DNA of 64,000 nucleotides, taken from positions 124,001 to 188,000 of IMG/VR virus record IMGVR_UViG_3300021137_000001; one strand, 5' to 3'. Made by a program: the position numbers and the translations under genes. Positions within the stretch are counted from its first letter, which is position 1; each line of letters starts with the position of its first letter. The notes under the pieces were generated by a model, which had not been told where the DNA came from, ran no database searches, and worked only from the letters and a program-made list of their open reading frames with translations. Positions 1 through 64,000 of the stretch are shown here, piece by piece.

Positions 1-896
1 GACTCTGTATTGCATCAGATATACATTTGGAGTTTGGTAGCATTGAATTAACCAATACCTCTAATGCTGACGTGCTAATCTTAGCTGGCGATATATGTGT
101 TGCTCGTGACATTGAATTAGCTGGCAAGAATATGTACAGCAATCGTAAACGTGCTGATCGTTATATTGAATTCTTTCAGCAGGTAAGTCGTGCGTTCCCT
201 AAAGTTATTTACGTAGTGGGCAATCACGAGCACTATGATGGTGATGTTAAGTACACAAACGGCATTCTTAAACGTGCATTAGCAGAGTTTGAAAACATTC
301 ATATACTTGAAAAAGAAACATTGGAACTTGGTGACGTTACATTTATCGGTGCTACTATGTGGACTGATATGAATGGGGGCGATCCACTTACACTAGCGGG
401 CATTAAAAATGCAATGAATGACTTTAGGTGCATTGATAACAGCAACAACATGGTTCAACGTAAAGTCCCATTATACGATGAAGGTGGTGAATTTAATAGT
501 GTACGTAATGTTATTGGGTTTAAGTTTAAAGAAGAAGCAAGCAAGTTTACACCAACTGATGCTATGGATGATCACAAGCAGGCAATAGATTATATCAATC
601 ATGTTGTTACTAATGATACAACTAAGAAATATGTAGTTGTGGGACATCACGCACCAAGTATGCAAAGCTGTGCTGATAGATTTCGTGGCGACAGGATTAT
701 GAACGGCGGGTTCTATACAGAGCTCGGTGACTTTATGGCATACCGCCCTCAGATTGCCTGCTGGATTCACGGTCACACTCACGATCCATACGATTATGTC
801 ATTGGGGAAACACGTGTTGTATGTAATCCACGTGGTTATATTGGATACGAAGCACAAGCAGTTGATTTTGAGTTAAAATACATAGATGTTGCATAA
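1..896 (+). CDS. Calcineurin-like metallophosphoesterase (5' partial; true start lies just before the window)
   Basis: Frame is open from position 3 (LCIASDIHLEFG). Motifs DxH, AGD, GNHEHY, HHAP and HGHTH are present. Confidence 0.9.
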   Translation, partial: LCIASDIHLEFGSIELTNTSNADVLILAGDICVARDIELAGKNMYSNRKRADRYIEFFQQVSRAFPKVIYVVGNHEHYDGDVKYTNGILKRALAEFENIHILEKETLELGDVTFIGATMWTDMNGGDPLTLAGIKNAMNDFRCIDNSNNMVQRKVPLYDEGGEFNSVRNVIGFKFKEEASKFTPTDAMDDHKQAIDYINHVVTNDTTKKYVVVGHHAPSMQSCADRFRGDRIMNGGFYTELGDFMAYRPQIACWIHGHTHDPYDYVIGETRVVCNPRGYIGYEAQAVDFELKYIDVA

Positions 897-1030
897 AAAC
901 AACACTTTTATTATTTTTATATCAAAAAACAACAAAAAGATTGACAGGGTTGATAAATACATATACACTATACACTATACAAATACTATAACTTATAGTG
1001 TATCAATTATTAATTAAGGAACTAAATCAA

Positions 1031-1624
1031 ATGAGTAAAATTTTATTAGCATTAGTATTAGCAGCATCAGTATTAACAGCATCAGTGGCACAAGCTGATG
1101 AATCAACATCGGTATCAGGTACATTTGATGTTAAAGACAAACAACATTCACCATTAAATCATGAAGTATTTGGCTTAAACGTCGGACACAACTTCGGTAA
1201 CACATGGTCAGTTGAAGGTCGTATGGAAGATGAACGTGTTGTAGGTAACGGCGGGTCACACGAAGGCCTTGTTCAACTTAAAGTAAACAAAGACATTGGT
1301 ACTTGGTATGGTTTCACTCCATATGCAGGTGTTGCAATTGGTGAGAAATCTAAATCAACAACTAACTTTGCTTACTATGTAGCAGAAGTTGGCGCAAAAT
1401 ATGTAGTAACTCCAAGTTTAACATTAAATGTACAAGAACGTTTACGTACACCATTTAATGAAAACTTTGATAGTCATACTGGTTATAACTACAAAACATG
1501 GGAAACACAAATTGGTGCAAAATACGCAATTAACAAAAACAACATTGTTGGGGTTAAGTATGCAGTTGAGCGCGGTGATTCAACATACAATACAACTGGT
1601 GGGAGCTATACATACAAGTTCTAA
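1031..1624 (+). CDS. Outer-membrane beta-barrel (porin-like) protein
   Basis: AAGGA RBS before ATG 1031; Sec signal peptide ending AQA; alternating amphipathic strands; C-terminal YTYKF BAM-type signal. Confidence 0.8.
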   Translation: MSKILLALVLAASVLTASVAQADESTSVSGTFDVKDKQHSPLNHEVFGLNVGHNFGNTWSVEGRMEDERVVGNGGSHEGLVQLKVNKDIGTWYGFTPYAGVAIGEKSKSTTNFAYYVAEVGAKYVVTPSLTLNVQERLRTPFNENFDSHTGYNYKTWETQIGAKYAINKNNIVGVKYAVERGDSTYNTTGGSYTYKF

Positions 1625-1635
1625 TTTGAACTAAT

Positions 1636-1660
1636 AAAAAGGCACTTTGGTGCCTTTTTT
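1636..1660 (+). terminator. Rho-independent terminator
   Basis: AAAAAGGCAC-TTTG-GTGCCTTTTTT. Confidence 0.85.
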
Positions 1661-1696
1661 GTTGACTTTATTTTCTGTGTGCTATATACTAGTACT

Positions 1697-3706
1697 ATGA
1701 TTAAAAAATTTGTACTCTCACCGTGGACAGCGTTACTCACGTTAGTCCTTATTATCGCTGTTAAAAATGCAGACTTTACATTTGTCGAAAGCGTAAAACT
1801 ACGTTACTTTGATACATTAATTACACACGAACCCGTACAAAACTCTGGTGTACATACAGTAAACATTGATGAAGCAACACTAAACAAATATGGGCAATGG
1901 CCATTTAGTCGAGACATATATGCAAAACTAATTGAAGATACATTTGCACATGGTGCAGGATTGGTTGTGTTTAATGTTATGATGCCAGAGAAAGATCGCT
2001 TTGGTAAAGATGATGTACTTGCTAACACCTTGCGCAATCACGCCGTTATATTACCTAACGCTGGTGATATGCAGAACAAAAACACTCCACGTCATCCAGG
2101 CGCAAGTATTATCGGAGTAAGCCCTGTTGGATTGGTAGTTGAATATCCGGGCATTATTGCAAATACAAAAGTATTAGAAGAAGCCGCAAGTGGTGTTGGG
2201 CTAGTTAACACATTCCCAGAAGTGGATGGTGTTGTCCGTCGTGCACCTTTAGTTATATTGAGTGGGCAAGACTTATACCCTGCATTAAGTTTAGAAACAT
2301 TACGTGTTGCGGCCGGCGATCCAAGTTTTCAAATTAAACTAAATGACATGGGTGTTGATAAAATGCGCATACCAGCATTTGGTCCTATTCAAACTGACTC
2401 GCTAGGTAGAGTGTGGGTGGATTGGCAACAACGTGCAACATCTCACAGCGCAATGGATATGCCCAACTTTAATAAAGCAATTGTCATCATTGGCACAACA
2501 GCACGTGGCATTAGTAATCCCGTTGCAACAAGTAGAGGCGAAGTATTCCCACATGAGTTACAAGCAAGTGTACTTGGCACAATGATTGCTGGTACAAACA
2601 TACAACGACCCGCATGGGCAGACAGTGCAGAATTGTTTGCGCTAATTGCTATTAGTATTATTATGTTAGTGCTATCACGCTGGGTCTATGTTGGATTAGC
2701 AAGTGGTATTATATTACTTGGTGCAGTAATCCCTGTCACAATGTATTTCTATCACGCAGACAAGTTTTTATTAGACGGCACGTTTATATTAGCAGGTGGT
2801 GTACTTGTTATGCTACATGCTTATGGCATTAAGTTTGTAAGCGAGTTCTTACAAAAACAACAAATTAAGCGACAGTTCGGTAGTTATGTCAACCCTACTA
2901 TTGTTGAACGCTTACAGAAAGACCCAAGTCTTATTAAGTTGGGCGGAGAGAAACGTGAGCTTAGTATTGTTATGACAGACCTGCGTGGGTTTACTACATT
3001 AGGTGAAAGCTTCGGTGATGATGTAGAAGGGCTTACACAAATTATGAATGACTACATGACAGCGTTAAGTATCCCTGTACTAAAGAATGATGGTACACTG
3101 ATTAAATTTATTGGCGATGCAAGTTTACACGTACACGGCGCACCGATTGATGATGTGTATCACGCACGTAACGCAGTCAAGACAGCACTTGAAATGATTA
3201 AAGCCATCGAAGAATTTAACGTTACACTAGTTGCAAGTGGTCGTCCACCAGTTGGTATGGGTGCAGGTGTTAATACTGGCCCAACGCTTATTGGTAACAT
3301 TGGTGCTAAGAGCAAGTTTGGTTATGACGTGTTGGGTGACAGTGTAAGCACAGCCGCACGTTTAGAAGGACAGACTAAAGCATATGGTGTATTACTAATT
3401 ATTGGACCAGAAACTGCTCGCTTGGTTAAAGATGATTTTCATATTGTACATCTCGACAACATTGCGGTTAAAGGTAAGACAGTTGGCTTAGACATCTATA
3501 CTGTTGGACACACAGTTAATTACATACATGATGAATATTTAAAAGAATACTTCCGCGGTAATTGGAAAGAAGCAATTGGGTGGGCCAAGAAGTTAGTTAA
3601 TAATGACGACGTTGATATTAAACATTATTACGAACTAATGATTGAACGTATGGAAGGCGGGCTTCCAGCTAATTGGGATGGAACATATCATGCTACTTCG
3701 AAATAG
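1697..3706 (+). CDS. CHASE2-domain class III adenylate/guanylate cyclase
   Basis: N-terminal TM; CHASE2 motifs (IDE..L..YGQWPFSR, DGVVRR); three TMs; cyclase motifs TDLRGFT, KFIGDA, YDVLGDSVSTAARLEG, VKGK. Confidence 0.92.
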   Translation: MIKKFVLSPWTALLTLVLIIAVKNADFTFVESVKLRYFDTLITHEPVQNSGVHTVNIDEATLNKYGQWPFSRDIYAKLIEDTFAHGAGLVVFNVMMPEKDRFGKDDVLANTLRNHAVILPNAGDMQNKNTPRHPGASIIGVSPVGLVVEYPGIIANTKVLEEAASGVGLVNTFPEVDGVVRRAPLVILSGQDLYPALSLETLRVAAGDPSFQIKLNDMGVDKMRIPAFGPIQTDSLGRVWVDWQQRATSHSAMDMPNFNKAIVIIGTTARGISNPVATSRGEVFPHELQASVLGTMIAGTNIQRPAWADSAELFALIAISIIMLVLSRWVYVGLASGIILLGAVIPVTMYFYHADKFLLDGTFILAGGVLVMLHAYGIKFVSEFLQKQQIKRQFGSYVNPTIVERLQKDPSLIKLGGEKRELSIVMTDLRGFTTLGESFGDDVEGLTQIMNDYMTALSIPVLKNDGTLIKFIGDASLHVHGAPIDDVYHARNAVKTALEMIKAIEEFNVTLVASGRPPVGMGAGVNTGPTLIGNIGAKSKFGYDVLGDSVSTAARLEGQTKAYGVLLIIGPETARLVKDDFHIVHLDNIAVKGKTVGLDIYTVGHTVNYIHDEYLKEYFRGNWKEAIGWAKKLVNNDDVDIKHYYELMIERMEGGLPANWDGTYHATSK

Positions 3707-4448
3707 TTTAATAGCATTATTATTATTCAGCAGTTCTGTATTTGCTGATGTAACTGCTAAAAGTTATCTTGTTACTGATACGCAAGGACAAGTTATTAAT
3801 GAGCGTGATGCCGACCAGCCACGACCCATTGCTAGCATTACTAAACTAATGACTGTTATGGTTGTGCTCGATGCTAAACAACCGTTAGACGAAGATATTA
3901 AATTAAACTTTAAGTTGGCTAAACAATATCATACACATTTACCACGTAGTATCAAAACGCTAACACGTCACGAACTAATAGATTTAGCAATGGTTAAGAG
4001 TGATAACTTCGCCGCTTACACGTTATGTTTAAATTACCCAGGTGGCATAGATAATTGTGTATATGCTATGAACAACAAAGCTGTTACGTTAGGTATGGAC
4101 CATACCACCTACACAGACCCAACAGGGATAGAAGAAACTAATGTAAGTACAGCACGTGATTTAATTAAATTAATTATCTCAGCTAGGAGTTATTTAGAGA
4201 TTGTTGGTGCTACTAGATCTAGTGTAGATATTAAAGTTAAGAAACATTGGTGGCAGTTTTGGAATACTAATTTGTTAGTGCGTAATACAGATGATGTTAT
4301 TGTAAGTAAAACAGGATACATACATCAAAGTGGAGGGTGTGTTGTGATGCTTATGAATACTCAATTTGGACAGCGCATAGTAGCAATACTTGGTAGCAAA
4401 AATACACATACCCGTATTCCAGAAGCGCAAACTTTAGCTAATATTTAA
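3690..4448 (+). CDS. Peptidase S11 D-Ala-D-Ala carboxy/endopeptidase (PBP7-like)
   Basis: Signal peptide; SxxK (ASITK), SDN and KTG motifs. Confidence 0.9.
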   Translation: MLLRNSLIALLLFSSSVFADVTAKSYLVTDTQGQVINERDADQPRPIASITKLMTVMVVLDAKQPLDEDIKLNFKLAKQYHTHLPRSIKTLTRHELIDLAMVKSDNFAAYTLCLNYPGGIDNCVYAMNNKAVTLGMDHTTYTDPTGIEETNVSTARDLIKLIISARSYLEIVGATRSSVDIKVKKHWWQFWNTNLLVRNTDDVIVSKTGYIHQSGGCVVMLMNTQFGQRIVAILGSKNTHTRIPEAQTLANI

Positions 4449-4789
4449 TCTTTCTTTATTTTCGGTAAGGTATCATCTAACTTAGCGGCTTCGTCAAATT
4501 GTGCAGCGGCAGTGCGATCAACTTTAACCTGTTCCATAACACGATCCGATTCAATCATCTTGCCACGTAAATGTAGTACAGTATTAACTTTTTGATTAAG
4601 TCTAATCAAGTCATTATCTAACATACGTATGCGGTCAATAAGGGCAATCAATACATTATTTGCATCTGTGATAACTGGCTTAACTTCTTTAGTACACCAT
4701 TCCCATACCATACGAATAATATATCCCATACCAATTGTCATAATGATAGGAAAACCGTACTTATTAATTAAATCTGCTATTTCGTTCAT
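4445..4789 (-). CDS. Small membrane/coiled-coil protein, paralog of 6194-6472
   Basis: GFP-TM N-terminus; IRMLDNDLIR resembles VKTMNHDVIR in the paralog. Confidence 0.7.
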   Translation of the reverse strand: MNEIADLINKYGFPIIMTIGMGYIIRMVWEWCTKEVKPVITDANNVLIALIDRIRMLDNDLIRLNQKVNTVLHLRGKMIESDRVMEQVKVDRTAAAQFDEAAKLDDTLPKIKKD

Positions 4790-4790
4790 A

Positions 4791-4925
4791 TTATGCTCCT
4801 ATTGCATAAAGTAACATCCATCCTATTGCTACTACAACTGCTATAAACAATGCTTCGTATCTATGACCAGCACCACATTCACATTGTGCGCAAGTACAGT
4901 GCCGATTACGTTCGCGTACACTCAT
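4791..4925 (-). CDS. Small Cys-rich membrane peptide (44 aa, not in ORF track)
   Basis: MSVRERNRHCTCAQCECGAG... with C-terminal TM; ATGA overlap with the upstream small ORF. Confidence 0.55.
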   Translation of the reverse strand: MSVRERNRHCTCAQCECGAGHRYEALFIAVVVAIGWMLLYAIGA

Positions 4926-5074
4926 AATATAACACCAATACATAAACCAATAGCAAAGCCGATTGTTAAAGAAAGTAGCATATCACTATCGTGCCATAAT
5001 GCTTGTTTTGCTAACCAATTTTGTGTTCTTACATCACCTTCAGGCCAATCACTTTTGAAATTCCACGACATCAT
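4922..5074 (-). CDS. Small membrane protein (50 aa, not in ORF track)
   Basis: MMSWNFKSDWPEG...LCIGVIL; GGGA RBS; fills the operon gap. Confidence 0.6.
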   Translation of the reverse strand: MMSWNFKSDWPEGDVRTQNWLAKQALWHDSDMLLSLTIGFAIGLCIGVIL

Positions 5075-5080
5075 ATTCCC

Positions 5081-5875
5081 CTAAATGTTATCTTGCGGCG
5101 CTTGCTCGCCAGCTGCCCAACGAGCTAAATTATTACTGTAACGTGTAATACTGTGATTTGAAAAGAAGTTAATATCTTTACGCATAATGCCTTTTACAAA
5201 TCCTCGTGCTACATCTTTAATTAGCTGAGTATAGGTCAGGGTGCGTAAATTTCCCCAGTGATTCATATAGTACATACCACCGAAGTGATGGAATGGCCAT
5301 AATGGAACACGTGCAACAATGTCTGCATTGTTTACGAAGCGGAAGTGTAAAACACCTGTTGCAGTAATGCCTTTAATGTATGCGCTATCACCAACACGTG
5401 GGCTACCATATGTAAACAATGCTTGCGCACTTGGCAATTCTTCATTACGTTGTAGTTTATATGCGACGATTGTAGCCATTGCTGCACCCAAGCTATGTCC
5501 GGCACACCAAATGGTTCGTTTCTTGCTTAATTTGATTAGTTTTGGCTCTAAAGTAGGCCAAATATTGTCTACACTTGACTTAAAACCGTGGTGAACTTTA
5601 CCGATGCCTGTACTACTTGCGACTGGTCGTGCATCTAAATCTGCACCGATATCTTTAAACTCTGTTGGCTGTGTACCGCGACATACGACAATTGCATCAT
5701 CTGCGTTAGTTAGCAAATATGCTTGACTGCTATTAACATTAATAAACTCTGACTTAAAGCCGAGCTCTTTAAATTGCACTTCACTATCTTTTGGGTCACT
5801 ATATGCAATGTCACTTAGTTGTGCAAACAAATGTGCTTGCTCTGGAAACGGGCGCATGTTAATCGGAGTTGTCAT
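5081..5875 (-). CDS. Class 3 lipase (alpha/beta hydrolase)
   Basis: RGT, VHHGF, GHSLGAA, TYGSPRVG, DIVARVP and C-terminal His. Confidence 0.92.
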   Translation of the reverse strand: MTTPINMRPFPEQAHLFAQLSDIAYSDPKDSEVQFKELGFKSEFINVNSSQAYLLTNADDAIVVCRGTQPTEFKDIGADLDARPVASSTGIGKVHHGFKSSVDNIWPTLEPKLIKLSKKRTIWCAGHSLGAAMATIVAYKLQRNEELPSAQALFTYGSPRVGDSAYIKGITATGVLHFRFVNNADIVARVPLWPFHHFGGMYYMNHWGNLRTLTYTQLIKDVARGFVKGIMRKDINFFSNHSITRYSNNLARWAAGEQAPQDNI

Positions 5876-6056
5876 TTTGAGTATATCCCTTAATAAATGT
5901 TAAAAGTGGGTCGAGCTTAACTAATTGTGTTACACCATCGATGTTTACGAGCTTAAAGTGGTCACCACCCTTCCAACCTAATGCATCAATATTGAGTTCA
6001 CTATCAAATACTATTCTGTCGGGACTTAAATCCCAGTTATAATCTACGTACTTCAT
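5859..6056 (-). CDS. Hypothetical protein, possibly AbrB-like
   Basis: LGWKGGD motif; sits within the operon. Confidence 0.5.
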   Translation of the reverse strand: MKYVDYNWDLSPDRIVFDSELNIDALGWKGGDHFKLVNIDGVTQLVKLDPLLTFIKGYTQNDNSD

Positions 6057-6057
6057 A

Positions 6058-6210
6058 TTACTGTTTTTTAAGTATTTCGCTTAACCGATCTGCAACATTT
6101 CGCACATCTTCGCTTAATTGTCCATTGCCAATTGTTTGTTCTATTTTTCTAGCAATGTTATGTAATGTTATAACATCGTCGTCTAATGTTTTATTAATCT
6201 CGTCTTGCAT
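6058..6210 (-). CDS. Small helical hypothetical protein (50 aa, not in ORF track)
   Basis: MQDEINKTLDDDVITLHNIARKIEQ...; fills the operon gap. Confidence 0.6.
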   Translation of the reverse strand: MQDEINKTLDDDVITLHNIARKIEQTIGNGQLSEDVRNVADRLSEILKKQ

Positions 6211-6472
6211 CATTTTTCCCATCAGCACGACTAATACGGTCGACGTCTGGCTTTAATCCGAGAGCATTGCTCACGACAGTGTCGATACGTATAACATCGT
6301 GATTCATTGTTTTAACTCTATTGTCTAATGCAGTGATAATACCAGCCATACCTTTAATGCTACTTAGTACGCCGCCTAGTAATAATTTGATTGTAAGATA
6401 AACAAAGTACCCGCCGGCTAGTGCCATTGCAACGGGAAAGCCCAAATCGCCAATTAATTTGAAAATATCCAT
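6194..6472 (-). CDS. Small membrane/coiled-coil protein
   Basis: LGFPVA plus TM; GAGGGG RBS and TATAAATA late promoter upstream. Confidence 0.75.
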   Translation of the reverse strand: MDIFKLIGDLGFPVAMALAGGYFVYLTIKLLLGGVLSSIKGMAGIITALDNRVKTMNHDVIRIDTVVSNALGLKPDVDRISRADGKNDARRD

Positions 6473-6522
6473 ACATTCCCCTCGAACTTTGTTATTATTA
6501 TATTAGTATTTATAGATTTCGG

Positions 6523-6551
6523 TTGACTTTTGGGTAAACTGGCTGTATAAT
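6523..6551 (+). promoter_or_regulatory. Sigma70-type early promoter
   Basis: TTGACT-N17-TATAAT. Confidence 0.85.
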
Positions 6552-6584
6552 GCTATACATACACTAACAACAAGGAAGAACAAA

Positions 6585-6905
6585 ATGACTACACAAACTA
6601 TATTCGACGAAGCGCAACAAGCTGCAATCAAAGCAGAACAAGCATTTCTTGCTACACATGGTGATATGGCTTACTGCGGATTTGCATGGGTAGATGTATT
6701 TGTAGAACGTACTAACTCAACAGCGGCTAAAGAATTGTTAGCAGTCGGCTTTAAGAAAAGCTATCGTCCTAAAACATTAAACTTGTGGACTTGTGGTAGC
6801 TATCATGGACAAAGTATGGATGTAAAAGAAGCTGGTGCGCAAGCGTTTGCAGAAGTTTTACAAAAACATGGCTTCCGTGCTTATATGGGTTCACGTGCAG
6901 ACTAG
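6585..6905 (+). CDS. Hypothetical phage early protein
   Basis: RBS; CGFAWV motif; follows an early promoter. Confidence 0.8.
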   Translation: MTTQTIFDEAQQAAIKAEQAFLATHGDMAYCGFAWVDVFVERTNSTAAKELLAVGFKKSYRPKTLNLWTCGSYHGQSMDVKEAGAQAFAEVLQKHGFRAYMGSRAD

Positions 6906-6906
6906 T

Positions 6907-7122
6907 ATGGAAGTTATTAAAGAAATAACTGATTGGAATGTGGACTTTCGTCAACCCAACCATGTGTACTTGATGGATGGGGATAAAGTATTAGCATATC
7001 AAAAATGGGGCGAAGGTGAACCCATCTACTTTAAGACTAAACAGAAGCTAGATAAGCGTAGACGCAAGTTTGAAAAAGTTAAGGTTAGCCCATTTAATTC
7101 GGTTGACATTTTGGTAAAATGA
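6907..7122 (+). CDS. Hypothetical protein
   Basis: ATG directly after the upstream stop (MEVIKEITDW...PNHVYL). Confidence 0.7.
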   Translation: MEVIKEITDWNVDFRQPNHVYLMDGDKVLAYQKWGEGEPIYFKTKQKLDKRRRKFEKVKVSPFNSVDILVK

Positions 7123-7131
7123 CTGTATAAT
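7103..7131 (+). promoter_or_regulatory. Sigma70-type early promoter
   Basis: TTGACA-N17-TATAAT. Confidence 0.9.
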
Positions 7132-7188
7132 GCTATACATACACTAACAACACGGAGTAATAAAAAATGAACGCACAACAAATTACAA
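7123..7188 (+). repeat. 66-bp direct repeat, copy 1 (promoter -10, RBS and first 7 codons)
   Basis: 65/66 identical to 21323-21388. Confidence 0.95.
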
Positions 7189-7982
7189 ATAAATTTAGTA
7201 AGATGGGTATTTTAGCAGTTGCAGGGTGTTCTTTTGCAGCAGGAACTGGATTTTTCGATGAGAAAGATTCTCCAGAATTATGGGTCAATTTATGTCACAG
7301 AAACATTAATTGTTTCAATGAATTACAATTAGTCAACCTAAGCAAAGGTGGTGCTAGCAATGCTGAAGTTTTTGAACAAGCCGTAGAAGCAATTAGTTTA
7401 TATCCTAATTTAAAATATTTAATTTGTTCTTGGACTTCAATGCCGAGATATAGTTTTAATGTAGGATTTGAATTGTATGACACTAATGCCGGAAACCCGC
7501 CCAGAGAACATAAGTTAAATGATAGGGTTATTCCGGCCGATTATATTGCCAATGTGCGTGATAGACTCAGATCATTGATTCATTTACAATATGAAATAGT
7601 TAAATTAATAAAATATATTAACATAATTAAACAATTAGCACCTAATGTTAAAATTATCAATGTTAATAGTCTATGTCCGTGGGATAATCAGTTTTTTACG
7701 CAACTAACTGATAATTTTTTACCCAGTGACATGACTGAGTTTACAAGAAAAGAAATTTTAAATACCAAAACAAGAGATGATGAAGAAATTTATAAACTAT
7801 ATGCTTTACAGCACAAACAATATACGCAAGTCGGCGGGATAACTGCAAGCTCTTGGGTTAATTTATATAATTCGTTTTTAACTTTACAAACAGATGTTAA
7901 TTTAGATAATCATCACCCTGGCATTAATAGTAACAAATTGTATTACAATTTAGTAAAAATATATACAGAAACAAATTATTAG
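7167..7982 (+). CDS. SGNH/GDSL-like hydrolase
   Basis: GCSFAAG, NLSKGGASN and DNHHPG blocks. Confidence 0.65.
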   Translation: MNAQQITNKFSKMGILAVAGCSFAAGTGFFDEKDSPELWVNLCHRNINCFNELQLVNLSKGGASNAEVFEQAVEAISLYPNLKYLICSWTSMPRYSFNVGFELYDTNAGNPPREHKLNDRVIPADYIANVRDRLRSLIHLQYEIVKLIKYINIIKQLAPNVKIINVNSLCPWDNQFFTQLTDNFLPSDMTEFTRKEILNTKTRDDEEIYKLYALQHKQYTQVGGITASSWVNLYNSFLTLQTDVNLDNHHPGINSNKLYYNLVKIYTETNY

Positions 7983-8246
7983 CCCCTTTGCAGATTAAGT
8001 TCTGTATCCAGAGGAGATGGTGCTCGCGTAATGGCCGCACTTGTAACGTGTAGAGTAGACTACACACTGGATGGCATCAGGTGCAGTGCGCTACACAAAA
8101 GAAGTTAAGTAGTTAACTAACAAAGACCTAGCATTTCTCTCGTAGCTTATACGAGTCGGAGTTGGTCGCCCAATCTCCTTTACTCTGTAGCTTTGCGGAG
8201 TCAATAAGCAAAAGCAAAAGGCAATAGACAGTCGGAAACGATAGTC
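7982..8246 (+). ncRNA. Candidate large structured ncRNA (multi-helix, pseudoknotted)
   Basis: ORF-free, GC-elevated gap with about 9 complementary helices, a terminal closing stem and a GAAA tetraloop. Confidence 0.7.
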
Positions 8247-8252
8247 CTATAT

Positions 8253-9500
8253 CTAAGTAGTTAGTACTCGGTAAAGATCATCATAGGCTATGGCGTTATC
8301 GTTGTAGCCTATTTCCTCGAATAGCGTCTTACAATTATCAAGTAGTTCACGAGTAATGATATGCTTAAACTCACCGTAGAAGTGATGGAAATTGTACTCT
8401 ACGATTGGCGCTATAGCCTCCATAACGCTTCGCTTCTCTTCTGCACTTAACGCACAGTACCACGCAATCTGCGCAACAACAGCTTCTGTACGTGCATCGT
8501 TGTCTGTAATAGTATCATAGCTTTCATCTATAATACCTTCGAATGTTTTAAATCCATATGACTTCAAGTAAGCCAAGTTACCAACCGCCCCAAGTAACAT
8601 AAATGGTTGTTTCATTACAATTGGCTTAAATATTTTTTCAGTTAACTGTAGTTTGTCATAGTAGAATACAGTTTCTGTAACAACATGCCATAAGCTGTCA
8701 TTAGTACAACGTGGGATATCTGCACTAGCTGAACCTAACACACGTTCATTGTCTATAATCAATGGAGTGCTAGGTAAGTGTAATTTAATGTGGTCTACGG
8801 CTTTGCTTGACAACTTTGTATTAACATCAGCAATCTCTTCTTGCCAGCTTGCTTGTTCTGTAGCTAGCCCAAAGCTCACTTGTCCATGTTCTAATAATAA
8901 TTCTTCGGCTAATTTGCTCACAAAGTAGCAACGATAGCTACGATCATTTGACACAAGCCTATTGAATGTTATATAATCGTAAGTATAGTCCTTAATTACT
9001 TGTTTGTTATAGTTTAGTGCGTAAAACCCGCGATACCAATCAAGTGCGGCAAAACCGTGAAAGAAGTAATACAATAGTCGAGCATCATATTTTATAGCAC
9101 AAGAATCAACTAGTGCAGATTTCTCACTAGTAACAATAGTTTTCTTTTTATATACATATTGTGGATTAGCCAAATTTTCCATGTGTTCGTCCAACGATAT
9201 ACAACCAGTTAATCCATATGGAAGATTATTTTGTAACATAAGTTGATACATTTCATGCATATCTCTCCCATCAGAATATGTAAATAAATCCATATATTGT
9301 TCGACTATTTGCTGCAGGTGCGGTTCCTGATCATAAAAGAAGATTTTTTCTGTGGTGCGGAAACTTGGCGTAAATAATACTATATCATTGATAGTTACCT
9401 GATTAGTATTAATTACACCATTTTTACAATAATAGAAATCAAAGTTCTCAACAAAGATAGTAGAATATAAAAATTCGTAAACATGATCAATTTGGAGCAT
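8253..9500 (-). CDS. Putative glycosyltransferase-like protein, paralog of 15088-16080
   Basis: VVTET...LTEKIFKPI...PF...YLKSYGFKTF...IDESYD block resembles the C-terminus of GT-B/fucosyltransferase-like proteins. The ORF is solid; the function is tentative. Confidence 0.55.
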   Translation of the reverse strand: MLQIDHVYEFLYSTIFVENFDFYYCKNGVINTNQVTINDIVLFTPSFRTTEKIFFYDQEPHLQQIVEQYMDLFTYSDGRDMHEMYQLMLQNNLPYGLTGCISLDEHMENLANPQYVYKKKTIVTSEKSALVDSCAIKYDARLLYYFFHGFAALDWYRGFYALNYNKQVIKDYTYDYITFNRLVSNDRSYRCYFVSKLAEELLLEHGQVSFGLATEQASWQEEIADVNTKLSSKAVDHIKLHLPSTPLIIDNERVLGSASADIPRCTNDSLWHVVTETVFYYDKLQLTEKIFKPIVMKQPFMLLGAVGNLAYLKSYGFKTFEGIIDESYDTITDNDARTEAVVAQIAWYCALSAEEKRSVMEAIAPIVEYNFHHFYGEFKHIITRELLDNCKTLFEEIGYNDNAIAYDDLYRVLTT

Positions 9501-9503
9501 TAA

Positions 9504-9554
9504 ATGTCGTCTCAATTAAAAACAGTAGGTTTCATTGGTATTGGCAAATTATAG
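9504..9554 (+). pseudogene. Orphan 5' fragment of the nucleotide-sugar dehydrogenase (MSSQLKTVGFIGIGKL*)
   Basis: GGAG RBS; the peptide matches the N-terminus VGFVGLGKL of ORF 10198. Confidence 0.85.
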
Positions 9555-9583
9555 GTTTTGTTGGTATCGGTATAAATACTAAT

Positions 9584-10201
9584 ATGAACCAACCATACAC
9601 ATATTTAATCGGATGGAGTACCCAGCAAAAATATTATTACGGAGTACGCTATGCCATTGATTGTAATCCCACTGATCTTTGGGCAAAATACTTTACATCT
9701 TCGCCTACTGTTAAAGCAATGCGATTAATTTATGGTGAACCAGATGTGCGCCAAATTAGAAAAATATTTACTGACAAACAAGCTGCAAGATTATGGGAAA
9801 CAAAAGTATTACGCAGAATGAAAGTAATACGTAGAGAAGAATTTTTAAACAAGAATGATGCGCCGGCTCCTCCAATAAACAATAGAATTATGTCGGATTC
9901 AACTAAAGAAAAAATAAGTGCGTCTAATAAAAGTAAGCCTAAATCAGAAGAGCACAAACAAAAGATTAGAGAAGCAAGAGCAAAACAAATTAATACAAGA
10001 AAAGGGCAGACTCAAACTGAAGAAACAAAACAAAAGATTAGAGAAGCAAGAGCAAAACAAATTACGTCAGATGAAACAAAACAAAAAATGAGTATGCAAC
10101 AAAAATTAGCAGGTGGGTATGGTCCTAAAAAACACACCGAAGAAACAAAACAAAAAATTAGAAATACATTAATGGAAAAATTTAAAAAGGGTAGTATATG
10201 A
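9584..10201 (+). CDS. Free-standing homing endonuclease (GIY-YIG-like with NUMOD3 repeats)
   Basis: YTYLI...YYGVR; repeated (H/Q)TEETKQKI motifs; TATAAATA promoter at 9571-9578. Confidence 0.85.
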   Translation: MNQPYTYLIGWSTQQKYYYGVRYAIDCNPTDLWAKYFTSSPTVKAMRLIYGEPDVRQIRKIFTDKQAARLWETKVLRRMKVIRREEFLNKNDAPAPPINNRIMSDSTKEKISASNKSKPKSEEHKQKIREARAKQINTRKGQTQTEETKQKIREARAKQITSDETKQKMSMQQKLAGGYGPKKHTEETKQKIRNTLMEKFKKGSI

Positions 10202-11427
10202 ATAATGTAGGATTTGTAGGGTTAGGGAAATTAGGAATGGCATGTGCAGAAGTGATGGCACAAACATATGACGTCACTGGCTATGATATTTACCCACGTA
10301 CTGGTGATAAGATAGCAATATCTGATACATTAGAAGGAGCAGTAAAGGGCAAGGATGTTATCTTTGTTGCAGTACAAACACCGCATGATCCGATCTATGA
10401 TGGCTCGCAACCAATTACACATTTACCAAACAAAGACTTTGATTATACAATTATAAATCAAGTATTAGCAGACATTAATCAATACGTTACGCAAGATCAA
10501 CTTGTAGTATTAATCAGCACAGTACTACCAGGAACAACACGTAGAGAGCTACGTAAGCATATCACTAACGCACGTTTCATCTATAACCCATACTTAATTG
10601 CAATGGGTTCTGTAGCGTGGGATATGGTTAACCCAGACATGATTATTATCGGTACAGAAGATGGTAGCGTAACTGGTGATGCTAAGTTGCTTACAGACTT
10701 TTACGCACCACTAATGCAAAACAATCCACATATTGCAATTGGCACATGGGATGAAGCAGAAGCAATTAAAATCTTCTACAATACATTTATTAGTACTAAA
10801 GTTGGCTTAGTAAACATGATACAAGACGTTGCTATGAAGTCAGGCAACATTAATGTTGATGTTGTAACTGACGCATTATGCGCTTCTACTATGCGTATCA
10901 TTAGTACAAAGTATATGACAGCGGGTATGGGTGATGCAGGCCCGTGTCACCCACGTGATAACATTGCGCTACGTTGGTTAGCTGAGAATTTAGACTTGGG
11001 CTACGATATTTTTAATACAGTTATATATGCACGTGAGATACAAGCAAAGAATCTTGCTATATATCTTAGTGATTTACAAGAATTAACTGATTTGCCTATC
11101 GTTATACACGGAAAAGCGTACAAGCCAGATGTGGATCTATTAGATGGCAGTTATAGCCTCTTAATCGGCAGTTATCTGACTGAAATAGGAGCAAAATACA
11201 CTTATTCTGATCCTTTAACAGGTGACATTGTTGCTGATGACACAACTGCTATTGTACTACTTGCTCACAATAGAACTATTACCTACGGTTACACCGGCGA
11301 ACTGCCAGAACAACAATTGTATTACCGACTTGGATTAAGTAGTATTGTAGTTGACCCGTGGCGCAAGTTTAAAACAGACACAAAATCAATTAAGGTTCTG
11401 CATTATGGCAACACACGAATTAATTAA
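10198..11427 (+). CDS. UDP-glucose/GDP-mannose 6-dehydrogenase family
   Basis: GLGKLG Rossmann motif, AVQTP, STVLPG, KIFYN, catalytic GPCHPRD, KAYKP. Confidence 0.92.
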   Translation: MNNVGFVGLGKLGMACAEVMAQTYDVTGYDIYPRTGDKIAISDTLEGAVKGKDVIFVAVQTPHDPIYDGSQPITHLPNKDFDYTIINQVLADINQYVTQDQLVVLISTVLPGTTRRELRKHITNARFIYNPYLIAMGSVAWDMVNPDMIIIGTEDGSVTGDAKLLTDFYAPLMQNNPHIAIGTWDEAEAIKIFYNTFISTKVGLVNMIQDVAMKSGNINVDVVTDALCASTMRIISTKYMTAGMGDAGPCHPRDNIALRWLAENLDLGYDIFNTVIYAREIQAKNLAIYLSDLQELTDLPIVIHGKAYKPDVDLLDGSYSLLIGSYLTEIGAKYTYSDPLTGDIVADDTTAIVLLAHNRTITYGYTGELPEQQLYYRLGLSSIVVDPWRKFKTDTKSIKVLHYGNTRIN

Positions 11428-11932
11428 GATAGAACCAAATTGGGGCGAAGCGTATACTCGACTAGATTATGTCACAGAACCATTTAACAATTCCGATGAT
11501 ACTACACGTTGGCTAGCACAGGGATATAGTAATAAGTTTACTGGTGCTATGTGTGATATGCGTAAGTCACAACCAATTTGGAATAGTTATATACTAGCAC
11601 AGTTCGAACAACGTGGTTGGAAAGATGTTTGTACAAGTTATTATAGGATGGATACTGGTACTACGTTACCGGTACACTATGATATATATAAACGATATGT
11701 TGAATTGTTTAATTTACAAGGTAAAGAACAAACAATACACCGCGCAATTGTATTTTTAGAAGATTGGCAGAGCGGACATTACTTAGAAATAAACGGCGAA
11801 CCGATAGTTAAATGGTCAGCCGGTGACACAGTAATATGGCAATATGATGCACCACATATGGCGGCCAATATGGGTTTATTGCCACGATACACGCTTCAAA
11901 TAACAGGACACATGGATGAAATTAAGCAGTAG
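11405..11932 (+). CDS. 2OG-Fe(II)/cupin-fold oxygenase
   Basis: HYD (HxD), distal His in PHMAAN, and RYTLQITG. Confidence 0.75.
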   Translation: MATHELIKIEPNWGEAYTRLDYVTEPFNNSDDTTRWLAQGYSNKFTGAMCDMRKSQPIWNSYILAQFEQRGWKDVCTSYYRMDTGTTLPVHYDIYKRYVELFNLQGKEQTIHRAIVFLEDWQSGHYLEINGEPIVKWSAGDTVIWQYDAPHMAANMGLLPRYTLQITGHMDEIKQ

Positions 11933-12830
11933 CAATGAATGGGGTAAACTTAAAAGTATAGTAGTGGGGTCAGCAACACATGCGAACTGGCCAAGCAACG
12001 ATTCTGTATTCTCACAAGAACATTTAAAAACATCTTGGCATGAAACACCTGTACCAAGCGGACCAGTGCCACAATGGATTGTCGACGAAGCAAATGAAGA
12101 TTTAGATAACTTAGCCAGTGTACTTACTAAACTAGGTGTCGAAGTATTCCGCCCAAATGAAATGAACTTTGTTGAACGTGACGGTATGTACAACTATTGC
12201 CCACGTGACAGATTATTGATTGCAGACAATTGCGTAATCAACCCTGCTATGATGTATCCATGTCGCGACCAAGAGCTTGAAACATTAGACTTTGTACTTG
12301 ATAGGGCACAGACTGTTAAGAACATGCCACGCAATCAAGATATGGTTATGGATGCGGCTAATGTATGTAGACTTGGCAGTACGTGGTTGTACTTACTAAG
12401 CGACAGTGGCAATCAACTTGCATTAGATTGGTTACGTGATAAGTTACCGAACATCAATATTGAAGCATGCAACTTTTACAATGGTGTACACATTGATAGT
12501 ACAATTGTTCCGCTACGTCAAGGATTTGTTGTGCTTAATGCAAGTAGAGTAACTCCAGACAACTGCCCACGAGCATTTGATGGTTGGACTAAGTTATGGG
12601 TAAATGATGTCGAAGCACAAAGTTTTCATGAATACCCATACGCAAGTAAATGGATCGGATTGAACATGTTAAGTGTTGACCCAAAGACAGTAATTGTTGA
12701 TCGTGCGCAATATACTCTTATAGAAGACTTAGAGAAGGCGGGATTTACTACTATTCCGCTAGAGCTACGTCACAGCAGGACATTAGGAGGGGGATTTCAC
12801 TGTGTAACCCTTGATCTAGAAAGAGAATAA
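11916..12830 (+). CDS. Amidinotransferase (glycine/inosamine-phosphate amidinotransferase family)
   Basis: NEWGKLK, CPRD, DAAN, HIDST and GGGFHCVTLD (catalytic Cys). Confidence 0.92.
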   Translation: MKLSSSNEWGKLKSIVVGSATHANWPSNDSVFSQEHLKTSWHETPVPSGPVPQWIVDEANEDLDNLASVLTKLGVEVFRPNEMNFVERDGMYNYCPRDRLLIADNCVINPAMMYPCRDQELETLDFVLDRAQTVKNMPRNQDMVMDAANVCRLGSTWLYLLSDSGNQLALDWLRDKLPNINIEACNFYNGVHIDSTIVPLRQGFVVLNASRVTPDNCPRAFDGWTKLWVNDVEAQSFHEYPYASKWIGLNMLSVDPKTVIVDRAQYTLIEDLEKAGFTTIPLELRHSRTLGGGFHCVTLDLERE

Positions 12831-12869
12831 GCTACAAATTGCTAAGTAAATGTAACACGGGGAATCAAC

Positions 12870-13601
12870 ATGCCGCAGTCTTTCGCGACGTACACACAAA
12901 CATCACTTAGCGCCTTAAAATTTAATCTTAAAAGTCAAGATGCAATTAATAAGAAACAAGAGATATTACATGGCATCGAACAACATTATAACTCAACCCC
13001 CGACAGCGTATTATTTGTTGGCTTTAGCCCATTGATGCTCGGTGTAACATACAAGAACATATTTGTAACTGGTATTAGTGCAGAAACAAAAAATTACCTC
13101 GACAGTATTGCGATTAAATACACATATATAGATGCTAAAGATTTAAAAGGTTACACTAAACAGTTTTCGTGGGTTGTGGCCGGCGATGAGTATTTTACAT
13201 TTGCAGAAACAGAACAAGATCAGCAGGCAAGTGTGGCGTTAATTGCAAGTTTAGCAAATGAATTAATAGTAACAACATTACGTGATTATAAGAATCAAAA
13301 CTTTCGAGAGCGTGAATTTAGTCAACCTCTTGCTGTATATAGAAACAATGATAGTTTAGTATTTTTAGAATATCACAAGTATGAATATGTAGATAAGAAT
13401 GCATGGCAGACAACAGTGTTTGAAATGCAAGATAGTAACACACAGTCGCATGGTCCGTTTGCAAGACGTAATATGTTTTTTAAACAGTTAGCAAAGTTTA
13501 GTATTGACGCTGGTGCAAAAGAGTTTTATGTACACAAAGATTTAATGTACAAAAGTCTCATACGTAAAAACTATGAGCACGTAATTAGTATTTCAATTTA
13601 G
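12870..13601 (+). CDS. Hypothetical protein (possibly a degenerate Rossmann/methyltransferase fold)
   Basis: Long ORF with RBS; SVLFVG strand. Confidence 0.6.
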   Translation: MPQSFATYTQTSLSALKFNLKSQDAINKKQEILHGIEQHYNSTPDSVLFVGFSPLMLGVTYKNIFVTGISAETKNYLDSIAIKYTYIDAKDLKGYTKQFSWVVAGDEYFTFAETEQDQQASVALIASLANELIVTTLRDYKNQNFREREFSQPLAVYRNNDSLVFLEYHKYEYVDKNAWQTTVFEMQDSNTQSHGPFARRNMFFKQLAKFSIDAGAKEFYVHKDLMYKSLIRKNYEHVISISI

Positions 13602-13620
13602 AGTTTTTTCGAGTGAGTAT

Positions 13621-14889
13621 ATGGATATCAATCAACAGCTACAACCTATCGTCGCAGGTTTAATCGACGGTCTTAAAGTATCAATTGAACAAGAGCTACA
13701 GGCTAAAATTACTGATGAGGTAATTAAAAAAATTGCCGCAACAGAACTTGATGCAGTAGTTGATACTTTAGTTAAACAACAAATTGGTACACGCCTAGAC
13801 ACATTTAACTTTGCTGATACAAGTAGAGAACAACTTACCGCACAAATTGCAAAAATCACCGCCGATGTTAACAAGACAGTAGTTGACAAAGCCAACGCAC
13901 AAATAGTACAAGAAATTAAACGCCAACTTGCCTCCATTGATATTAATTTAATAGTTAATGAAATTGTAAAAACTTCGTTGGCTAGCATAATTAAATTACA
14001 AAACTTCCCATCACAAAGCATTGCGCATACTGCAATAAACTTTCAAGGTCTTAAACTAACAGGCGATAGCATTGCCGGCGGCATTATAGAACAATTTGGT
14101 AGTACTGGTATCGAGGACAGAGCTAGCTTTGTACAGATGACGTTAATGGATCATGCTGTTGCGTTTGAAGGTCCATTGTTTGCACCCAGCGCAGAGATTA
14201 AAGGCGACTTAGTAGTAGATGGCGCACTAACACTTAATGGCACAGTAACAGAAGATTGTGTGGGCTTTACACAGTTAGTTGCCGCCACAAGTGTTGCAGT
14301 AACAGCGGGCTTAAACGATACATTGTTTACTGGTTATAGTAACATTATACAAGAACAACTTAAAACATCTGGCATTGATTTAGATCGCATTACGCAAGGT
14401 GGTAAGGAAATTGTTAAAGGTGCGCAACTGGGCTATCAGATTGTTGACAGTAATTTACAACGTGTTGGTGTGCTTAAAGACTTACAAACATCGGGTGAAA
14501 ACTTTTTAAGTGAAACACTTTATGTTACACAACGTAGAGTTGGTGTTAACACGATGGACCCGAGTGCTGTGTTCGCAGTGTGGGACGAAGAAGTCGAACT
14601 TATCGTAGCTAAACGTAAAACAGATGTTGCTTATCTTGCAACACCACGCAAACAACAACTTATACTTGGTAGCAACGGAAAAGAAAACATTATACTTGAT
14701 ACTGATGGTAGTGCGCATATAGAGAACTTAGTAGTGGGTCGGGTTGCTATGTCGTCGGCCACAGCAGTCCCAAACTATGCAGGTACAATGGCACAAATTG
14801 TCTACAACGAATCGCCGGCACCAGGCAGTCCAATTGGATGGGTATGTATTGGTGGCTCACGCTGGGCTAAGTTTGGGATAATCGAATAA
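13621..14889 (+). CDS. Putative virion structural protein
   Basis: Coiled-coil N-terminus, beta-rich body and C-terminal PIGWVCIGG..W.KFG fibre-like motif. Confidence 0.6.
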   Translation: MDINQQLQPIVAGLIDGLKVSIEQELQAKITDEVIKKIAATELDAVVDTLVKQQIGTRLDTFNFADTSREQLTAQIAKITADVNKTVVDKANAQIVQEIKRQLASIDINLIVNEIVKTSLASIIKLQNFPSQSIAHTAINFQGLKLTGDSIAGGIIEQFGSTGIEDRASFVQMTLMDHAVAFEGPLFAPSAEIKGDLVVDGALTLNGTVTEDCVGFTQLVAATSVAVTAGLNDTLFTGYSNIIQEQLKTSGIDLDRITQGGKEIVKGAQLGYQIVDSNLQRVGVLKDLQTSGENFLSETLYVTQRRVGVNTMDPSAVFAVWDEEVELIVAKRKTDVAYLATPRKQQLILGSNGKENIILDTDGSAHIENLVVGRVAMSSATAVPNYAGTMAQIVYNESPAPGSPIGWVCIGGSRWAKFGIIE

Positions 14890-15116
14890 TGGGAACTGGA
14901 TATACAACACCGTGGAATGATTCTTGGCTAGATGGTGAATGGCATTGGGCGTTAGTATTTGTTTGGTGGCCACGCAAAACTGAATATGATAAATGGATTT
15001 GGCTTACAACAGCATATCACGGTATGCGAGGAATATCTGGCCCAGGTACTCCGGTTTATTTACACAAATGGATGACACCAGGAGAGTTTACTTGGTTTCA
15101 GTTAACACAGTCTTAA
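14889..15116 (+). CDS. Trp-rich hypothetical protein
   Basis: TAATG coupling to the upstream gene. Confidence 0.6.
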   Translation: MGTGYTTPWNDSWLDGEWHWALVFVWWPRKTEYDKWIWLTTAYHGMRGISGPGTPVYLHKWMTPGEFTWFQLTQS

Positions 15117-16080
15117 GATTCGCGTGAAACTGTCCTAACCAATCTGTCTCTAACATAACTTTACGATTGTGTTCTGTTATTGGTCGTATACTATCCAACA
15201 CTTGTTGTTGTGGTAAATTAAATAATCTATTCATTTCATTACATACCATTTCGAATCTGATATTATTATCTGCTTCTTCATCATAACGTTCATCTACAAT
15301 AATATCAAATGTTTTAAATCCCATACTGCGTAAATTGCGTAGATAATGCTGTCCACTAAACACAAGAAATAATCTTTCTGCTAATATAGGTTTAACAATC
15401 TTCTCAGTGTAAAAACTATAATGATTGTCAAAATTTGTTTCTGCAACAATGCTGTATGCAGTTTGATTATAGATACTAATTGGTATTATTTGACTTAATG
15501 ATAATGTACTATTCTGATAGCTCACCGAAGTAACAGTCCATTTAAATTCATCAGACGTTGGCTCAGATTCCCAAATCCATCCATCCGAGTCTTGTTGCTG
15601 TATTATTTTGTTTTGCAGATAAGTCATTATAACCCGATTATTTAATTCATTGCGACATATATAATTGTATACATAATCTCTATGTCGTCTGGGCTGACCT
15701 AACAGTATATCAAATGTTTTTGGCTTTGATAGGTATGGAGTTAGTTGATTTAATATATTACTTTGTTTGTAAAATTCAGTACTTGTAATAAACCAATCCA
15801 TCCAATTTTGCGTAGTAATGTCACTAACGACACCACATAAAAAATAAGTTATTTTTGGATTCTGATATTGTGTTATAAAGTCAACTGTGCTTGCATGCAA
15901 TTCTGACCCTAATATTACAATACAGTCGTGTTGAATTAATGCATCATTGATTGCTTGCTTAAACTCGATAGTAAGTGGAAATGGTATATGAAATATTGCG
16001 TGTCTTGTGTCAAGAAGATTGATACAATTCAAATGCCATCGGCAAGGGTCTAAATATTCATCGTCCCTTGCCGCTGTCAT
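15088..16080 (-). CDS. Putative glycosyltransferase-like protein, paralog of 8253-9500
   Basis: SIVAET...YTEKIVKPI...LRSMGFKTF..IVDERYD. Confidence 0.55.
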   Translation of the reverse strand: MTAARDDEYLDPCRWHLNCINLLDTRHAIFHIPFPLTIEFKQAINDALIQHDCIVILGSELHASTVDFITQYQNPKITYFLCGVVSDITTQNWMDWFITSTEFYKQSNILNQLTPYLSKPKTFDILLGQPRRHRDYVYNYICRNELNNRVIMTYLQNKIIQQQDSDGWIWESEPTSDEFKWTVTSVSYQNSTLSLSQIIPISIYNQTAYSIVAETNFDNHYSFYTEKIVKPILAERLFLVFSGQHYLRNLRSMGFKTFDIIVDERYDEEADNNIRFEMVCNEMNRLFNLPQQQVLDSIRPITEHNRKVMLETDWLGQFHANLKTVLTETK

Positions 16081-16083
16081 TTA

Positions 16084-16320
16084 TTACTTAGTTGCGACTG
16101 CTTTTGGTTTAGTAGTTGCTTTCTTCTTACCGTAATATGGTTTACGTTTCTTAGCTGGCGCCGGTGCTACTGCCAATGGTGCTAGCTTAACTCCTGCTAC
16201 TGTACCTGCACGTTGTTTTACTGGTGCTTTAACTGCTACTTCTTTTACTTCTTCAACTACTACTGCTGCTGGTGCAGAGCCGAATAAATCGGATAGTAGT
16301 CCTTTGATATAATTAATCAT
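16084..16320 (-). CDS. Small basic Lys/Ala/Pro-rich protein
   Basis: AAGGAG RBS; late-type ATAAATA upstream. Confidence 0.7.
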   Translation of the reverse strand: MINYIKGLLSDLFGSAPAAVVVEEVKEVAVKAPVKQRAGTVAGVKLAPLAVAPAPAKKRKPYYGKKKATTKPKAVATK

Positions 16321-16379
16321 GTGTTACTCCTTGTACATTATTTATTCATTATATACGCATAGATAAATTTATATTTCGG

Positions 16380-16408
16380 TTGACATTTTGGTAAAACGAC
16401 TGTATAAT
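16380..16408 (+). promoter_or_regulatory. Sigma70-type early promoter
   Basis: TTGACA-N17-TATAAT; one mismatch from the 7103 promoter. Confidence 0.9.
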
Positions 16409-16445
16409 GTTACACATACGCTAACAACACAGAGAAGAAAACGAA

Positions 16446-16709
16446 ATGACTACATTTGTTACTTACAACGTAAAAAGTACACAATCAATTAACTATTTTG
16501 ATACATTAGCTTCAGCTAAACGTAGTACTACATGTGCAAATAAACGTGCAGGTGCTGGTGTTGTTGCTTATGCTACTTTAGAATATTATAATACTGTTAT
16601 TGTTACTAAGAAAACAGTACGTAATATTATGTCAGGTGCGCTTGTTGAAATTGATAGCAACACTCCGCGTTGTTGCGATCCGAGTTCAGAATTATACTGG
16701 AGCATGTAA
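16446..16709 (+). CDS. Hypothetical phage early protein
   Basis: C-terminal TPRCCDPSSELYWSM. Confidence 0.75.
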   Translation: MTTFVTYNVKSTQSINYFDTLASAKRSTTCANKRAGAGVVAYATLEYYNTVIVTKKTVRNIMSGALVEIDSNTPRCCDPSSELYWSM

Positions 16710-16727
16710 ATTAAAAGGAGATTTAAA

Positions 16728-16944
16728 ATGAAAATATTAGTAACGATTTTAGGTGCATTCGGTCTTATAGTATTGCTTAGTTTTTTACTAAGCTGGCCCA
16801 TTATGATGTTATGGAATGGTTGCTTAGTCGGCGCAGTGGATGCGTGAAAATGGAGTTGAGTACGCACTACAAGCATCGGGCAGTAATGGGTATGGATTTA
16901 CAGTAAAAACAAACGTGGATTGGTTTAGGTTGAAATGGGTATGA
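16728..16944 (+). pseudogene. Probable deletion scar joining two gene remnants
   Basis: Strong RBS and a 39-aa TM peptide ending GAVDA*, overlapped by an RBS-less 34-aa tail (MRENG...FRLKWV*). Confidence 0.4.
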
Positions 16945-17168
16945 TTGATAACTGTCGTATTAACTTTTGGTTACGCTGGGTCGCTTGCTGTATTACAATA
17001 GCAGGCGCACTCTGCACTAGCTTTCGTATCGACCCACTTAACATTTACTTGTTAAACATCGGCGCTGTAGTGTACTTAACGTGGAGTATACGCATTAAAG
17101 AAACAAGTTTAATTACAATCAACGTGGCGCTACTAACGATTTACTTTATTGGATTGTTTGTAAAATGA
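16941..17168 (+). CDS. Small multi-TM membrane protein
   Basis: Three hydrophobic segments; similar layout to 62182-62442. Confidence 0.7.
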   Translation: MIDNCRINFWLRWVACCITIAGALCTSFRIDPLNIYLLNIGAVVYLTWSIRIKETSLITINVALLTIYFIGLFVK

Positions 17169-17587
17169 CAAAAGACTGGGTTTCACCTGAAGAGAATAAA
17201 GCTAAGAAAGATGCTTATTATTCTAAATTATCAAACGACACTAATCGTTCATTAACTTATTATTGGCAACAAGCTCGCAAGGGAGCAAGAGATCGGAAAA
17301 TTGATTTTAGCATTACTGCCGATGATATTATTTCTCTCTGGTCAAAACAACGAGGATTTTGTAAGTTAAGCAACATACCAATGACACTTACGCACGGAAC
17401 ATTACGATCACAAAATCCTACAAAAGTAAGTTTTGACCGAATTGATAATTCTAAAGGATATCATGTAGGGAATATTCAATTAGTTACGTGGCAGGTAAAT
17501 TGTGCGAAAAGTGTTTGGTCAACTGATCAATTAGTTGAACTATGTATATCTATTACTGAGAAAGCATTAATGAATAAATTAAAATAG
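17165..17587 (+). CDS. HNH-like (His-Me finger) endonuclease
   Basis: SFDRIDNSKGY..GNIQLV...VN.AK. Confidence 0.8.
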   Translation: MTKDWVSPEENKAKKDAYYSKLSNDTNRSLTYYWQQARKGARDRKIDFSITADDIISLWSKQRGFCKLSNIPMTLTHGTLRSQNPTKVSFDRIDNSKGYHVGNIQLVTWQVNCAKSVWSTDQLVELCISITEKALMNKLK

Positions 17588-17588
17588 G

Positions 17589-17617
17589 TTGACAAAAGTA
17601 GTTAAATAGTCTATAAT
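17589..17617 (+). promoter_or_regulatory. Sigma70-type promoter
   Basis: TTGACA-N17-TATAAT. Confidence 0.85.
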
Positions 17618-17647
17618 GTTACACATAAACTAACAATAGGAATAAAC

Positions 17648-17974
17648 ATGTCTACAGAGAACACAGTCGAAGAACAGGATATGCTGGACGCTTTAAAGGA
17701 GTTAGCAGAGGCAAACACAGTTACTTACACTAACGCACCCACTGACTTAGATGAAGCTATCGAGCGTTTATATCGTGTTGAGATACTACTCGAAGATTTA
17801 GCACGTGGCGCAGAGCTTGCTGAAATTGTACAAGACCCAAAGTTAACAAATGTGTTTCGACTTGCGGCAGAAGAATACTTAGTCAACAAGTTACAAGAAG
17901 TAGAGAAAGAAACTAAAGATTTAAAAATACAAATTAACGACTACAGCAACGTAGGCAAAAAGGAAGAAGCATAA
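17648..17974 (+). CDS. Acidic helical hypothetical protein
   Basis: AGGA RBS after the promoter. Confidence 0.75.
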   Translation: MSTENTVEEQDMLDALKELAEANTVTYTNAPTDLDEAIERLYRVEILLEDLARGAELAEIVQDPKLTNVFRLAAEEYLVNKLQEVEKETKDLKIQINDYSNVGKKEEA

Positions 17975-17977
17975 TGG

Positions 17978-18571
17978 TTACTTGGACAAGTTATTCACCC
18001 ATTGTGTATATTGTTGGATAGCCATTTCTTTTCTGTCAGATATACGGCATATGATCTTTGGTAATGGTTTACGTAGGTTTGCTTTAAAGGCTTCGGATTT
18101 GGGCTTACGCAAATTTTCTTTAAACTCTTCGGACCGAATATATACTCCGATAATTCCTTTGTTCCACGGAATACATCCTTGTTCCCACTGACCTTTAAGA
18201 TTATCCTTATGCTCCTGCGATCTATTTTTGGCAAGATTAGACATCTTTTTCCGAGTTTCAATTGAACGATTTCCTCCATCGCCGCCGTAGCTCATATTAT
18301 ATCCGTTGCCATAATCAACGTGGGTATTATATTTGCGGATAAAGAATTCTTCCATTTCAAGTAAGGTATGTTGCTTGTCGGTGGATTGATATAGCACAGA
18401 CCAAACAAATGCCTCCCAACCATATTTACGTATAGCGGCATAGAAACGAGAATTCTTTTTAATTGAATTTCTTTTATGATCAGCACAGCGAGTAGGCCAA
18501 GAAGAATCAAATCCGATATAGGATTTACCATTTATTGTGTTAGTGGCTTTATAGATTGAATAAATATTCAT
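17978..18571 (-). CDS. GIY-YIG homing endonuclease
   Basis: SIYKATN..NGKSYIG, R..H, GYNM..GG; start reassigned to MNIYSIY. Confidence 0.9.
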   Translation of the reverse strand: MNIYSIYKATNTINGKSYIGFDSSWPTRCADHKRNSIKKNSRFYAAIRKYGWEAFVWSVLYQSTDKQHTLLEMEEFFIRKYNTHVDYGNGYNMSYGGDGGNRSIETRKKMSNLAKNRSQEHKDNLKGQWEQGCIPWNKGIIGVYIRSEEFKENLRKPKSEAFKANLRKPLPKIICRISDRKEMAIQQYTQWVNNLSK

Positions 18572-18628
18572 GCTGACATTCCTTAAAATGTTAGAGTCCT
18601 TAGATATTACCAGTATCGTGAGGGACAT
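18572..18628 (-). ncRNA. Conserved structured leader of a GIY-YIG gene (copy 1)
   Basis: Homologous to 34964-35020 with compensatory base changes. Confidence 0.7.
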
Positions 18629-18633
18629 TTTTG

Positions 18634-18662
18634 TTGACAACGTATTAAATTTCTGTTATAAT
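18634..18662 (+). promoter_or_regulatory. Sigma70-type promoter
   Basis: TTGACA-N17-TATAAT. Confidence 0.85.
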
Positions 18663-18698
18663 ACTATTTATATTATTTTACGATGAAAGAGAACTTAT

Positions 18699-18956
18699 AT
18701 GACAGCTACACAAAGTTATGATGATCATGATTATAGCAATGACAATCTCGAAGAAGCAGAATTCGGACAGCTCCATGCAATTCATAATAACATGAATCAT
18801 ATTGCCGCAGTGCAACGTGAGCTTGCTAAACAAGCATTACAACCAAGTTTAAGTGAATGCGAAGAATGTGGTGAAGATATCCCACTAGCACGTCAGTTAG
18901 CAATCCCCGGTGTTAAACTTTGCGTATTTTGTAAAGAACGTGCAGAACGACATTGA
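18699..18956 (+). CDS. TraR/DksA C4-type zinc-finger protein
   Basis: CEECGEDIPLARQLAIPGVKLCVFC. Confidence 0.92.
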   Translation: MTATQSYDDHDYSNDNLEEAEFGQLHAIHNNMNHIAAVQRELAKQALQPSLSECEECGEDIPLARQLAIPGVKLCVFCKERAERH

Positions 18957-19008
18957 TCTTTTGAAATAAATCCTGTATACTTAATAAACAATCACAAAAG
19001 GAAATACA

Positions 19009-19629
19009 ATGCCGAATTTAGTCCCAATGGTAGTAGAACGTACAAGTCAAGGCGAACGTGCTTATGACATTTATTCACGTCTACTTAAAGATCGTATCGT
19101 TATGTTAGATACAGATGTTAACGAGCAGACAGCAAGTTCAATCGTTGCACAGTTGCTATTTTTAGAAAGCGAAAGCCCAGAGAAAGACATTTTGTTCTAC
19201 ATTAACTCACCGGGCGGAAGCGTAACTGCTGGCTTGGCAATTTACGATACAATGCAGTTTATTAAATGCGATGTGTCGACTATTGTACTTGGACAAGCAT
19301 GTTCAATGGGTTCATTCTTGGCGCAAGCTGGTGCTAAAGGTAAGCGTATTGTATTGCCAGAAGCACGTACAATGATTCATCGAGTTAGCTCCGGCACTCC
19401 GGGCACACGTGGTAGCGTACACGTACAAGAATTACAATTCGAAGATGCTAAACGTAGCTTTGACGAATCAATGCGTATTAATCAACGCTTAACTGAATTG
19501 TATGTACGTCATAATACTGCGGGAAAAACTTACGAAGACTTATTTGAAACTATGAAGTTTGATACGTTCTTATCAGCAGACGAAGCAGTAGCATATGGTT
19601 TGGCAGATGAAGTTATTACAAAACGTTAA
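19009..19629 (+). CDS. clpP: ATP-dependent Clp protease proteolytic subunit
   Basis: [25 protein letters not shown] (Ser) and MIH (His). Confidence 0.97.
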
Positions 19630-20942
19630 TGCTTAAAGATACATTTTGCTCAAGTCCATGGTTTCATATTAGGATAGGGCCATCGGGTAAATTTTTACCT
19701 TGCCGATGGGGGTCGCATGACGATACTGGTTATAATATTGCAACAACATCTATCGCAGAATTTATGAATTCTGATATCATGCAAGGAATTAGAGCCTCTC
19801 TATTAGATGGTGACAAATTACGTATGTGCAGTAGTTGTCATTATGAAGATTCGAACAATAAAGTAAGTGGACGTCAACGCCAACTCTTAAAGAGCGTAAT
19901 TAGTATTACAAATTTTGATAAGACATTTTGTGCAAGCCCACATTATGAAATATTTGAATATAGTGCCACTAATAATGGTCATACTAATAGTTTGCCAATT
20001 GATTTACAAATTGATCTCGGCAATACTTGTAATAGTGGTTGTATTATGTGTACTCCGACTTATAGCAGTAAATTATCTAACGACTATGTTAAACTTAACA
20101 AACTAGAACCGACATTATTTAAATCCTTTTCTAAATTTAAGAATTGGGCAGATGATCCAATATTAATGGATAAGTTTGTAGCAGAATTAATTACTATTCC
20201 TAACATTAAATACATACATTTCTTGGGTGGTGAAACACTTTACTTAAAAAGTTTTTATGATATTTGTGAAAGATTAATAGAAGCAGGAGTTGCGAAGGAT
20301 ATTAATATCGGAACAACAACTAATTGTACTGTGTATTCAGAAGAATTAGAAAACATTATTAAGAATTTTAAGCATGTTCATTTGGGACTTAGTATTGAAT
20401 CTCTACATGAAGTTAATGATTATATTCGTTATCCGAGTACGATTGATTCAGTATCATCGAACATTCAGAAATTTTTGGATCTTAGAAAGCAAACTAATTT
20501 ACATTTAAGTTTGCGTATAACGCCGACTATCTTCAGCATTTATCATTTAGATACATTATTTGAATTTATGATTAATAATTCTATTATTGCAGAAAGTTGT
20601 GATATATTATACGAACCGAGTTGGTTACGAATTGAACTATTGCCACCAAATTTAATTGCTATTGCACTTGAAAAACTTAATGCAGTTATAAATAAATATC
20701 AATTAACCAATAGTAATCAGGTTATTATTAATCGCAGGCGAGATGATTTGATTGACCCAGTTATTACAAGCATACTTTTTGAATATAAACATTTCCTTGA
20801 GAATTACCAAGTACCCAATGATGTGGACGAAGAACGCCACAATTTAGTTAAATTTATTAAAGCATTCGAATCATTGCGCAATAATACAATATTGGATTAT
20901 CTCCCAGAATATGAAGAATTTTTACGACAGTACGGTTATTAA
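19629..20942 (+). CDS. Radical SAM protein with N-terminal twitch/SPASM-like domain
   Basis: CxxPW...PC...CxxC followed by CNSGCIMC and GGETL. Confidence 0.88.
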   Translation: MLKDTFCSSPWFHIRIGPSGKFLPCRWGSHDDTGYNIATTSIAEFMNSDIMQGIRASLLDGDKLRMCSSCHYEDSNNKVSGRQRQLLKSVISITNFDKTFCASPHYEIFEYSATNNGHTNSLPIDLQIDLGNTCNSGCIMCTPTYSSKLSNDYVKLNKLEPTLFKSFSKFKNWADDPILMDKFVAELITIPNIKYIHFLGGETLYLKSFYDICERLIEAGVAKDINIGTTTNCTVYSEELENIIKNFKHVHLGLSIESLHEVNDYIRYPSTIDSVSSNIQKFLDLRKQTNLHLSLRITPTIFSIYHLDTLFEFMINNSIIAESCDILYEPSWLRIELLPPNLIAIALEKLNAVINKYQLTNSNQVIINRRRDDLIDPVITSILFEYKHFLENYQVPNDVDEERHNLVKFIKAFESLRNNTILDYLPEYEEFLRQYGY

Positions 20943-21294
20943 ACCAACCCTAAGATTAGATGTAGTAATTACATTAACTCCTGTCGGTCAGTGTCCATGC
21001 ATTGTATTAATCAATGATGGAGTAATTTATAACAACAAGTTAACTGAACTAACGGTATTACAGCACAGTCATTCATTAATCGATCCATTAAATATATCAA
21101 TAAATGTAACCCGTCAACATCCCGATGCAGTAATAGTCGACATTACTGTAGACGGATTTCCTATCATTCCATTATATCAACATTATGCGCAACCGCCGAC
21201 TGATTACATAGATACCAATGATACTTGGGTATTAACCATTCCGAGTTTTTATCCGTGGTATCATGAAATTACTGGACAAGGTTGGATTGCTTAA
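20911..21294 (+). CDS. Hypothetical protein
   Basis: Overlaps the radical SAM gene; PFYPWYH-type C-terminus. Confidence 0.7.
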   Translation: MKNFYDSTVIKPTLRLDVVITLTPVGQCPCIVLINDGVIYNNKLTELTVLQHSHSLIDPLNISINVTRQHPDAVIVDITVDGFPIIPLYQHYAQPPTDYIDTNDTWVLTIPSFYPWYHEITGQGWIA

Positions 21295-21302
21295 AATAAA
21301 GG

Positions 21303-21331
21303 TTGACATCTGGTTGTTTTGGCTGTATAAT
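21303..21331 (+). promoter_or_regulatory. Sigma70-type early promoter
   Basis: TTGACA-N17-TATAAT. Confidence 0.9.
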
Positions 21332-21388
21332 GCTATACATACACTAACAACACGGAGTAATAAAAAATGAATGCACAACAAATTACAA
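21323..21388 (+). repeat. 66-bp direct repeat, copy 2
   Basis: 65/66 identical to 7123-7188. Confidence 0.95.
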
Positions 21389-21639
21389 CTGCTTTAGTTC
21401 AAGGTACATTTACTAACGAAGAATTACAAAGCGTAATCGAAGCTGTTAAGTATGCTCGCGTTAAGTTAGGTAGAGCAACTAAACGTAGTTTAACTGTAGG
21501 TGATAATGTTTCATTTGTTAGCTCACGTAGCGGGCTAACTGTTAAAGGTACAGTGCTTAAAATTGCAATTAAAAATGTACGTGTTAGCACTGCACAAGGC
21601 ATTTGGAACGTGCCAGCTAATATGTTGGAAGTTGCATAA
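21367..21639 (+). CDS. Small SH3/KOW-like hypothetical early protein
   Basis: VGDNVSF...GTV.K...V.V...W.VPANML. Confidence 0.75.
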   Translation: MNAQQITTALVQGTFTNEELQSVIEAVKYARVKLGRATKRSLTVGDNVSFVSSRSGLTVKGTVLKIAIKNVRVSTAQGIWNVPANMLEVA

Positions 21640-21690
21640 TAACAGTTAACTTGCATTGGAACAATTCAAATGTTACAATGCAGATTTTGG

Positions 21691-21719
21691 TTGACAGTTT
21701 ACCAAAATGGTTATATAAT
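21691..21719 (+). promoter_or_regulatory. Sigma70-type promoter
   Basis: TTGACA-N17-TATAAT. Confidence 0.85.
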
Positions 21720-21756
21720 AGTATTTAGAAGTTAATTAAACGACAGGAGAACTAAA

Positions 21757-21951
21757 ATGCGATTCGAAGTTAGTTATAAAACTTTAGCACGTGGCTTAAA
21801 TGAAGGTGGTAGTATTCAGGGCACCGATGGCCCAAGCAACTATGTTGTTGTAGTTGAAGCGGCAAATCAAAATTATGCAGAAAATCAAGTACGCAATATG
21901 AACGGTGGTGCAAATCGTTGTATCATTCAATACGCACGTCACATTAGTTAA
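21757..21951 (+). CDS. Hypothetical protein
   Basis: AGGAG RBS. Confidence 0.75.
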   Translation: MRFEVSYKTLARGLNEGGSIQGTDGPSNYVVVVEAANQNYAENQVRNMNGGANRCIIQYARHIS

Positions 21952-21962
21952 GGGAAGTAAAA

Positions 21963-22277
21963 ATGGCATACGCAGTAATCACAGTATCGAACGGTATCGA
22001 ACTTAAAAAAGTACCACTAGGATTTTCTTGGACCACGTTCTTTTTTAGTGGTATCCCGGCATTACTTCGTCAGGATTGGTTACCTGGAATTCTTATCATT
22101 GTAGCCAATGTGTTTACGTGGGGCATTGCAGGTATTGTTATGGCATTTATCTATAACAAGATGTATGCAAAGTCACTGTTTGAAAAAGGTTTTACTATTC
22201 AGTCTTTACCACTTGGACAAACTGCTGAATCAGTGAAAAGCTATTTAGGTTATATTAAATTCCCAAACGAAGCATAG
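21963..22277 (+). CDS. Membrane protein (DUF2628-like)
   Basis: GFSWTTFFF..PALLR.DW...YNKMY...KGF. Confidence 0.7.
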   Translation: MAYAVITVSNGIELKKVPLGFSWTTFFFSGIPALLRQDWLPGILIIVANVFTWGIAGIVMAFIYNKMYAKSLFEKGFTIQSLPLGQTAESVKSYLGYIKFPNEA

Positions 22278-22288
22278 GAGAACTAGTA

Positions 22289-22480
22289 ATGGCAAAGAAA
22301 AATAAAGCAATTGTAAATGGTGTTGACAGTTTTAGTGTTAGCATTTTAGACAATGGTTATACATTGGAGTACACTGGTAACAACAGTGACAATGATTGGG
22401 TCACCAATAAAGTTATTGTTGGTGATGTAGATAAACTTTGTGAATTAATCCGCGGCGTGGTTGTACTTCCGCAGGCATAA
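22289..22480 (+). CDS. Hypothetical protein
   Basis: AGGAG RBS. Confidence 0.7.
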   Translation: MAKKNKAIVNGVDSFSVSILDNGYTLEYTGNNSDNDWVTNKVIVGDVDKLCELIRGVVVLPQA

Positions 22481-22489
22481 GGAGAAAGT

Positions 22490-22813
22490 ATGTTTAAGAT
22501 AGTAGGCGTTTCGACGCATGCAGGACAAACAAAAGTACGTTTTGCAAATGACTTTGTAACACGTGTTAAGACATTAGTTAAAGGTGGACACACTAATGTT
22601 AATCTAATTGAAATGGATACATTCTGTTCTAAAGCAGATGCAGTCGCGTATCTTAAGACAACTGACTTAATCAACACTCCGCTATTTGCACAAGCAATTG
22701 CCGAAGCAGATGAGAAGTACAATGGTTCTGGCGCACCAGTTTATCGTGTTACCAAACCCGAGTTAAGTTTAGATGCTATTCGTTCACGTATCAATGTGGA
22801 GAAAACTGCGTAG
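22490..22813 (+). CDS. Hypothetical phage protein
   Basis: AAGGAG RBS; KVRFAND motif. Confidence 0.75.
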   Translation: MFKIVGVSTHAGQTKVRFANDFVTRVKTLVKGGHTNVNLIEMDTFCSKADAVAYLKTTDLINTPLFAQAIAEADEKYNGSGAPVYRVTKPELSLDAIRSRINVEKTA

Positions 22814-22876
22814 TTAACTAAATAGCTATAATGCTGTCCTAAATGCAATCTTAATGACGGCCTTAGGGGAGTCATT

Positions 22877-23299
22877 ATGAAACTTGCTTTAGTAGCATTG
22901 CTCGTATCGCTATCAGTTAGCGCAGAAGAAGTACCAAAAGAAATGTACATGCCAAATGATGCTGGTGGCTTTGTTGTATTAACTACAGAGCCCTGTGCAT
23001 TTGAACAAGTGGCAAAAGAATATGAGTACAGAACTTATGCTACAGAAAGTTCAGATGTAGTAGCACACGAAGGTTGCTGGACTCTGCCAGATGTATCGAA
23101 TGTGCCAACTAAGTTATTTTCAAAGTCAGAAGGCGCACCGGAAGCACCAACAATACGTGTTATTGTTATAGTTAATACTTGGTGGAAAGAGGGCGGTAAG
23201 GCATCATTCTTTCAAACAAACTTTAATAAAGAGAAGAAACGTTATTTAAGTAATGGCACATTTGAACTGACATTGCCACCAATTGTAGTTAAGCCATAA
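22877..23299 (+). CDS. Secreted/periplasmic hypothetical protein
   Basis: Signal peptide; GCW motif. Confidence 0.7.
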   Translation: MKLALVALLVSLSVSAEEVPKEMYMPNDAGGFVVLTTEPCAFEQVAKEYEYRTYATESSDVVAHEGCWTLPDVSNVPTKLFSKSEGAPEAPTIRVIVIVNTWWKEGGKASFFQTNFNKEKKRYLSNGTFELTLPPIVVKP

Positions 23300-23308
23300 G
23301 GAAGTAAA

Positions 23309-23440
23309 ATGAAAAGAAAGAAATTAATAAGAAAAATGTATCTAGCATGTGTGCGTAAGAATACAAAGAAACAAAAGAAACTATGGCTTAAAGCATTAAA
23401 GCTAAGTTTGAAACACAAACACACTGAAGTAATTCAGTAA
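23309..23440 (+). CDS. Small highly basic protein (43 aa) immediately upstream of tmRNA
   Basis: AAGGA RBS; MKRKKLIRKMYLACVRK... Confidence 0.6.
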   Translation: MKRKKLIRKMYLACVRKNTKKQKKLWLKALKLSLKHKHTEVIQ

Positions 23441-23447
23441 AAGAAAT

Positions 23448-23783
23448 TGTTGTATAACTCTCAAAGTAAGGATTGCAAGACGCGGGGGCAGAACCCGCCA
23501 TCTCCACCAAAGATATATTAAGCAATATTGGCAAGAAACGCCATAAGTTCGGTAGTATATCTTTGATGGGGATGACTTAGATTCGATTGCGATAGATAGG
23601 ATAAAGGGCAACACGTGGGGTCACGTTAAATGCAAAAACCGTAAATGCAGAAAAAGCAAATACAACTGGTGCAGTAAAAGTATCTATGGGTCGTGGCTTC
23701 CGCTTCGGTTCACGTACTGATGCTGCTGTTTTAGCTTAGTCTAAAACAACCGGGGTAGGACTTACCTGGCAACAGAAACAACC
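23448..23783 (+). ncRNA. ssrA: Circularly permuted two-piece tmRNA (outer ends approximate)
   Basis: T-arm plus CATCTCCACCA ending 23509; hairpin spacer; GGGGATG 5' end at 23568 (G3-U70 pair); tag ORF 23647-23739; terminator follows. Confidence 0.92.
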
Positions 23784-23808
23784 AAAAAGCCCCGCAAGGG
23801 GCTTTTTT
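23784..23808 (+). terminator. Rho-independent terminator of tmRNA
   Basis: AAAAAGCCCC-GCAA-GGGGCTTTTTT. Confidence 0.9.
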
Positions 23809-23832
23809 ACGACAACGCAAATAAATACTATT

Positions 23833-24234
23833 ATGGGAAGACCAAAACTAATAGAAACAGAAGAAGAACGCAGACTACGATTACGAGCTGCTTATAACCG
23901 ATGGATAGCAAAACCTGGTAATAAGGAAAAGAAATATAAATCGGATAAGAAATATTCAGCAGACGCACATAAGCGTTGGCGTCAAGCAAATAAGCATAAG
24001 ACACGATTAAAAAGTGCCAACGAACGAGCCGCAAGATTACAGAGAATCCCACCGTGGGCAGATAAAGAAGCGGTTAAAGAGTTTTATCTAAGCTGCCCTG
24101 CAGGATATCATGTTGATCATATAATTCCGTTGCGTGGTAAAATAGTAAGCGGACTACATATAGTAGAGAATATGCAATATCTTATAGCTGAAGTAAATTT
24201 AAGTAAAAGTAACAAATATGTGATATCCGCCTAA
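23833..24234 (+). CDS. HNH endonuclease
   Basis: HVDHIIPL.GK.VSGLH..EN.Q.L....N.SKSNK. Confidence 0.9.
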   Translation: MGRPKLIETEEERRLRLRAAYNRWIAKPGNKEKKYKSDKKYSADAHKRWRQANKHKTRLKSANERAARLQRIPPWADKEAVKEFYLSCPAGYHVDHIIPLRGKIVSGLHIVENMQYLIAEVNLSKSNKYVISA

Positions 24235-24310
24235 GAAACTGCTTCGTCCGGGGTAGCTATACCTTGTTACCAAAACTAGTAGAAAGCTCACTTCGGTGGG
24301 CTTTCTTTTT
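24229..24310 (+). repeat. Diverged second copy of the tmRNA 3' end plus terminator
   Basis: CCGGGGTAG....TACCT.G..AC..AAAC matches 23750-23779 and is followed by a TTCG-loop terminator at 24281-24310. Confidence 0.7.
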
Positions 24311-24312
24311 GG

Positions 24313-24341
24313 TTGACATTTTAGTAAATCGAGCGTATAAT
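24313..24341 (+). promoter_or_regulatory. Sigma70-type promoter
   Basis: TTGACA-N17-TATAAT. Confidence 0.88.
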
Positions 24342-24418
24342 AGCTTTATAAGCTAAGAGAACGGCTTATTTTGTAAACAATGTTTACATAATTTTGTACA
24401 TTATACGGAGAAGTAACA

Positions 24419-25408
24419 ATGAGTAAATCTGAAGATTTAAAAATGCAACCTTTTGATCCTAGTCAAGGACGCAAAGACAAGAAAGTGTCTTTGATTCAAG
24501 TTGGACGAATGGTCCAAAAACGAGTCGGCACTATTGCAACAAACCCAAGTTTCCCATACCAAGATATATTAAAGTTTGCATGGGTGCCTGCTGAATTAGT
24601 TTATTTTAATTATGAGCGCCAACGTTGGCCTGAGCCAAAACACCAAAAGAAACTACGTGGTAAGTGGAATATTCATTGCGTAACTCCGCTTCAATGCCGT
24701 TATAGTCCTAGCGAAAATCGTTACTATGGTGCAGATGGTCAACAACACTCCACTGAGTGGATTGCGCAGTATGGAGAGCAAAGCATGGTTCCTGTATTCT
24801 ATGTTGAGAGTGAGGACGAAAATGTAGAATCGATTATGTTATTGGCACTTAATAATGATAATGAGCCGATGGCAAAATATTTTATTCACCAACAAGAAGT
24901 TATCATGGGTGAGAAAGATGCTGTTGCCCTTGAAAATTGTGTTATCGATGCTGGTTGTACTACCGGCTACAAAAAACGTACAGCAGGAGTTATTACTCAC
25001 ATCAGTGATTTAACCATGGCCCGGGATCAGTTTGGGTTAGGTGCGCTAGGACAAATTTTAAGTAAAATGCGTACATATTGGCCGACTGAAAAAATCGCCA
25101 CAGCAACTATGCTAGGCTTCCTTAAAGTTCGTGAACTTATGATATCTGCTGAATTATATACAGATGACTTATTTGAAGATGTTGTATATCAAAATTCAAA
25201 TTTCTTTGAGAGTAGTGATAGACTTCACGGCGACATTAAGGATCAATTTGAATATGAGTACCCAACAAACTACAAGGGTATGGGTGTTCGTGAAAAAATT
25301 GCAAGCGGTATCATTGATGCGTATGAATATAAGACTGGTAAAACATTAGTTGCCAAACCATTTAGCATTACGATGCCAGTAATCGATGATGAACTAAAGG
25401 CGGCATAA
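24419..25408 (+). CDS. ParB/Srx-fold protein (DUF262/DndB/DUF6551-like)
   Basis: YERQR and DGQQH motifs; later LNN. Confidence 0.65.
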   Translation: MSKSEDLKMQPFDPSQGRKDKKVSLIQVGRMVQKRVGTIATNPSFPYQDILKFAWVPAELVYFNYERQRWPEPKHQKKLRGKWNIHCVTPLQCRYSPSENRYYGADGQQHSTEWIAQYGEQSMVPVFYVESEDENVESIMLLALNNDNEPMAKYFIHQQEVIMGEKDAVALENCVIDAGCTTGYKKRTAGVITHISDLTMARDQFGLGALGQILSKMRTYWPTEKIATATMLGFLKVRELMISAELYTDDLFEDVVYQNSNFFESSDRLHGDIKDQFEYEYPTNYKGMGVREKIASGIIDAYEYKTGKTLVAKPFSITMPVIDDELKAA

Positions 25409-25851
25409 TGGCAAAATTATATAATAAATATGACCCCGGCACATATCATAGCCGTACCCTTTATCGTATAGTTTGCAATACCAATGACTTACGTCCTGTT
25501 TGGGCATATAAAAATGCCAACAAATGGGGTGTAGAAAACGAACCGTTTTTAAAACTATGCGGCGAAATGTGCTCGTGTTGTGGAAGTACTTTAAACTATG
25601 GATTAGGTAAAAACAACATAGAAGATAAACTTGATATTAACACTCCTAGCACCGATCATATTGTGTCGCAGGACGAAGCTAAAAAGTTGGGTTGGTCTAA
25701 GGAACAAATACATGACATAAGCAATCTTTGGATTATATGTATGCGATGCAATTTGTTGAAAAATAATTCAACCGCAGAAGATATACATCGTTACAAGGCA
25801 ATTGTGGAAGTATTAGAACGTACTAAATTAAACAGTATATTAATTGAATAA
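25408..25851 (+). CDS. HNH nuclease translationally coupled to the ParB-like gene
   Basis: CSCCG...STDHIV...NLWIICMRCN..K; TAATG overlap. Confidence 0.85.
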   Translation: MAKLYNKYDPGTYHSRTLYRIVCNTNDLRPVWAYKNANKWGVENEPFLKLCGEMCSCCGSTLNYGLGKNNIEDKLDINTPSTDHIVSQDEAKKLGWSKEQIHDISNLWIICMRCNLLKNNSTAEDIHRYKAIVEVLERTKLNSILIE

Positions 25852-25965
25852 AAATAAATCCACAGAAACCCATTGACATAAGTAATTATCTGTAATACAC
25901 TATGTATTTCGTGCCTAACTTAGGGCGGCGTACATAATTCTATTTGCTTAATAAAGGAGTAAGAA

Positions 25966-27856
<1,891 letters not shown>

Positions 27857-27875
27857 TTAGCAATATGTTATAACT

Positions 27876-27902
27876 AATAGCACCTTCGGGTGCTATTTTT
27901 TT
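27876..27902 (+). terminator. Rho-independent terminator
   Basis: AATAGCACC-TTCG-GGTGCTATTTTTTT. Confidence 0.92.
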
Positions 27903-27950
27903 GTCTGGAATAAATACTATATAATTCATTCATTTGGGGAATATGGAACC

Positions 27951-29705
27951 ATGGCAAATAGTAACTTCGTAGTACACAATGGCTTAACAGTTGGGCCACT
28001 AACAATATCAGCAGCAACAGGTGATATTACAACAACAGGTAATGTAACATTATCTGGAACAGGTAGTTTAGGCGTTAGTCAAATTGCTAAAAACGATTCG
28101 AGCATTACAATTAATGACACTGGTACTGGATCTAATGTTGTTATGAATGTAGATGGCTCACTTGCATCTACTCTTTCGGCCGTTGGATTAAATCTTACAG
28201 CATCAACAGCAAGTACTACATATACAGATGGTGCATTGGTAGTAGCAGGTGGTGTTGGTATTGGCGGTAACGTACACATACAGTCTAGTAAAATTCTACA
28301 CGTAGGACCGGATTTAATCGGTGCGTATAGTAATGTACTTGCACAATTTAATGCCAACGTTAACAGTTATAGTCAAATATTATTGCAAAATATCAGCAAT
28401 GGTACAAGTGCATCAGCAGACGTTGTAGTTGTGGCAGATACTGGTAGTGACAGTGCAAACTATGTTGATATGGGTATTAACTCGAGCAACTATTCAGATG
28501 TAGCATACACCATTGGTACTGGATTAGATGCTTACACATATTCAAATGGTGGTAATTATGCAATTGGTACACAGACATCAGGTAAAGGATTAATATTCCA
28601 CACTGGTGGTACATTAAGTGCTCAATTACGTGCTAAAATTAATGATACTGGCTTAACGGTTAATACAACAACAGCAACAAGTTCAATCTCATCTGGCGCA
28701 TTAGTAATTAACGGTGGTTGTGGTATTGCTGGTGATTTACGTCTAGGTGGTAACTTATACGTAACTAATATTATTAGTTCAAGTTCACAAACAATTACAG
28801 TTAACGACCCATTATTGTACTTGACTACAAGTGCACCATACCCATATAACTACGACATTGGTTTTTACTCTGCATTTACCGGCGGACCTGCTAACGTTTA
28901 TGTACATACTGGTTTAGTACGTAATGATGCAGATAGCTCGTGGAGTTTATTTAGTAATGTTGGTGAACCCTCTGGTGGGCAAGTAAGTTTAACAAATGCA
29001 ATATATGACCCAATTAATCACGGGGCATTAACAATCTTAGGTGCCACAGTGACTGGCACCGGTGGTACTGCAATAGTCAATGGTGGTACAAGTGGTGTTG
29101 GTAATATTGGTGCTGCAGCTGGTTTATTTAATACTGTGTATGCATCTAAACTACAAGGTACATTAACAACTGCAGCACAAACTAACGTTACTTCACTTGG
29201 TACATTATCTGCAACATTAACAACACAAATTGTTCAACCCGATGGTGATAATACTCGTACATTGGGTGCATCAGGTGTACGTTGGTCAACAATATACGGA
29301 GTAACATTTAGTGGTACATCAACTACTGCTAACTATGCCGATTTGGCAGAAAATTATCAAGCAGATGCAGAATACGCACCAGGTACAGTAGTACACTTTG
29401 GTGGTGAGTTTGAAGTTACAGCATGTGATACAGATGGTTGTACAAGTGTAGCAGGCGTAGTATCTACTAACCCAGCACATTTGATGAACACTGGTTTAGA
29501 AGGTGCTAACGTTGTTGCGGTTGCATTAAACGGTCGTGTGCCATGTCAAGTACAGGGTACTGTACATAAAGGTGACTTAATGGTATCAGCCGGTAGTGGT
29601 CGTGCTAGAGCAGAAGCTAATCCGAAAGTTGGATCAGTAATCGGTAAAGCACTGGCAAATTCAGAAGGCGACGCAGTAATTGAAGTAGTAGTTGGCGTTA
29701 GATAA
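27951..29705 (+). CDS. Tail fibre-like protein with C-terminal intramolecular-chaperone-type domain
   Basis: G/T/S-rich GALVVAGGVG repeats; YADLAENY...PGTVV.FGG...G.VP; late promoter upstream. Confidence 0.8.
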   Translation: MANSNFVVHNGLTVGPLTISAATGDITTTGNVTLSGTGSLGVSQIAKNDSSITINDTGTGSNVVMNVDGSLASTLSAVGLNLTASTASTTYTDGALVVAGGVGIGGNVHIQSSKILHVGPDLIGAYSNVLAQFNANVNSYSQILLQNISNGTSASADVVVVADTGSDSANYVDMGINSSNYSDVAYTIGTGLDAYTYSNGGNYAIGTQTSGKGLIFHTGGTLSAQLRAKINDTGLTVNTTTATSSISSGALVINGGCGIAGDLRLGGNLYVTNIISSSSQTITVNDPLLYLTTSAPYPYNYDIGFYSAFTGGPANVYVHTGLVRNDADSSWSLFSNVGEPSGGQVSLTNAIYDPINHGALTILGATVTGTGGTAIVNGGTSGVGNIGAAAGLFNTVYASKLQGTLTTAAQTNVTSLGTLSATLTTQIVQPDGDNTRTLGASGVRWSTIYGVTFSGTSTTANYADLAENYQADAEYAPGTVVHFGGEFEVTACDTDGCTSVAGVVSTNPAHLMNTGLEGANVVAVALNGRVPCQVQGTVHKGDLMVSAGSGRARAEANPKVGSVIGKALANSEGDAVIEVVVGVR

Positions 29706-29724
29706 TTAATTAGTAGTAAAACAT

Positions 29725-29748
29725 AATAGGACCTTCGGGTCCTATTTT
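29725..29748 (+). terminator. Rho-independent terminator
   Basis: AATAGGACC-TTCG-GGTCCTATTTT; TATAAATA late promoter follows at 29751. Confidence 0.9.
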
Positions 29749-29781
29749 CGTATAAATACTTAGAATAATACGAGAATCCAA

Positions 29782-32700
29782 ATGGCATTAACCAGACCAA
29801 AATACAGTCAGATATACGATACAGATTACAAACAAAGTGTTCGTGTGGCTACTACAGGCGACGTGGGAACTTTATTAGTAGCCGGCGGTGCGCCCAACAC
29901 AGTTGATACAGTTACATTAATATTAAATGATCGTGTTTTAGTTAAAGATCAAACTGACTCTGCACAAAATGGTATCTATCGTGTTACTGTAGTAGGAACG
30001 GGTGTCAATGGTACATGGATAAGAGATCATGATGCTGATGCTAGCGACAAAGTAACAAGTGGATTAACTACAACAGTAGCGGAAGGTGTAACAAATATTG
30101 GCAGAACTTATAAATTAACAACCTCAGATCCTATTACCCTGGGATCAACATTATTAACATTTACTAATCCATTTGCTGCAACTGCGACGGGGTCAGATAC
30201 GCAAGTATTATTTAATAATGCTACTTTATTAGCAGGTGCAACAAGTTTACATTATTTTACAGGTAATGGTGTAGTACTAGCAAGCGCCGGAGTAGTATCA
30301 ACATCAACCACAACCGGAACATTACAGGTAACTGGTGGTATTGGAGCGAGTGGTAATATTAATGCTGGTAACATTATTGGTACAACTGCTACCTTTACTA
30401 ACTATCAAGGTACATTATTAACAGCAAGTCAACCAAACATTACAACATTAGGTGGCGTTACTAGTATCGGTGCTAGCGGAACAACTACACTTACTGGTAT
30501 ATTACAAACTGCGGAACAAACCAATGTTACATCACTTGGTACACTGACAAGTTTGGCAACAGGTGCGATTACTACAACAGGCACACTAGCATTAAATGCG
30601 GCCGGTGGATTAACAACAAACCAAACTACATTTTTATTAGCAAATGCAACTGCAACTACGCTTAATATCGGCGGCGCGGCCACTACACTTAACATTGGTG
30701 CGGCAACAGGTACATTAAATCTTAATAACGCAACTACAGCGATAGCAGGTATTGCCACTGTCAGCGGCATAGTGTATGCCAACTCGGCGGTTGATAGCAC
30801 CACGTACACAGATGGTGGATTAGTGGCCAAAGGTGGTGTTGGTGTTGCAGGCAATGTACACATACAATCAACTAAAATTTTACACATCGGTCCAGACTTA
30901 ATTGGTGCGTATAGTAACGTATTAGCACAGTTCAATGCAAATGTTAACAGCTATACTCAAGTACTATTACAAAACATCAGCAGTGGCACAAGTGCATCAT
31001 CTGATTATATTTGCGTAGCAGATACTGGCACCGACAGCATAAATTATATCGATCATGGCATTAACTCGAGCAACTATTCAGATGTAGCATACACAATCGG
31101 CACTGGATTAGATGGATATTCATACACAAATGGTGGTAACTATGCAATTGGTACACAGACATCAGGTAAAGGATTAATATTCCATACTGGTGGTACATTA
31201 AGTGCTAATAAACGTGTGACAATAAACGACACTGGGCTTACTGTTAATACAGCAACAGTAGCAAGTTCAATCTCAACTGGTGCATTAGTAGTTAACGGTG
31301 GTGTTGGTGTTGCTGGGCATTTATGGATTGGCGGCAACTTATATGTAACAAACGTTATTAGTTCAAGCACTCAATCAATAAGTTCAAATGCTCCATTGCT
31401 ATATCTCGTAACGAGTGCACCATATCCATACAACTACGATCTTGGTTTTTACTCGGCATTTACCGGTGGCCCAGCCAATGTTTATGCACATACTGGTATG
31501 ATTCGTAACGATGCTGACAGTACATGGTATCTGTTTAGTAATGTAGCTGAACCCACTGGCGGACAGGTAAGTTTAACAAATGCAATATATGACCCATTAA
31601 GTATGGGTGCATTAACAATTAATGGAACATCTGTTACAGGAACTGGTGGTACAGCAATAATTAATGCTGGTACAAGTGGACAAGGTAATATTGGTACTGC
31701 ATCTGCTACATTTAATACAGTATATGCTCAAAAATTACAGGGCGTAATACAAACAGCAAGTCATCCACTTATTACAACATTGGGTGGTGTTACAAGTATC
31801 GGTGCAAGTGGCACAACAACTATCACAGGTATATTACAAACTGCGGCACAAACAAATATCACATCAGTTGGTACACTATCAGCACTTACAGTAACAGCCG
31901 CTATTACAGGTAGCGTAAGTGGTAGTGCAGCAACAGTAACAACAGCCGCTCAACCAAGCATTACTTCTGTCGGTACACTATCGGCACTTACAGTAACAGC
32001 GGCCATAGTAGGGTCAGTAACTGGTTCGGCGGCAACAGCTACTGATACAACAAATGCAGTTTATTCAGTAGCGGGCAAAAATGTCAATATTGCTGCTGAT
32101 ACCAACTTACAGACTTGGGCAGATACATTACCAAGATGTGGTCATTATGATATATCTACTACAACTGTTCAAGGTGCTTTGCCGGCCGCTTGGTGGCATA
32201 TTCAACTACAGAGACATTCAAACGATACTAGTGTCAACCTTTATCATGTTCTTACAGCAACAGGATTAACAACGGGTAGTGGAATTATATATACTAATAC
32301 TAGAGTCAATGCTTCTTGGGGTGGGTGGGTACAAGTTGTTACAACAACAGCACTAACAGCAATTACATCAGTTGGTACGTTGACTGCACTTACTGTAAGT
32401 GGTGCAATTACAGTCAATAGTGGTAGTGCTGTTACTGCTATTATCAATGGTGCTACTACAGGTGTTGGTAATATTGGTAGTTCGACTGTAACATTTAATA
32501 CTGCGTTCCTTAAAGCAACAACAGCTCAATATGCCGATTTGGCAGAAAAATACACATCAGATAACGACTATGTGCCAGGCACAGTAGTTGTGTTTGGTGG
32601 CGATAAAGAAATTACCATTAGTACAGTTAGTCATGATACTGCGGTTGCTGGCGTTATATCTTCCAATCCAGCATATCTAATGAATTCTGAACTTGATGGC

Positions 32701-32907
32701 TTACCAGTTGCATTACAAGGTCGTGTTCCGTGCTTAGTACAGGGCCCAATTAATAAAGGTGACTTAGTAGTTACAAGCGACACAGCCGGTGTAGCACAAA
32801 GATTAGACCGTGCGCAATACTTCCCGGGCTGTGTGATTGGTAAAGCACTTGAAGATATTACAGAAAATAGAATAGTTACTATCGAAGTAGTTGTTGGTAG
32901 GGTCTAA
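29782..32907 (+). CDS. Long tail fibre-like protein
   Basis: N-terminal KQSVRVATT...RVLVKDQ..QNGIY fibre domain; ITSVGTL repeats; knob-like insert (WGGW); YADLAEKY C-terminal domain. Confidence 0.85.
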   Translation: MALTRPKYSQIYDTDYKQSVRVATTGDVGTLLVAGGAPNTVDTVTLILNDRVLVKDQTDSAQNGIYRVTVVGTGVNGTWIRDHDADASDKVTSGLTTTVAEGVTNIGRTYKLTTSDPITLGSTLLTFTNPFAATATGSDTQVLFNNATLLAGATSLHYFTGNGVVLASAGVVSTSTTTGTLQVTGGIGASGNINAGNIIGTTATFTNYQGTLLTASQPNITTLGGVTSIGASGTTTLTGILQTAEQTNVTSLGTLTSLATGAITTTGTLALNAAGGLTTNQTTFLLANATATTLNIGGAATTLNIGAATGTLNLNNATTAIAGIATVSGIVYANSAVDSTTYTDGGLVAKGGVGVAGNVHIQSTKILHIGPDLIGAYSNVLAQFNANVNSYTQVLLQNISSGTSASSDYICVADTGTDSINYIDHGINSSNYSDVAYTIGTGLDGYSYTNGGNYAIGTQTSGKGLIFHTGGTLSANKRVTINDTGLTVNTATVASSISTGALVVNGGVGVAGHLWIGGNLYVTNVISSSTQSISSNAPLLYLVTSAPYPYNYDLGFYSAFTGGPANVYAHTGMIRNDADSTWYLFSNVAEPTGGQVSLTNAIYDPLSMGALTINGTSVTGTGGTAIINAGTSGQGNIGTASATFNTVYAQKLQGVIQTASHPLITTLGGVTSIGASGTTTITGILQTAAQTNITSVGTLSALTVTAAITGSVSGSAATVTTAAQPSITSVGTLSALTVTAAIVGSVTGSAATATDTTNAVYSVAGKNVNIAADTNLQTWADTLPRCGHYDISTTTVQGALPAAWWHIQLQRHSNDTSVNLYHVLTATGLTTGSGIIYTNTRVNASWGGWVQVVTTTALTAITSVGTLTALTVSGAITVNSGSAVTAIINGATTGVGNIGSSTVTFNTAFLKATTAQYADLAEKYTSDNDYVPGTVVVFGGDKEITISTVSHDTAVAGVISSNPAYLMNSELDGLPVALQGRVPCLVQGPINKGDLVVTSDTAGVAQRLDRAQYFPGCVIGKALEDITENRIVTIEVVVGRV

Positions 32908-32914
32908 TTATCGG

Positions 32915-32943
32915 TTGACAAGATAGCAAATTGGCTGTATAAT
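32915..32943 (+). promoter_or_regulatory. Sigma70-type promoter
   Basis: TTGACA-N17-TATAAT. Confidence 0.88.
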
Positions 32944-32961
32944 ACACTTATAAATTAACAA

Positions 32962-34308
32962 ATGGGTGTACAAATGATAAACGCTATTTTAGAAGAAGTT
33001 GCAAACGAACCAAGTAAGAATGCAAAAATTGCTATCCTTACTCAGCATAAAGACAATAAAGTATTACAAGAAGTTGTTCGTTTAACCTACGACCCAACTG
33101 TAAACTTCTTCATTAAGAAAATTCCTACATACAAACAAATTGATACAACAGATATCAGTTTAACAGAAGCAATTAGTCAACTTGGTCAGTTAAGCAGCAG
33201 ACAAGTTACTGGTACTGCTGGTATTAATCATTTACAAAATATTCTAAGTAACTTACCTGAAGAAAAAGCAAAAGTAATTGCTAAAATTATTGACCGTGAC
33301 TTACGTGCGGGCTTCGGTGAGTCAACAGCAAACAAAGTATGGAAGAATTTAATTCCAGAGTTTCCATATATGCGTTGCGCACTTCCTAAAGCCGCTAAGT
33401 TAGATGAGTTTAGCTGGGTTGATGGTGTGTTTAGTCAGCTTAAAGCAGATGGTATGTTTGCCAACGTAAATCATACAGCAGATGGCGAAGTACAAATTTT
33501 AAGTCGCGCTGGTTCATTGTTTCCACAACAACACTTTGCACATTTAGTCACTGATGTACAAGCAACGTTCCCAACTAATACACAATCACATGGTGAATTG
33601 TTAATTAAACGTGATGGTGTTGTGCTTCCCAGACAGTTAGGTAACGGTATCTTAAACAAGGTACAAAAAGGTGGCGACATTGGACCAAATGACGAGATTG
33701 TTTACTTAGTTTGGGACCAAATTGCCTTAACTTCAGTCGTTTCTAAAGGTACTTACAATGTTCCGTATAAAGCTCGCTTTGCTGAATTAGCAACACAAAC
33801 ATTAACGGCAACTTGTATTACCCTAATCCCAACTGTTATTGTACATAACATGGAAGATGCACTTACACACTATCGTGAAATGCTTGCAGAAGGATTAGAA
33901 GGCACAATCATTAAAGATGCACAGGGTATTTGGAAAGATACAACAAGCAAACAACAAGTTAAAATGAAACTCGAAACAATCATTGATCTTATTATCACTG
34001 GGTTTAATGCAGGTAAAGGTAAAAATGAAGATACATTTGGTTCTATTGCTTGTCGATCAAGTGATGGCTTACTTGAAGTTAATGTAAGCGGCTTTACTGA
34101 TTCAGATAGAATCAGTATCTGGGCAAGCAAGGACGAAGTAATTGGCAAGATTATGGCAGTTAAATCTAACAGCATTATGCCACCGAGTGATAGTAATACA
34201 AGTTACTCATTATTTTTACCACGTTGCGAAGAAATTAGAGATGATAAACAAATAGCAGATGATTTACAACGTATCATCGATCAATTTGAAAGCGCAATTA
34301 AGGATTAA
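32962..34308 (+). CDS. ATP-dependent DNA ligase (T4 gp30-like)
   Basis: KADG, HGEL, VWD, EGTIIK, KMK and SLFLP motifs. Confidence 0.95.
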   Translation: MGVQMINAILEEVANEPSKNAKIAILTQHKDNKVLQEVVRLTYDPTVNFFIKKIPTYKQIDTTDISLTEAISQLGQLSSRQVTGTAGINHLQNILSNLPEEKAKVIAKIIDRDLRAGFGESTANKVWKNLIPEFPYMRCALPKAAKLDEFSWVDGVFSQLKADGMFANVNHTADGEVQILSRAGSLFPQQHFAHLVTDVQATFPTNTQSHGELLIKRDGVVLPRQLGNGILNKVQKGGDIGPNDEIVYLVWDQIALTSVVSKGTYNVPYKARFAELATQTLTATCITLIPTVIVHNMEDALTHYREMLAEGLEGTIIKDAQGIWKDTTSKQQVKMKLETIIDLIITGFNAGKGKNEDTFGSIACRSSDGLLEVNVSGFTDSDRISIWASKDEVIGKIMAVKSNSIMPPSDSNTSYSLFLPRCEEIRDDKQIADDLQRIIDQFESAIKD

Positions 34309-34963
34309 TTCTTTTCATGACACCTACGTATTTTATATTCTTGTAGGTGTCAAATTCTTCTTTTGTGACACGTAATGTTAATCCTGTTACCAGATCACGT
34401 GCGCTCACCATACGACTATTAGTGCCTGAGACTTTATTCTTACATAGGTCTGATTGAGTTTTACCATACATTCCATTACCTTCTCCTGTACGTTGATCTG
34501 AGAATTTAGCACAAACAATATCACTGTGCTTTTTGCCCAACATACCACGGGGATGATTCAGTTGGCGCACTTCTTTAAGATGTTGTTTGGTTTCAATTGA
34601 ATGTTTCTTTCCTAGCATTCCTCGAGGATGTGGTATAGTTGCCATTTGTGCTTTGCGTATAATAGATATCTTTTTCTTTGTTTCATTGGACATTACATAA
34701 CCAGAGTTACCTTCGCCACCGTCTGTTAAATTACGTAATATGCCAGTACCATTACTTTTACGCCCATACAGCGCAATAAGTTTCTTTTCAAATAAGTGTG
34801 CTTCGTACTCGAAAAGTTTGTGTGCTATTATTTGTATAAGGTCTTTATTCTTCGGAGGAATATGATTCTTACCCTTTGACCACGCACGTTTTCCTTTGCC
34901 TTTGCCAATATAATATGGAGTTAAATCTTCTCTGAGGTATGCGTAAACGTAATAAATAGACAT
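34298..34963 (-). CDS. GIY-YIG homing endonuclease with NUMOD3
   Basis: YYVYAY...YYIGKG...R, LRNLTDGGEG, GKKHS repeats; start reassigned to MSIYYVY. Confidence 0.9.
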   Translation of the reverse strand: MSIYYVYAYLREDLTPYYIGKGKGKRAWSKGKNHIPPKNKDLIQIIAHKLFEYEAHLFEKKLIALYGRKSNGTGILRNLTDGGEGNSGYVMSNETKKKISIIRKAQMATIPHPRGMLGKKHSIETKQHLKEVRQLNHPRGMLGKKHSDIVCAKFSDQRTGEGNGMYGKTQSDLCKNKVSGTNSRMVSARDLVTGLTLRVTKEEFDTYKNIKYVGVMKRINP

Positions 34964-35020
34964 GCTGGCATTGTTCCATAATGTTAGAGCTAGTGGATAC
35001 TTCAATATCGCGACTAGCAC
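34964..35020 (-). ncRNA. Conserved structured leader of a GIY-YIG gene (copy 2)
   Basis: Homologous to 18572-18628; preceded by an ATAAATA late promoter. Confidence 0.7.
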
Positions 35021-35041
35021 TTTTATTTATCTAATCTCCGA

Positions 35042-35070
35042 TTGACTTCTCCACAAATTCATAGTATAAT
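35042..35070 (+). promoter_or_regulatory. Sigma70-type promoter
   Basis: TTGACT-N17-TATAAT. Confidence 0.8.
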
Positions 35071-35075
35071 AAGTA

Positions 35076-35369
35076 ATGTTAAAATTAGTAAAACGACTAA
35101 TAGGATTATTATCAATGACTAAAAACTATAAACTAGCACAGGAAGCAAACAAAGATGTTGTGTATGGTGCGCTACAAGGGCTAATTAAAAACCCTAAACT
35201 CTGGCACACTAGTCCAGTTGGGCGCGAGTATTGTAATTTGACAGAATCGGGTCGTGAAGTCATTGTTGATTTAGTGCAGGACTTAATGCGCACTATTGAT
35301 GTGTTAGAACGCAAGGCATTAGATGAACGTGCAAAAGAAATTACATTTGAAACATTGAAGGCAAAATAA
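35076..35369 (+). CDS. Hypothetical protein (start may be 35115)
   Basis: ORF track; AGGA precedes ATG 35115. Confidence 0.7.
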   Translation: MLKLVKRLIGLLSMTKNYKLAQEANKDVVYGALQGLIKNPKLWHTSPVGREYCNLTESGREVIVDLVQDLMRTIDVLERKALDERAKEITFETLKAK

Positions 35370-35411
35370 TGTTATTAGGATGCATTTACTGAAGCAAACG
35401 AAAGGAATCGT

Positions 35412-35669
35412 ATGAAACTAACTAAAGAAGAACTGATCGAAGCATTAAAGAACAATGTGTGTACTGTTACATTCACTAAAGTAAATGGTGAAGTGCGAGT
35501 TATGCCGTGTACGCTTAAAGCAGATATGATTGCAAGTGTTAAGTCACTTAAAGAAGTTGTAGTAACTGAGGCTGTAGTAAAGCCCACTATCAGCGTTTGG
35601 TGTACTGATGCTGGCTCATGGCGCAGTTTCCGCTTTGACAGTGTTACAAAGGTGGAAATTAATGTCTAA
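35412..35669 (+). CDS. SH3/WYL-like phage protein
   Basis: VTFTKVNGEVRVMPCTL...WRSFRFDSV. Confidence 0.8.
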   Translation: MKLTKEELIEALKNNVCTVTFTKVNGEVRVMPCTLKADMIASVKSLKEVVVTEAVVKPTISVWCTDAGSWRSFRFDSVTKVEINV

Positions 35670-35835
35670 GACATGGACTGCGGTATTAGAAGAAGATTTG
35701 GCTACTGGAGAATTACTCCTCCCTCTACCCGACGAGCTAATTGCAAGTTTAGGGTGGAAGGAAGGTGATAATTTAGTTTGGGACGTTAGAGCAGATGGAA
35801 GTATTGGATTAACTAAACAGTTGATTGTTGAATAA
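35662..35835 (+). CDS. AbrB/MazE-like DNA-binding protein
   Basis: LLPLPDELIASLGWKEGDNL. Confidence 0.75.
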   Translation: MSKTWTAVLEEDLATGELLLPLPDELIASLGWKEGDNLVWDVRADGSIGLTKQLIVE

Positions 35836-35850
35836 CCCTTTATTCAATAG

Positions 35851-36210
35851 TTAGTTTGGCCAATTACCAGTTGGCCAAACCGCGTAAGGCCAATCATAAC
35901 TAGTAGTAATCGTTGGTTCAGTATCCGAAAGTTGTTCTATCGTAACGGTATATGATATATTATATGCTGTTTTCCATTCGGCGAGCTGAGAAATCTCGTC
36001 TGTTGTAAGTTTAGTGGCAGTAATAAATGATATTAATGCAGTTTGATCTACAAAAGTAATTTTAAAAGTTTCGACGGTATCGGTGTTAGTATAGACAGCA
36101 TTTAATGAGTCGGTTATATCCTTAAAGTTGTTATGCAACAAAACTAATGGTGAAAGTCCAGTGATTGATGAATATGGCTTAGTAATCGTAAATGTATGCA
36201 GTATTGACAT
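35851..36210 (-). CDS. Hypothetical protein
   Basis: AGGA RBS; GATAAATA late promoter upstream. Confidence 0.7.
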   Translation of the reverse strand: MSILHTFTITKPYSSITGLSPLVLLHNNFKDITDSLNAVYTNTDTVETFKITFVDQTALISFITATKLTTDEISQLAEWKTAYNISYTVTIEQLSDTEPTITTSYDWPYAVWPTGNWPN

Positions 36211-36244
36211 TGTATTCTTCCTATTTTAAATATTTATCATTCTC

Positions 36245-36273
36245 TTGACTTCTGAGTAAAACTATAGTATAAT
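36245..36273 (+). promoter_or_regulatory. Sigma70-type promoter
   Basis: TTGACT-N17-TATAAT. Confidence 0.8.
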
Positions 36274-36303
36274 ACACTTGTTTTAAACATTAGAGAAAGC
36301 ATC

Positions 36304-36873
36304 ATGATAAAACGTGGCTTAATTTACATTGTTATTGCAGGTGCTATATATGTACTATTTATGCAAGATCAACGCATAGATAGGATGGAAGAACAGGTTA
36401 CTGGCATACATAATGATGTTACTGAAATTAAAGATGCTATATTAGAACGCAGTAGCGTACATGCCAAGTTTACCCCAAAAGAGTTTGAATGTATGGTACG
36501 TAACATATATTACGAAGCAGGTGTTGAGAATGATATGGGCAAGTATGCGGTTGCGCAGGTAACATTAAATCGTAAGAAGTCAGGTTACTGGGGAAAGAAT
36601 ATATGCAACGTTGTATATTCAAAAGCACAGTTTAGTTGGACGAAAGTTAAAGAACGTGCTTGGTCCAAACCTAAAGACGCAACTTGGGAACGCAGTAGAG
36701 AAATTGCAAGTCAAGTATTAAACAATGGTGTAAGAGTTAAGCCATTGAAGAAAGCTCTTTTTTATCACGCAGATTATGTAAGTCCAACATGGCGTGATAA
36801 TAAACGTAAAATAATGAAGATTGGCGCACACATCTTCTACACACAGGCAAAAGGATCGACGATTACATTATGA
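36304..36873 (+). CDS. SleB-like cell wall hydrolase (Hydrolase_2)
   Basis: N-terminal TM; C...NIYYEA..E...AVAQVTLNR...IC.VVY...QFSW...FYHADYV.P.W...IG.HIFY. Confidence 0.92.
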   Translation: MIKRGLIYIVIAGAIYVLFMQDQRIDRMEEQVTGIHNDVTEIKDAILERSSVHAKFTPKEFECMVRNIYYEAGVENDMGKYAVAQVTLNRKKSGYWGKNICNVVYSKAQFSWTKVKERAWSKPKDATWERSREIASQVLNNGVRVKPLKKALFYHADYVSPTWRDNKRKIMKIGAHIFYTQAKGSTITL

Positions 36874-37328
36874 AGAAACTATATATGAGCTATGGCATGA
36901 ATACAAACTTAGCACAAATGGCTAGACGTTGCCCAACAGCAGTAAGTTTAGGTGCGGCAGTGCTACCATGCTATCGCTTTGAGTTTAAAAACTTTGCAAC
37001 TGTTGAGTACGACCTCGAGTCTGATGTTGATGGTGTGCTATGGGAAATACAACCTGATGATGAGGCATCACTTGATATACTTGAAGGCTACCCATTCTAC
37101 TACGATAAGAAGATGGTTGACGTTATCGTAGACGGCATTACTGTACAAGCAATGACATACTTTATGTACCCAGAAGAAGTGTTGGGCATGCCAAGCAAGA
37201 GCTACTACAATTTAGTTGCCGATGGCTACGAAGCACACGGTATCAGATTGGATCAATTGAATGATGCTGTTGACCGTGTACACGTCAAATATCGCTTGAC
37301 AGATGACGCATTTGGCTGTATAATGTAA
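36870..37328 (+). CDS. Gamma-glutamylcyclotransferase family protein
   Basis: YGMNTN..QM..RCP, V.GVLW, LD..EGYP..Y. Confidence 0.9.
   Translation: MKKLYMSYGMNTNLAQMARRCPTAVSLGAAVLPCYRFEFKNFATVEYDLESDVDGVLWEIQPDDEASLDILEGYPFYYDKKMVDVIVDGITVQAMTYFMYPEEVLGMPSKSYYNLVADGYEAHGIRLDQLNDAVDRVHVKYRLTDDAFGCIM
37296..37324 (+). promoter_or_regulatory. Sigma70-type promoter embedded in the GGCT 3' end
   Basis: TTGACA-N17-TATAAT. Confidence 0.8.
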
Positions 37329-37457
37329 TACATAAACTAGCGCAACGGAGAAATAAGATGCGTAACTTTTTAGAAAACTTAATTATTGCGATTATATTTG
37401 CAGTTCCTACAGCATACGTACTACGCGATTACTTAGCAGGATATTAGGAGAAATAAG

Positions 37458-37673
37458 ATGGCTGTATTTGTATTGTTAGGACAAATTGATTACGAAGGAC
37501 AAGGACTATTGGGAGTGTATTCAACTCGCGAAGGTGCTGTGTCGGCTAAAGATTTATACGTTGCTAACGGTGGTACATTTGATTCGTACGTTGTAGAGAA
37601 ACGTGAGCTTGATGTAATTGCGTTGCCAGACTATGAGATTACTGAGTATGCTGATATTGTGGAGTATATCTAA
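37458..37673 (+). CDS. Hypothetical protein
   Basis: AGGAG RBS; YEG..LLGVYST motif. Confidence 0.75.
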   Translation: MAVFVLLGQIDYEGQGLLGVYSTREGAVSAKDLYVANGGTFDSYVVEKRELDVIALPDYEITEYADIVEYI

Positions 37674-37844
37674 TGGACTTTACAAAATTTGTTGGCATGA
37701 GTGCTGTTGATGTTTTTAATCTATTACCAGCTTACGTGCCAACCGAGAAAGAATACTTAGTTAAAAACTTCACTGTTGAATCATTGACAGAACGTGCTAT
37801 CTTAGATCAGCAAGCACACATTCATTTCGAATAAGGGAATTACA

Positions 37845-38075
37845 ATGGCAACTATATATAAAGAAATTGAAGTTGATATTAGTTTAGATGACTTCAGCGA
37901 CGATGAAATTGCAGATGAATATGAAGAACGTGAATTGGGTGATTCGTTATCTTCGGATCGTTCATCACGTCTATTAGTCACAGTGCTCGACATCTACAAT
38001 GCTAAGACATTAGGTAAAAATTACGAAGCGTTACTTGATCAATTAATTTTTGATGCTATTGGGAGAATTGTTTAA
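37845..38075 (+). CDS. Acidic hypothetical protein
   Basis: RBS; EVDISLDDFSDDE. Confidence 0.75.
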   Translation: MATIYKEIEVDISLDDFSDDEIADEYEERELGDSLSSDRSSRLLVTVLDIYNAKTLGKNYEALLDQLIFDAIGRIV

Positions 38076-38833
38076 TGGCAACTAAAAAAGAGAAAGATGT
38101 ATTAATGCAAACATTAAAGTTTACTCCGCGAACGTACACTATATCGCTTGGTGGGTTTGGTGGGGAAATTGTAGCTGGACGTGTTGACCGTAAGATTTAC
38201 GATTACTTCCAAGAGAACGATATCGACATCGAAGAATACGCAGGTGACTGGGATAATGAACTAGCAGTGCCAGAAGATATGATGCCGTTCGAACCAGGTA
38301 GCTGGCATGACTGCGATAACGCCGCACACGAATCTGGAGTTGAGCTGGAGGCAGGATGTGAGGTAACTGTCAATGATGAGAATGGTAATGAAGTATGGGT
38401 ACACAATCTTGATATTGATGAATTAATTAAAGACGGATGTAATGTTGCTGATGCATGGAGTTTTAATTCAGAATCTGAAGATGTTGGTACTTGCATTTAC
38501 GTTGGACAAAGTACAGAGAAAGGTACATTCTTTGATGGCGAGATTAAACTTACTGCACCATTCGACCCAACGAAACTAACGTTTGAATACAATGTTATCG
38601 AAGGCTGGCAACTGTGCGGTGGATTAACATATGATGGTGATGACATCGATAATGACTCAGGTGGCGACACGTGGGGTAAAGGTATGTATCATACATTGAC
38701 TTGTATTGGTGAAGATGAAGACGACGAAACTATTGATGGATTCGACAAACAACTTAGTAAGTTACACAAACAAATGGACAAGTTAAGTGAAGATGAAGAC
38801 GACGAATCTAACGCAACGGAACAGGGAGGTTAG
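38075..38833 (+). CDS. Highly acidic hypothetical protein
   Basis: TAATG coupling; EKGTFFDG motif. Confidence 0.8.
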   Translation: MATKKEKDVLMQTLKFTPRTYTISLGGFGGEIVAGRVDRKIYDYFQENDIDIEEYAGDWDNELAVPEDMMPFEPGSWHDCDNAAHESGVELEAGCEVTVNDENGNEVWVHNLDIDELIKDGCNVADAWSFNSESEDVGTCIYVGQSTEKGTFFDGEIKLTAPFDPTKLTFEYNVIEGWQLCGGLTYDGDDIDNDSGGDTWGKGMYHTLTCIGEDEDDETIDGFDKQLSKLHKQMDKLSEDEDDESNATEQGG

Positions 38834-38835
38834 TA

Positions 38836-38996
38836 TGATTAGTTACGTAATATTAGCACTAGCAGTAATGGTAGCGATTGGTTGGGGTTTGGTTTATATG
38901 GTGGTTGGACCGAATGGTTGTAGCGACACTGGCTGTACGGGCAATTGTAATCAAGGTCGCAACTGTGATTGCAAGGACGAAACTAGTGGCGACTAA
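38836..38996 (+). CDS. Small TM protein with Cys-rich tail
   Basis: GGAGG RBS; GCTGNCNQGRNCDC. Confidence 0.65.
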
Positions 38997-39468
38997 TAAT
39001 GTTACGCTTAACGGCGCTGGATCTAGTGGGCAGGTATTAGTTGGTGGCGCTGGTGCAAGTGGTACTAATACGTTTGGCTCTGGTGCAATACCATCAAATA
39101 TTACTGTATCCGGCATTGGCGCAAGTGGTACTAATACGTTTGGCTCTGGTGCAATACCATCAAATATTACTGTATCCGGCATTGGCGCAGGTGGCGGCGG
39201 TTTAAGTATGGCAAATACAGCATGGGTAAATTCGACTGCGGCAAAAGTATCAATGTCTGGGCAACTAACGTTAGAAGGGTTTGAACCAGACATTGTGATT
39301 GGTGGGAAAAGTATGGTTACGTGGATGCAGAAAGTAGAGCAACGTCTTAGCATACTCGAACCTAAAGCAGAGCTACTTGCTAAGTATGAAGCATTACAGC
39401 AAGCATATGAGCACTACAAGACGTTAGAAAATTTATTATATGGCACAGAGAACGATGTACAAGATTGA
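38878..39468 (+). CDS. Gly-rich hypothetical protein (start probably GTG 38986)
   Basis: Gly/Ser repeats plus a helical C-terminus (KYEALQQAYEHYKTLE). Confidence 0.65.
   Translation: MVGVWFIWWLDRMVVATLAVRAIVIKVATVIARTKLVATNNVTLNGAGSSGQVLVGGAGASGTNTFGSGAIPSNITVSGIGASGTNTFGSGAIPSNITVSGIGAGGGGLSMANTAWVNSTAAKVSMSGQLTLEGFEPDIVIGGKSMVTWMQKVEQRLSILEPKAELLAKYEALQQAYEHYKTLENLLYGTENDVQD
39055..39186 (+). repeat. Perfect 2 x 66-bp in-frame tandem repeat
   Basis: 39055-39120 is identical to 39121-39186. Confidence 0.95.
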
Positions 39469-39638
39469 TATCTACAGTGATGTTGCCCGTACCGCAAAAT
39501 GTATTGACTGGTGTCATGCGAACTTAAATAACAATGAGTGGGATTTACAATTGTTATCAATGAGCCCACTGCATTACAAGTTTGAATTTAATGACCCGCA
39601 GATACATTTAATGGCAGTATTAGCACACTAGGAGTTGT

Positions 39639-39971
39639 ATGGAAACACAAATACCAGCAGAAGGAATTATGTTACATAAGAGTTGGGGTGATATGAAAAT
39701 GTATACTGTCTCCTGCGAATGTGGTTGCGATGACGGACAACAGGAAGTTAGCATCGAAGCAGATGACTGCGGTATTGCTGTACACATTTATACTACACAA
39801 AAGACTAATTGGTGGACTATGAATCGTTGGCAACATATCTGGACATTGCTAACTAAGGGTTATATTAAAACTCAATCGACTACACTGTTAACAAAACAGC
39901 AAGCATTTAATTATGCAGAAACATTAAAGTCAGCAATTAAAGACGTTGAAGAATTTAGGAAAATAAAATGA
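39639..39971 (+). CDS. Hypothetical protein
   Basis: AGGAG RBS; CECG motif. Confidence 0.75.
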   Translation: METQIPAEGIMLHKSWGDMKMYTVSCECGCDDGQQEVSIEADDCGIAVHIYTTQKTNWWTMNRWQHIWTLLTKGYIKTQSTTLLTKQQAFNYAETLKSAIKDVEEFRKIK

Positions 39972-40088
39972 ACTGGGAAGAAGCATACTTTGAAACACTA
40001 GCTAAACTGCAACAAGAAATCGTAAAAAACATAAAACTTAAAGATGAAATTGCTCGTCTACGATGGGAAGCAAATATTCAAGATTAGA

Positions 40089-40117
40089 TTGACATCTACT
40101 TCATTTGAATGTATAAT
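40089..40117 (+). promoter_or_regulatory. Sigma70-type promoter
   Basis: TTGACA-N17-TATAAT. Confidence 0.85.
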
Positions 40118-40305
40118 ATTTGTATTGAACTGGAGCAATATATGACTGATGACTTAAACGAATTGAATACTAAATTACCAAAAAAAGAGCCCACAATTGA
40201 AGAGAAAATTGAGTATATGCGAGAGGCATTGGCTGCGGCAGAGCGGGCACATGCCACTATGCTAAAAGCACACGCTCGGATCGAAAAGGAACGCAATGCT
40301 AATAA

Positions 40306-40542
40306 ATGAGATCTATAATGAACGAGATACTTAAAGCACTTGCTAAAGAACATTTTTGTTCAACTGAATTTAATGACGGAACTGTACATGAGTGTTACGA
40401 GTTTAGCGAAGTTGAATTAGTAAAGTTTGCTGAGTTGATTGTGACTGAATGTGGCGTAGCGTTGAGTCCTATGTTGCGTGATATGGTCAGTAGAGGCCAG
40501 GCTTTTGATTTGATTAAGAAACATTTCGGAGTTGAAGAATGA
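40306..40542 (+). CDS. Hypothetical protein (KFAELIV.EC family)
   Basis: Paralog-like to 40539-40724. Confidence 0.7.
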   Translation: MRSIMNEILKALAKEHFCSTEFNDGTVHECYEFSEVELVKFAELIVTECGVALSPMLRDMVSRGQAFDLIKKHFGVEE

Positions 40543-40724
40543 ACGAGAAGATTAAAGCATTAGCCGACGAATGTGGGTTAACTATTGATAGTAATAGCCC
40601 AGAAGCAACTTGGAAAGAAATTGAATTTTTTGCTGAGCAAATAGTACAAGATTGCGTAAATACACTGTATAACAATGGGTATGATGACGCCGCAATTCAA
40701 TTAACGGAGCATTTCAAGCAATGA
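40539..40724 (+). CDS. Hypothetical protein (FAEQIV.DC family)
   Basis: ATGA overlap; MNEKIKALA start. Confidence 0.7.
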   Translation: MNEKIKALADECGLTIDSNSPEATWKEIEFFAEQIVQDCVNTLYNNGYDDAAIQLTEHFKQ

Positions 40725-40857
40725 TGAAACATGATTTACTGTTGGCAGTACAGGAATTATTAGAAAGACATTGGGACGTATTTGAAGTAGCAACTAAACT
40801 TAAAGTTGATCCCGCAATCATAATGGCAATAATCGAAACACTGAAAGGTACTATGTA

Positions 40858-41715
40858 ATGAGATCACACTATTGGACAATTGGAAAGTTTGCGGACTGGC
40901 TTCGTGGTACTAAATGTATCCCAAGTGGTACAGGTGAAGAATGGAATACGTGGACCAGGTTAGCAAAAACTACACATCCATTTCGCTACTGGCTAGTCGA
41001 AACAGCATTGCACAAAGCACAGGATGTTTTTTGCTATGTGCCAGACAAGATTAATGATGTACGCTACTATCTAAACAACCGCTATACAACTAAGACACAT
41101 GCGCTTACAAGCACACTTAAACGTGGGCAATGGCATGAGTTTAGTACACGTTTACTACATTGCTCATTTGATAGCTTTGTAGACTTTATTGAAATTGAAA
41201 CAGCATGGAGTCATCTATGTTGGGCAAATAAAGAAGAACGTGCAAAATACAATCTGCCATGGTGGAGAGAACAATGGTACACTCGCTGGTTTATGGAGTG
41301 GCGCTGTGCCGAAGCCGCTATTGCACACCTACAGTGGGAAATGACTCTTCAATATGACGATGCTTATATTCCTGTGGACCATCCAGACTTTGGACAACCA
41401 ACTCATCAAGCAATTGCCGCTAAAGAGAAATGGGCATTGTACTACTGGTGGAAACATGTTCGCCCACGTCGTGTAGATGAAAGTGAAGCAAGTGGTTGGA
41501 GTGCGCTATGTGAACGGCGTCGACTAAAACAAGTGGCAGAGAATGGTGGCGATGATGATTTTTGGTCATTGATGTCAGACGATAAAACTGACGAAGACAA
41601 GGCAGAAACACGTCGCGTTCTTGATGCTAGTACTGCACTTGAAAAGCAATACTCAGATGAAGATACAGAAATGCTTACACGTTTAATTAAGATAAGAGAA
41701 AATTTATGGACTTAG
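40858..41715 (+). CDS. Trp-rich hypothetical phage protein
   Basis: Long ORF ending LIKIRENLWT. Confidence 0.8.
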   Translation: MRSHYWTIGKFADWLRGTKCIPSGTGEEWNTWTRLAKTTHPFRYWLVETALHKAQDVFCYVPDKINDVRYYLNNRYTTKTHALTSTLKRGQWHEFSTRLLHCSFDSFVDFIEIETAWSHLCWANKEERAKYNLPWWREQWYTRWFMEWRCAEAAIAHLQWEMTLQYDDAYIPVDHPDFGQPTHQAIAAKEKWALYYWWKHVRPRRVDESEASGWSALCERRRLKQVAENGGDDDFWSLMSDDKTDEDKAETRRVLDASTALEKQYSDEDTEMLTRLIKIRENLWT

Positions 41716-42014
41716 CTATGTCAATACTACACGGAATGTGGACAGCATATCTCGTGTTTTGTTTTATATTCACAACATTCTTTATGGTTAAGTTCTTCAC
41801 TGGTATTAAGCCAGCACTAGATGAAGCACGTCGAGATAAAGTAATTAATGATGTACTTAAATCAGTTAAGCTAGTTAGCGTTGAAGTTGTTGCTGACCGC
41901 GTCATGATGTATGATGCTATAAATCATGCATTTATCTGCCAGGCCGCAACAGAAGAAGAACTGTGGGCACTTGCTAAAGACCTATTCCCAAGCAAAGAAT
42001 TGCTACTTAAATAA
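41706..42014 (+). CDS. Membrane-anchored hypothetical protein
   Basis: N-terminal TM; FICQA motif. Confidence 0.7.
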   Translation: MDLAMSILHGMWTAYLVFCFIFTTFFMVKFFTGIKPALDEARRDKVINDVLKSVKLVSVEVVADRVMMYDAINHAFICQAATEEELWALAKDLFPSKELLLK

Positions 42015-42017
42015 CGG

Positions 42018-42046
42018 TTGACAACTACTCTGAATGATTGTATAAT
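42018..42046 (+). promoter_or_regulatory. Sigma70-type promoter, followed by late-type CATAAATA at 42052-42059
   Basis: TTGACA-N17-TATAAT. Confidence 0.85.
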
Positions 42047-42077
42047 GTACACATAAATAGTTAATAAGGAGTTAGTT

Positions 42078-42272
42078 ATGAAGTTAAACGAAATTAAAAA
42101 AACAAATGATGAAGCATTGATGGAGTCAATTGTTGCTGAAAATGATACAGGTTACAGCAATAATGATTTGTTTAACATTGTAAAAACTGCACAACTTCCA
42201 GATTCTGCGTGGACTACTTATACAGCAGATGAAATGATTGCACGTACTAAGCAACTTTGTGGAATTGTTTAA
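42078..42272 (+). CDS. Putative antitoxin (small acidic protein)
   Basis: Lies directly upstream of, and TAATG-coupled to, the RelE/YafQ-like gene. Confidence 0.55.
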   Translation: MKLNEIKKTNDEALMESIVAENDTGYSNNDLFNIVKTAQLPDSAWTTYTADEMIARTKQLCGIV

Positions 42273-42634
42273 TGGAGCAGGTGCAATTTAGAGAATGTTC
42301 TCTTCATGTAGAATCATTGATTAAACACAGACAAGTAGTTCAAAAACTATTAGATTTTTTTGAATTTAAAAGAAACAATCCCCTTGCACCATTCGGTGCG
42401 TCAGATAGAAAATTTGCGTCAAGTGGTTTATATAATACAACTATTCCAAATTTACGACATGCGCATCTTTCGACTGATATTAGTATAGTTTATAAAGTAC
42501 ACAGCAAAAATCCAATGCTAATTGATCTATATGGTTTATTTTCGCATGAAGAACTCGGTACTGGAAATCCATCTAAAGCAAACACACAAAAAGCAATGGC
42601 TAAACGCTTCTCACAGCAATCATTTAACCAATAA
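42272..42634 (+). CDS. RelE/YafQ-superfamily mRNA interferase-like toxin
   Basis: LRHAHL..DISIVYK...LYGLFSHEEL resembles the YafQ pattern ECHI.PD.LLIY....L...GSHSEL. Confidence 0.7.
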   Translation: MEQVQFRECSLHVESLIKHRQVVQKLLDFFEFKRNNPLAPFGASDRKFASSGLYNTTIPNLRHAHLSTDISIVYKVHSKNPMLIDLYGLFSHEELGTGNPSKANTQKAMAKRFSQQSFNQ

Positions 42635-42642
42635 AATATCTC

Positions 42643-42671
42643 TTGACAAACGACTAATTTTACTGTATAAT
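42643..42671 (+). promoter_or_regulatory. Sigma70-type promoter
   Basis: TTGACA-N17-TATAAT; close relative of the 43867 promoter. Confidence 0.88.
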
Positions 42672-42703
42672 ACTTGTATTGACAATTAAGAAAGGTACTG
42701 AGT

Positions 42704-43331
42704 ATGGGCGTTCCGGTTTATATGGATATAGAAGATGCGTATAGAGTTGTTACTGGTTACGGTAACATACAAGGTATACATGGCTTATTTGCAATACTTC
42801 AAGATATGGAAGGTTGTTGGGACGACTTGGATAGACACGAGCGCACTGCGTACAACATGATTAAGCGAGACTTAATTGCAACTACAGGTACTGGCTTATG
42901 ATAGTTGGCTTCGAGCATGTCGGTGAGGAACATAAGTGTAACATTTGTTCATGCGACTTTACAGAAGATGAAGGAGGCACACTTGGTTACTTTGGTATGT
43001 TACCTGTAGCGTTTTGTCCATTCTGCTTTAGCTCAATGTGTGATATGGTTGGGCAATTTACTTGTGATGACGAGTTAGTGGAAGAATGACGTTAACTAAA
43101 GAACAACAACAGGTATGGGATAGATTAGCAATCCCAGATCCAAATAATTTTTTCCAACAGCATAGACTTAAGAATGGCAAGATGTGGTTGACTAAAGAGT
43201 GTGTCGGAGTTGCTATAGTTGATATGTCTACATCGCATATTCAAAACTGTATTTGGTTGTTAGAGAAAAATAATCAAACAAACACAAAAGCATATCGTGG
43301 GCTAACAGCAGAATTAGAAAAGAGAAGTTAA
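42704..43331 (+). other. Three small coupled hypothetical CDSs (42704-42901, 42898-43089 with a Zn-finger, 43086-43331)
   Basis: ATGA overlaps; CxxC...CxxC in the middle ORF. Confidence 0.7.
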
Positions 43332-43726
43332 TGTCAATGCACATGGAAAAAGCGTATCTTACTACAACAGGTAAGAAGAAAGGTAAGGCAAAGTTTCGCA
43401 CTGTTATACACGCACAAAGGGCACGTATGGAAGAAGAATCTTGGAAAGAGTTACAGAAGCGTTGGGGCATTGAAGCCGATGAAAAGAAGAAGCAACGTGG
43501 ATTAAAAGCGCCAGTTGCACAACCTAAGCCTGCACCATATAGACGTGACACTGGTCCGCGAATTGCTTCGTTAGAAACAACAGGCAATGGGCAATGTGTT
43601 CGACCACCAGATAAAGTGTACACAGGTACAGCAATGATTGGCATTGGACAGTTGCATAAGAGTAACGCTATTCCTGTGTTTAGTAAAGAAGATGCTGTTG
43701 ATATTAGTAAGATGCGGAGAGGATAA
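43331..43726 (+). CDS. Basic hypothetical protein of T4-like phages
   Basis: YTGT.MIGIG..HKSNA.PVFS. Confidence 0.75.
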   Translation: MSMHMEKAYLTTTGKKKGKAKFRTVIHAQRARMEEESWKELQKRWGIEADEKKKQRGLKAPVAQPKPAPYRRDTGPRIASLETTGNGQCVRPPDKVYTGTAMIGIGQLHKSNAIPVFSKEDAVDISKMRRG

Positions 43727-43866
43727 TGGGCTACGTAATACTTCCTAGTCAGAGAAATGCAACAAGAATCGGTGACACTGATTATTACCGAGTGGAGCAA
43801 TACATTAATGAATTGTTTTATACAGTTAAAATATTCACTTGGCATCAGTTAACTTGTGAATATCGA

Positions 43867-43895
43867 TTGACAAAAGACTAATTTCACTGTATAAT
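43867..43895 (+). promoter_or_regulatory. Sigma70-type promoter
   Basis: TTGACA-N17-TATAAT. Confidence 0.88.
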
Positions 43896-43928
43896 ACTTG
43901 TATTAACAATTACTTTAGAGAATCAAAA

Positions 43929-44219
43929 ATGATATTAACTGACGAACAACTACGCGATACCGACGAATTTCGTAATATATATGCCCACATTACAGAAACT
44001 AACTGGACTGGTTATGATGATGTTTGCCGTCGAGCATTACAGCAAGCTAGAGATAATCTTCTATTACGTGATACTAATGAATTTCGTAATGTTTATGCCC
44101 GCATTACAGAAACTAATTGGACTGGTTATGATGATGTTTGTCGCCGCTCATTAAATGAAGTTAGGGCAGGTTTATCTGAACTTGATATGATTATATTAGA
44201 ACAAAAGGCCAACAAATGA
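43929..44219 (+). CDS. Hypothetical protein built from two 38-aa repeats
   Basis: LRDT(D/N)EFRN(I/V)YA.ITETNWTGYDDVCRR occurs twice. Confidence 0.75.
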   Translation: MILTDEQLRDTDEFRNIYAHITETNWTGYDDVCRRALQQARDNLLLRDTNEFRNVYARITETNWTGYDDVCRRSLNEVRAGLSELDMIILEQKANK

Positions 44220-44350
44220 TAGAATATGTACTATGTTATGCGTGGAGTTTTACAATGGGTGCCGCAGTTGGCGGAGCAATCGTTTGGTATTTAATATCTA
44301 CCTCAATAGCTAAAAATTAGTTAAATAGTATTACATTAAGGAAATAACGG

Positions 44351-44566
44351 TTGGCAAAAGAAGAAGTATTAAAGTTTAGTGGAGTGGTTGAGGAAGTTCT
44401 CGGCAATTCACTATTTAGAGTTAAATTAGAAAACAATCACATGGTGACTGCGTATATCGGTGGACGATTGCGTAAGTTTACTATTAAGATCATTCAAGGC
44501 GATAAAGTCGATATTGAAATGAGCCCATACGATTTAAATAAAGCAAGGATAGTATACAGACGATGA
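44351..44566 (+). CDS. infA: Translation initiation factor IF-1
   Basis: MAKEE....GVVEE.L.N..FRVKLEN.H...AYI.G..R...I.I..GDKV..EMSPYDL..ARIVYR; TTG start. Confidence 0.96.
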
Positions 44567-44886
44567 TTACATTACAACCAACAGCTATTGCAAAACTTAA
44601 AGAACTATTTGCAGAAGAAGATAACCCAAACTTAAAACTACGTGTATTTGTACAAGGTGGCGGATGTTCGGGCTTTCAATATGGCTTTACATTCGACGAA
44701 GAAGTTAACGAAGATGACTTTGATTTAGAGTTTGATGGTGTACGTTTACTAGTAGACAGCATGAGTTCAAGTTACTTGCAAGGTGCTGAAATTGAATATT
44801 TAGAAAGTTTAAATGGCAGCTCATTCAGCATTAAAAATCCACAGGCGGTTACTCAATGTGGGTGCGGAAGTTCCTTTAGCGTCTAA
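44563..44886 (+). CDS. erpA: A-type Fe-S cluster carrier (ErpA/IscA/HesB)
   Basis: [17 protein letters not shown]...NP.A...CGCGSSF. Confidence 0.93.
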
Positions 44887-44944
44887 ATATACCTACTTAA
44901 TTTAGCGTATGGATTGCTAAATATATGTAAGGAGATTACATATC

Positions 44945-45496
44945 ATGTATCTATACGATAGTGTTAAGGAAAATACACACGAAGCTACTCGATGGGGTAA
45001 GCTAGTAACAATCAAAAGCAAACAAACTCTACATCATTTTAAATGTAACCATTGCAATGTTGAATTCACTAAAGCAAAAAATGGCAAACGAGGGCAATCT
45101 GATGTACATTTTTGTACTACTTGTTTTACTCCTGAACTTGCACAAAAAGAAACAATCAAATGTCGAGATAAAAAAGCTGAGATTAGAGGAGAGAAGTTTG
45201 ATAGAGGGTATAAAGAAATATTCGTAGGCAAAGATTATCCATATCGATCCACTAAGTGGGTGAGAGAACATATTGTTAATATGGAAACTCATATAGGTAA
45301 TAAAATTCCAACCGGTATGGTAGTCCACCATATAGATGGTTCCAAAACAAACAATGAAATTGACAATTTATTATTGTGTTCGGTTAGTGATCACAATAAT
45401 TGCCATGCCAAAATAGAACGATTGGTATTTGAATTATATAAACAAGGCTTAGTTGGATTTGATTCTAACAATTTAGAATATTATTTTAAAGGTTAA
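44945..45496 (+). CDS. HNH homing endonuclease with N-terminal Zn finger
   Basis: CxxC...CxxC; VVHHIDG.K.NN...NL......H...H. Confidence 0.9.
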   Translation: MYLYDSVKENTHEATRWGKLVTIKSKQTLHHFKCNHCNVEFTKAKNGKRGQSDVHFCTTCFTPELAQKETIKCRDKKAEIRGEKFDRGYKEIFVGKDYPYRSTKWVREHIVNMETHIGNKIPTGMVVHHIDGSKTNNEIDNLLLCSVSDHNNCHAKIERLVFELYKQGLVGFDSNNLEYYFKG

Positions 45497-45512
45497 CTAA
45501 GTTTTAACTAAC

Positions 45513-45536
45513 AAGCCCGCACTTAGCGGGTTTTTT
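45513..45536 (+). terminator. Rho-independent terminator
   Basis: AAGCCCGC-ACTTA-GCGGGTTTTTT. Confidence 0.85.
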
Positions 45537-45606
45537 ATTGACTGTATGTTCAAAGCAATAATAGTTTTAACATAAATACTTAATAAAAGTATATTAGAGC
45601 GAAACT

Positions 45607-47532
45607 ATGACCATAACCACATCACAATTTATTGCAGTTAACGTAGGTGTCACAGCCAACGACGGTACAGGGGATGACTTACGCACAGCATTTACTAAAG
45701 TCAATGATAACTTTGCTAATATTAGCGATGTTGGGTATAGTGCGGCAAATATTAGCGTAACAGGTGATGTAGTGGCTGTAGGAAACATAACTGCTGCTAA
45801 TGTAACTGCTACTAATGTAATTGCAACTAACTTATACGGACTTATACAAACACCAACACAATCACAAATTACTTCACTTGGTACGTTAACTGGATTAACA
45901 TCAAGTGGTATTATACACGTAACAAATACAACACAATCAACAAATTTTAATAATGGTGCAGTAATAATCGACGGCGGCCTTGGCGTTGCTGGAGATATAC
46001 GTATCAATGGTAATTTATATGTTCAGAATGTAGCTTCGGTTAATACAACAACATTGGTATCAACAAGTCCATTGGTGTTCTTTGATACAATTCCTGCATA
46101 TCCATACAATTTTGATATCGGTTTTTATGGTAATTTTACCGGTGGCGTTGGCAATGTAAATCAATATACTGGTTTTGTGCGCAACGATGCCGACGGTAAA
46201 TGGAATTTATTTAGTAATGTGGCATTGCCAGCGGCCAATCAGGTATCATTTACTAATGCAAAATACGATACATTAGTATTAGGTAATATTGTACTTAATA
46301 CTCCAACTCCGACTGCAATTACAAATGGCGGAACAACTGCAACAGGTAATATTGGAGCAATTGGTGCAACATTTAACTACGGTTACTTTACAAACTTAAC
46401 TGGCACATTACAAACAACTGCACAAAATACTATTGCATCAGCAAGCGCATTAGCAACAGTCGGCACAATTACTACTGGTACTTGGTCGGGCTCATTTGGT
46501 ACAGTAAGTGGCGCTAACTTAACAAGTTTAACGGCAGCAAATTTAACAGGTACTATTCCAAGTACAGTAATGGGCAATAGTACTGTATATATCGGTACAA
46601 CAGCGGTTGCGTTAAATCGTACTAGTAACGTGCAAGCATTAACTGGTGTAAGTATTGATGGAGCAGCAGGGTCGGTTGCAGCAAGTGCTATTACAGGTAC
46701 AGCATTGCCAACAGCATTAGTAACGTCAAGTTTAACCTCAGTGGGCACATTAACTGGTTTAGCGTCAAGCGGAGTTATTAGAACAACGGGTATTGTATAT
46801 GCAAATGCCGCAGTAGCAAGTACATCATCTGTTACCGGCGGATTAGTAGTAGCTGGTGGGGTAGGAGTTAGTGGTAATATCAACACAGCTGGTATTATAA
46901 CAGCACCAACATTTATTGGTAACATCACAGGTAATGTAATTGGTAATGTGAGTGGGTCGGCATTAACAGTAACTCAAGCGGCACAATCAGCAATTACATC
47001 AGTGGGTACATTATCTGGATTAACTGTTACTGGTGCCATCACAGTTAATAGTAGTAATGCAGTTACCGCTATTATAAATGGTGGAACAACTGGTGTAGGT
47101 AATATCGGAAGTGCAACTGTTGGATTTAATACTATATTTGCTAAAGCAACTTCGGCGGTATACGCCGACTTGGCAGAAAACTATTTAAGTGACAGCAATT
47201 ACGAAGCGGGCACAGTGGTTGTGTTTGGCGGCGATAAAGAAATTACTACTACACAATTATTTGCTGATACTGCGGTTGCTGGTGTTATTTCAACTAACCC
47301 AGCATATTTAATGAACAACGAATTAGTAGGACAACCAGTAGCGTTACGTGGTCGTGTTCCTGTAAAAGTACAAGGATTTACTAGAAAAGGTGACTTATTG
47401 GTAACGGGTAATATTCCCGGAACAGCAATAAGCGTGGGACGTGATGTTAAATACGGTCAGGCTGTATTTGCTAAAGCACTCGAAAACAAAACTACTAAAG
47501 AAGTTGGCATTATCGAAGCAGTAATTATTTAA
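45607..47532 (+). CDS. Tail fibre/baseplate-attached fibre protein
   Basis: N-terminal NVG..ANDGTGDDLR.AF.KVN.NF (T4 gp9/gp10-like); YADLAENY C-terminal domain. Confidence 0.85.
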   Translation: MTITTSQFIAVNVGVTANDGTGDDLRTAFTKVNDNFANISDVGYSAANISVTGDVVAVGNITAANVTATNVIATNLYGLIQTPTQSQITSLGTLTGLTSSGIIHVTNTTQSTNFNNGAVIIDGGLGVAGDIRINGNLYVQNVASVNTTTLVSTSPLVFFDTIPAYPYNFDIGFYGNFTGGVGNVNQYTGFVRNDADGKWNLFSNVALPAANQVSFTNAKYDTLVLGNIVLNTPTPTAITNGGTTATGNIGAIGATFNYGYFTNLTGTLQTTAQNTIASASALATVGTITTGTWSGSFGTVSGANLTSLTAANLTGTIPSTVMGNSTVYIGTTAVALNRTSNVQALTGVSIDGAAGSVAASAITGTALPTALVTSSLTSVGTLTGLASSGVIRTTGIVYANAAVASTSSVTGGLVVAGGVGVSGNINTAGIITAPTFIGNITGNVIGNVSGSALTVTQAAQSAITSVGTLSGLTVTGAITVNSSNAVTAIINGGTTGVGNIGSATVGFNTIFAKATSAVYADLAENYLSDSNYEAGTVVVFGGDKEITTTQLFADTAVAGVISTNPAYLMNNELVGQPVALRGRVPVKVQGFTRKGDLLVTGNIPGTAISVGRDVKYGQAVFAKALENKTTKEVGIIEAVII

Positions 47533-47540
47533 GGTATATT

Positions 47541-50500
47541 ATGGCATTACCAAAGTGGATTACCCCCGCAGGACAATTAGGCATAGTACCAGAACTTGAG
47601 TACTATGAATATGTGCTGGATGCGTATGATGCATCTGGTGGTGCATTGGTTTACAGTAAGATTTCTGGACAACTTCCGTTAGGTATACAATTAATACCAA
47701 CCGGTAAACTACAAGGTATTCCAGTAAGTGAACTAGGTGGCGATCAAAATGTTACTTATACATTTACTATCAGAGTAAAGAATTCTGTAACAGGTGGATT
47801 GTCTGACAGAACATTTATTATTACAGTATCTAATGTTGCTCCTCCGATTATTATTCCACGTAACGTTGATCTTGGTTTATACTTTGATGGCACTGTAATT
47901 AATATACAGTTAGTCGCTGTCGAAGCAACACCGGGTGCAACATTAACATGGCGATTAAAGAATGGCGACTTACCAAGTGGGATATCAATATCTACTACCG
48001 GTTTGTTATATGGTTATATTAACCCAATTGTGCATCCAGGGCCAAGTAGTGAACCGGGATGGGATCAAACGCCATGGAATGAATTAGGATGGGATTTTTC
48101 AATAAATTCAATTAGTAAAACGTTTGACTTTACAATAGAAGTGTTTGATGGCGTAAATTACGATGCAACTCCATATACATTATTAGTTGTACCGCAAGAT
48201 GCACTCGAATCCGATTCAACAGGATTTACAGCAGATACAACAATATCATCGGGTCACGCACTTACCATTGATACAGGTGCACGACACGATCCAATTATAT
48301 TAACTACCCAGGCAGATTTAATGCCAGAAAGACAAGGCAGTTACTTTGCGTTTCAAATTCTTGCAGTTGATTTAAATGGCGATGTATTGCGCTATGTAAT
48401 ACCAACTGCTGCATCTGGTGCATTTGATGAACAGGTTACTCCGTCGATCAATCCATATATTACATCAACATTGGTAGGTGGCAATTTATATGTAGGTGTT
48501 AATTCAACTATCGATAACAGTCGAGCAGCATTGCTACCAAGCGATACTATTAAAGTATTAAGTTTAACTACGCCAGATGAATTAAACTGGTATGATGCAA
48601 CTGTAACTAATTTTATATCAATGAAGTTAACGGGCACTAAGATAATTACAGGCGTTGCTGGCAATTTTATTACACAGGCAATTGGACTAGCAAATGCAAC
48701 TGTGTCTAGTGTTAGTACTACGACAGGTAGTATTACAACAACAGGTAGTGTAGTTGCTGGTAGCTTATCATTGCATGGTAATACTAATGTAGGTACACTT
48801 GCAGTATCGGACCAATTAATTACTGCAAACGTGGGACAATTTATTACACAGTTTGGCAGTACTGCGAATGCTACTGTGCGAGCAAATGTTGTAAGCTCAT
48901 CTACTGTGCCAATCACATTAACTGCTGGTGCATTTACTAATGGTAGCGGTAATGTAAAAGTCAATGGTACTTTTATTAACGCATACCCTATCTCATCTGC
49001 ATATGATGATAGATTAATTACTGCCAACGTCGGCGATATCATAACACAAACAATCACTGGCGCAACTGCACGAATTACTGCAAATGTAGTAAATGTAGTT
49101 AGTGTCCCTGTTGTTTATACAGGCGGAATATTTACATTTGATAGTGGTAATATACAAATTAATGCAACAAGTATTGCAGTGTATCCAACTGCGTTCACTG
49201 GAACAACAATACCAGTTGGAGTTACTGCTAATGTCGGTGATATCATAACACAAACAAGCACAGGCGCAACCGCAACCGCAACAGCTAATGTTGTAACTGC
49301 ATCTGTTATTCCCGTAACATTTACATCAGGCATATTTTCAACAGTATCCGGTAATATTACAGTTGGCGCAACAAGTTTTGCTGCGCACCCAAGTCAGATT
49401 AATGCGCAAGCGACTGTTAGTGCAGTATATAACAACACAAATAGATTTGTGTTTAACTCAACTGATGTAAATGCAATTATATATATTAATGCTGTAAGTA
49501 CTGCCGCAACACCAACTTCAGTTGTTAGTGTCGGAGTTACGTTAGGTTTAAAATCTGCCGAAGGTACTATCGGATATGATGAATCTAAATTTGATCAAAC
49601 TGCATTGGAAATTGCAAATGGTATAACACTAGATTTAAATTCCGGATGGATGACAGGTCATTTACCATCACAAACAATCAATGAAGTTAATTACGATTTT
49701 GAAGTTGTTGTATATAAGAGAGATTACCCTGCTTATACATCAAGTCAACTATACACATTAACCGTACTGGGCGATTTAAATAATCGAATTGACTGGATAA
49801 CTCCAAGTGATTTAGGTACTATCGAAAATGGTAAAGTAAGCGATATATTTATAAATGCAGTTTCTACTATAGGTAAAACTTTAAATTATACATTAACTTC
49901 TGGAGCCGCTCAACGCTTGCCACAGGGATTAATGATTACGTCTACTGGATTATTATCTGGCAGAGTTAGTTTCGAATTGTTTAGTTTAGATCGTGGCACT
50001 ACTATAATTGATAGTAATGTACTAGGTGCAGCAACTACAACCTTTGATAATACATATACATTTAATGTTACTGCTAGCGATATTGCGCAGACTGTTAGTG
50101 CTGACCGCACATTTACTATTAGAGTAGTCGAACGTAATGTTACTCCATACGAAGATTTGTATCTTAAAGCATTACCAACAAGAGAACAACGTGCGCAATT
50201 TAGTGCAATTGTGAATAACACTGATATATTCCCACTAGATTTAATATACAGAAATGAAGATCCATTCTTTGGGCTTGCAACTGATATTAAATCATTATTC
50301 TTACCAGGATTAACTCCGAGTTTACTAGCAGATTATGCCGCCGCAGTAACAACTAACCATTATGATAAAAGAATTATAATGGGAGATGTAAAAACTGCGC
50401 AGGTATTAGACAGTAATTTTAATATTAAATATGAGGTTGTATATCTGGAAGTATTGGATGATAACACAAATGCTTACGGCCAAGGGCCAGCTAACGTTCA

Positions 50501-51548
50501 GCATCCACAAATTACTACACCATACTATGATGCTGATGGCAATACATATACAACTGCATATCCAAATGCATTTAGTAATATGCAAGATGTTATGATTTCT
50601 GCTATTGGATTTGCTAATAAAGGTGCATTACCGGACTGGATGACTAGCAGACAAGTTAACGGCAACATACTTGGATTTACTCGTGCTGTTGTACTTGCCT
50701 ATACAGTGCCGGGTGCAAGTAGTTTAATTGCTTATCGATATGCACAACAAAACTTTAATATGAATGAAATTGACTTTACAGTTGATCGTTATGAACTTGA
50801 TAATAGTTACACTGCAAATTATGATGTTACTGCAAAAGCATTTATTACCAGTAGAGAAACAACATTTGATCGCTACCCAGGTTTGGCTGGTGTATTTGCT
50901 CCAGTCGGAACAGTTGATTATGCAGTAAATATATCATTCGAAAGTATTAATAATCGTGCCGTATCGTCGATTATTGAACTCGGTGGATTAGATGGCATTA
51001 ATCACTTTAAAGATGGTGAAACATTAGTATTTGCTCAGCAAGAATTTAATCAAGGGCAGAACGATATTGGTGATTACAATCAAGGCTGGAATGATGTTAT
51101 TTCTATATGGGATGGATCAGAATGGGATTATGATAACGGAACAGTTCCAACAACAGATGATTTAGGTTGGGACGCATCAATTTATGTACCGGGCTATAAT
51201 GAACATAACTTTAACCCACTTGTTGCAAATGAGCGTATTGGCGTTTGGCAAATTAATATCGATTCTGCAGGTATAGTTACACTAACATTCATACAAGCAA
51301 TTGAAATATACAATAAACTATATGTAAGAAATGGTTATACACATGGTGGTACTAATATTTACTTTGATCCCATTGTTAAATCAGGCAATTTAATTCCTAG
51401 TTATAGTATTATACCAGAACAAGTTAAAACAATATCAACAGAATTCGACGGAAATGGTACACGCTTCTATAGCAATCGAGATAGTTATACCGTACCTGAA
51501 TCTAGAGATAAATATATAAAATTTAGTAAACTCGGAGTATTTAATTAA
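47541..51548 (+). CDS. Large virion structural protein (baseplate wedge-like, Ig-like repeats)
   Basis: P.WITPAG.LG, LP.G..L...G.L.G and Y.FT.R repeats. Confidence 0.75.
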   Translation: MALPKWITPAGQLGIVPELEYYEYVLDAYDASGGALVYSKISGQLPLGIQLIPTGKLQGIPVSELGGDQNVTYTFTIRVKNSVTGGLSDRTFIITVSNVAPPIIIPRNVDLGLYFDGTVINIQLVAVEATPGATLTWRLKNGDLPSGISISTTGLLYGYINPIVHPGPSSEPGWDQTPWNELGWDFSINSISKTFDFTIEVFDGVNYDATPYTLLVVPQDALESDSTGFTADTTISSGHALTIDTGARHDPIILTTQADLMPERQGSYFAFQILAVDLNGDVLRYVIPTAASGAFDEQVTPSINPYITSTLVGGNLYVGVNSTIDNSRAALLPSDTIKVLSLTTPDELNWYDATVTNFISMKLTGTKIITGVAGNFITQAIGLANATVSSVSTTTGSITTTGSVVAGSLSLHGNTNVGTLAVSDQLITANVGQFITQFGSTANATVRANVVSSSTVPITLTAGAFTNGSGNVKVNGTFINAYPISSAYDDRLITANVGDIITQTITGATARITANVVNVVSVPVVYTGGIFTFDSGNIQINATSIAVYPTAFTGTTIPVGVTANVGDIITQTSTGATATATANVVTASVIPVTFTSGIFSTVSGNITVGATSFAAHPSQINAQATVSAVYNNTNRFVFNSTDVNAIIYINAVSTAATPTSVVSVGVTLGLKSAEGTIGYDESKFDQTALEIANGITLDLNSGWMTGHLPSQTINEVNYDFEVVVYKRDYPAYTSSQLYTLTVLGDLNNRIDWITPSDLGTIENGKVSDIFINAVSTIGKTLNYTLTSGAAQRLPQGLMITSTGLLSGRVSFELFSLDRGTTIIDSNVLGAATTTFDNTYTFNVTASDIAQTVSADRTFTIRVVERNVTPYEDLYLKALPTREQRAQFSAIVNNTDIFPLDLIYRNEDPFFGLATDIKSLFLPGLTPSLLADYAAAVTTNHYDKRIIMGDVKTAQVLDSNFNIKYEVVYLEVLDDNTNAYGQGPANVQHPQITTPYYDADGNTYTTAYPNAFSNMQDVMISAIGFANKGALPDWMTSRQVNGNILGFTRAVVLAYTVPGASSLIAYRYAQQNFNMNEIDFTVDRYELDNSYTANYDVTAKAFITSRETTFDRYPGLAGVFAPVGTVDYAVNISFESINNRAVSSIIELGGLDGINHFKDGETLVFAQQEFNQGQNDIGDYNQGWNDVISIWDGSEWDYDNGTVPTTDDLGWDASIYVPGYNEHNFNPLVANERIGVWQINIDSAGIVTLTFIQAIEIYNKLYVRNGYTHGGTNIYFDPIVKSGNLIPSYSIIPEQVKTISTEFDGNGTRFYSNRDSYTVPESRDKYIKFSKLGVFN

Positions 51549-52481
51549 ATGTCATCAATTAACCCAAACAACATTAACGGTAGCTATCCAATTGCAGGTC
51601 AGGACAATGATTCGCAGGGATTTCGTGATAATTTCACTAATGTTAAAAACAATCTAACCTTTGCCAAGACAGAGATAGAAGATTTACAAAACAATGCTAT
51701 TTTAAAAACTGGACTAGCAGGTACTACACTAAACAACGAAATGAATAATGCGCAACTTAAAGGCGCACAATTATTAAAAACTGTTGAAACATTTAAAGAC
51801 TTAGGCGCACTAAGCACAGCTTCTATTAGTTGGGCAGATGGCCACTATCAAAAACTAACTACAAGTGGTGCAACTACAATCAGTGCAATTACAGATTGGC
51901 CAACTAGTGGATTATATGCTAAGTTAAGACTTGAAATTGCTGTGGTTACACCAGCAACTGATACCTTAACATTACCGAGTGCAGTTTCAGTTGGCTTATC
52001 AATTGTACAGGGTGCAGTTGGACAAACAATTACATTCTTACAAGCTGGCTCATATGTGTTTGAATTTACAAGTTATGATGCAGGTACAACAATTACTATT
52101 ACTGATTTATCACGTAATTCCGATAGCGTAGTTAATGACTTTACAATTTCGGGCAATTTAACAGTTGGCGGTGCTATTCAAACTGCTGGATATCAATATA
52201 GTGTTGGAACAACTGGCTTTAATGATACTGTTAACTCGGGTATTTCTCAAGTAATATACGACCCAGCTGGCACATTAGCTAATGGTACAATTACTTTACC
52301 GATTGGTAACGTTGACGCAAGAACAGTTACTATTTCAAGTACAGCAACTATTACAGCATTTCAAGTTAAACCAAGCATTGGTACAACATTGGCGCCAAGC
52401 GGTAATATTACATTAGCAGCAGGTACAGGTGTTTCATACTTCTATCACGCTGTAGAGTCTAAATGGTATAAAATAGGTTAA
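51549..52481 (+). CDS. Virion structural protein
   Basis: YPIAGQDNDSQGFRDNF N-terminus; beta-rich C-terminus. Confidence 0.7.
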   Translation: MSSINPNNINGSYPIAGQDNDSQGFRDNFTNVKNNLTFAKTEIEDLQNNAILKTGLAGTTLNNEMNNAQLKGAQLLKTVETFKDLGALSTASISWADGHYQKLTTSGATTISAITDWPTSGLYAKLRLEIAVVTPATDTLTLPSAVSVGLSIVQGAVGQTITFLQAGSYVFEFTSYDAGTTITITDLSRNSDSVVNDFTISGNLTVGGAIQTAGYQYSVGTTGFNDTVNSGISQVIYDPAGTLANGTITLPIGNVDARTVTISSTATITAFQVKPSIGTTLAPSGNITLAAGTGVSYFYHAVESKWYKIG

Positions 52482-52546
52482 TTTCAACCAAACCCATTGA
52501 CTCCTGTCAAGTATTAGTGTATTATTAATACTTACAGGAGTTTTCT

Positions 52547-52927
52547 ATGCAACCCACTTTCCCACATCCGTTTACAGAAGTACAGAAATTTTTAGAAGCA
52601 TTTGACCAAACAGTCGACTGCGATAATGACCACCAACGTGTATTATATGCAAAATTAATTTCAGAAGAGTTTGCTGAATTCTTACAGGCATATTTTGAAA
52701 AAGATAATATCGAACAACTCGATGCAGTATGCGATTTAGTTTGGGTATTAACTGGATATGCAATGTCACGTGGATGGGATATTTACGGTGCATTCGACGA
52801 AGTTGCTCGTTCAAACATGAGCAAACTTGACCCAGATACAGGCAAACCAATTAAACGCGAAGATGGCAAAGTATTAAAAGGTCGCGACTATTTTCCGCCT
52901 GACTTACATAAGTACCTAAACAAATAA
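52547..52927 (+). CDS. MazG-like (all-alpha) NTP pyrophosphatase
   Basis: EEFAE...LDA..DL..V...EVARSNMSK...REDGKVLK. Confidence 0.9.
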   Translation: MQPTFPHPFTEVQKFLEAFDQTVDCDNDHQRVLYAKLISEEFAEFLQAYFEKDNIEQLDAVCDLVWVLTGYAMSRGWDIYGAFDEVARSNMSKLDPDTGKPIKREDGKVLKGRDYFPPDLHKYLNK

Positions 52928-52945
52928 TGGCATTAGGAGAATAAG

Positions 52946-53182
52946 ATGCATCCACTAACACAAGACTTATCTACATTAACAGATGAAGAATTGCACACTA
53001 AGCGATCTGAATTAAGTAATCGTATGGTGTTTGCATATCGCATGGGTCATGCTGAAATGATCGGGCAGATACAATTAGTAATGGGCGATTATGAAGCAGA
53101 AGTACAACGTCGTAATTATAAAATGCTAGAAGATTTAGAAAAGAATAGCAAAACATTTAAGAACAAAATCGATATCAGCTAA
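52946..53182 (+). CDS. Hypothetical protein
   Basis: AGGAG RBS; MHPL..DLS.L. Confidence 0.75.
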   Translation: MHPLTQDLSTLTDEELHTKRSELSNRMVFAYRMGHAEMIGQIQLVMGDYEAEVQRRNYKMLEDLEKNSKTFKNKIDIS

Positions 53183-53694
53183 TGAAGTACGATGCTTACG
53201 GACAAGGGTATACAGACAGTAGCGAACTGTGTAATCTGTTGTACACCAATCCAGAAGTTGATATCTCGGCAATTAAAGTAATTGACCCTGCTGAATATAA
53301 TACAAGCATTGCAACGATGTTTGCGTCAATGCCATCGCTTAAACAGTATACAGAAGCAATTGGTAGTTTAGCGGAGTTTGATGTTAGTCAACAAGCAAAC
53401 TGGCACATGCCCGATGAATATAAGCAATTAGATATTGCAGAGTATATTTTGAGTTTATGTAAAGAAGATTATGAGTTACAACGTGTGGCACAAGAGTTAT
53501 TATTGTATCAAGAGCGTGATTTGTTTAACTTGTTGCGTTACTTAAAATATCTCGTTGATACATTGCGCAAGAATAAAGTAGTATGGGGAGTTGGCCGTGG
53601 TAGTAGTGTCGCATCATATGTTCTTTACCTTTTAAGTGTGCATCGCATCAATTCTATCTACTACGATTTAGATATTAAGGAATTTTTAAAATAA
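53182..53694 (+). CDS. DNA polymerase III alpha (DnaE)-like short subunit/fragment
   Basis: RV..EL..Y......L..L..LVD......V.WGVGRGSSVASYVLYLL.VH.I matches the DnaE GxGRGSxxGSLVxY region. Confidence 0.8.
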   Translation: MKYDAYGQGYTDSSELCNLLYTNPEVDISAIKVIDPAEYNTSIATMFASMPSLKQYTEAIGSLAEFDVSQQANWHMPDEYKQLDIAEYILSLCKEDYELQRVAQELLLYQERDLFNLLRYLKYLVDTLRKNKVVWGVGRGSSVASYVLYLLSVHRINSIYYDLDIKEFLK

Positions 53695-53730
53695 CACATA
53701 AGTTGATAAATAATTATACTGGAGAACAAT

Positions 53731-54429
53731 ATGTTTATAATCAACAAATATACTAAATGGTATAATGCAATTATCTACAAGGCTTTGCGTGATTTAAATA
53801 GAGGGGGATATACAGAAAAACATCACATCATTCCCAAATCACTTAGTGGCGATAATTCAACAGATAATTTAGTAAAACTTACAGCCCGAGAACATTTTAT
53901 ATGTCATTGGTTACTAACTAAAATGACAACAGGTGAAAATAAAGCTAAAATGGTTTGTGCGTTAAATAGAATGCGGTGTATAAATGGACAGCAACAAAGA
54001 TATCAGACTAAAATTACTAGTCGAGTCTTTGAACATATTAGAGAGTCGTTATCTAATAGAATGCGCGAATTAAATACAAATCGTGTCAGAGCTCCTATAA
54101 CCGAACAAGCTCGAAAAAATATGTCAAATGCGCAAAAGAGAAGAATAGTATCTGAAAATGCACGAAAAAATATGTCGTTAGCACAAGTTGGGAAAAAAAA
54201 GAGTCAAGAGACAAAAGAAAAAATAGCCAAGTCAAAATTAGGTAAAATATTCACCGACGAACATAAAGAAAATATGTCAAACGCACAAAAAGGAAGAATA
54301 ATGTCAACCGAACATAAAGAAAAATTGTCATTATCAAAAATAGGAAAAAAGAGAAAACCGTTTTCAGAAGAAACTAAGAAAAAAATGTCAGAATCAAGAT
54401 TGCTTGCTATGGCACAGAAAAGTAAATAA
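53731..54429 (+). CDS. HNH homing endonuclease with NUMOD3 repeats
   Basis: EKHHIIPKSL.G.N...NLV.LTAREHF.CH.LL; repeated S.E.K.K.S motifs. Confidence 0.9.
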   Translation: MFIINKYTKWYNAIIYKALRDLNRGGYTEKHHIIPKSLSGDNSTDNLVKLTAREHFICHWLLTKMTTGENKAKMVCALNRMRCINGQQQRYQTKITSRVFEHIRESLSNRMRELNTNRVRAPITEQARKNMSNAQKRRIVSENARKNMSLAQVGKKKSQETKEKIAKSKLGKIFTDEHKENMSNAQKGRIMSTEHKEKLSLSKIGKKRKPFSEETKKKMSESRLLAMAQKSK

Positions 54430-54454
54430 GTACACATATAATAGGAGAAAGACA

Positions 54455-54871
54455 ATGGCAACATACAGAACAGCAATGGGCAAGGCAATTGATATTGATA
54501 CAATTCGTGTTGCAAACGAAAATGTAATTGCAGTTGGTAACATGCGTACAAACGGACGTGGTGACGAATTAGGATCGGGTGGGCAAGTAGTAAAAACTCG
54601 TGCTCAACTAATGCAAGAATATCACAAATTAAATACACCAGTTGCAGCACACGATGATGTTGTGGCAACATCAATTGATACTCCAGCTAGACCAGTAACT
54701 AAACTTGCACAACCAACAGCTGATGACACACCGGTTGCTACATCAGCACCAACACCGGACTATGTTAAACCGCGTGGTAGTTTTGCAGGCGCAGTTGCTA
54801 CCGAAACTGAAGTTAAACAAGAGTTGTTAAATCCACTACCGGGTGTTACTCCTGGTGTTAAACGAATTTAA
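54455..54871 (+). CDS. Hypothetical phage protein
   Basis: AGGAG RBS before MATYRTAMGK; AVGNMRTNGRGDELG. Confidence 0.75.
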   Translation: MATYRTAMGKAIDIDTIRVANENVIAVGNMRTNGRGDELGSGGQVVKTRAQLMQEYHKLNTPVAAHDDVVATSIDTPARPVTKLAQPTADDTPVATSAPTPDYVKPRGSFAGAVATETEVKQELLNPLPGVTPGVKRI

Positions 54872-54879
54872 GGAATAAT

Positions 54880-55236
54880 ATGGCTGCATTTGAAGCACAC
54901 AAAGTAGAAAACATTAGGGCATTGCAAGACCATGTGCTAGTAACTGATATGAACTTTGATCAGAAGATTAGCTACGGTGGTATCATTATACAAAACACAG
55001 ACGGCAAGTTAGAAGGCATACATGCACGTTGGGGTCGAGTATATGCAGTTGGTACTAAGCAAACCGATGTTAAAGTTGGGCAATATGTTTTAGTTAAACA
55101 TGGTCGCTGGACACGTGGTATTGACATTGAAGATACAGCAGGCGAACATACGCTACGTAGAATTGATCACAAAGACATTTTGTTAGTTAGCGATGAACCA
55201 AGAACAGATGAAATTATGGCAAGGGGATCAACATAA
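54880..55236 (+). CDS. Divergent second co-chaperonin (GroES/gp31-like)
   Basis: ALQDHVLV...GGIII...G.VYAVG....VKVG..VL. Confidence 0.75.
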   Translation: MAAFEAHKVENIRALQDHVLVTDMNFDQKISYGGIIIQNTDGKLEGIHARWGRVYAVGTKQTDVKVGQYVLVKHGRWTRGIDIEDTAGEHTLRRIDHKDILLVSDEPRTDEIMARGST

Positions 55237-55418
55237 TGACACAACAATTACCAGACGCAAGAAAACATCAAATTATTAGTTTTGCCAAAAGTGCATTTCG
55301 GCTCTTGGCAGGCGGCTTCTTATGTGCTAATATATTAGTAAGTGCTGGGGTATTGTTTATCGTAGCAGAGCTATTAGGCATCTTAGAAGAATTAGTATAA
55401 TCAACAGAAAGGATTTAA

Positions 55419-56348
55419 ATGTCAGTCAAGCAACTTTGGGTAGAGAAATTTCGCCCAGCAGATATCGAGGGATATGTATTCCGTGATGAAACACAACGTG
55501 AACAAGTTAAGCAATGGATTAAGGAAGGTGCAATACCTCACTTACTATTCAGTGGTTCGGCTGGCATTGGTAAAACAACATTGGCAAAGATTCTTATCAC
55601 AGCGTTAAACATTGATGAGTATGATATTTTACAAATCAATGCGTCACGTGATAATGGTGTGGACTTTATTAGAACACGCATCGAAGGCTTTGTGAGTACA
55701 ATGCCATTTGGTAAGTTTAAAATTGTCCTGTTAGATGAAGCTGATTACTTATCACCGGGTGCGCAGGCAGTGTTGCGTGGACTTATGGAAACATACAGCG
55801 ATACAGCACGTTTTATTATGACCTGTAACTACCCACACAAAATTATCCCAGCGTTACATTCACGTTGTCAGGGTTTTCATATTGAGAAAGTTGACCATAC
55901 CGAGTTCACAGCACGTGCGGCAACTGTGTTGGTAACAGAAGGTGTGGATTTTGATTTGGATACCCTTGATACCTATGTTAAATCATCGTATCCAGACTTG
56001 CGTAAGTGTTTAAACTTATTACAAATGAATAGTACAGATAATATACTTAAAGCACCAAGCGAAACAGGTACAGGTACAAGTGATTACAAACTTGCAATGA
56101 TTGATTTGTTTAAGAATGGCAAGATTCGCGAAGCACGTAAACTGTTATGCGAACAAGCCCGCCCAGAAGAAATGGATGAAATTATCTCTTGGGCATATAA
56201 CAATCTGGAAATGTGGAGCAAAACTGATGAAGGGCAAGACGAAGCAATTTTAATTATTCGTAAAGCCGCAGTTAACGCACCGCTTGTTGCAGACCACGAG
56301 ATCAACTTAGCGGCAATGATGATTGAACTAGCACAGGTGACACAATAA
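55419..56348 (+). CDS. Clamp-loader AAA+ subunit (T4 gp44/RFC-like)
   Basis: LWVEKFRP, GSAGIGKTT, INAS, LDEADYL, SRC. Confidence 0.95.
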   Translation: MSVKQLWVEKFRPADIEGYVFRDETQREQVKQWIKEGAIPHLLFSGSAGIGKTTLAKILITALNIDEYDILQINASRDNGVDFIRTRIEGFVSTMPFGKFKIVLLDEADYLSPGAQAVLRGLMETYSDTARFIMTCNYPHKIIPALHSRCQGFHIEKVDHTEFTARAATVLVTEGVDFDLDTLDTYVKSSYPDLRKCLNLLQMNSTDNILKAPSETGTGTSDYKLAMIDLFKNGKIREARKLLCEQARPEEMDEIISWAYNNLEMWSKTDEGQDEAILIIRKAAVNAPLVADHEINLAAMMIELAQVTQ

Positions 56349-56647
56349 TGGCAGATTTAAGCATTTACTTAATTGCAAAGTACACAGGGCAACCTAAAGA
56401 TCCTAAGCAGACTCATAAAGCGGGTTATATGAAAGATCCTGCTAATATTGAATATGAAGAGCAAGTGTACATCACCCGCGGACTGAAGGATAAAGAACTC
56501 AAAAACCAAGTGATTTTGAACCTAACCGAAGCCAAAATCATCAAAAACACCTTCAAAAATGCCAATACTTTTGAGGAGCTATTCGTACACTATTATGACG
56601 GATATGCGGAATATATTGATGAAGCAGTCTCTTCTTTAAACGGTTAA
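56348..56647 (+). CDS. Hypothetical protein
   Basis: TAATG coupling to the clamp loader. Confidence 0.7.
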   Translation: MADLSIYLIAKYTGQPKDPKQTHKAGYMKDPANIEYEEQVYITRGLKDKELKNQVILNLTEAKIIKNTFKNANTFEELFVHYYDGYAEYIDEAVSSLNG

Positions 56648-56654
56648 TTAACAC

Positions 56655-56683
56655 TTGACAATCCTTATTAACTAGTGTATAAT
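56655..56683 (+). promoter_or_regulatory. Sigma70-type promoter
   Basis: TTGACA-N17-TATAAT. Confidence 0.85.
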
Positions 56684-56709
56684 AGCTTTATAGTTAATAA
56701 GGAAGTAAG

Positions 56710-56883
56710 ATGAAAAGAATACTAGACTGGTTTGCAAACTTGTTTGATACAAGATCAGAATCAACTAAACAACAAGACCTACGCGACTCAGCTCAAATTA
56801 AAGAACTTAGTAAAACATATCACGTTACAGTCGAAGGACGTGGTAAAGTATCTATTATTAAGAAAGGTAAAAATGAGTTATAA
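56710..56883 (+). CDS. Small hypothetical protein (57 aa, not in ORF track)
   Basis: AAGGA RBS; MKRILDWFANLF...KNEL. Confidence 0.6.
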   Translation: MKRILDWFANLFDTRSESTKQQDLRDSAQIKELSKTYHVTVEGRGKVSIIKKGKNEL

Positions 56884-57750
56884 CAACTTCCATCCCTTAC
56901 ATGATTTGTAAAGTCCAGCTGTAAGTTTCCATATCTCTGCATTGTGATATTTTTTAGTAAATGTGTCGGGATAATGTTTTATCAATGCTTGAATAGTACC
57001 TGTAAAGTTGCCGTGCTCATCATGCACAAAATTATATGTTTTTTCAACTCGATTCAGTCGAGCAATGCTTATATTTTTTTTATGCTCGAGTGAGAATGGA
57101 CCTTTCTTAAATGAGTCAGGATTGTTTATTTTTCGTTGCTTTTGTGAGATTGACATTTGCAATCTCATTTCAGTAGTCCATATCCGCGAACTATTTGATT
57201 TTTTAATTTGATCTTTTTGATAATCTGAAATTGGATGCATAATTTTACCGCGTCGCTTACTAGCACCTTGTTCAATGGAACTGCTAGATTGAGTTTTACC
57301 ATACATAGGATTGCCTTTGCCTTTGTTCCGTATACTTAAATTGATTTTTAATTTATCGGCTACTTCTTTACCATATAAATCTTCATAAGACTTACCTATA
57401 CGGGCAGCAGATAATTTTTTCTTTGTTTCAGTAGATACAATATGATGTTCGCCGCCTTTGGACATATTAGTTAGTATACCGCCATCATTAATTCTACCAT
57501 AAAATGCAATTAATTCTAATTCTTTTTTAATTGATTCTTCTTTATTAGTTGTTGTAACTACCACACTTATCAACGGAGTTAATCCTGTTGCTAATATTTC
57601 ATTAATCATTTTAGTCTTACTAATATTAATTATTTTCTTTTCATTTATGTGTTCGTATAATCTCTTATTAGTTGCTCTAGAGGTCCACCCAACATAAAAA
57701 CAAATTTTAGTTACAGGGTGAATTAATTCATATACAGAATAGGTTGACAT
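56878..57750 (-). CDS. GIY-YIG homing endonuclease with NUMOD3
   Basis: YSVYEL.......FYVG....KR..EH; YGR....GILTN...GG. Confidence 0.88.
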   Translation of the reverse strand: MSTYSVYELIHPVTKICFYVGWTSRATNKRLYEHINEKKIINISKTKMINEILATGLTPLISVVVTTTNKEESIKKELELIAFYGRINDGGILTNMSKGGEHHIVSTETKKKLSAARIGKSYEDLYGKEVADKLKINLSIRNKGKGNPMYGKTQSSSSIEQGASKRRGKIMHPISDYQKDQIKKSNSSRIWTTEMRLQMSISQKQRKINNPDSFKKGPFSLEHKKNISIARLNRVEKTYNFVHDEHGNFTGTIQALIKHYPDTFTKKYHNAEIWKLTAGLYKSCKGWKLL

Positions 57751-57778
57751 ATTGTTCCTTTGATGTTATTATTAATGT

Positions 57779-58390
57779 ATGACTACAAATAATATTTATG
57801 CAGGAAGGCGCTTGGTGTTGTCAGATGTGGATGGCGTACTTTTGGATTGGGAGTATGCATTTCACGTATGGATGCAAGAGCGTGGATATGTGCTTAAAGA
57901 AGATGCAAAACTTACATACTACATTCACTTAATGTATAATGATCTTGAGCATGACGAAAGTAAGAAGTTAGTGCGCTTGTTTAACGAAAGTGCGGCTATG
58001 GGCTTTGTACCCGCATTGCGTGATGCTGTGTACTATGTTAAACGTTTACATGAAGAATATGGATACGTGTTTCACTGTATCACAAGCATAAGCAAAGATG
58101 TTAATGCGCAGAAGTTACGTGCAATGAATCTTCATAAATTGTTTGGTGTGAATACATTTGAAGAGATTGTTTGCTTAGATACTGGTGCAGATAAGAATGA
58201 AGCACTTGAGAAGTACAGAGACAGTGAGTTGTATTGGATTGAAGATAAACCCGAGAATGCAGACTTAGGTCATGCAATTGGGTTGAAATCAATACTATTC
58301 GAACATGGACACAACATGCATCATGAGTGCCCATATCCTGTAGTTAAAAATTGGAAAGAAATCTTCGAGTTAATTACCCGTTTGGATTAG
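57779..58390 (+). CDS. HAD-superfamily 5'-nucleotidase-like phosphatase (start uncertain)
   Basis: DVDGVL, ITS, K and WIEDK motifs. Confidence 0.88.
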   Translation: MTTNNIYAGRRLVLSDVDGVLLDWEYAFHVWMQERGYVLKEDAKLTYYIHLMYNDLEHDESKKLVRLFNESAAMGFVPALRDAVYYVKRLHEEYGYVFHCITSISKDVNAQKLRAMNLHKLFGVNTFEEIVCLDTGADKNEALEKYRDSELYWIEDKPENADLGHAIGLKSILFEHGHNMHHECPYPVVKNWKEIFELITRLD

Positions 58391-59150
58391 CTTCGTTCCA
58401 CATTTCTTCAGCAATAATAAATTCACGAACGAATCCACTACGTACAATATCATCGTGTCCAAAGTAAACACTGCGGAACGATGGTATCATTGCAGCAATT
58501 TTCACAAACTTAGCAAAGCCACTGAAGTCACTTCTTTTACGATGTAAATCGTTTTGTGCAATATCACCGCAGTAGATAAGTTTAGAGTGTTGTCCGACAC
58601 GTGTTGCTACTGTAGATAATTCTTCGTAGTTTGCATTTTGAAATTCATCAAAGATAACAATACTATTATCCCATGTTACACCACGAATGTTACCTGTAGT
58701 GTGAAATTCCACAATGCCTGCTTCTTTTAAGAATTTGTATTGATTTGTTTTCTTAAATAAATCGTTAAACAACTGCGTATATGGCAGTTCATAAATTGCA
58801 TTCTTTTCCTCTTGTGTGCCTGGAACAAAACCTTGTTCTCTAGCTTGTACTGCACTACGTACAATAATTATTTTCTCATATCCGTTTACTTTGTCTAGTA
58901 CATCACACAATGAAAGATACAATGCAATAAAACTTTTACCCGAACCTGCAGACCCAGCAAGTATCATGGAGTAGTCATCACTCCACATATCAAAGACTTT
59001 TTCTTGGTTTATTGTTTTTGGGCTAACATTCACTAAATCAAGACTTGAAAACTTCTTTTGATTATAGGCTGTTGGGATTGGTATTGGATTGTTATCGATA
59101 AATCTTACAAATTCACGTGCTTTTACTGAACCGCTTCTACGTTTTGTCAT
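58374..59150 (-). CDS. phoH: PhoH-family ATPase
   Basis: GSAGSGKS, IIIVRS, RGVTWD, DEFQN, TRVG, GD..QND, DIVRS. Confidence 0.93.
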   Translation of the reverse strand: MTKRRSGSVKAREFVRFIDNNPIPIPTAYNQKKFSSLDLVNVSPKTINQEKVFDMWSDDYSMILAGSAGSGKSFIALYLSLCDVLDKVNGYEKIIIVRSAVQAREQGFVPGTQEEKNAIYELPYTQLFNDLFKKTNQYKFLKEAGIVEFHTTGNIRGVTWDNSIVIFDEFQNANYEELSTVATRVGQHSKLIYCGDIAQNDLHRKRSDFSGFAKFVKIAAMIPSFRSVYFGHDDIVRSGFVREFIIAEEMWNEANPNG

Positions 59151-59457
59151 ATGTCACCATTGTTAGTTAATTAGTTATTAGTCGAACTGTGTGGTAAATG
59201 TTGCGCCACTGTTAATTAAAGGTTGGTTGTATAATTATGTTTTGCTAATACAGAGTAGTGCAGTTTAATTGAGACTGTCCGAATATGTCTTCTTGTAGTT
59301 GTCAGTGTTATTATATCGCGTTGTCGTCTGAGTGTACAATTTATTAAACGTATGGCTTATGCTGTATTACTTTATCTCCTATGTTAAATTTATTTAACCA
59401 TAGAAAAAAGATTGAAAGTACACAGTTATATCTGAGATTTAATTACTAAATACTGAG

Positions 59458-59973
59458 CTACACACTCCACTCGGCATAAATTCTATTACCAGTATCCCAT
59501 TGCGCAACAACTAACTTGTATCCAAAGCGATCAGCAAACTCTATATGCTTCTCTATTGTCCATGGATAGAAGTCAATATCTTTGCATTGTTCATTGTTGT
59601 GGTCTGCCACGCCGGGATTACAGCGCCAGTATATTCTACTCTTGGGTTTGAGATTTTTGATTACACATTCGATTTGATTTAGTATGTTTTCTTCTGAGCC
59701 AAAGTTAATACTACCTAAACAAAATGCTACATCAAACTTATCATCTGATATAAAGCCCTCTATGCTTAGTCTGTAGTCTGCCATTGCGTTTGCTGGGTCA
59801 ATACCGACAAGATTTGGAATACGTGTACTAAATTCGTTAAAGCCGCAACCAACGTCGAGTACAGTTTCGCCTGAGTTAATTTTGTTTACTAATGCCCATC
59901 CTGAGAATTTGTATTGATTTATATTACTTTGCCATGTAGTGCTAAAATAATTATTGAGTGCTGTTTGTTTCAT
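59458..59973 (-). CDS. Class I SAM-dependent methyltransferase
   Basis: VLDVGCG, GID, FDVAFCLGSINF. Confidence 0.85.
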   Translation of the reverse strand: MKQTALNNYFSTTWQSNINQYKFSGWALVNKINSGETVLDVGCGFNEFSTRIPNLVGIDPANAMADYRLSIEGFISDDKFDVAFCLGSINFGSEENILNQIECVIKNLKPKSRIYWRCNPGVADHNNEQCKDIDFYPWTIEKHIEFADRFGYKLVVAQWDTGNRIYAEWSV

Positions 59974-59988
59974 ATAATTACTTATATG
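59971..59988. promoter_or_regulatory. Symmetric bidirectional late-type promoter between head-to-head ATGs
   Basis: CATATAATTACTTATATG reads TATAATTA-N5-ATG on + and TATAAGTA-N5-ATG on -. Confidence 0.55.
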
Positions 59989-60867
59989 AAGAATATTTGT
60001 ATAATATATAATGCTGGCAGTTATGGTACTTTTATTAACTGGTGCTTAAATTATTTCAGCGATTTAACTTTTGATGAGTCACTACCATTTACTGAAATTG
60101 GAAATTCGCATAATTTTGTCACTCCTACGTTAATGAATTTTCAAGGTTGTGTAAATTTTGTCGAATCAAATAGTACTGCATCGATTGTTAGATTTCATCC
60201 AAAAACACAAATTGACGAGAATATAATAGATAATCTAGTATATATTAATGTGCATTTTAAAAAAATTATATATTTAATTCCCACTGTTGATACTATAGCA
60301 TGGAATATAAATAATAAGTTTGAAAAAATATGGACAGAAGGATGGTTACTACACAACGAGCCATCCTATTCAAATAATCTGACTTGCTGGGAGGGAAATA
60401 ATCTAGATCAAATGCAACTATGGGAAAAGAGAGAATTTTTATCTCTGTATATTTACCCGCAGCATCTGTCAGAATGTAGAATATCACACTATCCACAAAT
60501 ACAACAAGAATTTACTAAGTTTCAATTTGTCACAATTGATTCACTAAGGGATAATTTTAAAGAATCTATACTATCAATGTTAGAATATTGTAACTTACTG
60601 CCTGTTCGTATTGACAAGTTTGATTATGTCTATAGAGAATGGATAAAATTACAATATCATAGTAATAAAGATCAACTAATCGATACAATAATCAAGTCCG
60701 TTTTAAATAATAATTATTATGATTGGTCAGATAGTAAGTTAACATTAATTGACGAAGCACTAATACAATATTATCTCAGAGAGAATAAAATAGAAATTAA
60801 ATGTTATAACTTAAATATATTTCCAACAAATGCAACAGAATTAAAGGAATATTTATATAGTGCCTAG
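59986..60867 (+). CDS. P-loop/sulfotransferase-like hypothetical protein
   Basis: IIYNAGSYGTFI..L N-terminal loop; very AT-rich. Confidence 0.5.
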   Translation: MKNICIIYNAGSYGTFINWCLNYFSDLTFDESLPFTEIGNSHNFVTPTLMNFQGCVNFVESNSTASIVRFHPKTQIDENIIDNLVYINVHFKKIIYLIPTVDTIAWNINNKFEKIWTEGWLLHNEPSYSNNLTCWEGNNLDQMQLWEKREFLSLYIYPQHLSECRISHYPQIQQEFTKFQFVTIDSLRDNFKESILSMLEYCNLLPVRIDKFDYVYREWIKLQYHSNKDQLIDTIIKSVLNNNYYDWSDSKLTLIDEALIQYYLRENKIEIKCYNLNIFPTNATELKEYLYSA

Positions 60868-61435
60868 TTACATATTCTTTACCGGAGTACCCGGATCACG
60901 ATGGAGTGGCATTGCGCAAGTGTTAGAGTCAATGCCCACCATGAATACAAGTGACCGCACTCCTGCACGTACATACAGCCATCACAGCTACACAGGGCAT
61001 GTTGGCGCATACTTTGGTCGCGGTATGGAACTTGAAGCTACGTTAGATGCAGCGCACATAAACAGTGCATGGACAACAGAGGGTGATACTAAGTTAGTTA
61101 AAAGTCACGATTGGGCATACAAGTTACAAGAAATCAAAGATACATTCCCAGATGCGTGGATTATGCTAGTCTATCGCCCAGACATGACAAGTTATGCTTG
61201 GTGGCACGAAGCTGGGGGATTTCAAATTAAGTATCCGTGTTATGATGCGTACAAAAACAGCCCAACTATGTTAGGAGAAATAATAGCACAGAATACCGCC
61301 ATACTCGAGTTCGGAATGATAAATAACTGTAAGTGGGAGTACTTTACGTCCAAGTGGATTAAAGAAAACTTCGATACTGACCTTGATGTAACTAACGTCT
61401 GGCCAGATATATTAGTTACATTAATTAAATTATAA
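60860..61435 (+). CDS. Sulfotransferase/P-loop-like protein
   Basis: FFTGVPGSRWS, VKSH, F.DA.I.LVYR. Confidence 0.6.
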   Translation: MPSYIFFTGVPGSRWSGIAQVLESMPTMNTSDRTPARTYSHHSYTGHVGAYFGRGMELEATLDAAHINSAWTTEGDTKLVKSHDWAYKLQEIKDTFPDAWIMLVYRPDMTSYAWWHEAGGFQIKYPCYDAYKNSPTMLGEIIAQNTAILEFGMINNCKWEYFTSKWIKENFDTDLDVTNVWPDILVTLIKL

Positions 61436-61456
61436 CGTTATTAAAAGGATATTAAA

Positions 61457-62152
61457 ATGAACTCAAAACAATTTGTTGCTAAAATGGCACAAGACAATGA
61501 AGCACTATTTCAAGCAAGCGAAATGCAAGTTGAAGCATATTTCAACAGCAAACCAACACAAGAACAATTAGTAACACATTTCGTTGGTCGTATGGTTAAC
61601 GAAAGAATGAACATGGTAGCTATTGCTGGTAAAGTTGCAGCTATGCCTGCAGATGCAACAGCAGAATATTGTGCGCTAATCAGCAAACAAGCATTAGATG
61701 AAGCTAATCACTTCCGTATGGTGCGTGATGTTATTGAACACATGACAGGTGAGAAATTAGACGTTGCGGCTGCAATTGCTAACGAAGAAGCTAATCCAAC
61801 TGCTAAAGGTGCGGCGCTATTAGCAACATACGAAGCTGAAAGCGATCCACTAGCGTTAGCTGCATATCAGTTCATTGCAGAAGGCCGTGCGGAACGTGTA
61901 TGGAACAAAATGGCTGATTGTATTCAAGACGAATTTATCTCAACAACATACGCTAAAATTGCTAAAGATGAAGGCTTCCATGCTAACATTGGTGCACGTT
62001 CATTAGAACTATTAGCAACAGACGAAGCTACACAGGCACGTATTGAGCAAATTGCTCGTACAATGCGTATGGACTTGTTTGCTGTTAGTTGCATGAACAC
62101 AACAGCATTACCAGAAGCTGCAAAATTAATTGCTGACGCTTACGGCGCATAA
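61457..62152 (+). CDS. Ferritin-like di-iron carboxylate protein
   Basis: E...DEANH...E...DEGFH ligand set; strong RBS and own terminator. Confidence 0.85.
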   Translation: MNSKQFVAKMAQDNEALFQASEMQVEAYFNSKPTQEQLVTHFVGRMVNERMNMVAIAGKVAAMPADATAEYCALISKQALDEANHFRMVRDVIEHMTGEKLDVAAAIANEEANPTAKGAALLATYEAESDPLALAAYQFIAEGRAERVWNKMADCIQDEFISTTYAKIAKDEGFHANIGARSLELLATDEATQARIEQIARTMRMDLFAVSCMNTTALPEAAKLIADAYGA

Positions 62153-62171
62153 TTAGTTATATAAGTTTCGC

Positions 62172-62196
62172 AAAAGGGACTTTGGTCCCTTTTTTT
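62172..62196 (+). terminator. Rho-independent terminator
   Basis: AAAAGGGAC-TTTG-GTCCCTTTTTT. Confidence 0.88.
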
Positions 62197-62211
62197 ACCT
62201 CTAGGATTTCA

Positions 62212-62442
62212 ATGAAAGATTATACAGTTATCATTAAATGGTGTTCAGCAACAATGATTTTATGTGCTATGCCATTGCATATATTAGGCATTACGCCATG
62301 GAATAGCATACTACAAATTATCGGTGCTTGCGGTTGGGTATATGTAGGTTTTAAATGGAATGAGAAATCTCTTATTACTAATTTCTTGCCGCAGATTTTT
62401 ATGATTATTGCTGGATTAATGTACTTCGCATACTTCAAATGA
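62212..62442 (+). CDS. Small multi-TM membrane protein
   Basis: AGGA RBS before MKDY; three hydrophobic segments. Confidence 0.65.
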   Translation: MKDYTVIIKWCSATMILCAMPLHILGITPWNSILQIIGACGWVYVGFKWNEKSLITNFLPQIFMIIAGLMYFAYFK

Positions 62443-62975
62443 TTATAGCAATTTCGCAAACACAAACTAATATCAATGATACAATTTATGATTGTCTAGA
62501 TCCTAGATGGTACAATTTCTTAGACAATCATAAATTGATTCCTATTCCGAATATTATAGATGTACATTTTAATGCAGATATGCTAATATTAACTGGTGGA
62601 GAAGATACTCCGGAACGACTAGTAACAGAAACAGCTCTTTTTAATATAGCATTGACAAAAAATATACCTATCCTTGGTATATGCAGAGGTGCATTTATTT
62701 TAAACAGTTATTACAATGGCATTAATAGAACAATCACAGGACATAGTAAAACGGAACATGTAATAGAGATGGAAGAAGAAACATTTATTGTTAATAGCTT
62801 CCACAGTACATCCATTTACCTAGTAGGCGAGGATATCGAAATTATTGCAACAGCCGACGAATGTGTTGAAGCATATAAACATAAACAATTACCAATTTGG
62901 GGACTTTCGTGGCACCCGGAACGAATGGAAGAACCTGTGTTACCAAAAGAGTTAAAGGAGTTATTACTTGTCTAA
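62439..62975 (+). CDS. Class I glutamine amidotransferase / peptidase C26 (PuuD-like)
   Basis: LTGGED, GICRG (Cys), VNSFH, WHPE. Confidence 0.9.
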   Translation: MIIAISQTQTNINDTIYDCLDPRWYNFLDNHKLIPIPNIIDVHFNADMLILTGGEDTPERLVTETALFNIALTKNIPILGICRGAFILNSYYNGINRTITGHSKTEHVIEMEEETFIVNSFHSTSIYLVGEDIEIIATADECVEAYKHKQLPIWGLSWHPERMEEPVLPKELKELLLV

Positions 62976-63594
62976 AATGTTGATTTTAACTGGGCCTCAA
63001 GGTGCCGGAAATCATCTCTGGAGTAAAATATTCAGCTTGCATCCAGAAGTATACGGATGGAAAAGTCTATTAGACAATTACTGGGAAGCACATAGATTTG
63101 CAGAACCATTTTGCGAGCATTGGCGTGACCACAGTAAGTTAGCAGACTTTGATTGGGCGCAAAGCAAATATTTCTTTACAAGTATCAGTTGTCCATTAGG
63201 TATACAAGATAAGAAATGGATGCCTGATGTTGCTGGATTTGTACAGGCAATAGAGCAACAAGGAGTAGAAGTGCAGATTGTTGTGTGTGGGCGTGATCAA
63301 ACTATATTAACCAATCAGCAAACACGTATTAGAGATGAGCACACGTTTCCATTGTTTATGCAACAGCTACCTAAATTTAACAAACCAACATTCCTAAGTT
63401 ATGAATTGTTATATTTGTATAAAGAACAATACTTACACAGTTTATCTCTCAATATACCTATTGCGTGGAATGATCCAACTGTACATACTATTTTAGAAAA
63501 CGATAGTAATGCAAAATATATACACTATGTTGACGATTATATTTTAGATAACTGTAATAAGACGGGTATTCCGCTTAGTGAACTACCAAAATGA
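62968..63594 (+). CDS. P-loop/sulfotransferase-like protein
   Basis: LILTGPQGAGNHLWSKIFSLHP. Confidence 0.6.
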   Translation: MSKMLILTGPQGAGNHLWSKIFSLHPEVYGWKSLLDNYWEAHRFAEPFCEHWRDHSKLADFDWAQSKYFFTSISCPLGIQDKKWMPDVAGFVQAIEQQGVEVQIVVCGRDQTILTNQQTRIRDEHTFPLFMQQLPKFNKPTFLSYELLYLYKEQYLHSLSLNIPIAWNDPTVHTILENDSNAKYIHYVDDYILDNCNKTGIPLSELPK

Positions 63595-64000
63595 AGAAAC
63601 TATTAATTATTACAGGCCCACAAGGCTCGGGCAATCATTTGTTTAGTCGTGTGTTAAGCACACACCCACAAGTTGGCGGCTGGAAAGAATTGTTAAAACA
63701 ATATTGGGTACCTAGTGACGAAGAACCTTTTGCTAAGTTTTGGGTTAACCCAGACGAACTAACAGCAACACACTTTGAAGGCTATAACTATTGGCTTGCC
63801 AATGTAAGCTGCCCATTCTTTTATGACGGAGTGCGTCATGTACCAAAAATACTCGAAGTAGCAGAGCAAGCACGTGCGTTAGATATTGATGTACAGATTG
63901 CTATTATTGTACGTGATCAAAATATTAACGCAGAACAGCAACAACGTGTACGCAATGAAGTAACATTACCTATCGCACAAAATTACTATTATAATGTGTT
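63591..64000 (+). CDS. Tandem paralog of 62968-63594 (3' partial)
   Basis: MKKLLIITGPQGSGNHLFSRVLSTHP...EPF; ATGA overlap; runs off the window. Confidence 0.75.
   Translation, partial: MKKLLIITGPQGSGNHLFSRVLSTHPQVGGWKELLKQYWVPSDEEPFAKFWVNPDELTATHFEGYNYWLANVSCPFFYDGVRHVPKILEVAEQARALDIDVQIAIIVRDQNINAEQQQRVRNEVTLPIAQNYYYNV

What the first reader, a model, noticed from the sequence alone, without database searches (positions are those of the whole stretch)
23734..24310. HNH gene flanked by two versions of the tmRNA 3' end, and ending on a tag-like stop
Seen upstream of the HNH: GCT TAG...CCGGGGTAGGACTTACCTGGCAACAGAAAC + terminator. Seen downstream: GCC TAA...CCGGGGTAGCTATACCTTGTTACCAAAAC + a second terminator. 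The HNH ORF ends ...ISA* on that GCC TAA. Inference: the HNH element invaded the end of the tag ORF, brought a replacement tmRNA 3' end and terminator, and reuses the displaced tag's last codon and stop. This is the same end-replacement strategy as at the dehydrogenase, applied to an RNA gene, and it could swap tag C-termini between phages.
Basis: partly seen in the sequence, partly recalled or inferred. Interest (0 to 1): 0.7.

Follow-up and report, generated by a model that had tools for sequence, protein, structure and literature searches.

The report
Homing nuclease replaced phage tmRNA end
A 329-kb freshwater jumbo phage carries its own two-piece tmRNA gene, and a selfish HNH nuclease gene sits just after it between a working tmRNA 3' end of one type and a pushed-aside 3' end of another type. 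This shows how such nucleases can swap parts of an RNA gene between phages.

Summary
Window 23404-23813 is an intact circularly permuted (two-piece) tmRNA gene (Rfam 91.6 and 71.4 bits; ARAGORN misses it). Its tag ends ...DAAVLA*. An alphaproteobacterial-type pseudoknot ("end A") and a terminator follow.

The HNH ORF (23833-24234) comes next. Its last codon and stop (GCC TAA) begin a second tmRNA 3' end ("end B", betaproteobacterial type, 24229-24311).

- **End B is native elsewhere.** It is 90-95% identical to the functional ends of HNH-free relatives (L122, L106, L112/L116, L113, L117), where it directly follows the tag.
- **End A is also native elsewhere.** Other HNH-free relatives (L125, L009) carry only end A. 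The window's tag and end A are 92-100% identical to L125, against about 72% in flanking genes.
- **The HNH clade tracks tmRNA genes.** In six other phage lineages it abuts the 3' end of a permuted tmRNA gene; a seventh (L029) is cut at its contig end.
- **There is a second case.** L028 has its own displaced remnant of a third end type.

Best explanation: a free-standing homing endonuclease converted a B-type tmRNA gene to the donor's A-type end and left the old end behind. The same architecture is known from endonuclease "gene hybrids" in fungal mitochondria, but here it affects an RNA gene. Nuclease activity and cut site are inferred, not shown.

The parts
23404..23509 (+). tmRNA acceptor-piece part of the permuted gene. 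P2 3' strand from about 23448; T arm GCGGG-GGCAGAA-CCCGC at 23482-23498; acceptor 3' strand CATCTCC at 23499-23505; ACCA at 23506-23509.
   Evidence: Rfam RF04321 (23448-23679, 91.6 bits) and RF01849 (23404-23786, 71.4 bits); structural scan. The T loop is alphaproteobacterial in type, and ARAGORN finds nothing.
23510..23567 (+). Intervening segment between the two tmRNA pieces, presumably removed on processing.
   Evidence: Insert region in the Rfam alignments. It is not conserved among relatives (24-46% identity).
23568..23646 (+). Start of the tmRNA coding piece: acceptor 5' strand GGGGATG (G3-U70 pair with 23499-23505), P2 5' strand and the PK1 region.
   Evidence: 86% identical to L125 and L112.
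23647..23739 (+). Tag reading frame: resume codon GCA, 30 aa AEKANTTGAVKVSMGRGFRFGSRTDAAVLA, stop TAG at 23737-23739.
   Evidence: Read and aligned with relatives; 96-100% identical to L125.
23728..23813 (+). End A, the functional 3' domain. Stop-codon hairpin 23728-23747; pseudoknot region with loop GGCAACAGAAA 23750-23786; terminator hairpin with T-run 23789-23808; then ACGAC, also present in L125.
   Evidence: Matches the 3' end of RF01849. Identical or near-identical in HNH-free L125/L128/L130, and 86-89% identical in L009. Hairpin listed.
23814..24228 (+). DNA specific to the HNH element: a 19-nt leader with an ATAAATA motif, and the HNH ORF from ATG 23833 up to its penultimate codon.
   Evidence: Absent from both A-type (L125, L009) and B-type (L122 and others) relatives. 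Leader motif shared with L028, L029, L031 and L032.
23833..24234 (+). HNH endonuclease ORF, 133 aa. Motif GYHVDHIIPL...VSGLH...N.QYL...N; ends ...YVISA* on the displaced tag's GCC TAA.
   Evidence: PHROG 1035 'endonuclease VII' at 2e-10. Pfam HNH only weak, and not for the window's own ORF. The nuclease domain is found in 117 cultured-phage records.
24229..24311 (+). End B, the displaced remnant of a B-type tmRNA 3' end. Last tag codon and stop 24229-24234; 3' half of the stop-codon hairpin; intact H-type pseudoknot (S1 24250-24255 with 24260-24265; S2 24256-24259 with 24277-24280); terminator 24281-24306 with T-run.
   Evidence: Local match to the RF01850 3' end. 90-95% identical to the native ends of L106, L112, L113, L117 and L122. 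Pseudoknot covariation; terminator.
24313..24341 (+). Sigma-70-type promoter (TTGACA, 17 nt spacer, TATAAT) of the downstream gene 24419-25408.
   Evidence: 12 of 12 consensus match. The same arrangement follows the tmRNA terminator in L122 and L009.

Best explanation
The phage encodes an intact two-piece (circularly permuted) tmRNA. Directly after its terminator sits a free-standing HNH homing endonuclease gene. This gene belongs to a clade that has specialised on the 3' flank of phage tmRNA genes.

Inferred sequence of events:
1. During a co-infection, the nuclease from an HNH-bearing phage with an A-type tmRNA 3' domain cut or nicked a B-type tmRNA gene at or just upstream of the end of its tag reading frame.
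2. The break was repaired by copying from the donor, starting from homology in the tmRNA body. Copying ran through the donor's tag, end A, terminator and HNH gene.
3. The copied strand was joined back illegitimately inside the last codons of the HNH ORF, to the recipient's broken end.

The result is [tmRNA body and donor tag, end A, terminator A] - [HNH] - [last tag codon, stop, pseudoknot B, terminator B] - promoter of the next gene.

End A is the one used by the tmRNA, because transcripts stop at terminator A. End B now supplies only the last codon, the stop codon and the transcription terminator of the HNH gene.

Shown here: the anatomy, the two allele families, the HNH-tmRNA association, and a second independent displaced end. 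Inferred: nuclease activity, cut site, repair pathway, and which lineage was the recipient.
For: 1. The tmRNA is complete: RF04321 at 91.6 bits and RF01849 full length at 71.4 bits, with an acceptor stem carrying G3-U70 and a T arm.
2. B-type HNH-free relatives have the tag followed directly by an end that is 90-95% identical to window 24229-24309. L122, the closest relative by GroEL DNA (81%), continues at 92% identity into the promoter, to 24350.
3. The window's tag, stop hairpin and pseudoknot A are 96%, 100% and 92% identical to L125, but only 25-58% identical to B alleles over the tag end, stop hairpin and pseudoknot. L125's flanking genes are only 72-73% identical. This is a conversion-tract signature.
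4. The nearest HNH homologues (45-68% identity) in L027, L028, L030, L031 and L032 lie immediately downstream of permuted tmRNA genes, and L039's lies convergently against a tmRNA 3' end. L029 is cut 51 nt upstream of its HNH but keeps a terminator and leader like L028's. These are different phages with different tmRNA types. They cluster in the tree: clades at 99/93 and 99/97, and 2 label changes against 7.7 expected by shuffling.
5. The distribution is patchy. Of the 39 fetched loci that carry an A-, B- or C-type end motif with at least 500 nt downstream, only L136 (the same contig as L028) holds the HNH; there the motif is the displaced remnant. The other 38 are HNH-free tmRNA loci.
6. Second independent case: in L028 the HNH is followed by the 3' part of a third end type and its terminator. 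That type is native directly after tags in the other 18 loci that carry the motif, and here the junction lies inside the pseudoknot.
7. The wider nuclease family sits beside DNA polymerase, tgt/DpdA and helicase genes in cultured phages, and some copies are annotated as homing endonuclease or endonuclease VII.
8. An L009-like A allele co-occurs with the window phage in the same lake metagenomes (loose ends in runs X6 and X9).
9. The same architecture, made by mobile endonuclease ORFs, is documented for fungal mitochondrial genes (PMC3630166).
Against: - HNH-free relatives with only end A exist (L125, L009). L009 also shares the downstream gene order (p24419, second HNH-like gene, GroEL). So the window's ancestor could have been A-type and received [HNH and end-B remnant] ready-made from elsewhere.
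- No HNH-free sibling of this exact strain was found.
- The nuclease assignment rests on a motif, PHROG hits and weak Pfam hits. The window's own ORF has no Pfam HNH hit at E <= 1. The AlphaFold model has pLDDT below 50 over most of residues 95-133, the C-terminal half of the nuclease motif.
- Four of the seven HNH loci with readable flanks (six others plus the window) show no displaced remnant, so the remnant is not a regular part of the element.
- High identity of RNA segments can partly reflect functional constraint rather than recent transfer.
Confidence: 0.7

Rival explanations
1. The composite [end A - HNH - end-B remnant] arose in another phage. It later entered an A-type ancestor of this phage (L009- or L125-like) as a ready-made block by ordinary homologous recombination or homing. 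On this reading end A is native here, and the HNH plus the end-B remnant is the insertion. The founding mechanism is the same; only the recipient lineage differs.
For: L009 shares an alpha-type T arm (84% identity), end A and the downstream gene order with the window. Relative to L125, the foreign DNA starts only after terminator A plus ACGAC, at 23814. The promoter region is a mosaic, L122-like up to about the -10 box and L009-like afterwards.
Against: It still needs the same founding event, so it explains nothing extra. By GroEL DNA the closest relative is the B-type L122 (81%, against 72-74% for the A-type relatives).
Confidence: 0.25
2. The mosaic comes from illegitimate or homologous recombination between co-infecting phages that had nothing to do with the HNH protein. 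The HNH gene is only a passenger at a recombination hotspot, and may be inactive.
For: The locus is highly mosaic even without the HNH: T arm, tag and end types assort independently among HNH-free relatives. Nuclease activity is untested, and sequence and fold support is modest.
Against: Both displaced-end cases found (window and L028) have the HNH exactly at the junction. None of the 38 HNH-free tmRNA loci examined had been retrieved by two end motifs at once, though this is not a dedicated search for tandem or displaced ends. The HNH clade keeps 35 invariant residues, including the catalytic-type motif. It tracks tmRNA 3' ends across unrelated tmRNA types and in both orientations.
Confidence: 0.12
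3. An in-situ tandem duplication of the tmRNA 3' end was followed by divergence, with the HNH later inserted between the copies.
For: Both copies share the same layout: stop codon, 10-13 nt, CCGGGGTAG, pseudoknot, terminator.
Against: Each copy is 90-100% identical to a different allele family in other phages, but they are only about 55% identical to each other over the pseudoknot region and 25-32% over the tag end and stop hairpin. No HNH-free relative was seen with tandem ends.
Confidence: 0.02
4. The arrangement is an assembly chimera of two co-occurring phage strains.
For: Related phages with other alleles are present in the same samples.
Against: Four independent IMG/VR assemblies are identical. 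Logan contigs from other runs bridge both junctions without differences.
Confidence: 0.01

Closest known systems
Mobile endonuclease ORF (mORF) 'gene hybrids' in fungal mitochondria: Allomyces macrogynus atp6; Glomus atp6, atp9, cox2 and nad3 (PMC3630166, which cites Paquin et al. 1994)
   Same: The layout is identical: gene core, inserted foreign 3' end, endonuclease ORF, displaced native 3' end. The two ends resemble different lineages. The endonuclease ORF can be in phase with neighbouring gene fragments.
   Different: Those hosts are protein-coding organelle genes, and the endonucleases are GIY-YIG or LAGLIDADG. Here the host is a structured RNA gene (tmRNA) in a phage and the nuclease is of HNH type. 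What is swapped is a tag C-terminus plus a pseudoknot and terminator, not a protein C-terminus.
Free-standing homing endonucleases of T4-like phages, notably SegB in the tRNA gene cluster (PMC2330249) and the HNH-family MobE (PMC2790892); nuclease genes at boundaries of genetic exchange between phages (PMC10448857)
   Same: A free-standing nuclease gene lies beside conserved genes, including RNA genes. Its distribution among relatives is patchy. Flanking markers are co-converted, and recombination boundaries fall at the nuclease gene.
   Different: No displaced duplicate gene end is described for SegB or MobE. The target here is a tmRNA gene, and activity is untested. The protein is not detectably related to SegB, which is GIY-YIG.
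Integrase-mediated genomic islands and prophages in tRNA and tmRNA genes (Islander, PMC4383910)
   Same: The element restores the 3' end of the split RNA gene and leaves a displaced 3' fragment at its far border.
   Different: Those elements use tyrosine integrases and att sites, the fragments are usually near-identical, and the elements span kilobases. Here there is no integrase, the insert is 415 bp, and the two ends belong to different allele types.
Group I introns with LAGLIDADG homing endonuclease genes in the T loop of bacterial tmRNA genes (PMC11915505)
   Same: A homing endonuclease gene is associated with a tmRNA gene.
   Different: Those are intron-borne and sit inside the T loop of standard one-piece genes. 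Function is kept by splicing, not by end replacement.
Phage-encoded two-piece tmRNAs, for example OM43 phage Melnitz and pelagimyophages (PMC9004378); 79 phage tmRNAs in the tmRNA database (PMC11915505)
   Same: A permuted tmRNA gene in aquatic phages, with an alphaproteobacterial-type 3' domain.
   Different: In the papers I searched, no nuclease association or alternative 3' ends were reported for them.

Membership tests
Circularly permuted (two-piece) tmRNA | Covariance-model match above the curated threshold | tested here: met
   RF04321 at 91.6 bits (cut-off 47); RF01849 at 71.4 bits (cut-off 50), model positions 1-355.
Circularly permuted (two-piece) tmRNA | tRNA-like domain in permuted order: T arm and acceptor 3' strand with CCA upstream of the acceptor 5' strand, with a G3-U70 alanine identity pair | tested here: met
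   T arm 23482-23498; CATCTCC-ACCA 23499-23509; GGGGATG 23568-23574; 7 of 7 pairs, with G-U at position 3.
Circularly permuted (two-piece) tmRNA | Tag reading frame starting at a resume codon and ending in a hydrophobic, Ala-rich degron | tested here: met
   GCA at 23647 to TAG at 23737-23739; 30 aa ending DAAVLA. Homologous tags in 7 relatives.
Circularly permuted (two-piece) tmRNA | Processing into two base-paired RNAs, and trans-translation activity with SmpB | not testable with these tools
   No RNA data. The phage genome has no SmpB, so host SmpB would be needed.
HNH (His-Me finger) endonuclease | HNH catalytic motif (His ... Asn ... Asn/His) conserved | tested here: met
   GYHVDHIIPL, H109, N113 and N122 are invariant in 7 homologues.
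HNH (His-Me finger) endonuclease | Profile match to a curated HNH family above threshold | tested here: not met
   Pfam HNH PF01844 matches 6 of 7 clade members, but the best E-value is 0.017. The window's own ORF has no HNH hit at E <= 1. PHROG 1035 'endonuclease VII' at 2e-10 and phrog_26577 at 1.6e-14 are uncurated support.
HNH (His-Me finger) endonuclease | Beta-beta-alpha metal-finger fold | tested here: inconclusive
   In the AlphaFold2 model, pLDDT is below 50 for residues 95-114 and 118-133. No fold search was run on it.
Free-standing homing endonuclease gene | Sporadic presence at one homologous site among related genomes | tested here: met
   Present here and in L028 (same contig as L136). 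Absent from the 38 other tmRNA loci examined that have at least 500 nt downstream.
Free-standing homing endonuclease gene | Consistent linkage to one conserved target gene across lineages | tested here: met
   L027, L028, L030, L031, L032 and L039 all abut the 3' end of a permuted tmRNA gene. L029 is cut at its contig end but keeps an L028-like terminator and leader.
Free-standing homing endonuclease gene | Co-conversion tract of donor-like flanking sequence | tested here: inconclusive
   The tag and end A are 92-100% identical to L125, against 72-73% in flanking genes. RNA constraint may inflate this, and no donor was identified.
Free-standing homing endonuclease gene | Site-specific cleavage of the nuclease-free allele, with an immune allele in the carrier | not testable with these tools
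   Needs biochemistry. The two junction positions (window 24229; inside the pseudoknot in L028) only place the cut at or 5' of the tag stop codon, and that is an inference.
mORF-type end-replacement gene hybrid | Order: gene core, inserted 3' end, endonuclease ORF, displaced 3' end | tested here: met
   A second example is in L028.
mORF-type end-replacement gene hybrid | The two ends trace to different lineages, with the displaced end matching close relatives | tested here: met
   End B is 90-95% identical to the B-type relatives, including L122, the closest by GroEL. End A is 92-100% identical to the more distant L125.

The most novel reading that the evidence does not exclude
A clade of HNH homing endonucleases has specialised on phage-encoded two-piece tmRNA genes. 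It drives modular replacement of their 3' domain (tag degron end, stop-codon hairpin, pseudoknot, terminator) among co-infecting jumbo phages. The end type (alpha-like A, beta-like B, or C) acts as the sensitivity or immunity determinant. On this reading, selfish nucleases rather than host ancestry explain why closely related phages carry chimeric alpha/beta-type tmRNAs with different degradation tags.
Probability: 0.35. Interest if true: 0.72.

Novelty: new variant of a known kind. Interest (0 to 1): 0.62.

Why it matters
**First such case for an RNA gene, as far as I found.** End replacement by a mobile endonuclease gene is documented for mitochondrial protein genes. In five full-text searches I found no report of it for an RNA gene, for tmRNA, or in phages.

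**An explanation for a tmRNA puzzle.** Phage tmRNAs are often used to infer host ancestry, for example alpha-type against beta-type. Here one phage clade mixes alpha-like and beta-like T arms, tags and pseudoknots. If nuclease-driven conversion moves these modules, host inference from phage tmRNA is unsafe. The proteolysis tag a phage adds to stalled proteins could also change in a single recombination event.

**A practical handle.** The finding provides a small (133 aa) candidate site-specific nuclease with a predicted natural target region, which is easy to test.

**An annotation gap.** ARAGORN misses this tmRNA entirely.

Tried and rejected
- **ARAGORN** on the window found no tmRNA or tRNA; the gene was found only with Rfam models.
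- **BLASTN of the locus against cultured phages** gave only short HNH hits, so relatives had to come from IMG/VR.
This was overturned when the B-type motif search found B-type HNH-free relatives.
- **Structure prediction of the HNH** from a 7-sequence alignment gave pLDDT below 50 over most of residues 95-133, so no fold search was run.
- **Profile search of the PDB** gave only a 17-residue match to Cas8f-HNH fusions at E = 0.39.
- **Laying Logan contigs of four partial-holder runs** showed no joint that skips the HNH. The contigs are short and coverage is low, so absence is weak evidence.
- **A metagenome scan for the window-specific promoter**, run to find an HNH-free sibling, returned only the window's own contig.
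- **A T4-late-like ATAAATA motif** lies before the HNH start. Genome-wide counts are only modestly strand-biased, so I make no promoter claim.
- **The two founding two-piece tmRNA papers** (PMC16621, PMC516066) are not held. The pseudoknot assignment therefore rests on my own covariation count.
- **No paralogue of this HNH** exists elsewhere in the genome.
Full report
**Context.** The window is bases 124001-188000 of a 329,321-bp IMG/VR virus record with direct terminal repeats. GC content is about 37%. The record encodes a GroEL, a DNA ligase and tail-fibre-like proteins, so it is a jumbo phage. Public runs that hold the sequence are freshwater and lake-sediment metagenomes.

**Checking the observation.**
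- The upstream copy has GCT TAG at 23734-23739, the CCGGGG...CAACAGAAAC motif at 23750-23779, and a GC hairpin with a T-run at 23789-23808.
- The HNH ORF runs 23833-24234 and ends ...YVISA*.
- Its last codon GCC and stop TAA (24229-24234) are followed by the CCGGGG...TTACCAAAAC motif at 24248-24276 and a strong terminator at 24281-24306.
- CCGGGGTAG occurs nowhere else in the 329-kb genome.
- Three other IMG/VR contigs are identical over the region. Logan contigs from other runs bridge both junctions without a difference. The arrangement is therefore real DNA.

**What the upstream gene is.** ARAGORN reports nothing. Rfam finds a circularly permuted tmRNA: RF04321 at 23448-23679 (91.6 bits) and RF01849 alpha_tmRNA at 23404-23786 (71.4 bits, full model length).
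- The T arm (23482-23498), the acceptor 3' strand and ACCA (23499-23509) lie upstream.
- A 58-nt spacer follows.
- The coding piece then starts with GGGGATG (23568), which pairs 7 of 7 with the upstream strand, with G3-U70.
- The tag frame runs from GCA 23647 to TAG 23739 and encodes 30 residues ending DAAVLA.
- The model alignment shows that "end A" corresponds to the conserved 3' domain of alphaproteobacterial two-piece tmRNAs (ACCUGGCAACAGAAAC).
- The phage has no SmpB gene.

**What the downstream copy is.** With relaxed thresholds, 24070-24306 aligns to the 3' end of RF01850 beta_tmRNA (27 bits, local E = 2e-6). The match includes the tag end CCGCCUAA and CCUUGUUACCAAA.
- A pattern scan found the same motif in 19 other viral contigs, always right after a tag reading frame and before a terminator. 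Rfam confirms full permuted tmRNA genes there, for example L122, L112, L113 and L109 above the RF01850 cut-off.
- On 16 such ends (12 distinct), an H-type pseudoknot is fully supported. All 120 cells are paired, three pairs show compensatory changes, and no register shift comes close. The pseudoknot has stem 1 GGGGUA/UACCUU, stem 2 GCUA/UAGU and loop GUUACCAAAA.
- The window's copy keeps all ten pairs.
- End B is therefore a genuine, intact tmRNA 3' domain. It lacks only the 5' half of its stop-codon hairpin and everything upstream.

**Relatives with and without the HNH.** The phage clade shares GroEL and other neighbouring genes. It contains two kinds of HNH-free tmRNA locus.
- *B-type* (L122, L106, L112/L116, L113, L117): the tag ends ...TEA(L/V)AA*, and GCC TAA is followed directly by a sequence 90-95% identical to window 24229-24309. 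In L122, window positions 23724 and 24229 are 6 nt apart, and identity (92%) continues through the terminator into the promoter, to 24350.
- *A-type* (L125 = L128 = L130, and L009): the tag is followed by end A, a terminator and then a promoter, with nothing resembling end B.

The stated refutation condition is met only by part of the relatives.

**Segment-wise identities.** The window is a mosaic.
- Against L125: tag 96%, tag end plus stop hairpin 100%, pseudoknot 92%.
- Against B alleles over the same three segments: 76-82%, 25-32% and 53-58%.
- L125's protein-coding flanks are only 72-73% identical, and GroEL DNA is closest to the B-type L122 (81%).
- The T arm is alpha-like and closest to L009 (84%).
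- The DNA found in neither allele type is 23814-24228. It comprises a 19-nt leader and the HNH ORF without its last codon and stop.

**The HNH gene.** The protein has the motif GYHVDHIIPL...VSGLH...N.QYL...N, invariant in seven homologues. Other support is uneven.
- PHROG hits are 'endonuclease VII' at 2e-10 and an unnamed family at 1.6e-14.
- Pfam HNH matches are weak: 6 of 7 clade members, best E = 0.017, and none for the window's own ORF.
- The predicted structure was unreliable in the nuclease part.
- The C-terminal 85 residues recur in 117 cultured-phage records beside DNA polymerase, tgt/DpdA or helicase genes. A few copies are annotated as homing endonuclease, HNH or endonuclease VII. 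That is the usual picture for free-standing homing endonuclease genes.

**The HNH clade is tied to tmRNA genes.** Full-length relatives occur only in viral contigs. The closest ones sit at the 3' end of a permuted tmRNA gene.
- L027, L028, L030, L031 and L032 have the HNH downstream on the same strand.
- L039 has it convergent, with its stop codon against the tmRNA 3' end.
- L029 is cut by the contig end but retains the terminator and leader.
- Their tmRNAs are of different types, with both alpha and beta models scoring.
- In a maximum-likelihood tree of 65 homologues, the tmRNA-linked genes form supported clades (99/93 and 99/97). The label needs 2 changes, against 7.7 for shuffled labels.
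- Conversely, of the 39 fetched loci that carry an A-, B- or C-type end motif with at least 500 nt downstream, only L136 (the same contig as L028) has the gene.

**A second displaced end.** In L028, the functional tmRNA end and terminator are followed by the HNH. Immediately after its stop come CCTCGTAACAGAAATCACC and another terminator. That 19-mer is the 3' part of a third end type (C). It follows tags directly in the other 18 loci that carry the motif. The junction there lies inside the pseudoknot, about 34 nt further 3' than in the window. Two independent events with different allele pairs and different junctions argue for illegitimate joining at a broken recipient end, not for a fixed cargo. 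L027, L030, L031 and L032 show no remnant, as expected when both flanks are homologous.

**Mechanism.** I conclude that this is a free-standing homing endonuclease gene specialised on the 3' flank of phage tmRNA genes. The window records an end replacement.
1. A B-type gene was broken at or 5' of the tag stop.
2. It was repaired from an A-type, HNH-bearing donor using homology in the tmRNA body.
3. The copied strand was rejoined inside the last codons of the HNH ORF.

Terminator A ends the tmRNA transcript, so end A is the functional one. End B now provides the HNH gene's last codon, stop and terminator. Related phages with other alleles co-occur in the same samples, which gives the opportunity for co-infection.

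Three things remain unshown: nuclease activity, the cut site, and whether the founding event happened in this lineage or the composite was imported into an A-type ancestor. The L009 gene order fits the second possibility.

**Comparison with known systems.**
- The architecture equals the mobile-endonuclease 'gene hybrids' of fungal mitochondria, where a foreign C-terminus and an endonuclease ORF displace the native C-terminus (Allomyces atp6; Glomus atp6, atp9, cox2, nad3; PMC3630166).
- In mode of spread it resembles T4 free-standing endonucleases such as SegB in the tRNA cluster (PMC2330249) and MobE (PMC2790892). It also fits the finding that nuclease genes mark exchange boundaries between phages (PMC10448857).
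- It mimics the restored-end and displaced-fragment signature of integrase islands in tmRNA genes (PMC4383910), but has no integrase.
- Homing endonucleases known in tmRNA genes are intron-borne LAGLIDADG genes in the T loop (PMC11915505).
- Two-piece tmRNAs are known in aquatic phages (PMC9004378).
- Five full-text searches found no report of a free-standing nuclease tied to tmRNA genes, or of end replacement in an RNA gene.

I therefore rate this a new variant of a known kind.

**Verdict.** Interest is 0.62.

Noticed in passing
window 23482-23498: ARAGORN misses this tmRNA entirely. Its T loop is GGCAGAA, the alphaproteobacterial type, not the usual TTCGA type. Close relatives (L122, L125) have a standard GGTTCGATTCC T arm on an otherwise homologous gene, so T arm, tag and 3' end assort independently in this phage clade.
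   Followed up: partly
window 25408-25851: A second HNH-like ORF (147 aa; PHROG HNH/endonuclease VII hits). It lies just downstream of gene 24419-25408 in every relative whose locus reaches far enough (directly abutting it in most, about 580 bp further on in L009), at 60-84% identity. Unlike the tmRNA-linked HNH, it looks fixed rather than mobile.
   Followed up: partly
window 23750-23786 and 24248-24280, against 23448-23454 and 23609-23616: The loop of pseudoknot A (GGCAACAG) repeats the P2 strand of the coding piece (GGCAACAC). The loop of pseudoknot B (CUUGUUAC) resembles the opposite P2 strand of the acceptor piece (UUGUUGUA). Each loop could therefore compete for P2 pairing. No function is known to me.
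   Followed up: no
L125:11310-11335; window 23803-23813: HNH-free L125 shares TTTTTTACGAC after its (different) terminator with the window. ACGAC also resembles the start of the HNH leader in L028 and L029 (AAACGA.GATAAATA). It may be a footprint of a lost HNH, or part of the insertion site.
   Followed up: no
L029:439-500: After the HNH stop in L029 there is a small hairpin, GTTG-CCTAAAAA-CAAC, with a stop codon in its loop, followed by a terminator. It looks like a tmRNA stop-codon hairpin without a pseudoknot, and may be a third displaced tag end.
   Followed up: no
window 23814-23832; L028, L029, L031, L032 upstream of the HNH start: A conserved ATAAATA (TATAAATA in L032) lies 5-10 nt before the HNH start codon and recalls T4-type late promoters. 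Genome-wide, ATAAATAC occurs 26 times on the plus strand and 3 times on the minus strand.
   Followed up: partly
window 26246-27856: A phage-encoded GroEL (PHROG 5725, E = 5e-169) is conserved in all relatives. It served here as the yardstick for relatedness.
   Followed up: partly
runs X6 and X9 at window 23725-23780: Contigs from the same lake samples carry an L009-like tmRNA allele, and a further A-type variant with another terminator. Several tmRNA alleles of this phage clade therefore coexist in one community.
   Followed up: partly

What the first reader, a model, noticed from the sequence alone, without database searches (positions are those of the whole stretch)
23448..23808. Phage-encoded circularly permuted two-piece tmRNA with an unusually long tag
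Seen: the acceptor piece (GCGGG-GGCAGAA-CCCGC T-arm, CATCTCC-ACCA ending 23509) precedes a self-complementary spacer (CAAAGATATA...TATATCTTTG). The coding piece starts GGGGATG at 23568 and forms a 7-bp acceptor stem with a G3-U70 pair. After TAAAT the resume codon GCA (23647) opens AEKANTTGAVKVSMGRGFRFGSRTDAAVLA* (30 aa), with the stop in a hairpin loop. Known: permuted tmRNAs with a GGCRGW-type T-loop and a 3' ACCTGGCAACAGAA element typify alphaproteobacteria; usual tags are about 10-15 aa and end LAA. Inference: the long, basic tag ending VLA may direct rescued proteins to a different fate from the host tag. No smpB is in the window.
Basis: partly seen in the sequence, partly recalled or inferred. 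Interest (0 to 1): 0.8.

Follow-up and report, generated by a model that had tools for sequence, protein, structure and literature searches.

The report
Phage two-piece tmRNA, long tag
A 329-kb freshwater phage carries its own split ribosome-rescue RNA (tmRNA) that would add a tag about three times the usual length; related phages share this long tag, usually close to their own ClpP protease and GroES/GroEL chaperonin genes.

Summary
Window 23448-23786 (+) is a circularly permuted, two-piece tmRNA gene (Rfam tmRNA_permuted 91.6 bits, alpha_tmRNA 71.4 bits). The order is acceptor piece, 58-nt hairpin spacer, coding piece, intrinsic terminator. It has a 7-bp acceptor stem with G3:U70 and discriminator A73. 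A 30-codon tag frame starts at GCA 23647, and its stop lies in a hairpin loop.

Pattern scans of viral and metagenome contigs found at least 13 sequence variants, all in phage-like, mostly freshwater contigs, with tags of 29-34 aa. The helices show compensatory changes. In six relatives ARAGORN independently calls the same resume codon and long tags. A metatranscriptome holds a 171-nt contig that covers only the coding piece.

Phage-encoded and two-piece phage tmRNAs are already known, and a 27-aa tag is known in Mycoplasma. The new parts are:
- a tag family with the conserved core G-x-x-K-(V/F)-(S/T)-x-(G/S)-(R/K)-x-F-R-F;
- its linkage to a cellular-type ClpP and GroES/GroEL;
- a chimeric RNA, whose coding piece resembles betaproteobacterial-type relatives while its T-arm module is identical to alpha-type phage copies.

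The "alphaproteobacterial" label is only partly right. The proposed different proteolytic fate is untested.

The parts
23443..23509 (+). Acceptor piece of the two-piece tmRNA. It holds the conserved 5' leader AGAAUUGUUGUA-like segment, the P2 distal strand UGUUG (23448-23452), the P2 proximal strand AUUGCAA (23472-23478), the T arm (23482-23498, loop GGCAGAA), the acceptor 3' strand CAUCUCC (23499-23505), discriminator A (23506) and an encoded CCA (23507-23509).
   Evidence: Rfam alignments; per-sequence helix check; family alignment A1.
23510..23567 (+). Intervening spacer, presumed to be removed during processing. It forms an 11-bp hairpin that stacks on the acceptor stem in the precursor.
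   Evidence: Fold z = -3.6 and precursor fold. Spacer length varies from 28 to 68 nt in the five relatives where it was measured.
23568..23783 (+). Coding piece. It holds the acceptor 5' strand GGGGAUG (23568-23574), the P2 proximal strand UUGCGAU (23587-23593), the P2 distal strand CAACA (23609-23613), the first PK1 stem CGUG/CACG (23614-23625) with a shortened loop, the tag frame, the stop hairpin (23727-23748), a 3' hairpin (23750-23769) and the element ACCUGGCAACAGAA (23764-23777).
23647..23739 (+). Tag reading frame: resume codon GCA at 23647, 30 codons, stop TAG at 23737-23739.
   Evidence: Translation; Rfam resume-site alignment; the same frame is open in 13 family variants; ARAGORN calls it in relatives.
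23784..23808 (+). Intrinsic terminator: GC-rich hairpin with a GCAA loop, followed by a T run.
   Evidence: Each relative has a hairpin plus T run at the same place, with a different sequence.
19009..19629 (+). Phage-encoded cellular-type ClpP proteolytic subunit, 3.8 kb upstream of the tmRNA. This is linked context, not part of the RNA.
   Evidence: Pfam CLP_protease 221 bits. NCBIfam NF001368 scores 255.5 bits against a cut-off of 249, while the head-maturation model scores below its cut-off. ClpP homologues lie upstream of the tmRNA in relatives.
25966..27856 (+). GroES (25966-26259) and GroEL (26246-27856), 2.2 kb downstream. This is linked context.
   Evidence: GroEL homologues (77-83% aa identity) lie downstream of the tmRNA in relatives.

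Best explanation
This is a functional, phage-encoded two-piece tmRNA (ssrA).

Proposed mechanism (the processing, charging and delivery steps are inferred from what is known of tmRNA, not shown here):
1. A precursor of roughly 360 nt is probably co-transcribed with the short upstream ORFs and ends at the terminator at 23784-23808.
2. RNase P cuts 5' of G23568. The 3' end of the acceptor piece is trimmed to CCA at 23509. The 58-nt spacer hairpin is discarded.
3. The two pieces stay joined by the 7-bp acceptor stem and helix P2.
4. Host alanyl-tRNA synthetase charges the RNA through G3:U70 and A73.
5. Host SmpB and EF-Tu deliver it to ribosomes stalled on broken mRNAs. Such mRNAs are probably abundant once the phage degrades host transcripts.
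6. Translation resumes at GCA 23647 and adds 30 encoded residues.

The most likely role of the tag is that of a degron. Its hydrophobic C-terminus (AAVLA) is of the usual ssrA kind and would be read by AAA+ proteases. The conserved internal core (K-V-S-M-G-R-x-F-R-F-G) would be an extra recognition site for an adaptor or a protease. The nearby phage ClpP is the obvious candidate partner.

The net effect would be more ribosome rescue and amino-acid recycling during infection, as part of a phage proteostasis set: ClpP, tmRNA and GroES/GroEL.
For: - Rfam hits are well above threshold.
- All tRNA-like features are intact, and the family shows compensatory changes. There are five acceptor-stem variants with G1-C, G2-C, G3:U70 and A73 invariant. 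There are five T-stem variants, all paired 5/5. There are four main variants of the proximal P2 helix.
- The first PK1 stem is kept by compensatory changes relative to L056 (CGUG/CACG versus CAGU/ACUG).
- The tag frame is open for 29-34 codons in 13 distinct variants. The other two frames carry stops in the four representative variants checked.
- Every variant ends in a hydrophobic, Ala-rich C-terminus (AVLA, AVLV, LLAA, AVAA, ALAA), although the codons differ.
- Ser13 switches between TCT and AGT/AGC, and Arg16 (CGT) is replaced by Lys (AAA), while the motif is kept.
- ARAGORN 1.2.41 independently calls the same resume codon and long tags in six relatives.
- One freshwater metatranscriptome holds a 171-nt contig lying exactly inside the coding piece (23595-23765, 4 mismatches). 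It holds nothing on the 1.6 kb of flanks.
- A bona fide ClpP lies upstream and GroES/GroEL downstream in most relatives with enough flank.
- All the contexts examined are phage-like.
Against: - There is no direct evidence here for processing, alanylation or tagging.
- Codon-level tests do not single out the tag frame. pN/pS is 0.65, 0.57 and 0.70 in the three frames, and variable sites number 10/9/10 by codon position. Part of the conservation could therefore act on the RNA.
- The window copy has a shortened PK1 loop (4 nt against 8 nt in relatives) and a non-canonical T loop, GGCAGAA. ARAGORN misses it.
- The RNA evidence is a single low-depth contig from a close variant, and DNA carry-over in that library is not excluded.
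- The ClpP linkage is confounded by shared ancestry. L017 shows no ClpP in the 3.5 kb upstream that was available. L027 and L028, which carry long tags, show no ClpP in 6-13 kb upstream. Relatives L013-L019 carry ClpP but no tmRNA nearby.
- No SmpB, ClpX or SspB was found in the window.
Confidence: 0.75

Rival explanations
1. Rescue only. The RNA is a working tmRNA selected for freeing ribosomes, and the long tag has no special recognition role. Its length and internal motif would reflect descent and constraints on RNA structure. Only the ordinary hydrophobic C-terminus would matter, so tagged proteins go to the same host proteases as host-tagged ones.
For: The C-terminus is canonical in all variants. 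There is no synonymous-site excess in the tag frame. Work cited in PMC8403727 shows that ribosome recycling, not proteolysis, is the essential function of tmRNA in M. pneumoniae.
Against: The internal core, with F-R-F invariant, persists across nine AEKANT-type peptide variants carried on different tRNA-like modules and in different neighbourhoods. Ser and Arg/Lys codon switches keep the residue class. No variant in the family has shortened the tag below 29 codons.
Confidence: 0.2
2. Decoy. The phage RNA competes with host tmRNA for SmpB, AlaRS or stalled ribosomes, and so damps host trans-translation rather than performing it. This has been reported for the ORF-less tmRNA of mycobacteriophage DS6A.
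For: An ORF-less relative with the same T arm and acceptor stem exists at L001:123-202. The DS6A precedent is cited in PMC11915505. No phage smpB is in the window.
Against: The window gene keeps the resume context, an open 30-codon frame, the stop hairpin and a degron-like C-terminus, all conserved in the family.
Confidence: 0.03
3. Remnant. The gene is a captured host ssrA copy or an attachment-site fragment, decaying and without function.
For: tmRNA genes are common integration sites, and fragments occur in prophages (PMC9004378). ARAGORN does not recognise the window copy.
Against: The gene is full length, with compensatory changes in three helices across the family. It is 100% identical in contigs assembled from four samples. 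RNA of the coding piece was detected. No bacterial contig with this tag appeared in the metagenome scan.
Confidence: 0.02

Closest known systems
Two-piece (circularly permuted) tmRNA of Betaproteobacteria (Rfam RF01850; Sharkady and Williams 2004, cited in PMC9004378)
   Same: The gene order is the same: acceptor piece, spacer, coding piece. The closest relatives of the window's coding piece score 93-146 bits on this model. They share its GUUGUA 5' strand, its GGCAAC P2 strand, its PK1 region and its ...CCGUAAAU GC resume context.
   Different: - The tag is 29-34 aa, whereas the model expects a short ANDE-type tag. The model's 3' hairpin is forced into the tag frame.
- The window copy has a GGCAGAA T loop and a shortened PK1 loop, and it scores best on the alpha model.
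- It is carried by phages, not by a bacterial chromosome.
Two-piece tmRNA of Alphaproteobacteria (Rfam RF01849; Caulobacter, Keiler et al. 2000, cited in PMC9004378)
   Same: This is the window's best subtype hit (71.4 bits). It shares the GGCRGNA-type T loop and the 3' ACCUGGCAACAGAA element. The T-arm/acceptor module is 100% identical to alpha-scoring phage copies L003 and L005.
   Different: - The model's 5' hairpin is absent, and most of the P2 middle section is mismatched.
- The coding piece is much closer to beta-scoring relatives.
- The tag is three times as long as the ANDN-type alpha tags in L003 and L005.
Phage-encoded two-piece tmRNAs of aquatic phages (OM43 phage Melnitz, pelagiphage Mosig and others; PMC9004378) and tmRNAs of huge phages (PMC7162821)
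   Same: These are also phage-borne, permuted and from aquatic phages, with no integrase context. The same roles have been proposed for them: keeping the hijacked translation machinery running and recycling proteins.
   Different: - Rfam finds no glutamine riboswitch in the window.
- The tag is long and conserved, not 10-12 aa like the other phage copies found here: ANDERFALAA in L026 and ANDSDYNYALAA in L031.
- It is linked to ClpP and GroES/GroEL.
- ARAGORN, the detector used in both of those surveys, misses this copy.
Mycoplasma long ssrA tag (27 aa) read by Lon (PMC8403727; Gur and Sauer 2008, cited there)
   Same: The tag is unusually long and contains aromatic and hydrophobic residues. 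This is a precedent for a change of protease specificity accompanying a long tag.
   Different: The RNA is a one-piece bacterial tmRNA, and there is no sequence similarity in the tag. In Mycoplasma the switch is explained by the loss of ClpXP, whereas here a ClpP gene is added by the phage.

Membership tests
tmRNA (ssrA) | tRNA-like domain: a 7-bp acceptor stem closed by the two ends, a T arm, and a 3' CCA | tested here: met
   GGGGAUG pairs 7/7 with CAUCUCC, the T stem is paired 5/5, and CCA is encoded. Compensatory changes occur across 16 family sequences.
tmRNA (ssrA) | Alanine identity: G3:U70 wobble pair and discriminator A73 | tested here: met
   Both are invariant in all 16 aligned family members, although positions 4-6 of the stem vary. 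Charging itself was not tested.
tmRNA (ssrA) | Internal tag reading frame with a conserved resume context, ending in a hydrophobic, Ala-rich C-terminus and a stop codon | tested here: met
   The resume site aligns to both Rfam consensus sequences. The frame has 30 codons. The same frame occurs in 13 variants ending AVLA, AVLV, LLAA, AVAA or ALAA. ARAGORN agrees in relatives.
tmRNA (ssrA) | Pseudoknot PK1 upstream of the resume codon | tested here: inconclusive
   The first stem is present and covaries with L056. The loop is cut to 4 nt in the window, and only a 3-bp second stem (GGU with ACC) can be drawn by eye. No pseudoknot predictor was available.
tmRNA (ssrA) | Works with SmpB | not testable with these tools
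   No SmpB domain was found in the scanned window ORFs of 125 aa or more. The rest of the 329-kb genome was not searched, and use of host SmpB is inferred.
Permuted two-piece tmRNA | The acceptor piece lies upstream of the coding piece in one gene, separated by a spacer that is removed | tested here: met
   The gene order is shown by Rfam RF04321, with all 213 model positions matched. The spacer is 58 nt. Its removal is inferred, not shown. The RNA contig covers only the coding piece.
Alphaproteobacterial subtype (RF01849) | Best-scoring subtype model, with an alpha-type T loop and 3' element | tested here: inconclusive
   The window scores 71.4 bits on the alpha model. However, the coding piece is 80-84% identical to relatives that score 93-146 bits on the beta model. 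Clan competition in the tool hides the window's own beta score.
Betaproteobacterial subtype (RF01850) | Reaches the RF01850 gathering score as the best clan hit | tested here: not met
   This is not met for the window itself, where alpha is reported as best. It is met for 13 relatives, including L056, whose tag differs from the window's by 2 residues.

The most novel reading that the evidence does not exclude
The 29-34 aa tag is a phage-private degron. Its conserved K-V-S-M-G-R-x-F-R-F core would be read by a phage-specified route, either Clp complexes containing the phage ClpP or an unidentified phage adaptor. Products rescued by the phage tmRNA would then be handled separately from host-tagged ones. 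The tRNA-like module would be swapped between phages, giving alpha-like, beta-like and 9-nt T-loop versions on one tag, to match the SmpB and AlaRS of different hosts.
Probability: 0.2. Interest if true: 0.7.

Novelty: new variant of a known kind. Interest (0 to 1): 0.5.

Why it matters
tmRNA tags are short, and their recognition by ClpXP, SspB or Lon is a textbook case of degron evolution. A virus-borne tmRNA family with a tag three times the usual length, a conserved internal motif and a neighbouring viral ClpP would be a natural experiment in re-targeting tagged proteins. It could also supply an orthogonal degron for synthetic biology.

There is a practical lesson as well. ARAGORN, used in published surveys of phage tmRNAs (PMC9004378, PMC7162821), misses this copy and 9 of its 15 family relatives scanned. 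Phage tmRNA counts from those surveys are therefore lower bounds.

The mosaic of tRNA-like modules on one tag also shows that the tmRNA subtype is a weak indicator of host.

Tried and rejected
- ARAGORN on the window and on L001-L007 found nothing. In the sandbox it finds 6 of the 15 family relatives scanned, but not the window.
- BLAST of the tmRNA region and of 20 kb of the window against GenBank phages gave no match.
- A tblastn search with GroEL found only distant phage and bacterial homologues (67% identity at most), so it gave no host.
- The single genome-contig scan, with the 26-nt T-arm/acceptor string, hit only a standard one-piece tmRNA in a Saccharibacteria MAG next to infC. That is convergence on the same arm and gives no host clue.
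- The Nei-Gojobori pN/pS test and the count of variable sites by codon position did not discriminate between the reading frames.
- The RNAalifold consensus of the MAFFT alignment did not recover the canonical fold, because the spacer and the 5' acceptor strand were misaligned.
- Column-based pair counts failed for the same reason. I replaced them with anchor-based extraction per sequence.
- I did not use the count of structure pairs or a custom covariance model, to avoid typing a 400-character structure string.
- A full-text search for the tag strings found only unrelated words.
- The Sharkady and Williams 2004 paper is not held.
- I did not search for an SmpB gene elsewhere in the 329-kb genome, because no suitable query was available.

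Full report
**1. What is in the sequence**

Window 23443-23808 (+) reads as follows:
- a conserved 5' leader;
- a T arm, GCGGG-GGCAGAA-CCCGC;
- the acceptor 3' strand CATCTCC, then A and CCA, ending at 23509;
- a 58-nt spacer;
- GGGGATG at 23568;
- a tag frame, GCA 23647 to TAG 23739;
- two hairpins;
- the string ACCTGGCAACAGAA;
- a GC-rich hairpin followed by a T run.

Rfam recognises the region with two models. tmRNA_permuted scores 91.6 bits against a threshold of 47, and alpha_tmRNA scores 71.4 bits against 50. Both cover the full model length, and both align ...UAAAU GCA... at 23647 as the resume site.

The frame translates to 30 residues, AEKANTTGAVKVSMGRGFRFGSRTDAAVLA.

The minimum-energy fold of the precursor recovers the T arm and the acceptor stem stacked on the spacer hairpin. 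It also recovers an 8-bp hairpin with the stop codon in its loop, and the terminator. Its z-score is -4.9. The spacer folded alone gives z = -3.6.

ARAGORN reports nothing in the window.

**2. Context: a large phage**

The window is 100% identical to four IMG/VR contigs from different samples. One of them is 329,321 bp long.

Genes around the RNA:
- tail-fibre-like proteins;
- an ATP-dependent DNA ligase;
- PhoH;
- a clamp-loader ATPase;
- a fragmented DNA polymerase III alpha gene;
- many homing endonucleases;
- GroES and GroEL;
- a twitch-domain radical SAM protein;
- a ClpP.

The ClpP passes the NCBIfam cut-off for the cellular ATP-dependent Clp proteolytic subunit (255.5 bits against 249). 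It fails the cut-off for ClpP-like head-maturation proteases.

No SmpB, ClpX or SspB domain was seen in the scanned ORFs of 125 aa or more. No GenBank phage is similar at the DNA level.

**3. Relatives**

Pattern scans found at least 13 distinct variants of the tag-coding sequence (viral contigs; metagenome contigs). All the tags are 29-34 aa long.

- **Main group.** It has nine peptide variants. It keeps A-(E/T)-K-A-x-T at the start. It keeps the core G-x-x-K-(V/F)-(S/T)-x-(G/S)-(R/K)-x-F-R-F. Its C-terminus is hydrophobic: AVLA, AVLV, LLAA or AVAA.
- **Second group (L027, L028, L036).** It shares only the start, AEKADTF, and ends ALAA.

The neighbourhoods are phage-like wherever they could be judged. 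They hold a virion structural protein, ribonucleotide reductase, tail proteins and homing endonucleases.

Most members of the main group with enough flank have a ClpP homologue 0.5-5 kb upstream (66-83% aa identity). They also have a GroEL homologue 1-3 kb downstream (77-83%). Several have a cold-shock protein gene directly upstream.

Other syntenic relatives carry ClpP but have no tmRNA within 6 kb. L017 has a main-group tag but shows no ClpP in the 3.5 kb upstream that was available. L027 and L028 carry the tmRNA without a nearby ClpP. The linkage is therefore a property of one phage clade, not an obligate pairing.

**4. Is the RNA under selection as a tmRNA?**

I extracted the helices of 16 full-length members by sequence anchors.

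- **Acceptor stem.** There are five variants: GGGGATG/CATCTCC, GGGGGTG/CACCTCC, GGGCCTG/CAGGTCC, GGGAATG/CATTTCC, and GGGGATG/CTTCTCC with one U-U mismatch. Positions 4:69 and 5:68 change on both sides. G1-C, G2-C, G3:U70 and A73 never change.
- **T stem.** There are five variants, all paired 5/5.
- **Proximal P2 helix.** There are four main variants, each mostly paired.
- **First PK1 stem.** In the window it is CGUG/CACG; in L056 it is CAGU/ACUG.

Seven members encode AAA instead of CCA after the discriminator, so they would need CCA addition.

ARAGORN 1.2.41, run in the sandbox, recognises six relatives as permuted tmRNAs. It reports exactly the long tags predicted here. One of them is L056, whose tag differs from the window's at two residues.

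**5. Is the tag frame real?**

For:
- Two Rfam models and ARAGORN (in relatives) agree on the resume site.
- The frame is open in all 13 variants. The other two frames carry stops in the four variants checked.
- Length differences in the alignment are multiples of three.
- Ser13 alternates between TCT and AGT/AGC. Arg16 (CGT) is replaced by Lys (AAA).
- All C-termini are degron-like.

Against, or neutral:
- pN/pS over 21 codons is 0.65 in the tag frame, against 0.57 and 0.70 in the other frames.
- Variable sites are spread evenly over the three codon positions (10/9/10).

There is therefore no clean codon-level signature. Part of the conservation may act on the RNA.

**6. Expression**

One freshwater metatranscriptome was offered. 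It holds a single 171-nt contig that lies on 23595-23765 with four mismatches. That is entirely inside the predicted coding piece. Nothing lies on the remaining 1.6 kb.

This fits a stable small RNA from a close variant. But the depth is low, the data are contigs rather than reads, and DNA carry-over is not excluded.

**7. Subtype and mosaic structure**

The window and L017 score best with the alpha model. Thirteen other family members score best with the beta model, at 93-146 bits.

BLAST shows that the window's coding piece is 80-84% identical to the beta-scoring L046, L056, L045 and L062. Its T-arm/acceptor module (23479-23510) is 100% identical to the alpha-scoring, high-GC, short-tag copies L003 and L005.

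Across the family one tag can sit on different tRNA-like modules. The modules carry a TTCGATT, GGCAGAA or 9-nt CTGCGACAA T loop. The gene is therefore a mosaic.

It follows that the subtype does not identify the host.

**8. Mechanism**

Shown:
- The RNA has every sequence and structure feature of a two-piece tmRNA.
- The family evolves under those constraints.
- It encodes a conserved long tag.
- It is phage-borne.
- RNA of the coding piece exists in nature.

Inferred from what is known of tmRNA (Keiler 2000 and Sharkady 2004, as cited in PMC9004378; reviews listed):
- RNase P cleaves at 23568.
- The 3' end is trimmed to CCA at 23509.
- AlaRS charges the RNA.
- Host SmpB and EF-Tu deliver it.
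- Translation resumes at 23647.

The fate of the tag is the weakest step. The C-terminus is of the ordinary ssrA type. The conserved internal core suggests a second recognition site, by analogy with the SspB site in the E. coli tag or the Lon-directed 27-aa Mycoplasma tag (PMC8403727). The phage ClpP is a plausible partner, but this is untested.

**9. Novelty**

Already known:
- Phage tmRNAs are known. PMC9004378 reports 133 unique phage tmRNAs, 53 of them two-piece and 50 of those aquatic. Huge phages also carry tmRNA and SmpB (PMC7162821).
- ORF-less phage tmRNAs are known (DS6A, PMC11915505).
- The commonest tag length is 10 aa (PMC11915505).

Not found in the literature searched:
- the long, conserved tag family;
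- its ClpP and GroES/GroEL neighbourhood;
- its mosaic tRNA-like modules.

I rate it a new variant of a known kind, of moderate interest. The host remains unknown.

Noticed in passing
L001:123-202 (IMGVR_UViG_3300002174_000117): A non-permuted, ORF-less mini tmRNA of about 80 nt (Rfam RF00023, 49 bits, threshold 47). Its T arm and acceptor stem are the same as the window's. It resembles the CDS-less tmRNA of mycobacteriophage DS6A, which is reported to inhibit host tmRNA (PMC11915505).
   Followed up: partly
window 23479-23510 versus 23568-23793: The tmRNA is a mosaic. The T-arm/acceptor module is 100% identical to high-GC alpha-type copies (L003, L005). The coding piece is 80-84% identical to beta-type relatives. 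Across the family one tag occurs on three kinds of T loop.
   Followed up: partly
window 19009-20942: A cellular-type ClpP is directly followed by a twitch-domain radical SAM protein (NF033640, 266 bits). The two ORFs abut: the ClpP ORF ends at 19629, where the next ORF starts.
   Followed up: no
window 7120-7188, 21320-21388, 6540-6576: A 69-nt element is repeated at 97% identity, with a shorter third copy. Its function is unknown.
   Followed up: no
window 28212-29150 and 30796-31733: Two adjacent tail-fibre-like genes share a segment of about 940 nt at 80% identity. A third gene (45607-47532) hits the same PHROG C-terminal families.
   Followed up: no
window 53182-54429, and 9584-10201, 17978-18640(-), 23833-24234, 25408-25851, 34298-35020(-), 44945-45496, 56878-57750(-): The window is dense in homing-endonuclease-like ORFs (NUMOD3, GIY-YIG, HNH, endonuclease VII-like). 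One sits right after a DNA polymerase III alpha fragment. Two flank the tmRNA-to-GroES interval, which may explain the mosaic state of this region.
   Followed up: no
window 998-5875: A group of host-like envelope and signalling genes: an OMP beta-barrel-like protein (below the Pfam cut-off), a CHASE2-adenylate/guanylate cyclase, an S11 D-Ala-D-Ala carboxypeptidase and a class-3 lipase. They hint at a Gram-negative host.
   Followed up: no
L031:12392-12452(-), L027:400-470(-): The spacers of other phage two-piece tmRNA genes contain tRNA T-arm-like hairpins, for example GAAGGTTCGATTCCTTC. The spacer ends are alike across copies (...GTAGTAT...CTTCTGAT before GGGG).
   Followed up: no
L047, L048, L053, L057, L060, L062 (acceptor 3' end): These family members encode AAA instead of CCA after the discriminator, and they have a U-U mismatch at acceptor position 6:67. 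They would depend on the CCA-adding enzyme.
   Followed up: no
L027, L047, L048, L051, L053, L062 (just upstream of the tmRNA): A cold-shock protein (CspA-like) gene ends a few bases before the tmRNA leader in these relatives. I recognised it by eye from the sequence, not by a domain search. The window has a 43-aa lysine-rich ORF (23309-23440) there instead.
   Followed up: no

What the first reader, a model, noticed from the sequence alone, without database searches (positions are those of the whole stretch)
24313..25851. Stand-alone ParB/Srx + HNH operon resembling a split GmrSD-type nuclease
Seen: an early promoter drives a 329-aa protein with (Y)xxQR and DGQQH motifs, TAATG-coupled to a 147-aa HNH (DHIV...NL...CxxCN). 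Known: GmrSD type IV restriction enzymes and SspE pair a DUF262 ParB/Srx NTPase (YQR, DGQQR) with a DUF1524 HNH domain. Inference: a phage-borne, NTP-regulated, possibly modification-dependent nuclease for host DNA degradation or exclusion of competing phages. The R-to-H change suggests a distinct subfamily.
Basis: partly seen in the sequence, partly recalled or inferred. Interest (0 to 1): 0.62.

Follow-up and report, generated by a model that had tools for sequence, protein, structure and literature searches.

The report
Phage two-part ParB-like/HNH nuclease module
A large freshwater phage carries two tightly coupled genes, a ParB/sulfiredoxin-fold nucleotide-binding protein and a zinc HNH nuclease, that always travel together and are one fused protein in other phages; they look like an uncharacterised phage-side counterpart of GmrSD/SspE-type nucleases, but they do not belong to that family.

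Summary
A perfect TTGACA-N17-TATAAT promoter (24313-24341) precedes a 329-aa ORF (24419-25408) with YxxQR and DGQQH motifs. Its stop overlaps (TAATG) the start of a 147-aa HNH ORF (25408-25851).

The 329-aa protein matches no Pfam, NCBIfam, PADLOC or PHROG model. Its fold is ParB/Srx plus a helical domain. Profile-profile comparison (99.9%, E 1e-35) places it beside DUF6551/DGQHR proteins, not DUF262 (GmrS). The partner is a classical zinc HNH (PF01844), not DUF1524 (GmrD), with intact DH...N...N and two CxxC pairs.

The two genes are a unit:
- adjacent in 33 of 33 and 45 of 45 related viral loci, searched from either gene
- co-diverging (Mantel r 0.84)
- under purifying selection
- fused into single 458-520-aa proteins in other phages

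Sporadic mobile HNH genes sit beside or between them, which sets the conserved partner apart from homing endonucleases.

"Split ParB-HNH nuclease" is therefore supported. GmrSD membership is not. NTP control, dependence on DNA modification and the target DNA remain inference. The arginine that SspE needs for GTP hydrolysis is an invariant histidine here.

I rate it a new variant of a known kind, of moderate interest.

The parts
24281..24306 (+). Terminator-like hairpin (11 pairs followed by a T run) that closes the upstream unit just before the module's promoter
   Evidence: Several relatives have an equivalent hairpin upstream of their own promoter.
24313..24341 (+). Sigma-70-type promoter, TTGACA-N17-TATAAT (12 of 12 positions)
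   Evidence: 15 perfect sites in the window against 0.13 expected. Nearly every related lineage has its own TTGAC(A/T)...TATAAT-like site 60-110 nt upstream of the P329 homologue.
24348..24369 (+). Leader stem-loop directly after the -10 box: ATAAGC, a 10-nt loop, GCTTAT. Candidate regulatory or stabilising element.
   Evidence: RNAalifold on 9 clade-1 leaders gives 5 pairs, 4 of them with compensatory changes. A different hairpin lies in the leader of clade 2: 10 pairs, 5 compensatory. The samples are small.
24372..24388 (.). Perfect palindrome TGTAAACA-A-TGTTTACA in the 77-nt leader; candidate operator
   Evidence: It is the only copy in the 329-kb genome. No function was tested.
24406..24409 (+). 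GGAG ribosome-binding site, 9 nt before the ATG of P329
   Evidence: Read from the sequence
24419..25408 (+). P329: ParB/Srx-fold domain (about residues 52-146) plus a helical domain (about 150-320). A divergent DUF6551/DGQHR-type protein with Q68-R69, D106-G-Q-Q-H110 and E137...N145.
   Evidence: - AF2 model: pLDDT 91.
- Foldseek: top hits are all ParB/Noc/KorB/Srx.
- VIA-align: PadC Z 7.3, KorB Z 6.9, Srx Z 6.1.
- ESM Atlas: TM 0.67/0.80 to a 100% DUF6551 cluster.
- hhalign against DUF6551-rich relatives: 99.9%, E 1e-35.
- 306 unnamed relatives.
25408..25851 (+). HNH147: zinc HNH (beta-beta-alpha-Me) nuclease subunit with a family-specific N-terminal region of about 50 residues (T12, Y13, W32). 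Its start is translationally coupled to the P329 stop (TAATG).
   Evidence: - Pfam HNH at E 0.013 for this copy, which has an insertion.
- 22 of 22 family members match PF01844, best E 1.7e-10.
- Invariant D83, H84, N106, N115, C55, C58, C111, C114.
- The C-terminal part of the fused model matches Gme HNH (4h9d), McrA and Cas9 HNH domains.

Best explanation
The two genes encode the two halves of one enzyme.

- P329 is a ParB/sulfiredoxin-fold protein of the DGQHR/DUF6551 branch. I take it to be the nucleotide-binding, DNA-engaging regulatory subunit.
- HNH147 is its dedicated zinc HNH catalytic subunit, docked through a family-specific N-terminal region.
- They are transcribed together from their own sigma-70-type promoter through a structured leader, and are translationally coupled.

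By analogy with GmrSD/BrxU and SspE, the ParB-like subunit would bind an NTP and DNA and thereby license the HNH to nick or cut DNA during infection. The target I consider most likely is non-self DNA: the host chromosome or a co-infecting element.

Shown here: the folds, the family placement, intact catalytic residues, obligate co-occurrence, the fusions, co-divergence and purifying selection.

Inferred: physical complex formation (well grounded), nuclease activity (likely), NTP control (plausible, but weakened by the Arg-to-His change) and the target DNA (a guess).
For: Fold and family of P329:
- ParB/Srx fold.
- Whole-protein match to viral 'ParB/Sulfiredoxin' clusters and a DUF6551 'DGQHR domain' cluster.
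- A profile search of 1.8 billion proteins finds 264 relatives. The distant ones mostly carry DGQHR, and 51 of 63 sampled are Pfam DUF6551.
- hhalign 99.9%, E 1e-35 over columns 51-306.

HNH147:
- 22 of 22 family members match PF01844, and the catalytic and zinc residues are invariant.

The pair as a unit:
- An HNH147 homologue lies directly downstream in 33 of 33 loci that have enough DNA.
- Searching from the HNH side, 45 of 45 full-length hits have a P329-type ORF directly upstream, including very divergent partners.
- No other neighbour is found in more than 8 of 33 lineages.
- Single-chain fusions exist in L012/L013 and in eight 50%-identity clusters of 458-520 aa.
- The fused model has pLDDT 94.7 and pTM 0.88.
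- Mantel r 0.84, 0 of 5000 permutations.
- dN/dS is 0.06-0.14 wherever dS could be computed.

Predicted complex: 'weak support'.
- Score 0.59 against a best control of 0.00.
- The mark was reached by 58 of 80 solved complexes and 2 of 110 mismatched pairs. At 0.60 or under it was reached by only 7 of those 80 and by both passing mismatches.
- The runs share at least 96% of contacts, and the partner's pLDDT is at least 87.

Expression signals: own promoter and structured leader.

Precedents from the literature:
- DGQHR/COG1479 ParB-like domains are often fused to HNH nucleases (PMC3632139).
- GmrSD motif roles (PMC4619093).
- The SspE GTP switch (PMC13251355).
- Phage DUF6551 fusions bind CTP or ATP, and ParB-HNH fusions have been noted (PMC12704722).
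Against: - No biochemical or expression data exist. No RNA run holds the region.
- The Arg of DG-Q-x-R, which is essential for GTP hydrolysis in SspE, is an invariant His here. NTP hydrolysis, and even NTP binding, are unproven.
- P329 itself matches no curated family model.
- No known DNA-modification gene (TGT/DpdA, C5, N6/N4 or Dam methylases) was found that could protect the phage's own DNA. How self-cleavage would be avoided is therefore unexplained.
- Three of nine fused relatives have degenerate HNH catalytic or zinc residues, so nuclease activity is not universal in the wider family.
- One 209-kb relative, 60% complete, lacks the module where synteny would place it.
Confidence: 0.6

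Rival explanations
1. The module works on the phage's own DNA. Possible roles are site- or structure-specific nicking, debranching of replication or recombination intermediates, or generation of the direct terminal repeats. The ParB-like subunit would load at a specific site.
For: - Both genes are under strong purifying selection, single-copy, and retained across 33 lineages of a large-phage clade that shares one terminase type.
- Recurrent neighbours are DNA-metabolism genes: ATP-dependent DNA ligase directly downstream in several lineages, and a RecA-like protein.
- The best PHROG match of HNH147 is labelled 'endonuclease VII'.
- The genome has direct terminal repeats.
- No self-protecting DNA modification genes were found. 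That fits a specific enzyme better than a promiscuous one.
Against: - The terminase lies 128 kb away.
- Pfam Endonuclease_7 matches only 1 of 22 members, at E 0.49.
- phrog_1035 also matches the obviously mobile HNH genes, so its label is not specific.
- One related 209-kb contig lacks the module.
- No repeated candidate loading site was found. The leader palindrome is unique in the genome.
Confidence: 0.25
2. P329 is mainly a DNA-binding switch or regulator, a KorB/DndB/VirB-like NTP-dependent clamp or repressor. The HNH part would serve as a DNA-binding or structural partner, and cleavage would not be the point.
For: - DndB, a DGQHR protein, is a transcriptional regulator, and KorB is a CTP-dependent repressor (PMC4507180 title and abstract; structure hits).
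- The leader holds a unique palindrome and a conserved hairpin that could be operators.
- Three of nine fused relatives have lost HNH catalytic or zinc residues.
- DUF6551 proteins of temperate phages sit first in the early operon, right after the cro-like repressor.
Against: - In the window's own family every HNH catalytic and zinc residue is invariant over 22 sequences down to 28% identity. That argues for an active nuclease.
- No helix-turn-helix or other DNA-binding Pfam domain was detected.
Confidence: 0.1
3. It is a true GmrSD/SspE-family type IV (modification-dependent) restriction enzyme, split into two genes and carried by a phage.
For: - Same domain logic: a ParB/Srx domain with QR / DGQQx / xxxxN motifs, helical domains, and a His-Me nuclease. 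GmrSD also occurs split or fused (PMC4619093).
- 14 of 63 distant relatives also match GmrSD_N weakly.
Against: - PF03235 gives no hit on the genome, whereas 9 of 14 control genomes do give hits.
- BrxU aligns only at Z 3.8-4.3 with rmsd 7.8-9.3 A.
- The nearest family is DUF6551.
- The nuclease is PF01844 with a (CxxC)2 zinc site. GmrSD_C matches 1 of 22 members at E 0.12.
- The motif arginine is histidine.
- PADLOC gives no hit.
Confidence: 0.04
4. HNH147 is a free-standing homing endonuclease that merely happens to lie next to an unrelated ParB-like gene.
For: - The genome has 13 HNH-like spots.
- Mobile HNH genes do lie beside the module: window 23833-24234, and HNH_5 genes upstream in 5 lineages.
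- Mobile HNH genes also lie between the two genes in L015 and L017.
Against: - Adjacency is strict in both search directions: 33 of 33 and 45 of 45.
- Fusions exist.
- The genes co-diverge.
- Stop and start overlap in many lineages.
- HNH147 has a conserved non-HNH N-terminal region.
- It has no paralogue in the genome.
Confidence: 0.01

Closest known systems
GmrSD / BrxU / SspE (DUF262 ParB-like NTPase + DUF1524 His-Me nuclease; type IV or PT-sensing restriction)
   Same: - Same two superfamilies in the same order: a ParB/Srx domain with QR, DGQ-x-x and xxxxN motifs, then helical domains, then a beta-beta-alpha-Me nuclease.
- Both exist split and fused.
- The two halves co-evolve (PMC4619093).
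   Different: - The families differ: DUF6551-like instead of DUF262, and PF01844 zinc HNH instead of DUF1524.
- The motif Arg is His.
- It is encoded by large lytic-type phages rather than bacterial defence islands.
- Structural similarity to BrxU is weak (Z about 4).
- Substrate and NTP dependence are unknown.
DUF6551 (PF20188) / DGQHR-domain proteins of phages, e.g. Staphylococcus phage EW ORF017 and Mycobacterium phage Ramsey gp49 ('ParB-like partition protein')
   Same: - Closest detectable family by profile (99.9%), by predicted structure (TM 0.67/0.80 over residues 52-314) and by language-model features.
- Phage-encoded and promoter-proximal.
- Phage DUF6551 fusions bind CTP or ATP in vitro (PMC12704722).
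   Different: - The window protein does not reach the Pfam threshold; 1 of 25 relatives matches, at E 0.11.
- It has an extra N-terminal region of about 50 residues with a PFDPSxG motif.
- DGQQH replaces DGQHR.
- It has an obligate HNH partner. The temperate-phage DUF6551 genes pair with a second ParB-like protein and have no HNH.
DndB (PF14072, DGQHR domain), regulator of phosphorothioate modification
   Same: ParB/Srx fold and the QR / DGQHR / FxxxN motif set. 7 of 63 distant relatives also match DndB. 9jfl_B appears among the Foldseek hits.
   Different: DndB is a transcriptional regulator fused to other domains and is not coupled to an HNH. The Foldseek probability for 9jfl_B is only 0.15-0.18.
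Bacterial ParB-CTPase-fold proteins fused to HNH (noted in the 2025 PNAS survey, PMC12704722)
   Same: A ParB-fold plus HNH combination recognised as a recurrent but uncharacterised architecture.
   Different: That survey reports ParB-HNH fusions as a mainly bacterial combination defined through PF02195. This family is viral, escapes PF02195, PF03235 and PF20188, and is mostly split. No relation to those fusions was tested.
Canonical ParB / Noc / KorB CTP-dependent DNA clamps
   Same: Best solved-structure matches for the N-terminal domain: pNOB8 ParB-N Z 8.4, PadC Z 7.3-7.8, KorB Z 6.9-7.7.
   Different: No helix-turn-helix domain, no C-terminal dimerisation domain, no ParA partner, no GERRxR box, and a nuclease partner instead.

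Membership tests
GmrSD/SspE (DUF262 + DUF1524) | N-terminal domain matches PF03235 (DUF262/GmrSD_N) | tested here: not met
   No hit for P329 at E up to 1-5. A six-frame search of the whole genome finds nothing at E up to 10, while 9 of 14 control genomes give hits.
GmrSD/SspE (DUF262 + DUF1524) | Near-invariant (I/V)DGQQR motif whose Arg is needed for NTP hydrolysis | tested here: not met
   The motif is A/S-D-G-Q-Q-H with invariant H110. Arg is essential in SspE (PMC13251355).
GmrSD/SspE (DUF262 + DUF1524) | C-terminal nuclease of the DUF1524 (PF07510) His-Me type | tested here: not met
   22 of 22 members match PF01844 HNH. PF07510 matches 1 of 22 at E 0.12. A (CxxC)2 zinc site is present.
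GmrSD/SspE (DUF262 + DUF1524) | ParB/Srx fold of the N-terminal domain plus QR and FxxxN motifs | tested here: met
   Fold. Q68-R69 is invariant. L141-x-x-x-N145 aligns with FxxxN.
GmrSD/SspE (DUF262 + DUF1524) | NTP-dependent cleavage of modified (or PT-flagged) DNA | not testable with these tools
   Needs biochemistry
DUF6551 (PF20188) / DGQHR-domain ParB-like proteins | Match to the PF20188 model above its cut-off | tested here: not met
   The window protein has no hit. 1 of 25 relatives matches, at E 0.11. A six-frame genome search finds nothing, but the control genomes gave no hits either, so that search is uninformative.
DUF6551 (PF20188) / DGQHR-domain ParB-like proteins | Homology detectable by profile and by structure over the whole domain | tested here: met
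   - hhalign 99.9%, E 1e-35, 242 columns, against relatives of which 51 of 63 are PF20188.
- Atlas TM 0.67/0.80 to a 100% DUF6551 cluster.
- Caveat: the comparison set was drawn from hits of the query profile.
DUF6551 (PF20188) / DGQHR-domain ParB-like proteins | DGQHR pentapeptide | tested here: not met
   DGQQH in the window family, and DGQ(Q/H)H in most fused relatives
HNH endonuclease (PF01844, His-Me finger) | Pfam match, the D/H...N...N catalytic set, and (CxxC)2 zinc ligands | tested here: met
   The window copy scores 16.1 bits, below the 21.4 cut-off, because of an insertion. 22 of 22 family members match, best E 1.7e-10. The residues are invariant. Structural matches are to 4h9d, McrA and Cas9 HNH.
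Homing (mobile) HNH endonuclease | Sporadic presence, independent of the neighbouring gene | tested here: not met
   Strict adjacency, fusions and co-divergence. By contrast, mobile HNH genes are inserted sporadically nearby.
Canonical ParB partition protein | HTH DNA-binding domain, C-terminal dimerisation domain, ParA partner, parS sites | tested here: not met
   There are no such Pfam domains, and no conserved neighbour other than the HNH. parS was not searched for systematically.
Terminase-associated HNH (cos-cleavage helper) | Encoded next to the terminase genes | tested here: not met
   The terminase is at genome position 20.7 kb and the module at 148.4 kb. In two relatives they are 60-113 kb apart.

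The most novel reading that the evidence does not exclude
A widespread family of nucleotide-gated nucleases encoded on the phage side. The gate would be a histidine-variant ParB/Srx switch (DGQQH) that may sense an NTP rather than hydrolyse it. It would license a dedicated zinc HNH to destroy non-self DNA, either the host chromosome or rival mobile elements, early in infection by large environmental phages. The structured leader of the operon may provide autoregulation. In effect this would be a phage-borne mirror image of GmrSD/SspE restriction, with an unknown means of telling self from non-self.
Probability: 0.25. Interest if true: 0.75.

Novelty: new variant of a known kind. Interest (0 to 1): 0.55.

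Why it matters
ParB/Srx-fold NTP switches coupled to His-Me nucleases are known as bacterial defence enzymes (GmrSD, BrxU, SspE). Here the same design logic appears in a separate, unannotated family that seems confined to viral and metagenomic sequence. At least 33 lineages of large freshwater and marine phages carry it, in both split and fused forms.

If the enzyme is active, it would show that phages use this switch-plus-nuclease design for their own purposes. It would give the many 'hypothetical' ParB-like proteins of large phages, relatives of DUF6551, a function that can be tested. The natural Arg-to-His variant also offers a way to dissect what the signature motif does.

In practical terms, the family could be given a profile model so that both genes stop being annotated as a hypothetical protein and a 'homing' HNH.

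Tried and rejected
- **Family scans of P329.** Pfam, PHROGs, NCBIfam and PADLOC gave only sub-threshold noise such as BshC and GBP_PSP.
- **PDB sequence searches.** The single sequence and the profile found nothing meaningful.
- **Cultured phages.** Megablast of the region found no match. tblastn of P329 found one weak hit, Sinorhizobium phage Phosso (23% identity), whose downstream gene is not of the HNH147 type. tblastn of HNH147 found only HNH-core matches to actinophage HNH genes.
- **Bacterial and archaeal genomes.** A pattern scan of 185,579 species genomes with the P329 alignment confirmed no relative, but the patterns were narrow. A second scan with the fused-form alignment could not be built.
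- **Core or accessory status.** Twelve terminase-bearing fragments of the same clade lacked the module, but only one (209 kb, 60% complete) was long enough to be informative. The result is inconclusive.
- **Self-protecting DNA modification.** No TGT/DpdA, C5, N6/N4 or Dam methylase was found. ThyA is present. There is no strong avoidance of 4-mer palindromes. This neither supports nor excludes a modification-based self/non-self scheme.
- **Extra domains.** Pfam found none in the longer divergent partners and relatives.
- **Expression.** 20 DNA runs, from at least 16 studies of freshwater metagenomes, hold the stretch. No RNA run does.
- **tRNA and tmRNA.** ARAGORN found none at 20000-26000, although Rfam did (see noticed in passing).
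- **Rejected readings.** Homing endonuclease, terminase helper, canonical partition ParB and bona fide GmrSD membership were considered and rejected; see the membership tests.
Full report
**Context.** The window is bases 124001-188000 of a 329,321-bp IMG/VR virus record with direct terminal repeats, judged 100% complete. Its GC content is 37.4%. The phage recurs in freshwater metagenomes: 20 DNA runs from at least 16 studies hold the stretch, and no RNA run does. Neighbouring genes include GroES/GroEL directly downstream, tail-fibre-like proteins, an ATP-dependent DNA ligase, a ClpP-like or prohead protease and a radical-SAM protein.

**Observation.**
- The 329-aa ORF (24419-25408, here P329) contains N-Y-E-R-Q-R at residues 64-69 and D-G-Q-Q-H at 106-110.
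- Its TAA stop overlaps the ATG of a 147-aa ORF (25408-25851, here HNH147).
- HNH147 carries T-D-H-I-V, S-N-L and C-M-R-C-N.
- TTGACA-N17-TATAAT at 24313-24341 matches the sigma-70 consensus at 12 of 12 positions. It sits just after a terminator-like hairpin at 24281-24306.
- Perfect sites of this kind form a real class in this phage. There are 15 in the window against 0.13 expected, all on the + strand, and 31 in the genome.
- 'Early' timing is inferred from the promoter type only.

**What P329 is.**
- No curated model matches it: Pfam, PHROGs, NCBIfam and PADLOC. PDB sequence searches also find nothing.
- The word-index search found 306 unnamed metagenomic relatives.
- An AlphaFold2 model built from 31 sequences is confident (pLDDT 91.2).
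- All leading Foldseek hits are ParB/Noc/KorB/sulfiredoxin proteins (E about 1e-2, probability up to 0.98).
- VIA-align places residues 52-146 on the ParB/Srx fold: PadC Z 7.3 (rmsd 2.4 A over 89 residues), KorB Z 6.9, sulfiredoxin Z 6.1. BrxU, the solved GmrSD-family enzyme, reaches only Z 4.3 with rmsd 9.3 A.
- In the ESM Atlas, the whole protein resembles viral 'ParB/Sulfiredoxin' clusters (TM 0.73-0.76). It also resembles a 'DGQHR domain' cluster whose members are all PF20188 DUF6551 (TM 0.67 by query and 0.80 by target, residues 52-314).
- A profile search of 1.8 billion representatives gave 264 hits. The distant ones, 250-300 aa long, mostly carry DGQHR. Of 63 sampled, 51 match DUF6551, 14 match GmrSD_N and 7 match DndB.
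- Profile-profile comparison of the P329 family with that set gives 99.9% probability and E 1e-35 over 242 columns. It aligns QR with QR, DGQQH with DGQHR, and E...LxxLN with EAxxFxxxN. The set was drawn from hits of the query profile, so the comparison is not independent. Those hits were, however, significant against the whole library.
- PF03235 (GmrSD_N) finds nothing in the genome, although 9 of 14 control genomes give hits.

P329 is therefore a divergent branch of the DGQHR/DUF6551 group of ParB/Srx proteins. It is a sister of DUF262, not a member. H110 is invariant in the family.

**What HNH147 is.**
- This copy scores just below the Pfam HNH threshold (16.1 bits against 21.4), because it has an insertion between the DH and N motifs.
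- All 22 aligned family members match PF01844 (best E 1.7e-10). GmrSD_C matches one member at E 0.12 and Endonuclease_7 one at E 0.49.
- D83, H84, N106 and N115 are invariant, as are the two CxxC pairs (C55/C58 and C111/C114). So are T12, Y13 and W32, in an N-terminal region of about 50 residues that generic HNH proteins lack.
- In the model of the natural fusion, the C-terminal part matches the Gme HNH nickase (4h9d), McrA and Cas9 HNH domains.

**The two genes are one unit.**
- Of 37 viral loci found with P329 (44-100% identity), all 33 with enough downstream DNA have an HNH147 homologue next in line. The other window genes are not conserved there.
- Starting from HNH147, all 45 loci with a full-length match have a P329-type ORF directly upstream. 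This includes very divergent partners of 445-485 aa. Only five matches limited to the HNH core lack one.
- Across 33 lineages defined at 85% identity, the next commonest neighbour family occurs in only 8. Those neighbours are ClpP, mobile HNH_5 genes, SAM methyltransferases, a RecA-like protein, DNA ligase, an aminotransferase and AlgH.
- The stop and start codons overlap or abut in many lineages.
- In L012 and L013 the two genes form one 462-aa ORF. Eight further 50%-identity clusters of 458-520 aa are equivalent fusions, all metagenomic and unnamed. One sits among phage replication genes.
- The fused protein folds as one confident body (pLDDT 94.7, pTM 0.88).
- Pairwise identities of the two proteins co-vary (Mantel r 0.84, 0 of 5000 permutations). 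Any two vertically inherited genes would show this, but a mobile one would not.
- Both genes are under purifying selection. dN is 0.12-0.31 with saturated dS, and omega is 0.06-0.14 where it could be computed.
- The complex predictor returned 'weak support':
  - The score was 0.59 against a best control of 0.00.
  - The mark was reached by 58 of 80 solved complexes and 2 of 110 mismatches. At 0.60 or under it was reached by only 7 of the 80 and by both passing mismatches.
  - The runs share at least 96% of contacts, and the partner's pLDDT is at least 87.
  - Given the fusions, the prior for binding was already high.
- By contrast, clearly mobile HNH genes occur sporadically. There is a 133-aa one just upstream in the window. 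HNH_5 genes lie upstream in five lineages. Insertions lie between the two genes in L015 and L017. The genome has 13 HNH-like spots.

**Mechanism.** I read the pair as a two-subunit ParB-like/HNH endonuclease or nickase, with the fused proteins as its single-chain form.

The established relatives give the logic:
- In GmrSD, the DGQQR domain is the NTPase and the His-Me domain cuts (PMC4619093).
- In SspE, GTP hydrolysis by the DGQQR domain is an allosteric switch for the nickase, and mutating the motif arginine abolishes hydrolysis (PMC13251355).
- DGQHR/COG1479 domains are often fused to HNH and other nucleases (PMC3632139).
- Phage DUF6551 fusions bind CTP or ATP, and ParB-HNH fusions have been noted but not studied (PMC12704722).

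Status of each step:
- Shown here: the folds, intact active-site residues and the obligate partnership.
- Inferred: NTP control. The invariant histidine in place of the arginine means hydrolysis may be lost or altered.
- A guess: the target DNA. I favour non-self DNA because this is what the architecture does elsewhere.

Points that keep a self-DNA-processing role alive:
- No known self-protecting modification gene was found.
- DNA ligase and a RecA-like protein recur as neighbours.
- Purifying selection is strong.

A mainly regulatory role is a minor rival. It rests on degenerate HNH sites in three of nine fused relatives and on the structured leader. The terminase is 128 kb away, which argues against a packaging-helper HNH.

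**Distribution.**
- Records that carry the module share the window's terminase type at 68-74% identity. This is one broad clade of large phages with hundreds of contigs.
- One 209-kb relative, 60% complete, lacks the module where synteny would place it. Universality is therefore unproven.
- No cultured phage in the collection has the pair.
- No bacterial or archaeal representative genome matched the narrow patterns used.
- DUF6551 proteins of temperate staphylococcal and mycobacterial phages sit right after the cro-like repressor. They are paired with another ParB-like protein and have no HNH.

**Regulatory leader (side result).**
- Most perfect promoters in the genome have leaders of about 25-35 nt. 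This one has a 77-nt leader.
- The leader contains a stem-loop at 24348-24369 and a palindrome at 24372-24388 that is unique in the genome.
- Related lineages keep their own promoter and a leader hairpin with compensatory changes. In one clade 4 of 5 pairs show them, and in another clade, around a different hairpin, 5 of 10 pairs do.
- The samples are small, so this is a lead, not a finding.

**Verdict.**
- The interpretation as a split ParB/Srx-HNH nuclease is supported.
- Membership of GmrSD is not supported.
- The functional claims are untested.
- I classify it as a new variant of a known kind, with interest 0.55.

No step needed referral.

Noticed in passing
window 23404-23786 (+): A phage-encoded two-piece (circularly permuted) tmRNA. 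Rfam tmRNA_permuted scores 91.6 bits (cut-off 47) at 23448-23679, and alpha_tmRNA scores 71.4 bits (cut-off 50) at 23404-23786. ARAGORN missed it. It lies about 500 bp upstream of the module and may hint at a host with permuted tmRNA, such as an alphaproteobacterium.
   Followed up: partly
window 24070-24306 (+): A weak beta_tmRNA match (27.3 bits, far below the cut-off of 84) overlaps the end of the 133-aa HNH ORF and the terminator hairpin. It is probably spurious.
   Followed up: no
window 23833-24234 (+): A free-standing 133-aa HNH-like ORF (phrog_26577 at E 1.6e-14, phrog_1035 at E 2e-10) lies between the tmRNA and the module. It is conserved only in near-identical contigs, so it is likely a mobile homing endonuclease. 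Other lineages carry a different mobile HNH_5 gene at the same place.
   Followed up: partly
window 24342-24418; A7 and A8 alignments: The 77-nt leader is unusually long. It holds a stem-loop (24348-24369) that shows compensatory changes in relatives, and a palindrome TGTAAACA-A-TGTTTACA (24372-24388) that is unique in the genome. A second clade has a different covarying leader hairpin. This may be an autoregulatory operator or an mRNA stabiliser.
   Followed up: partly
whole genome; window sites listed: The genome has 31 perfect TTGACA-N16-18-TATAAT promoters, 30 of them on the + strand. Many have TG before the -10 box and a shared short leader (GCTATACATACACTAACAAC...GGAG). This is a strongly stereotyped promoter-leader class.
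   Followed up: partly
L015:5002-5487, L017:3748-4443, L009:4993-5562, L019:5005-5574: In four relatives an extra ORF is inserted between the two module genes. Two are mobile HNH endonucleases (phrog_3322 / phrog_1035). The other two are 189-aa proteins that match no family.
   Followed up: partly
genome 19218-22817 (L043); window about 58575-58961 (-): The large terminase appears as two adjacent ORFs of 305 and 343 aa. A second, weaker Terminase_6N-like match lies at window about 58.6-59.0 kb on the minus strand.
   Followed up: no
L012: about 90-135 nt upstream of its P329 start at 4001: A tRNA-like or tmRNA-like 3' end (a GGTTCGAATCC T-arm followed by ...CCA) ends right before the module's promoter in L012. 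The tmRNA-module neighbourhood may therefore be shared between lineages.
   Followed up: no
P329 residues 11-17 (window 24449-24469): A conserved N-terminal P-F-D-P-S-x-G peptide precedes the ParB/Srx domain. It is absent from ordinary DUF6551 proteins and only loosely kept in fused relatives. It may be a docking motif.
   Followed up: no
L041 (Staphylococcus phage EW), L042 (Mycobacterium phage Ramsey): Ordinary DUF6551 proteins of temperate phages are the second gene of a conserved pair with another ParB-like protein of about 300 aa. The pair lies immediately after the cro-like repressor. This is an uncharacterised early module in its own right.
   Followed up: partly
window 25873-25901 and 25966-27856: GroES and GroEL genes follow the module with their own promoter-like site (10 of 12 positions). 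No terminator was predicted between HNH147 and GroES, so read-through is possible.
   Followed up: no
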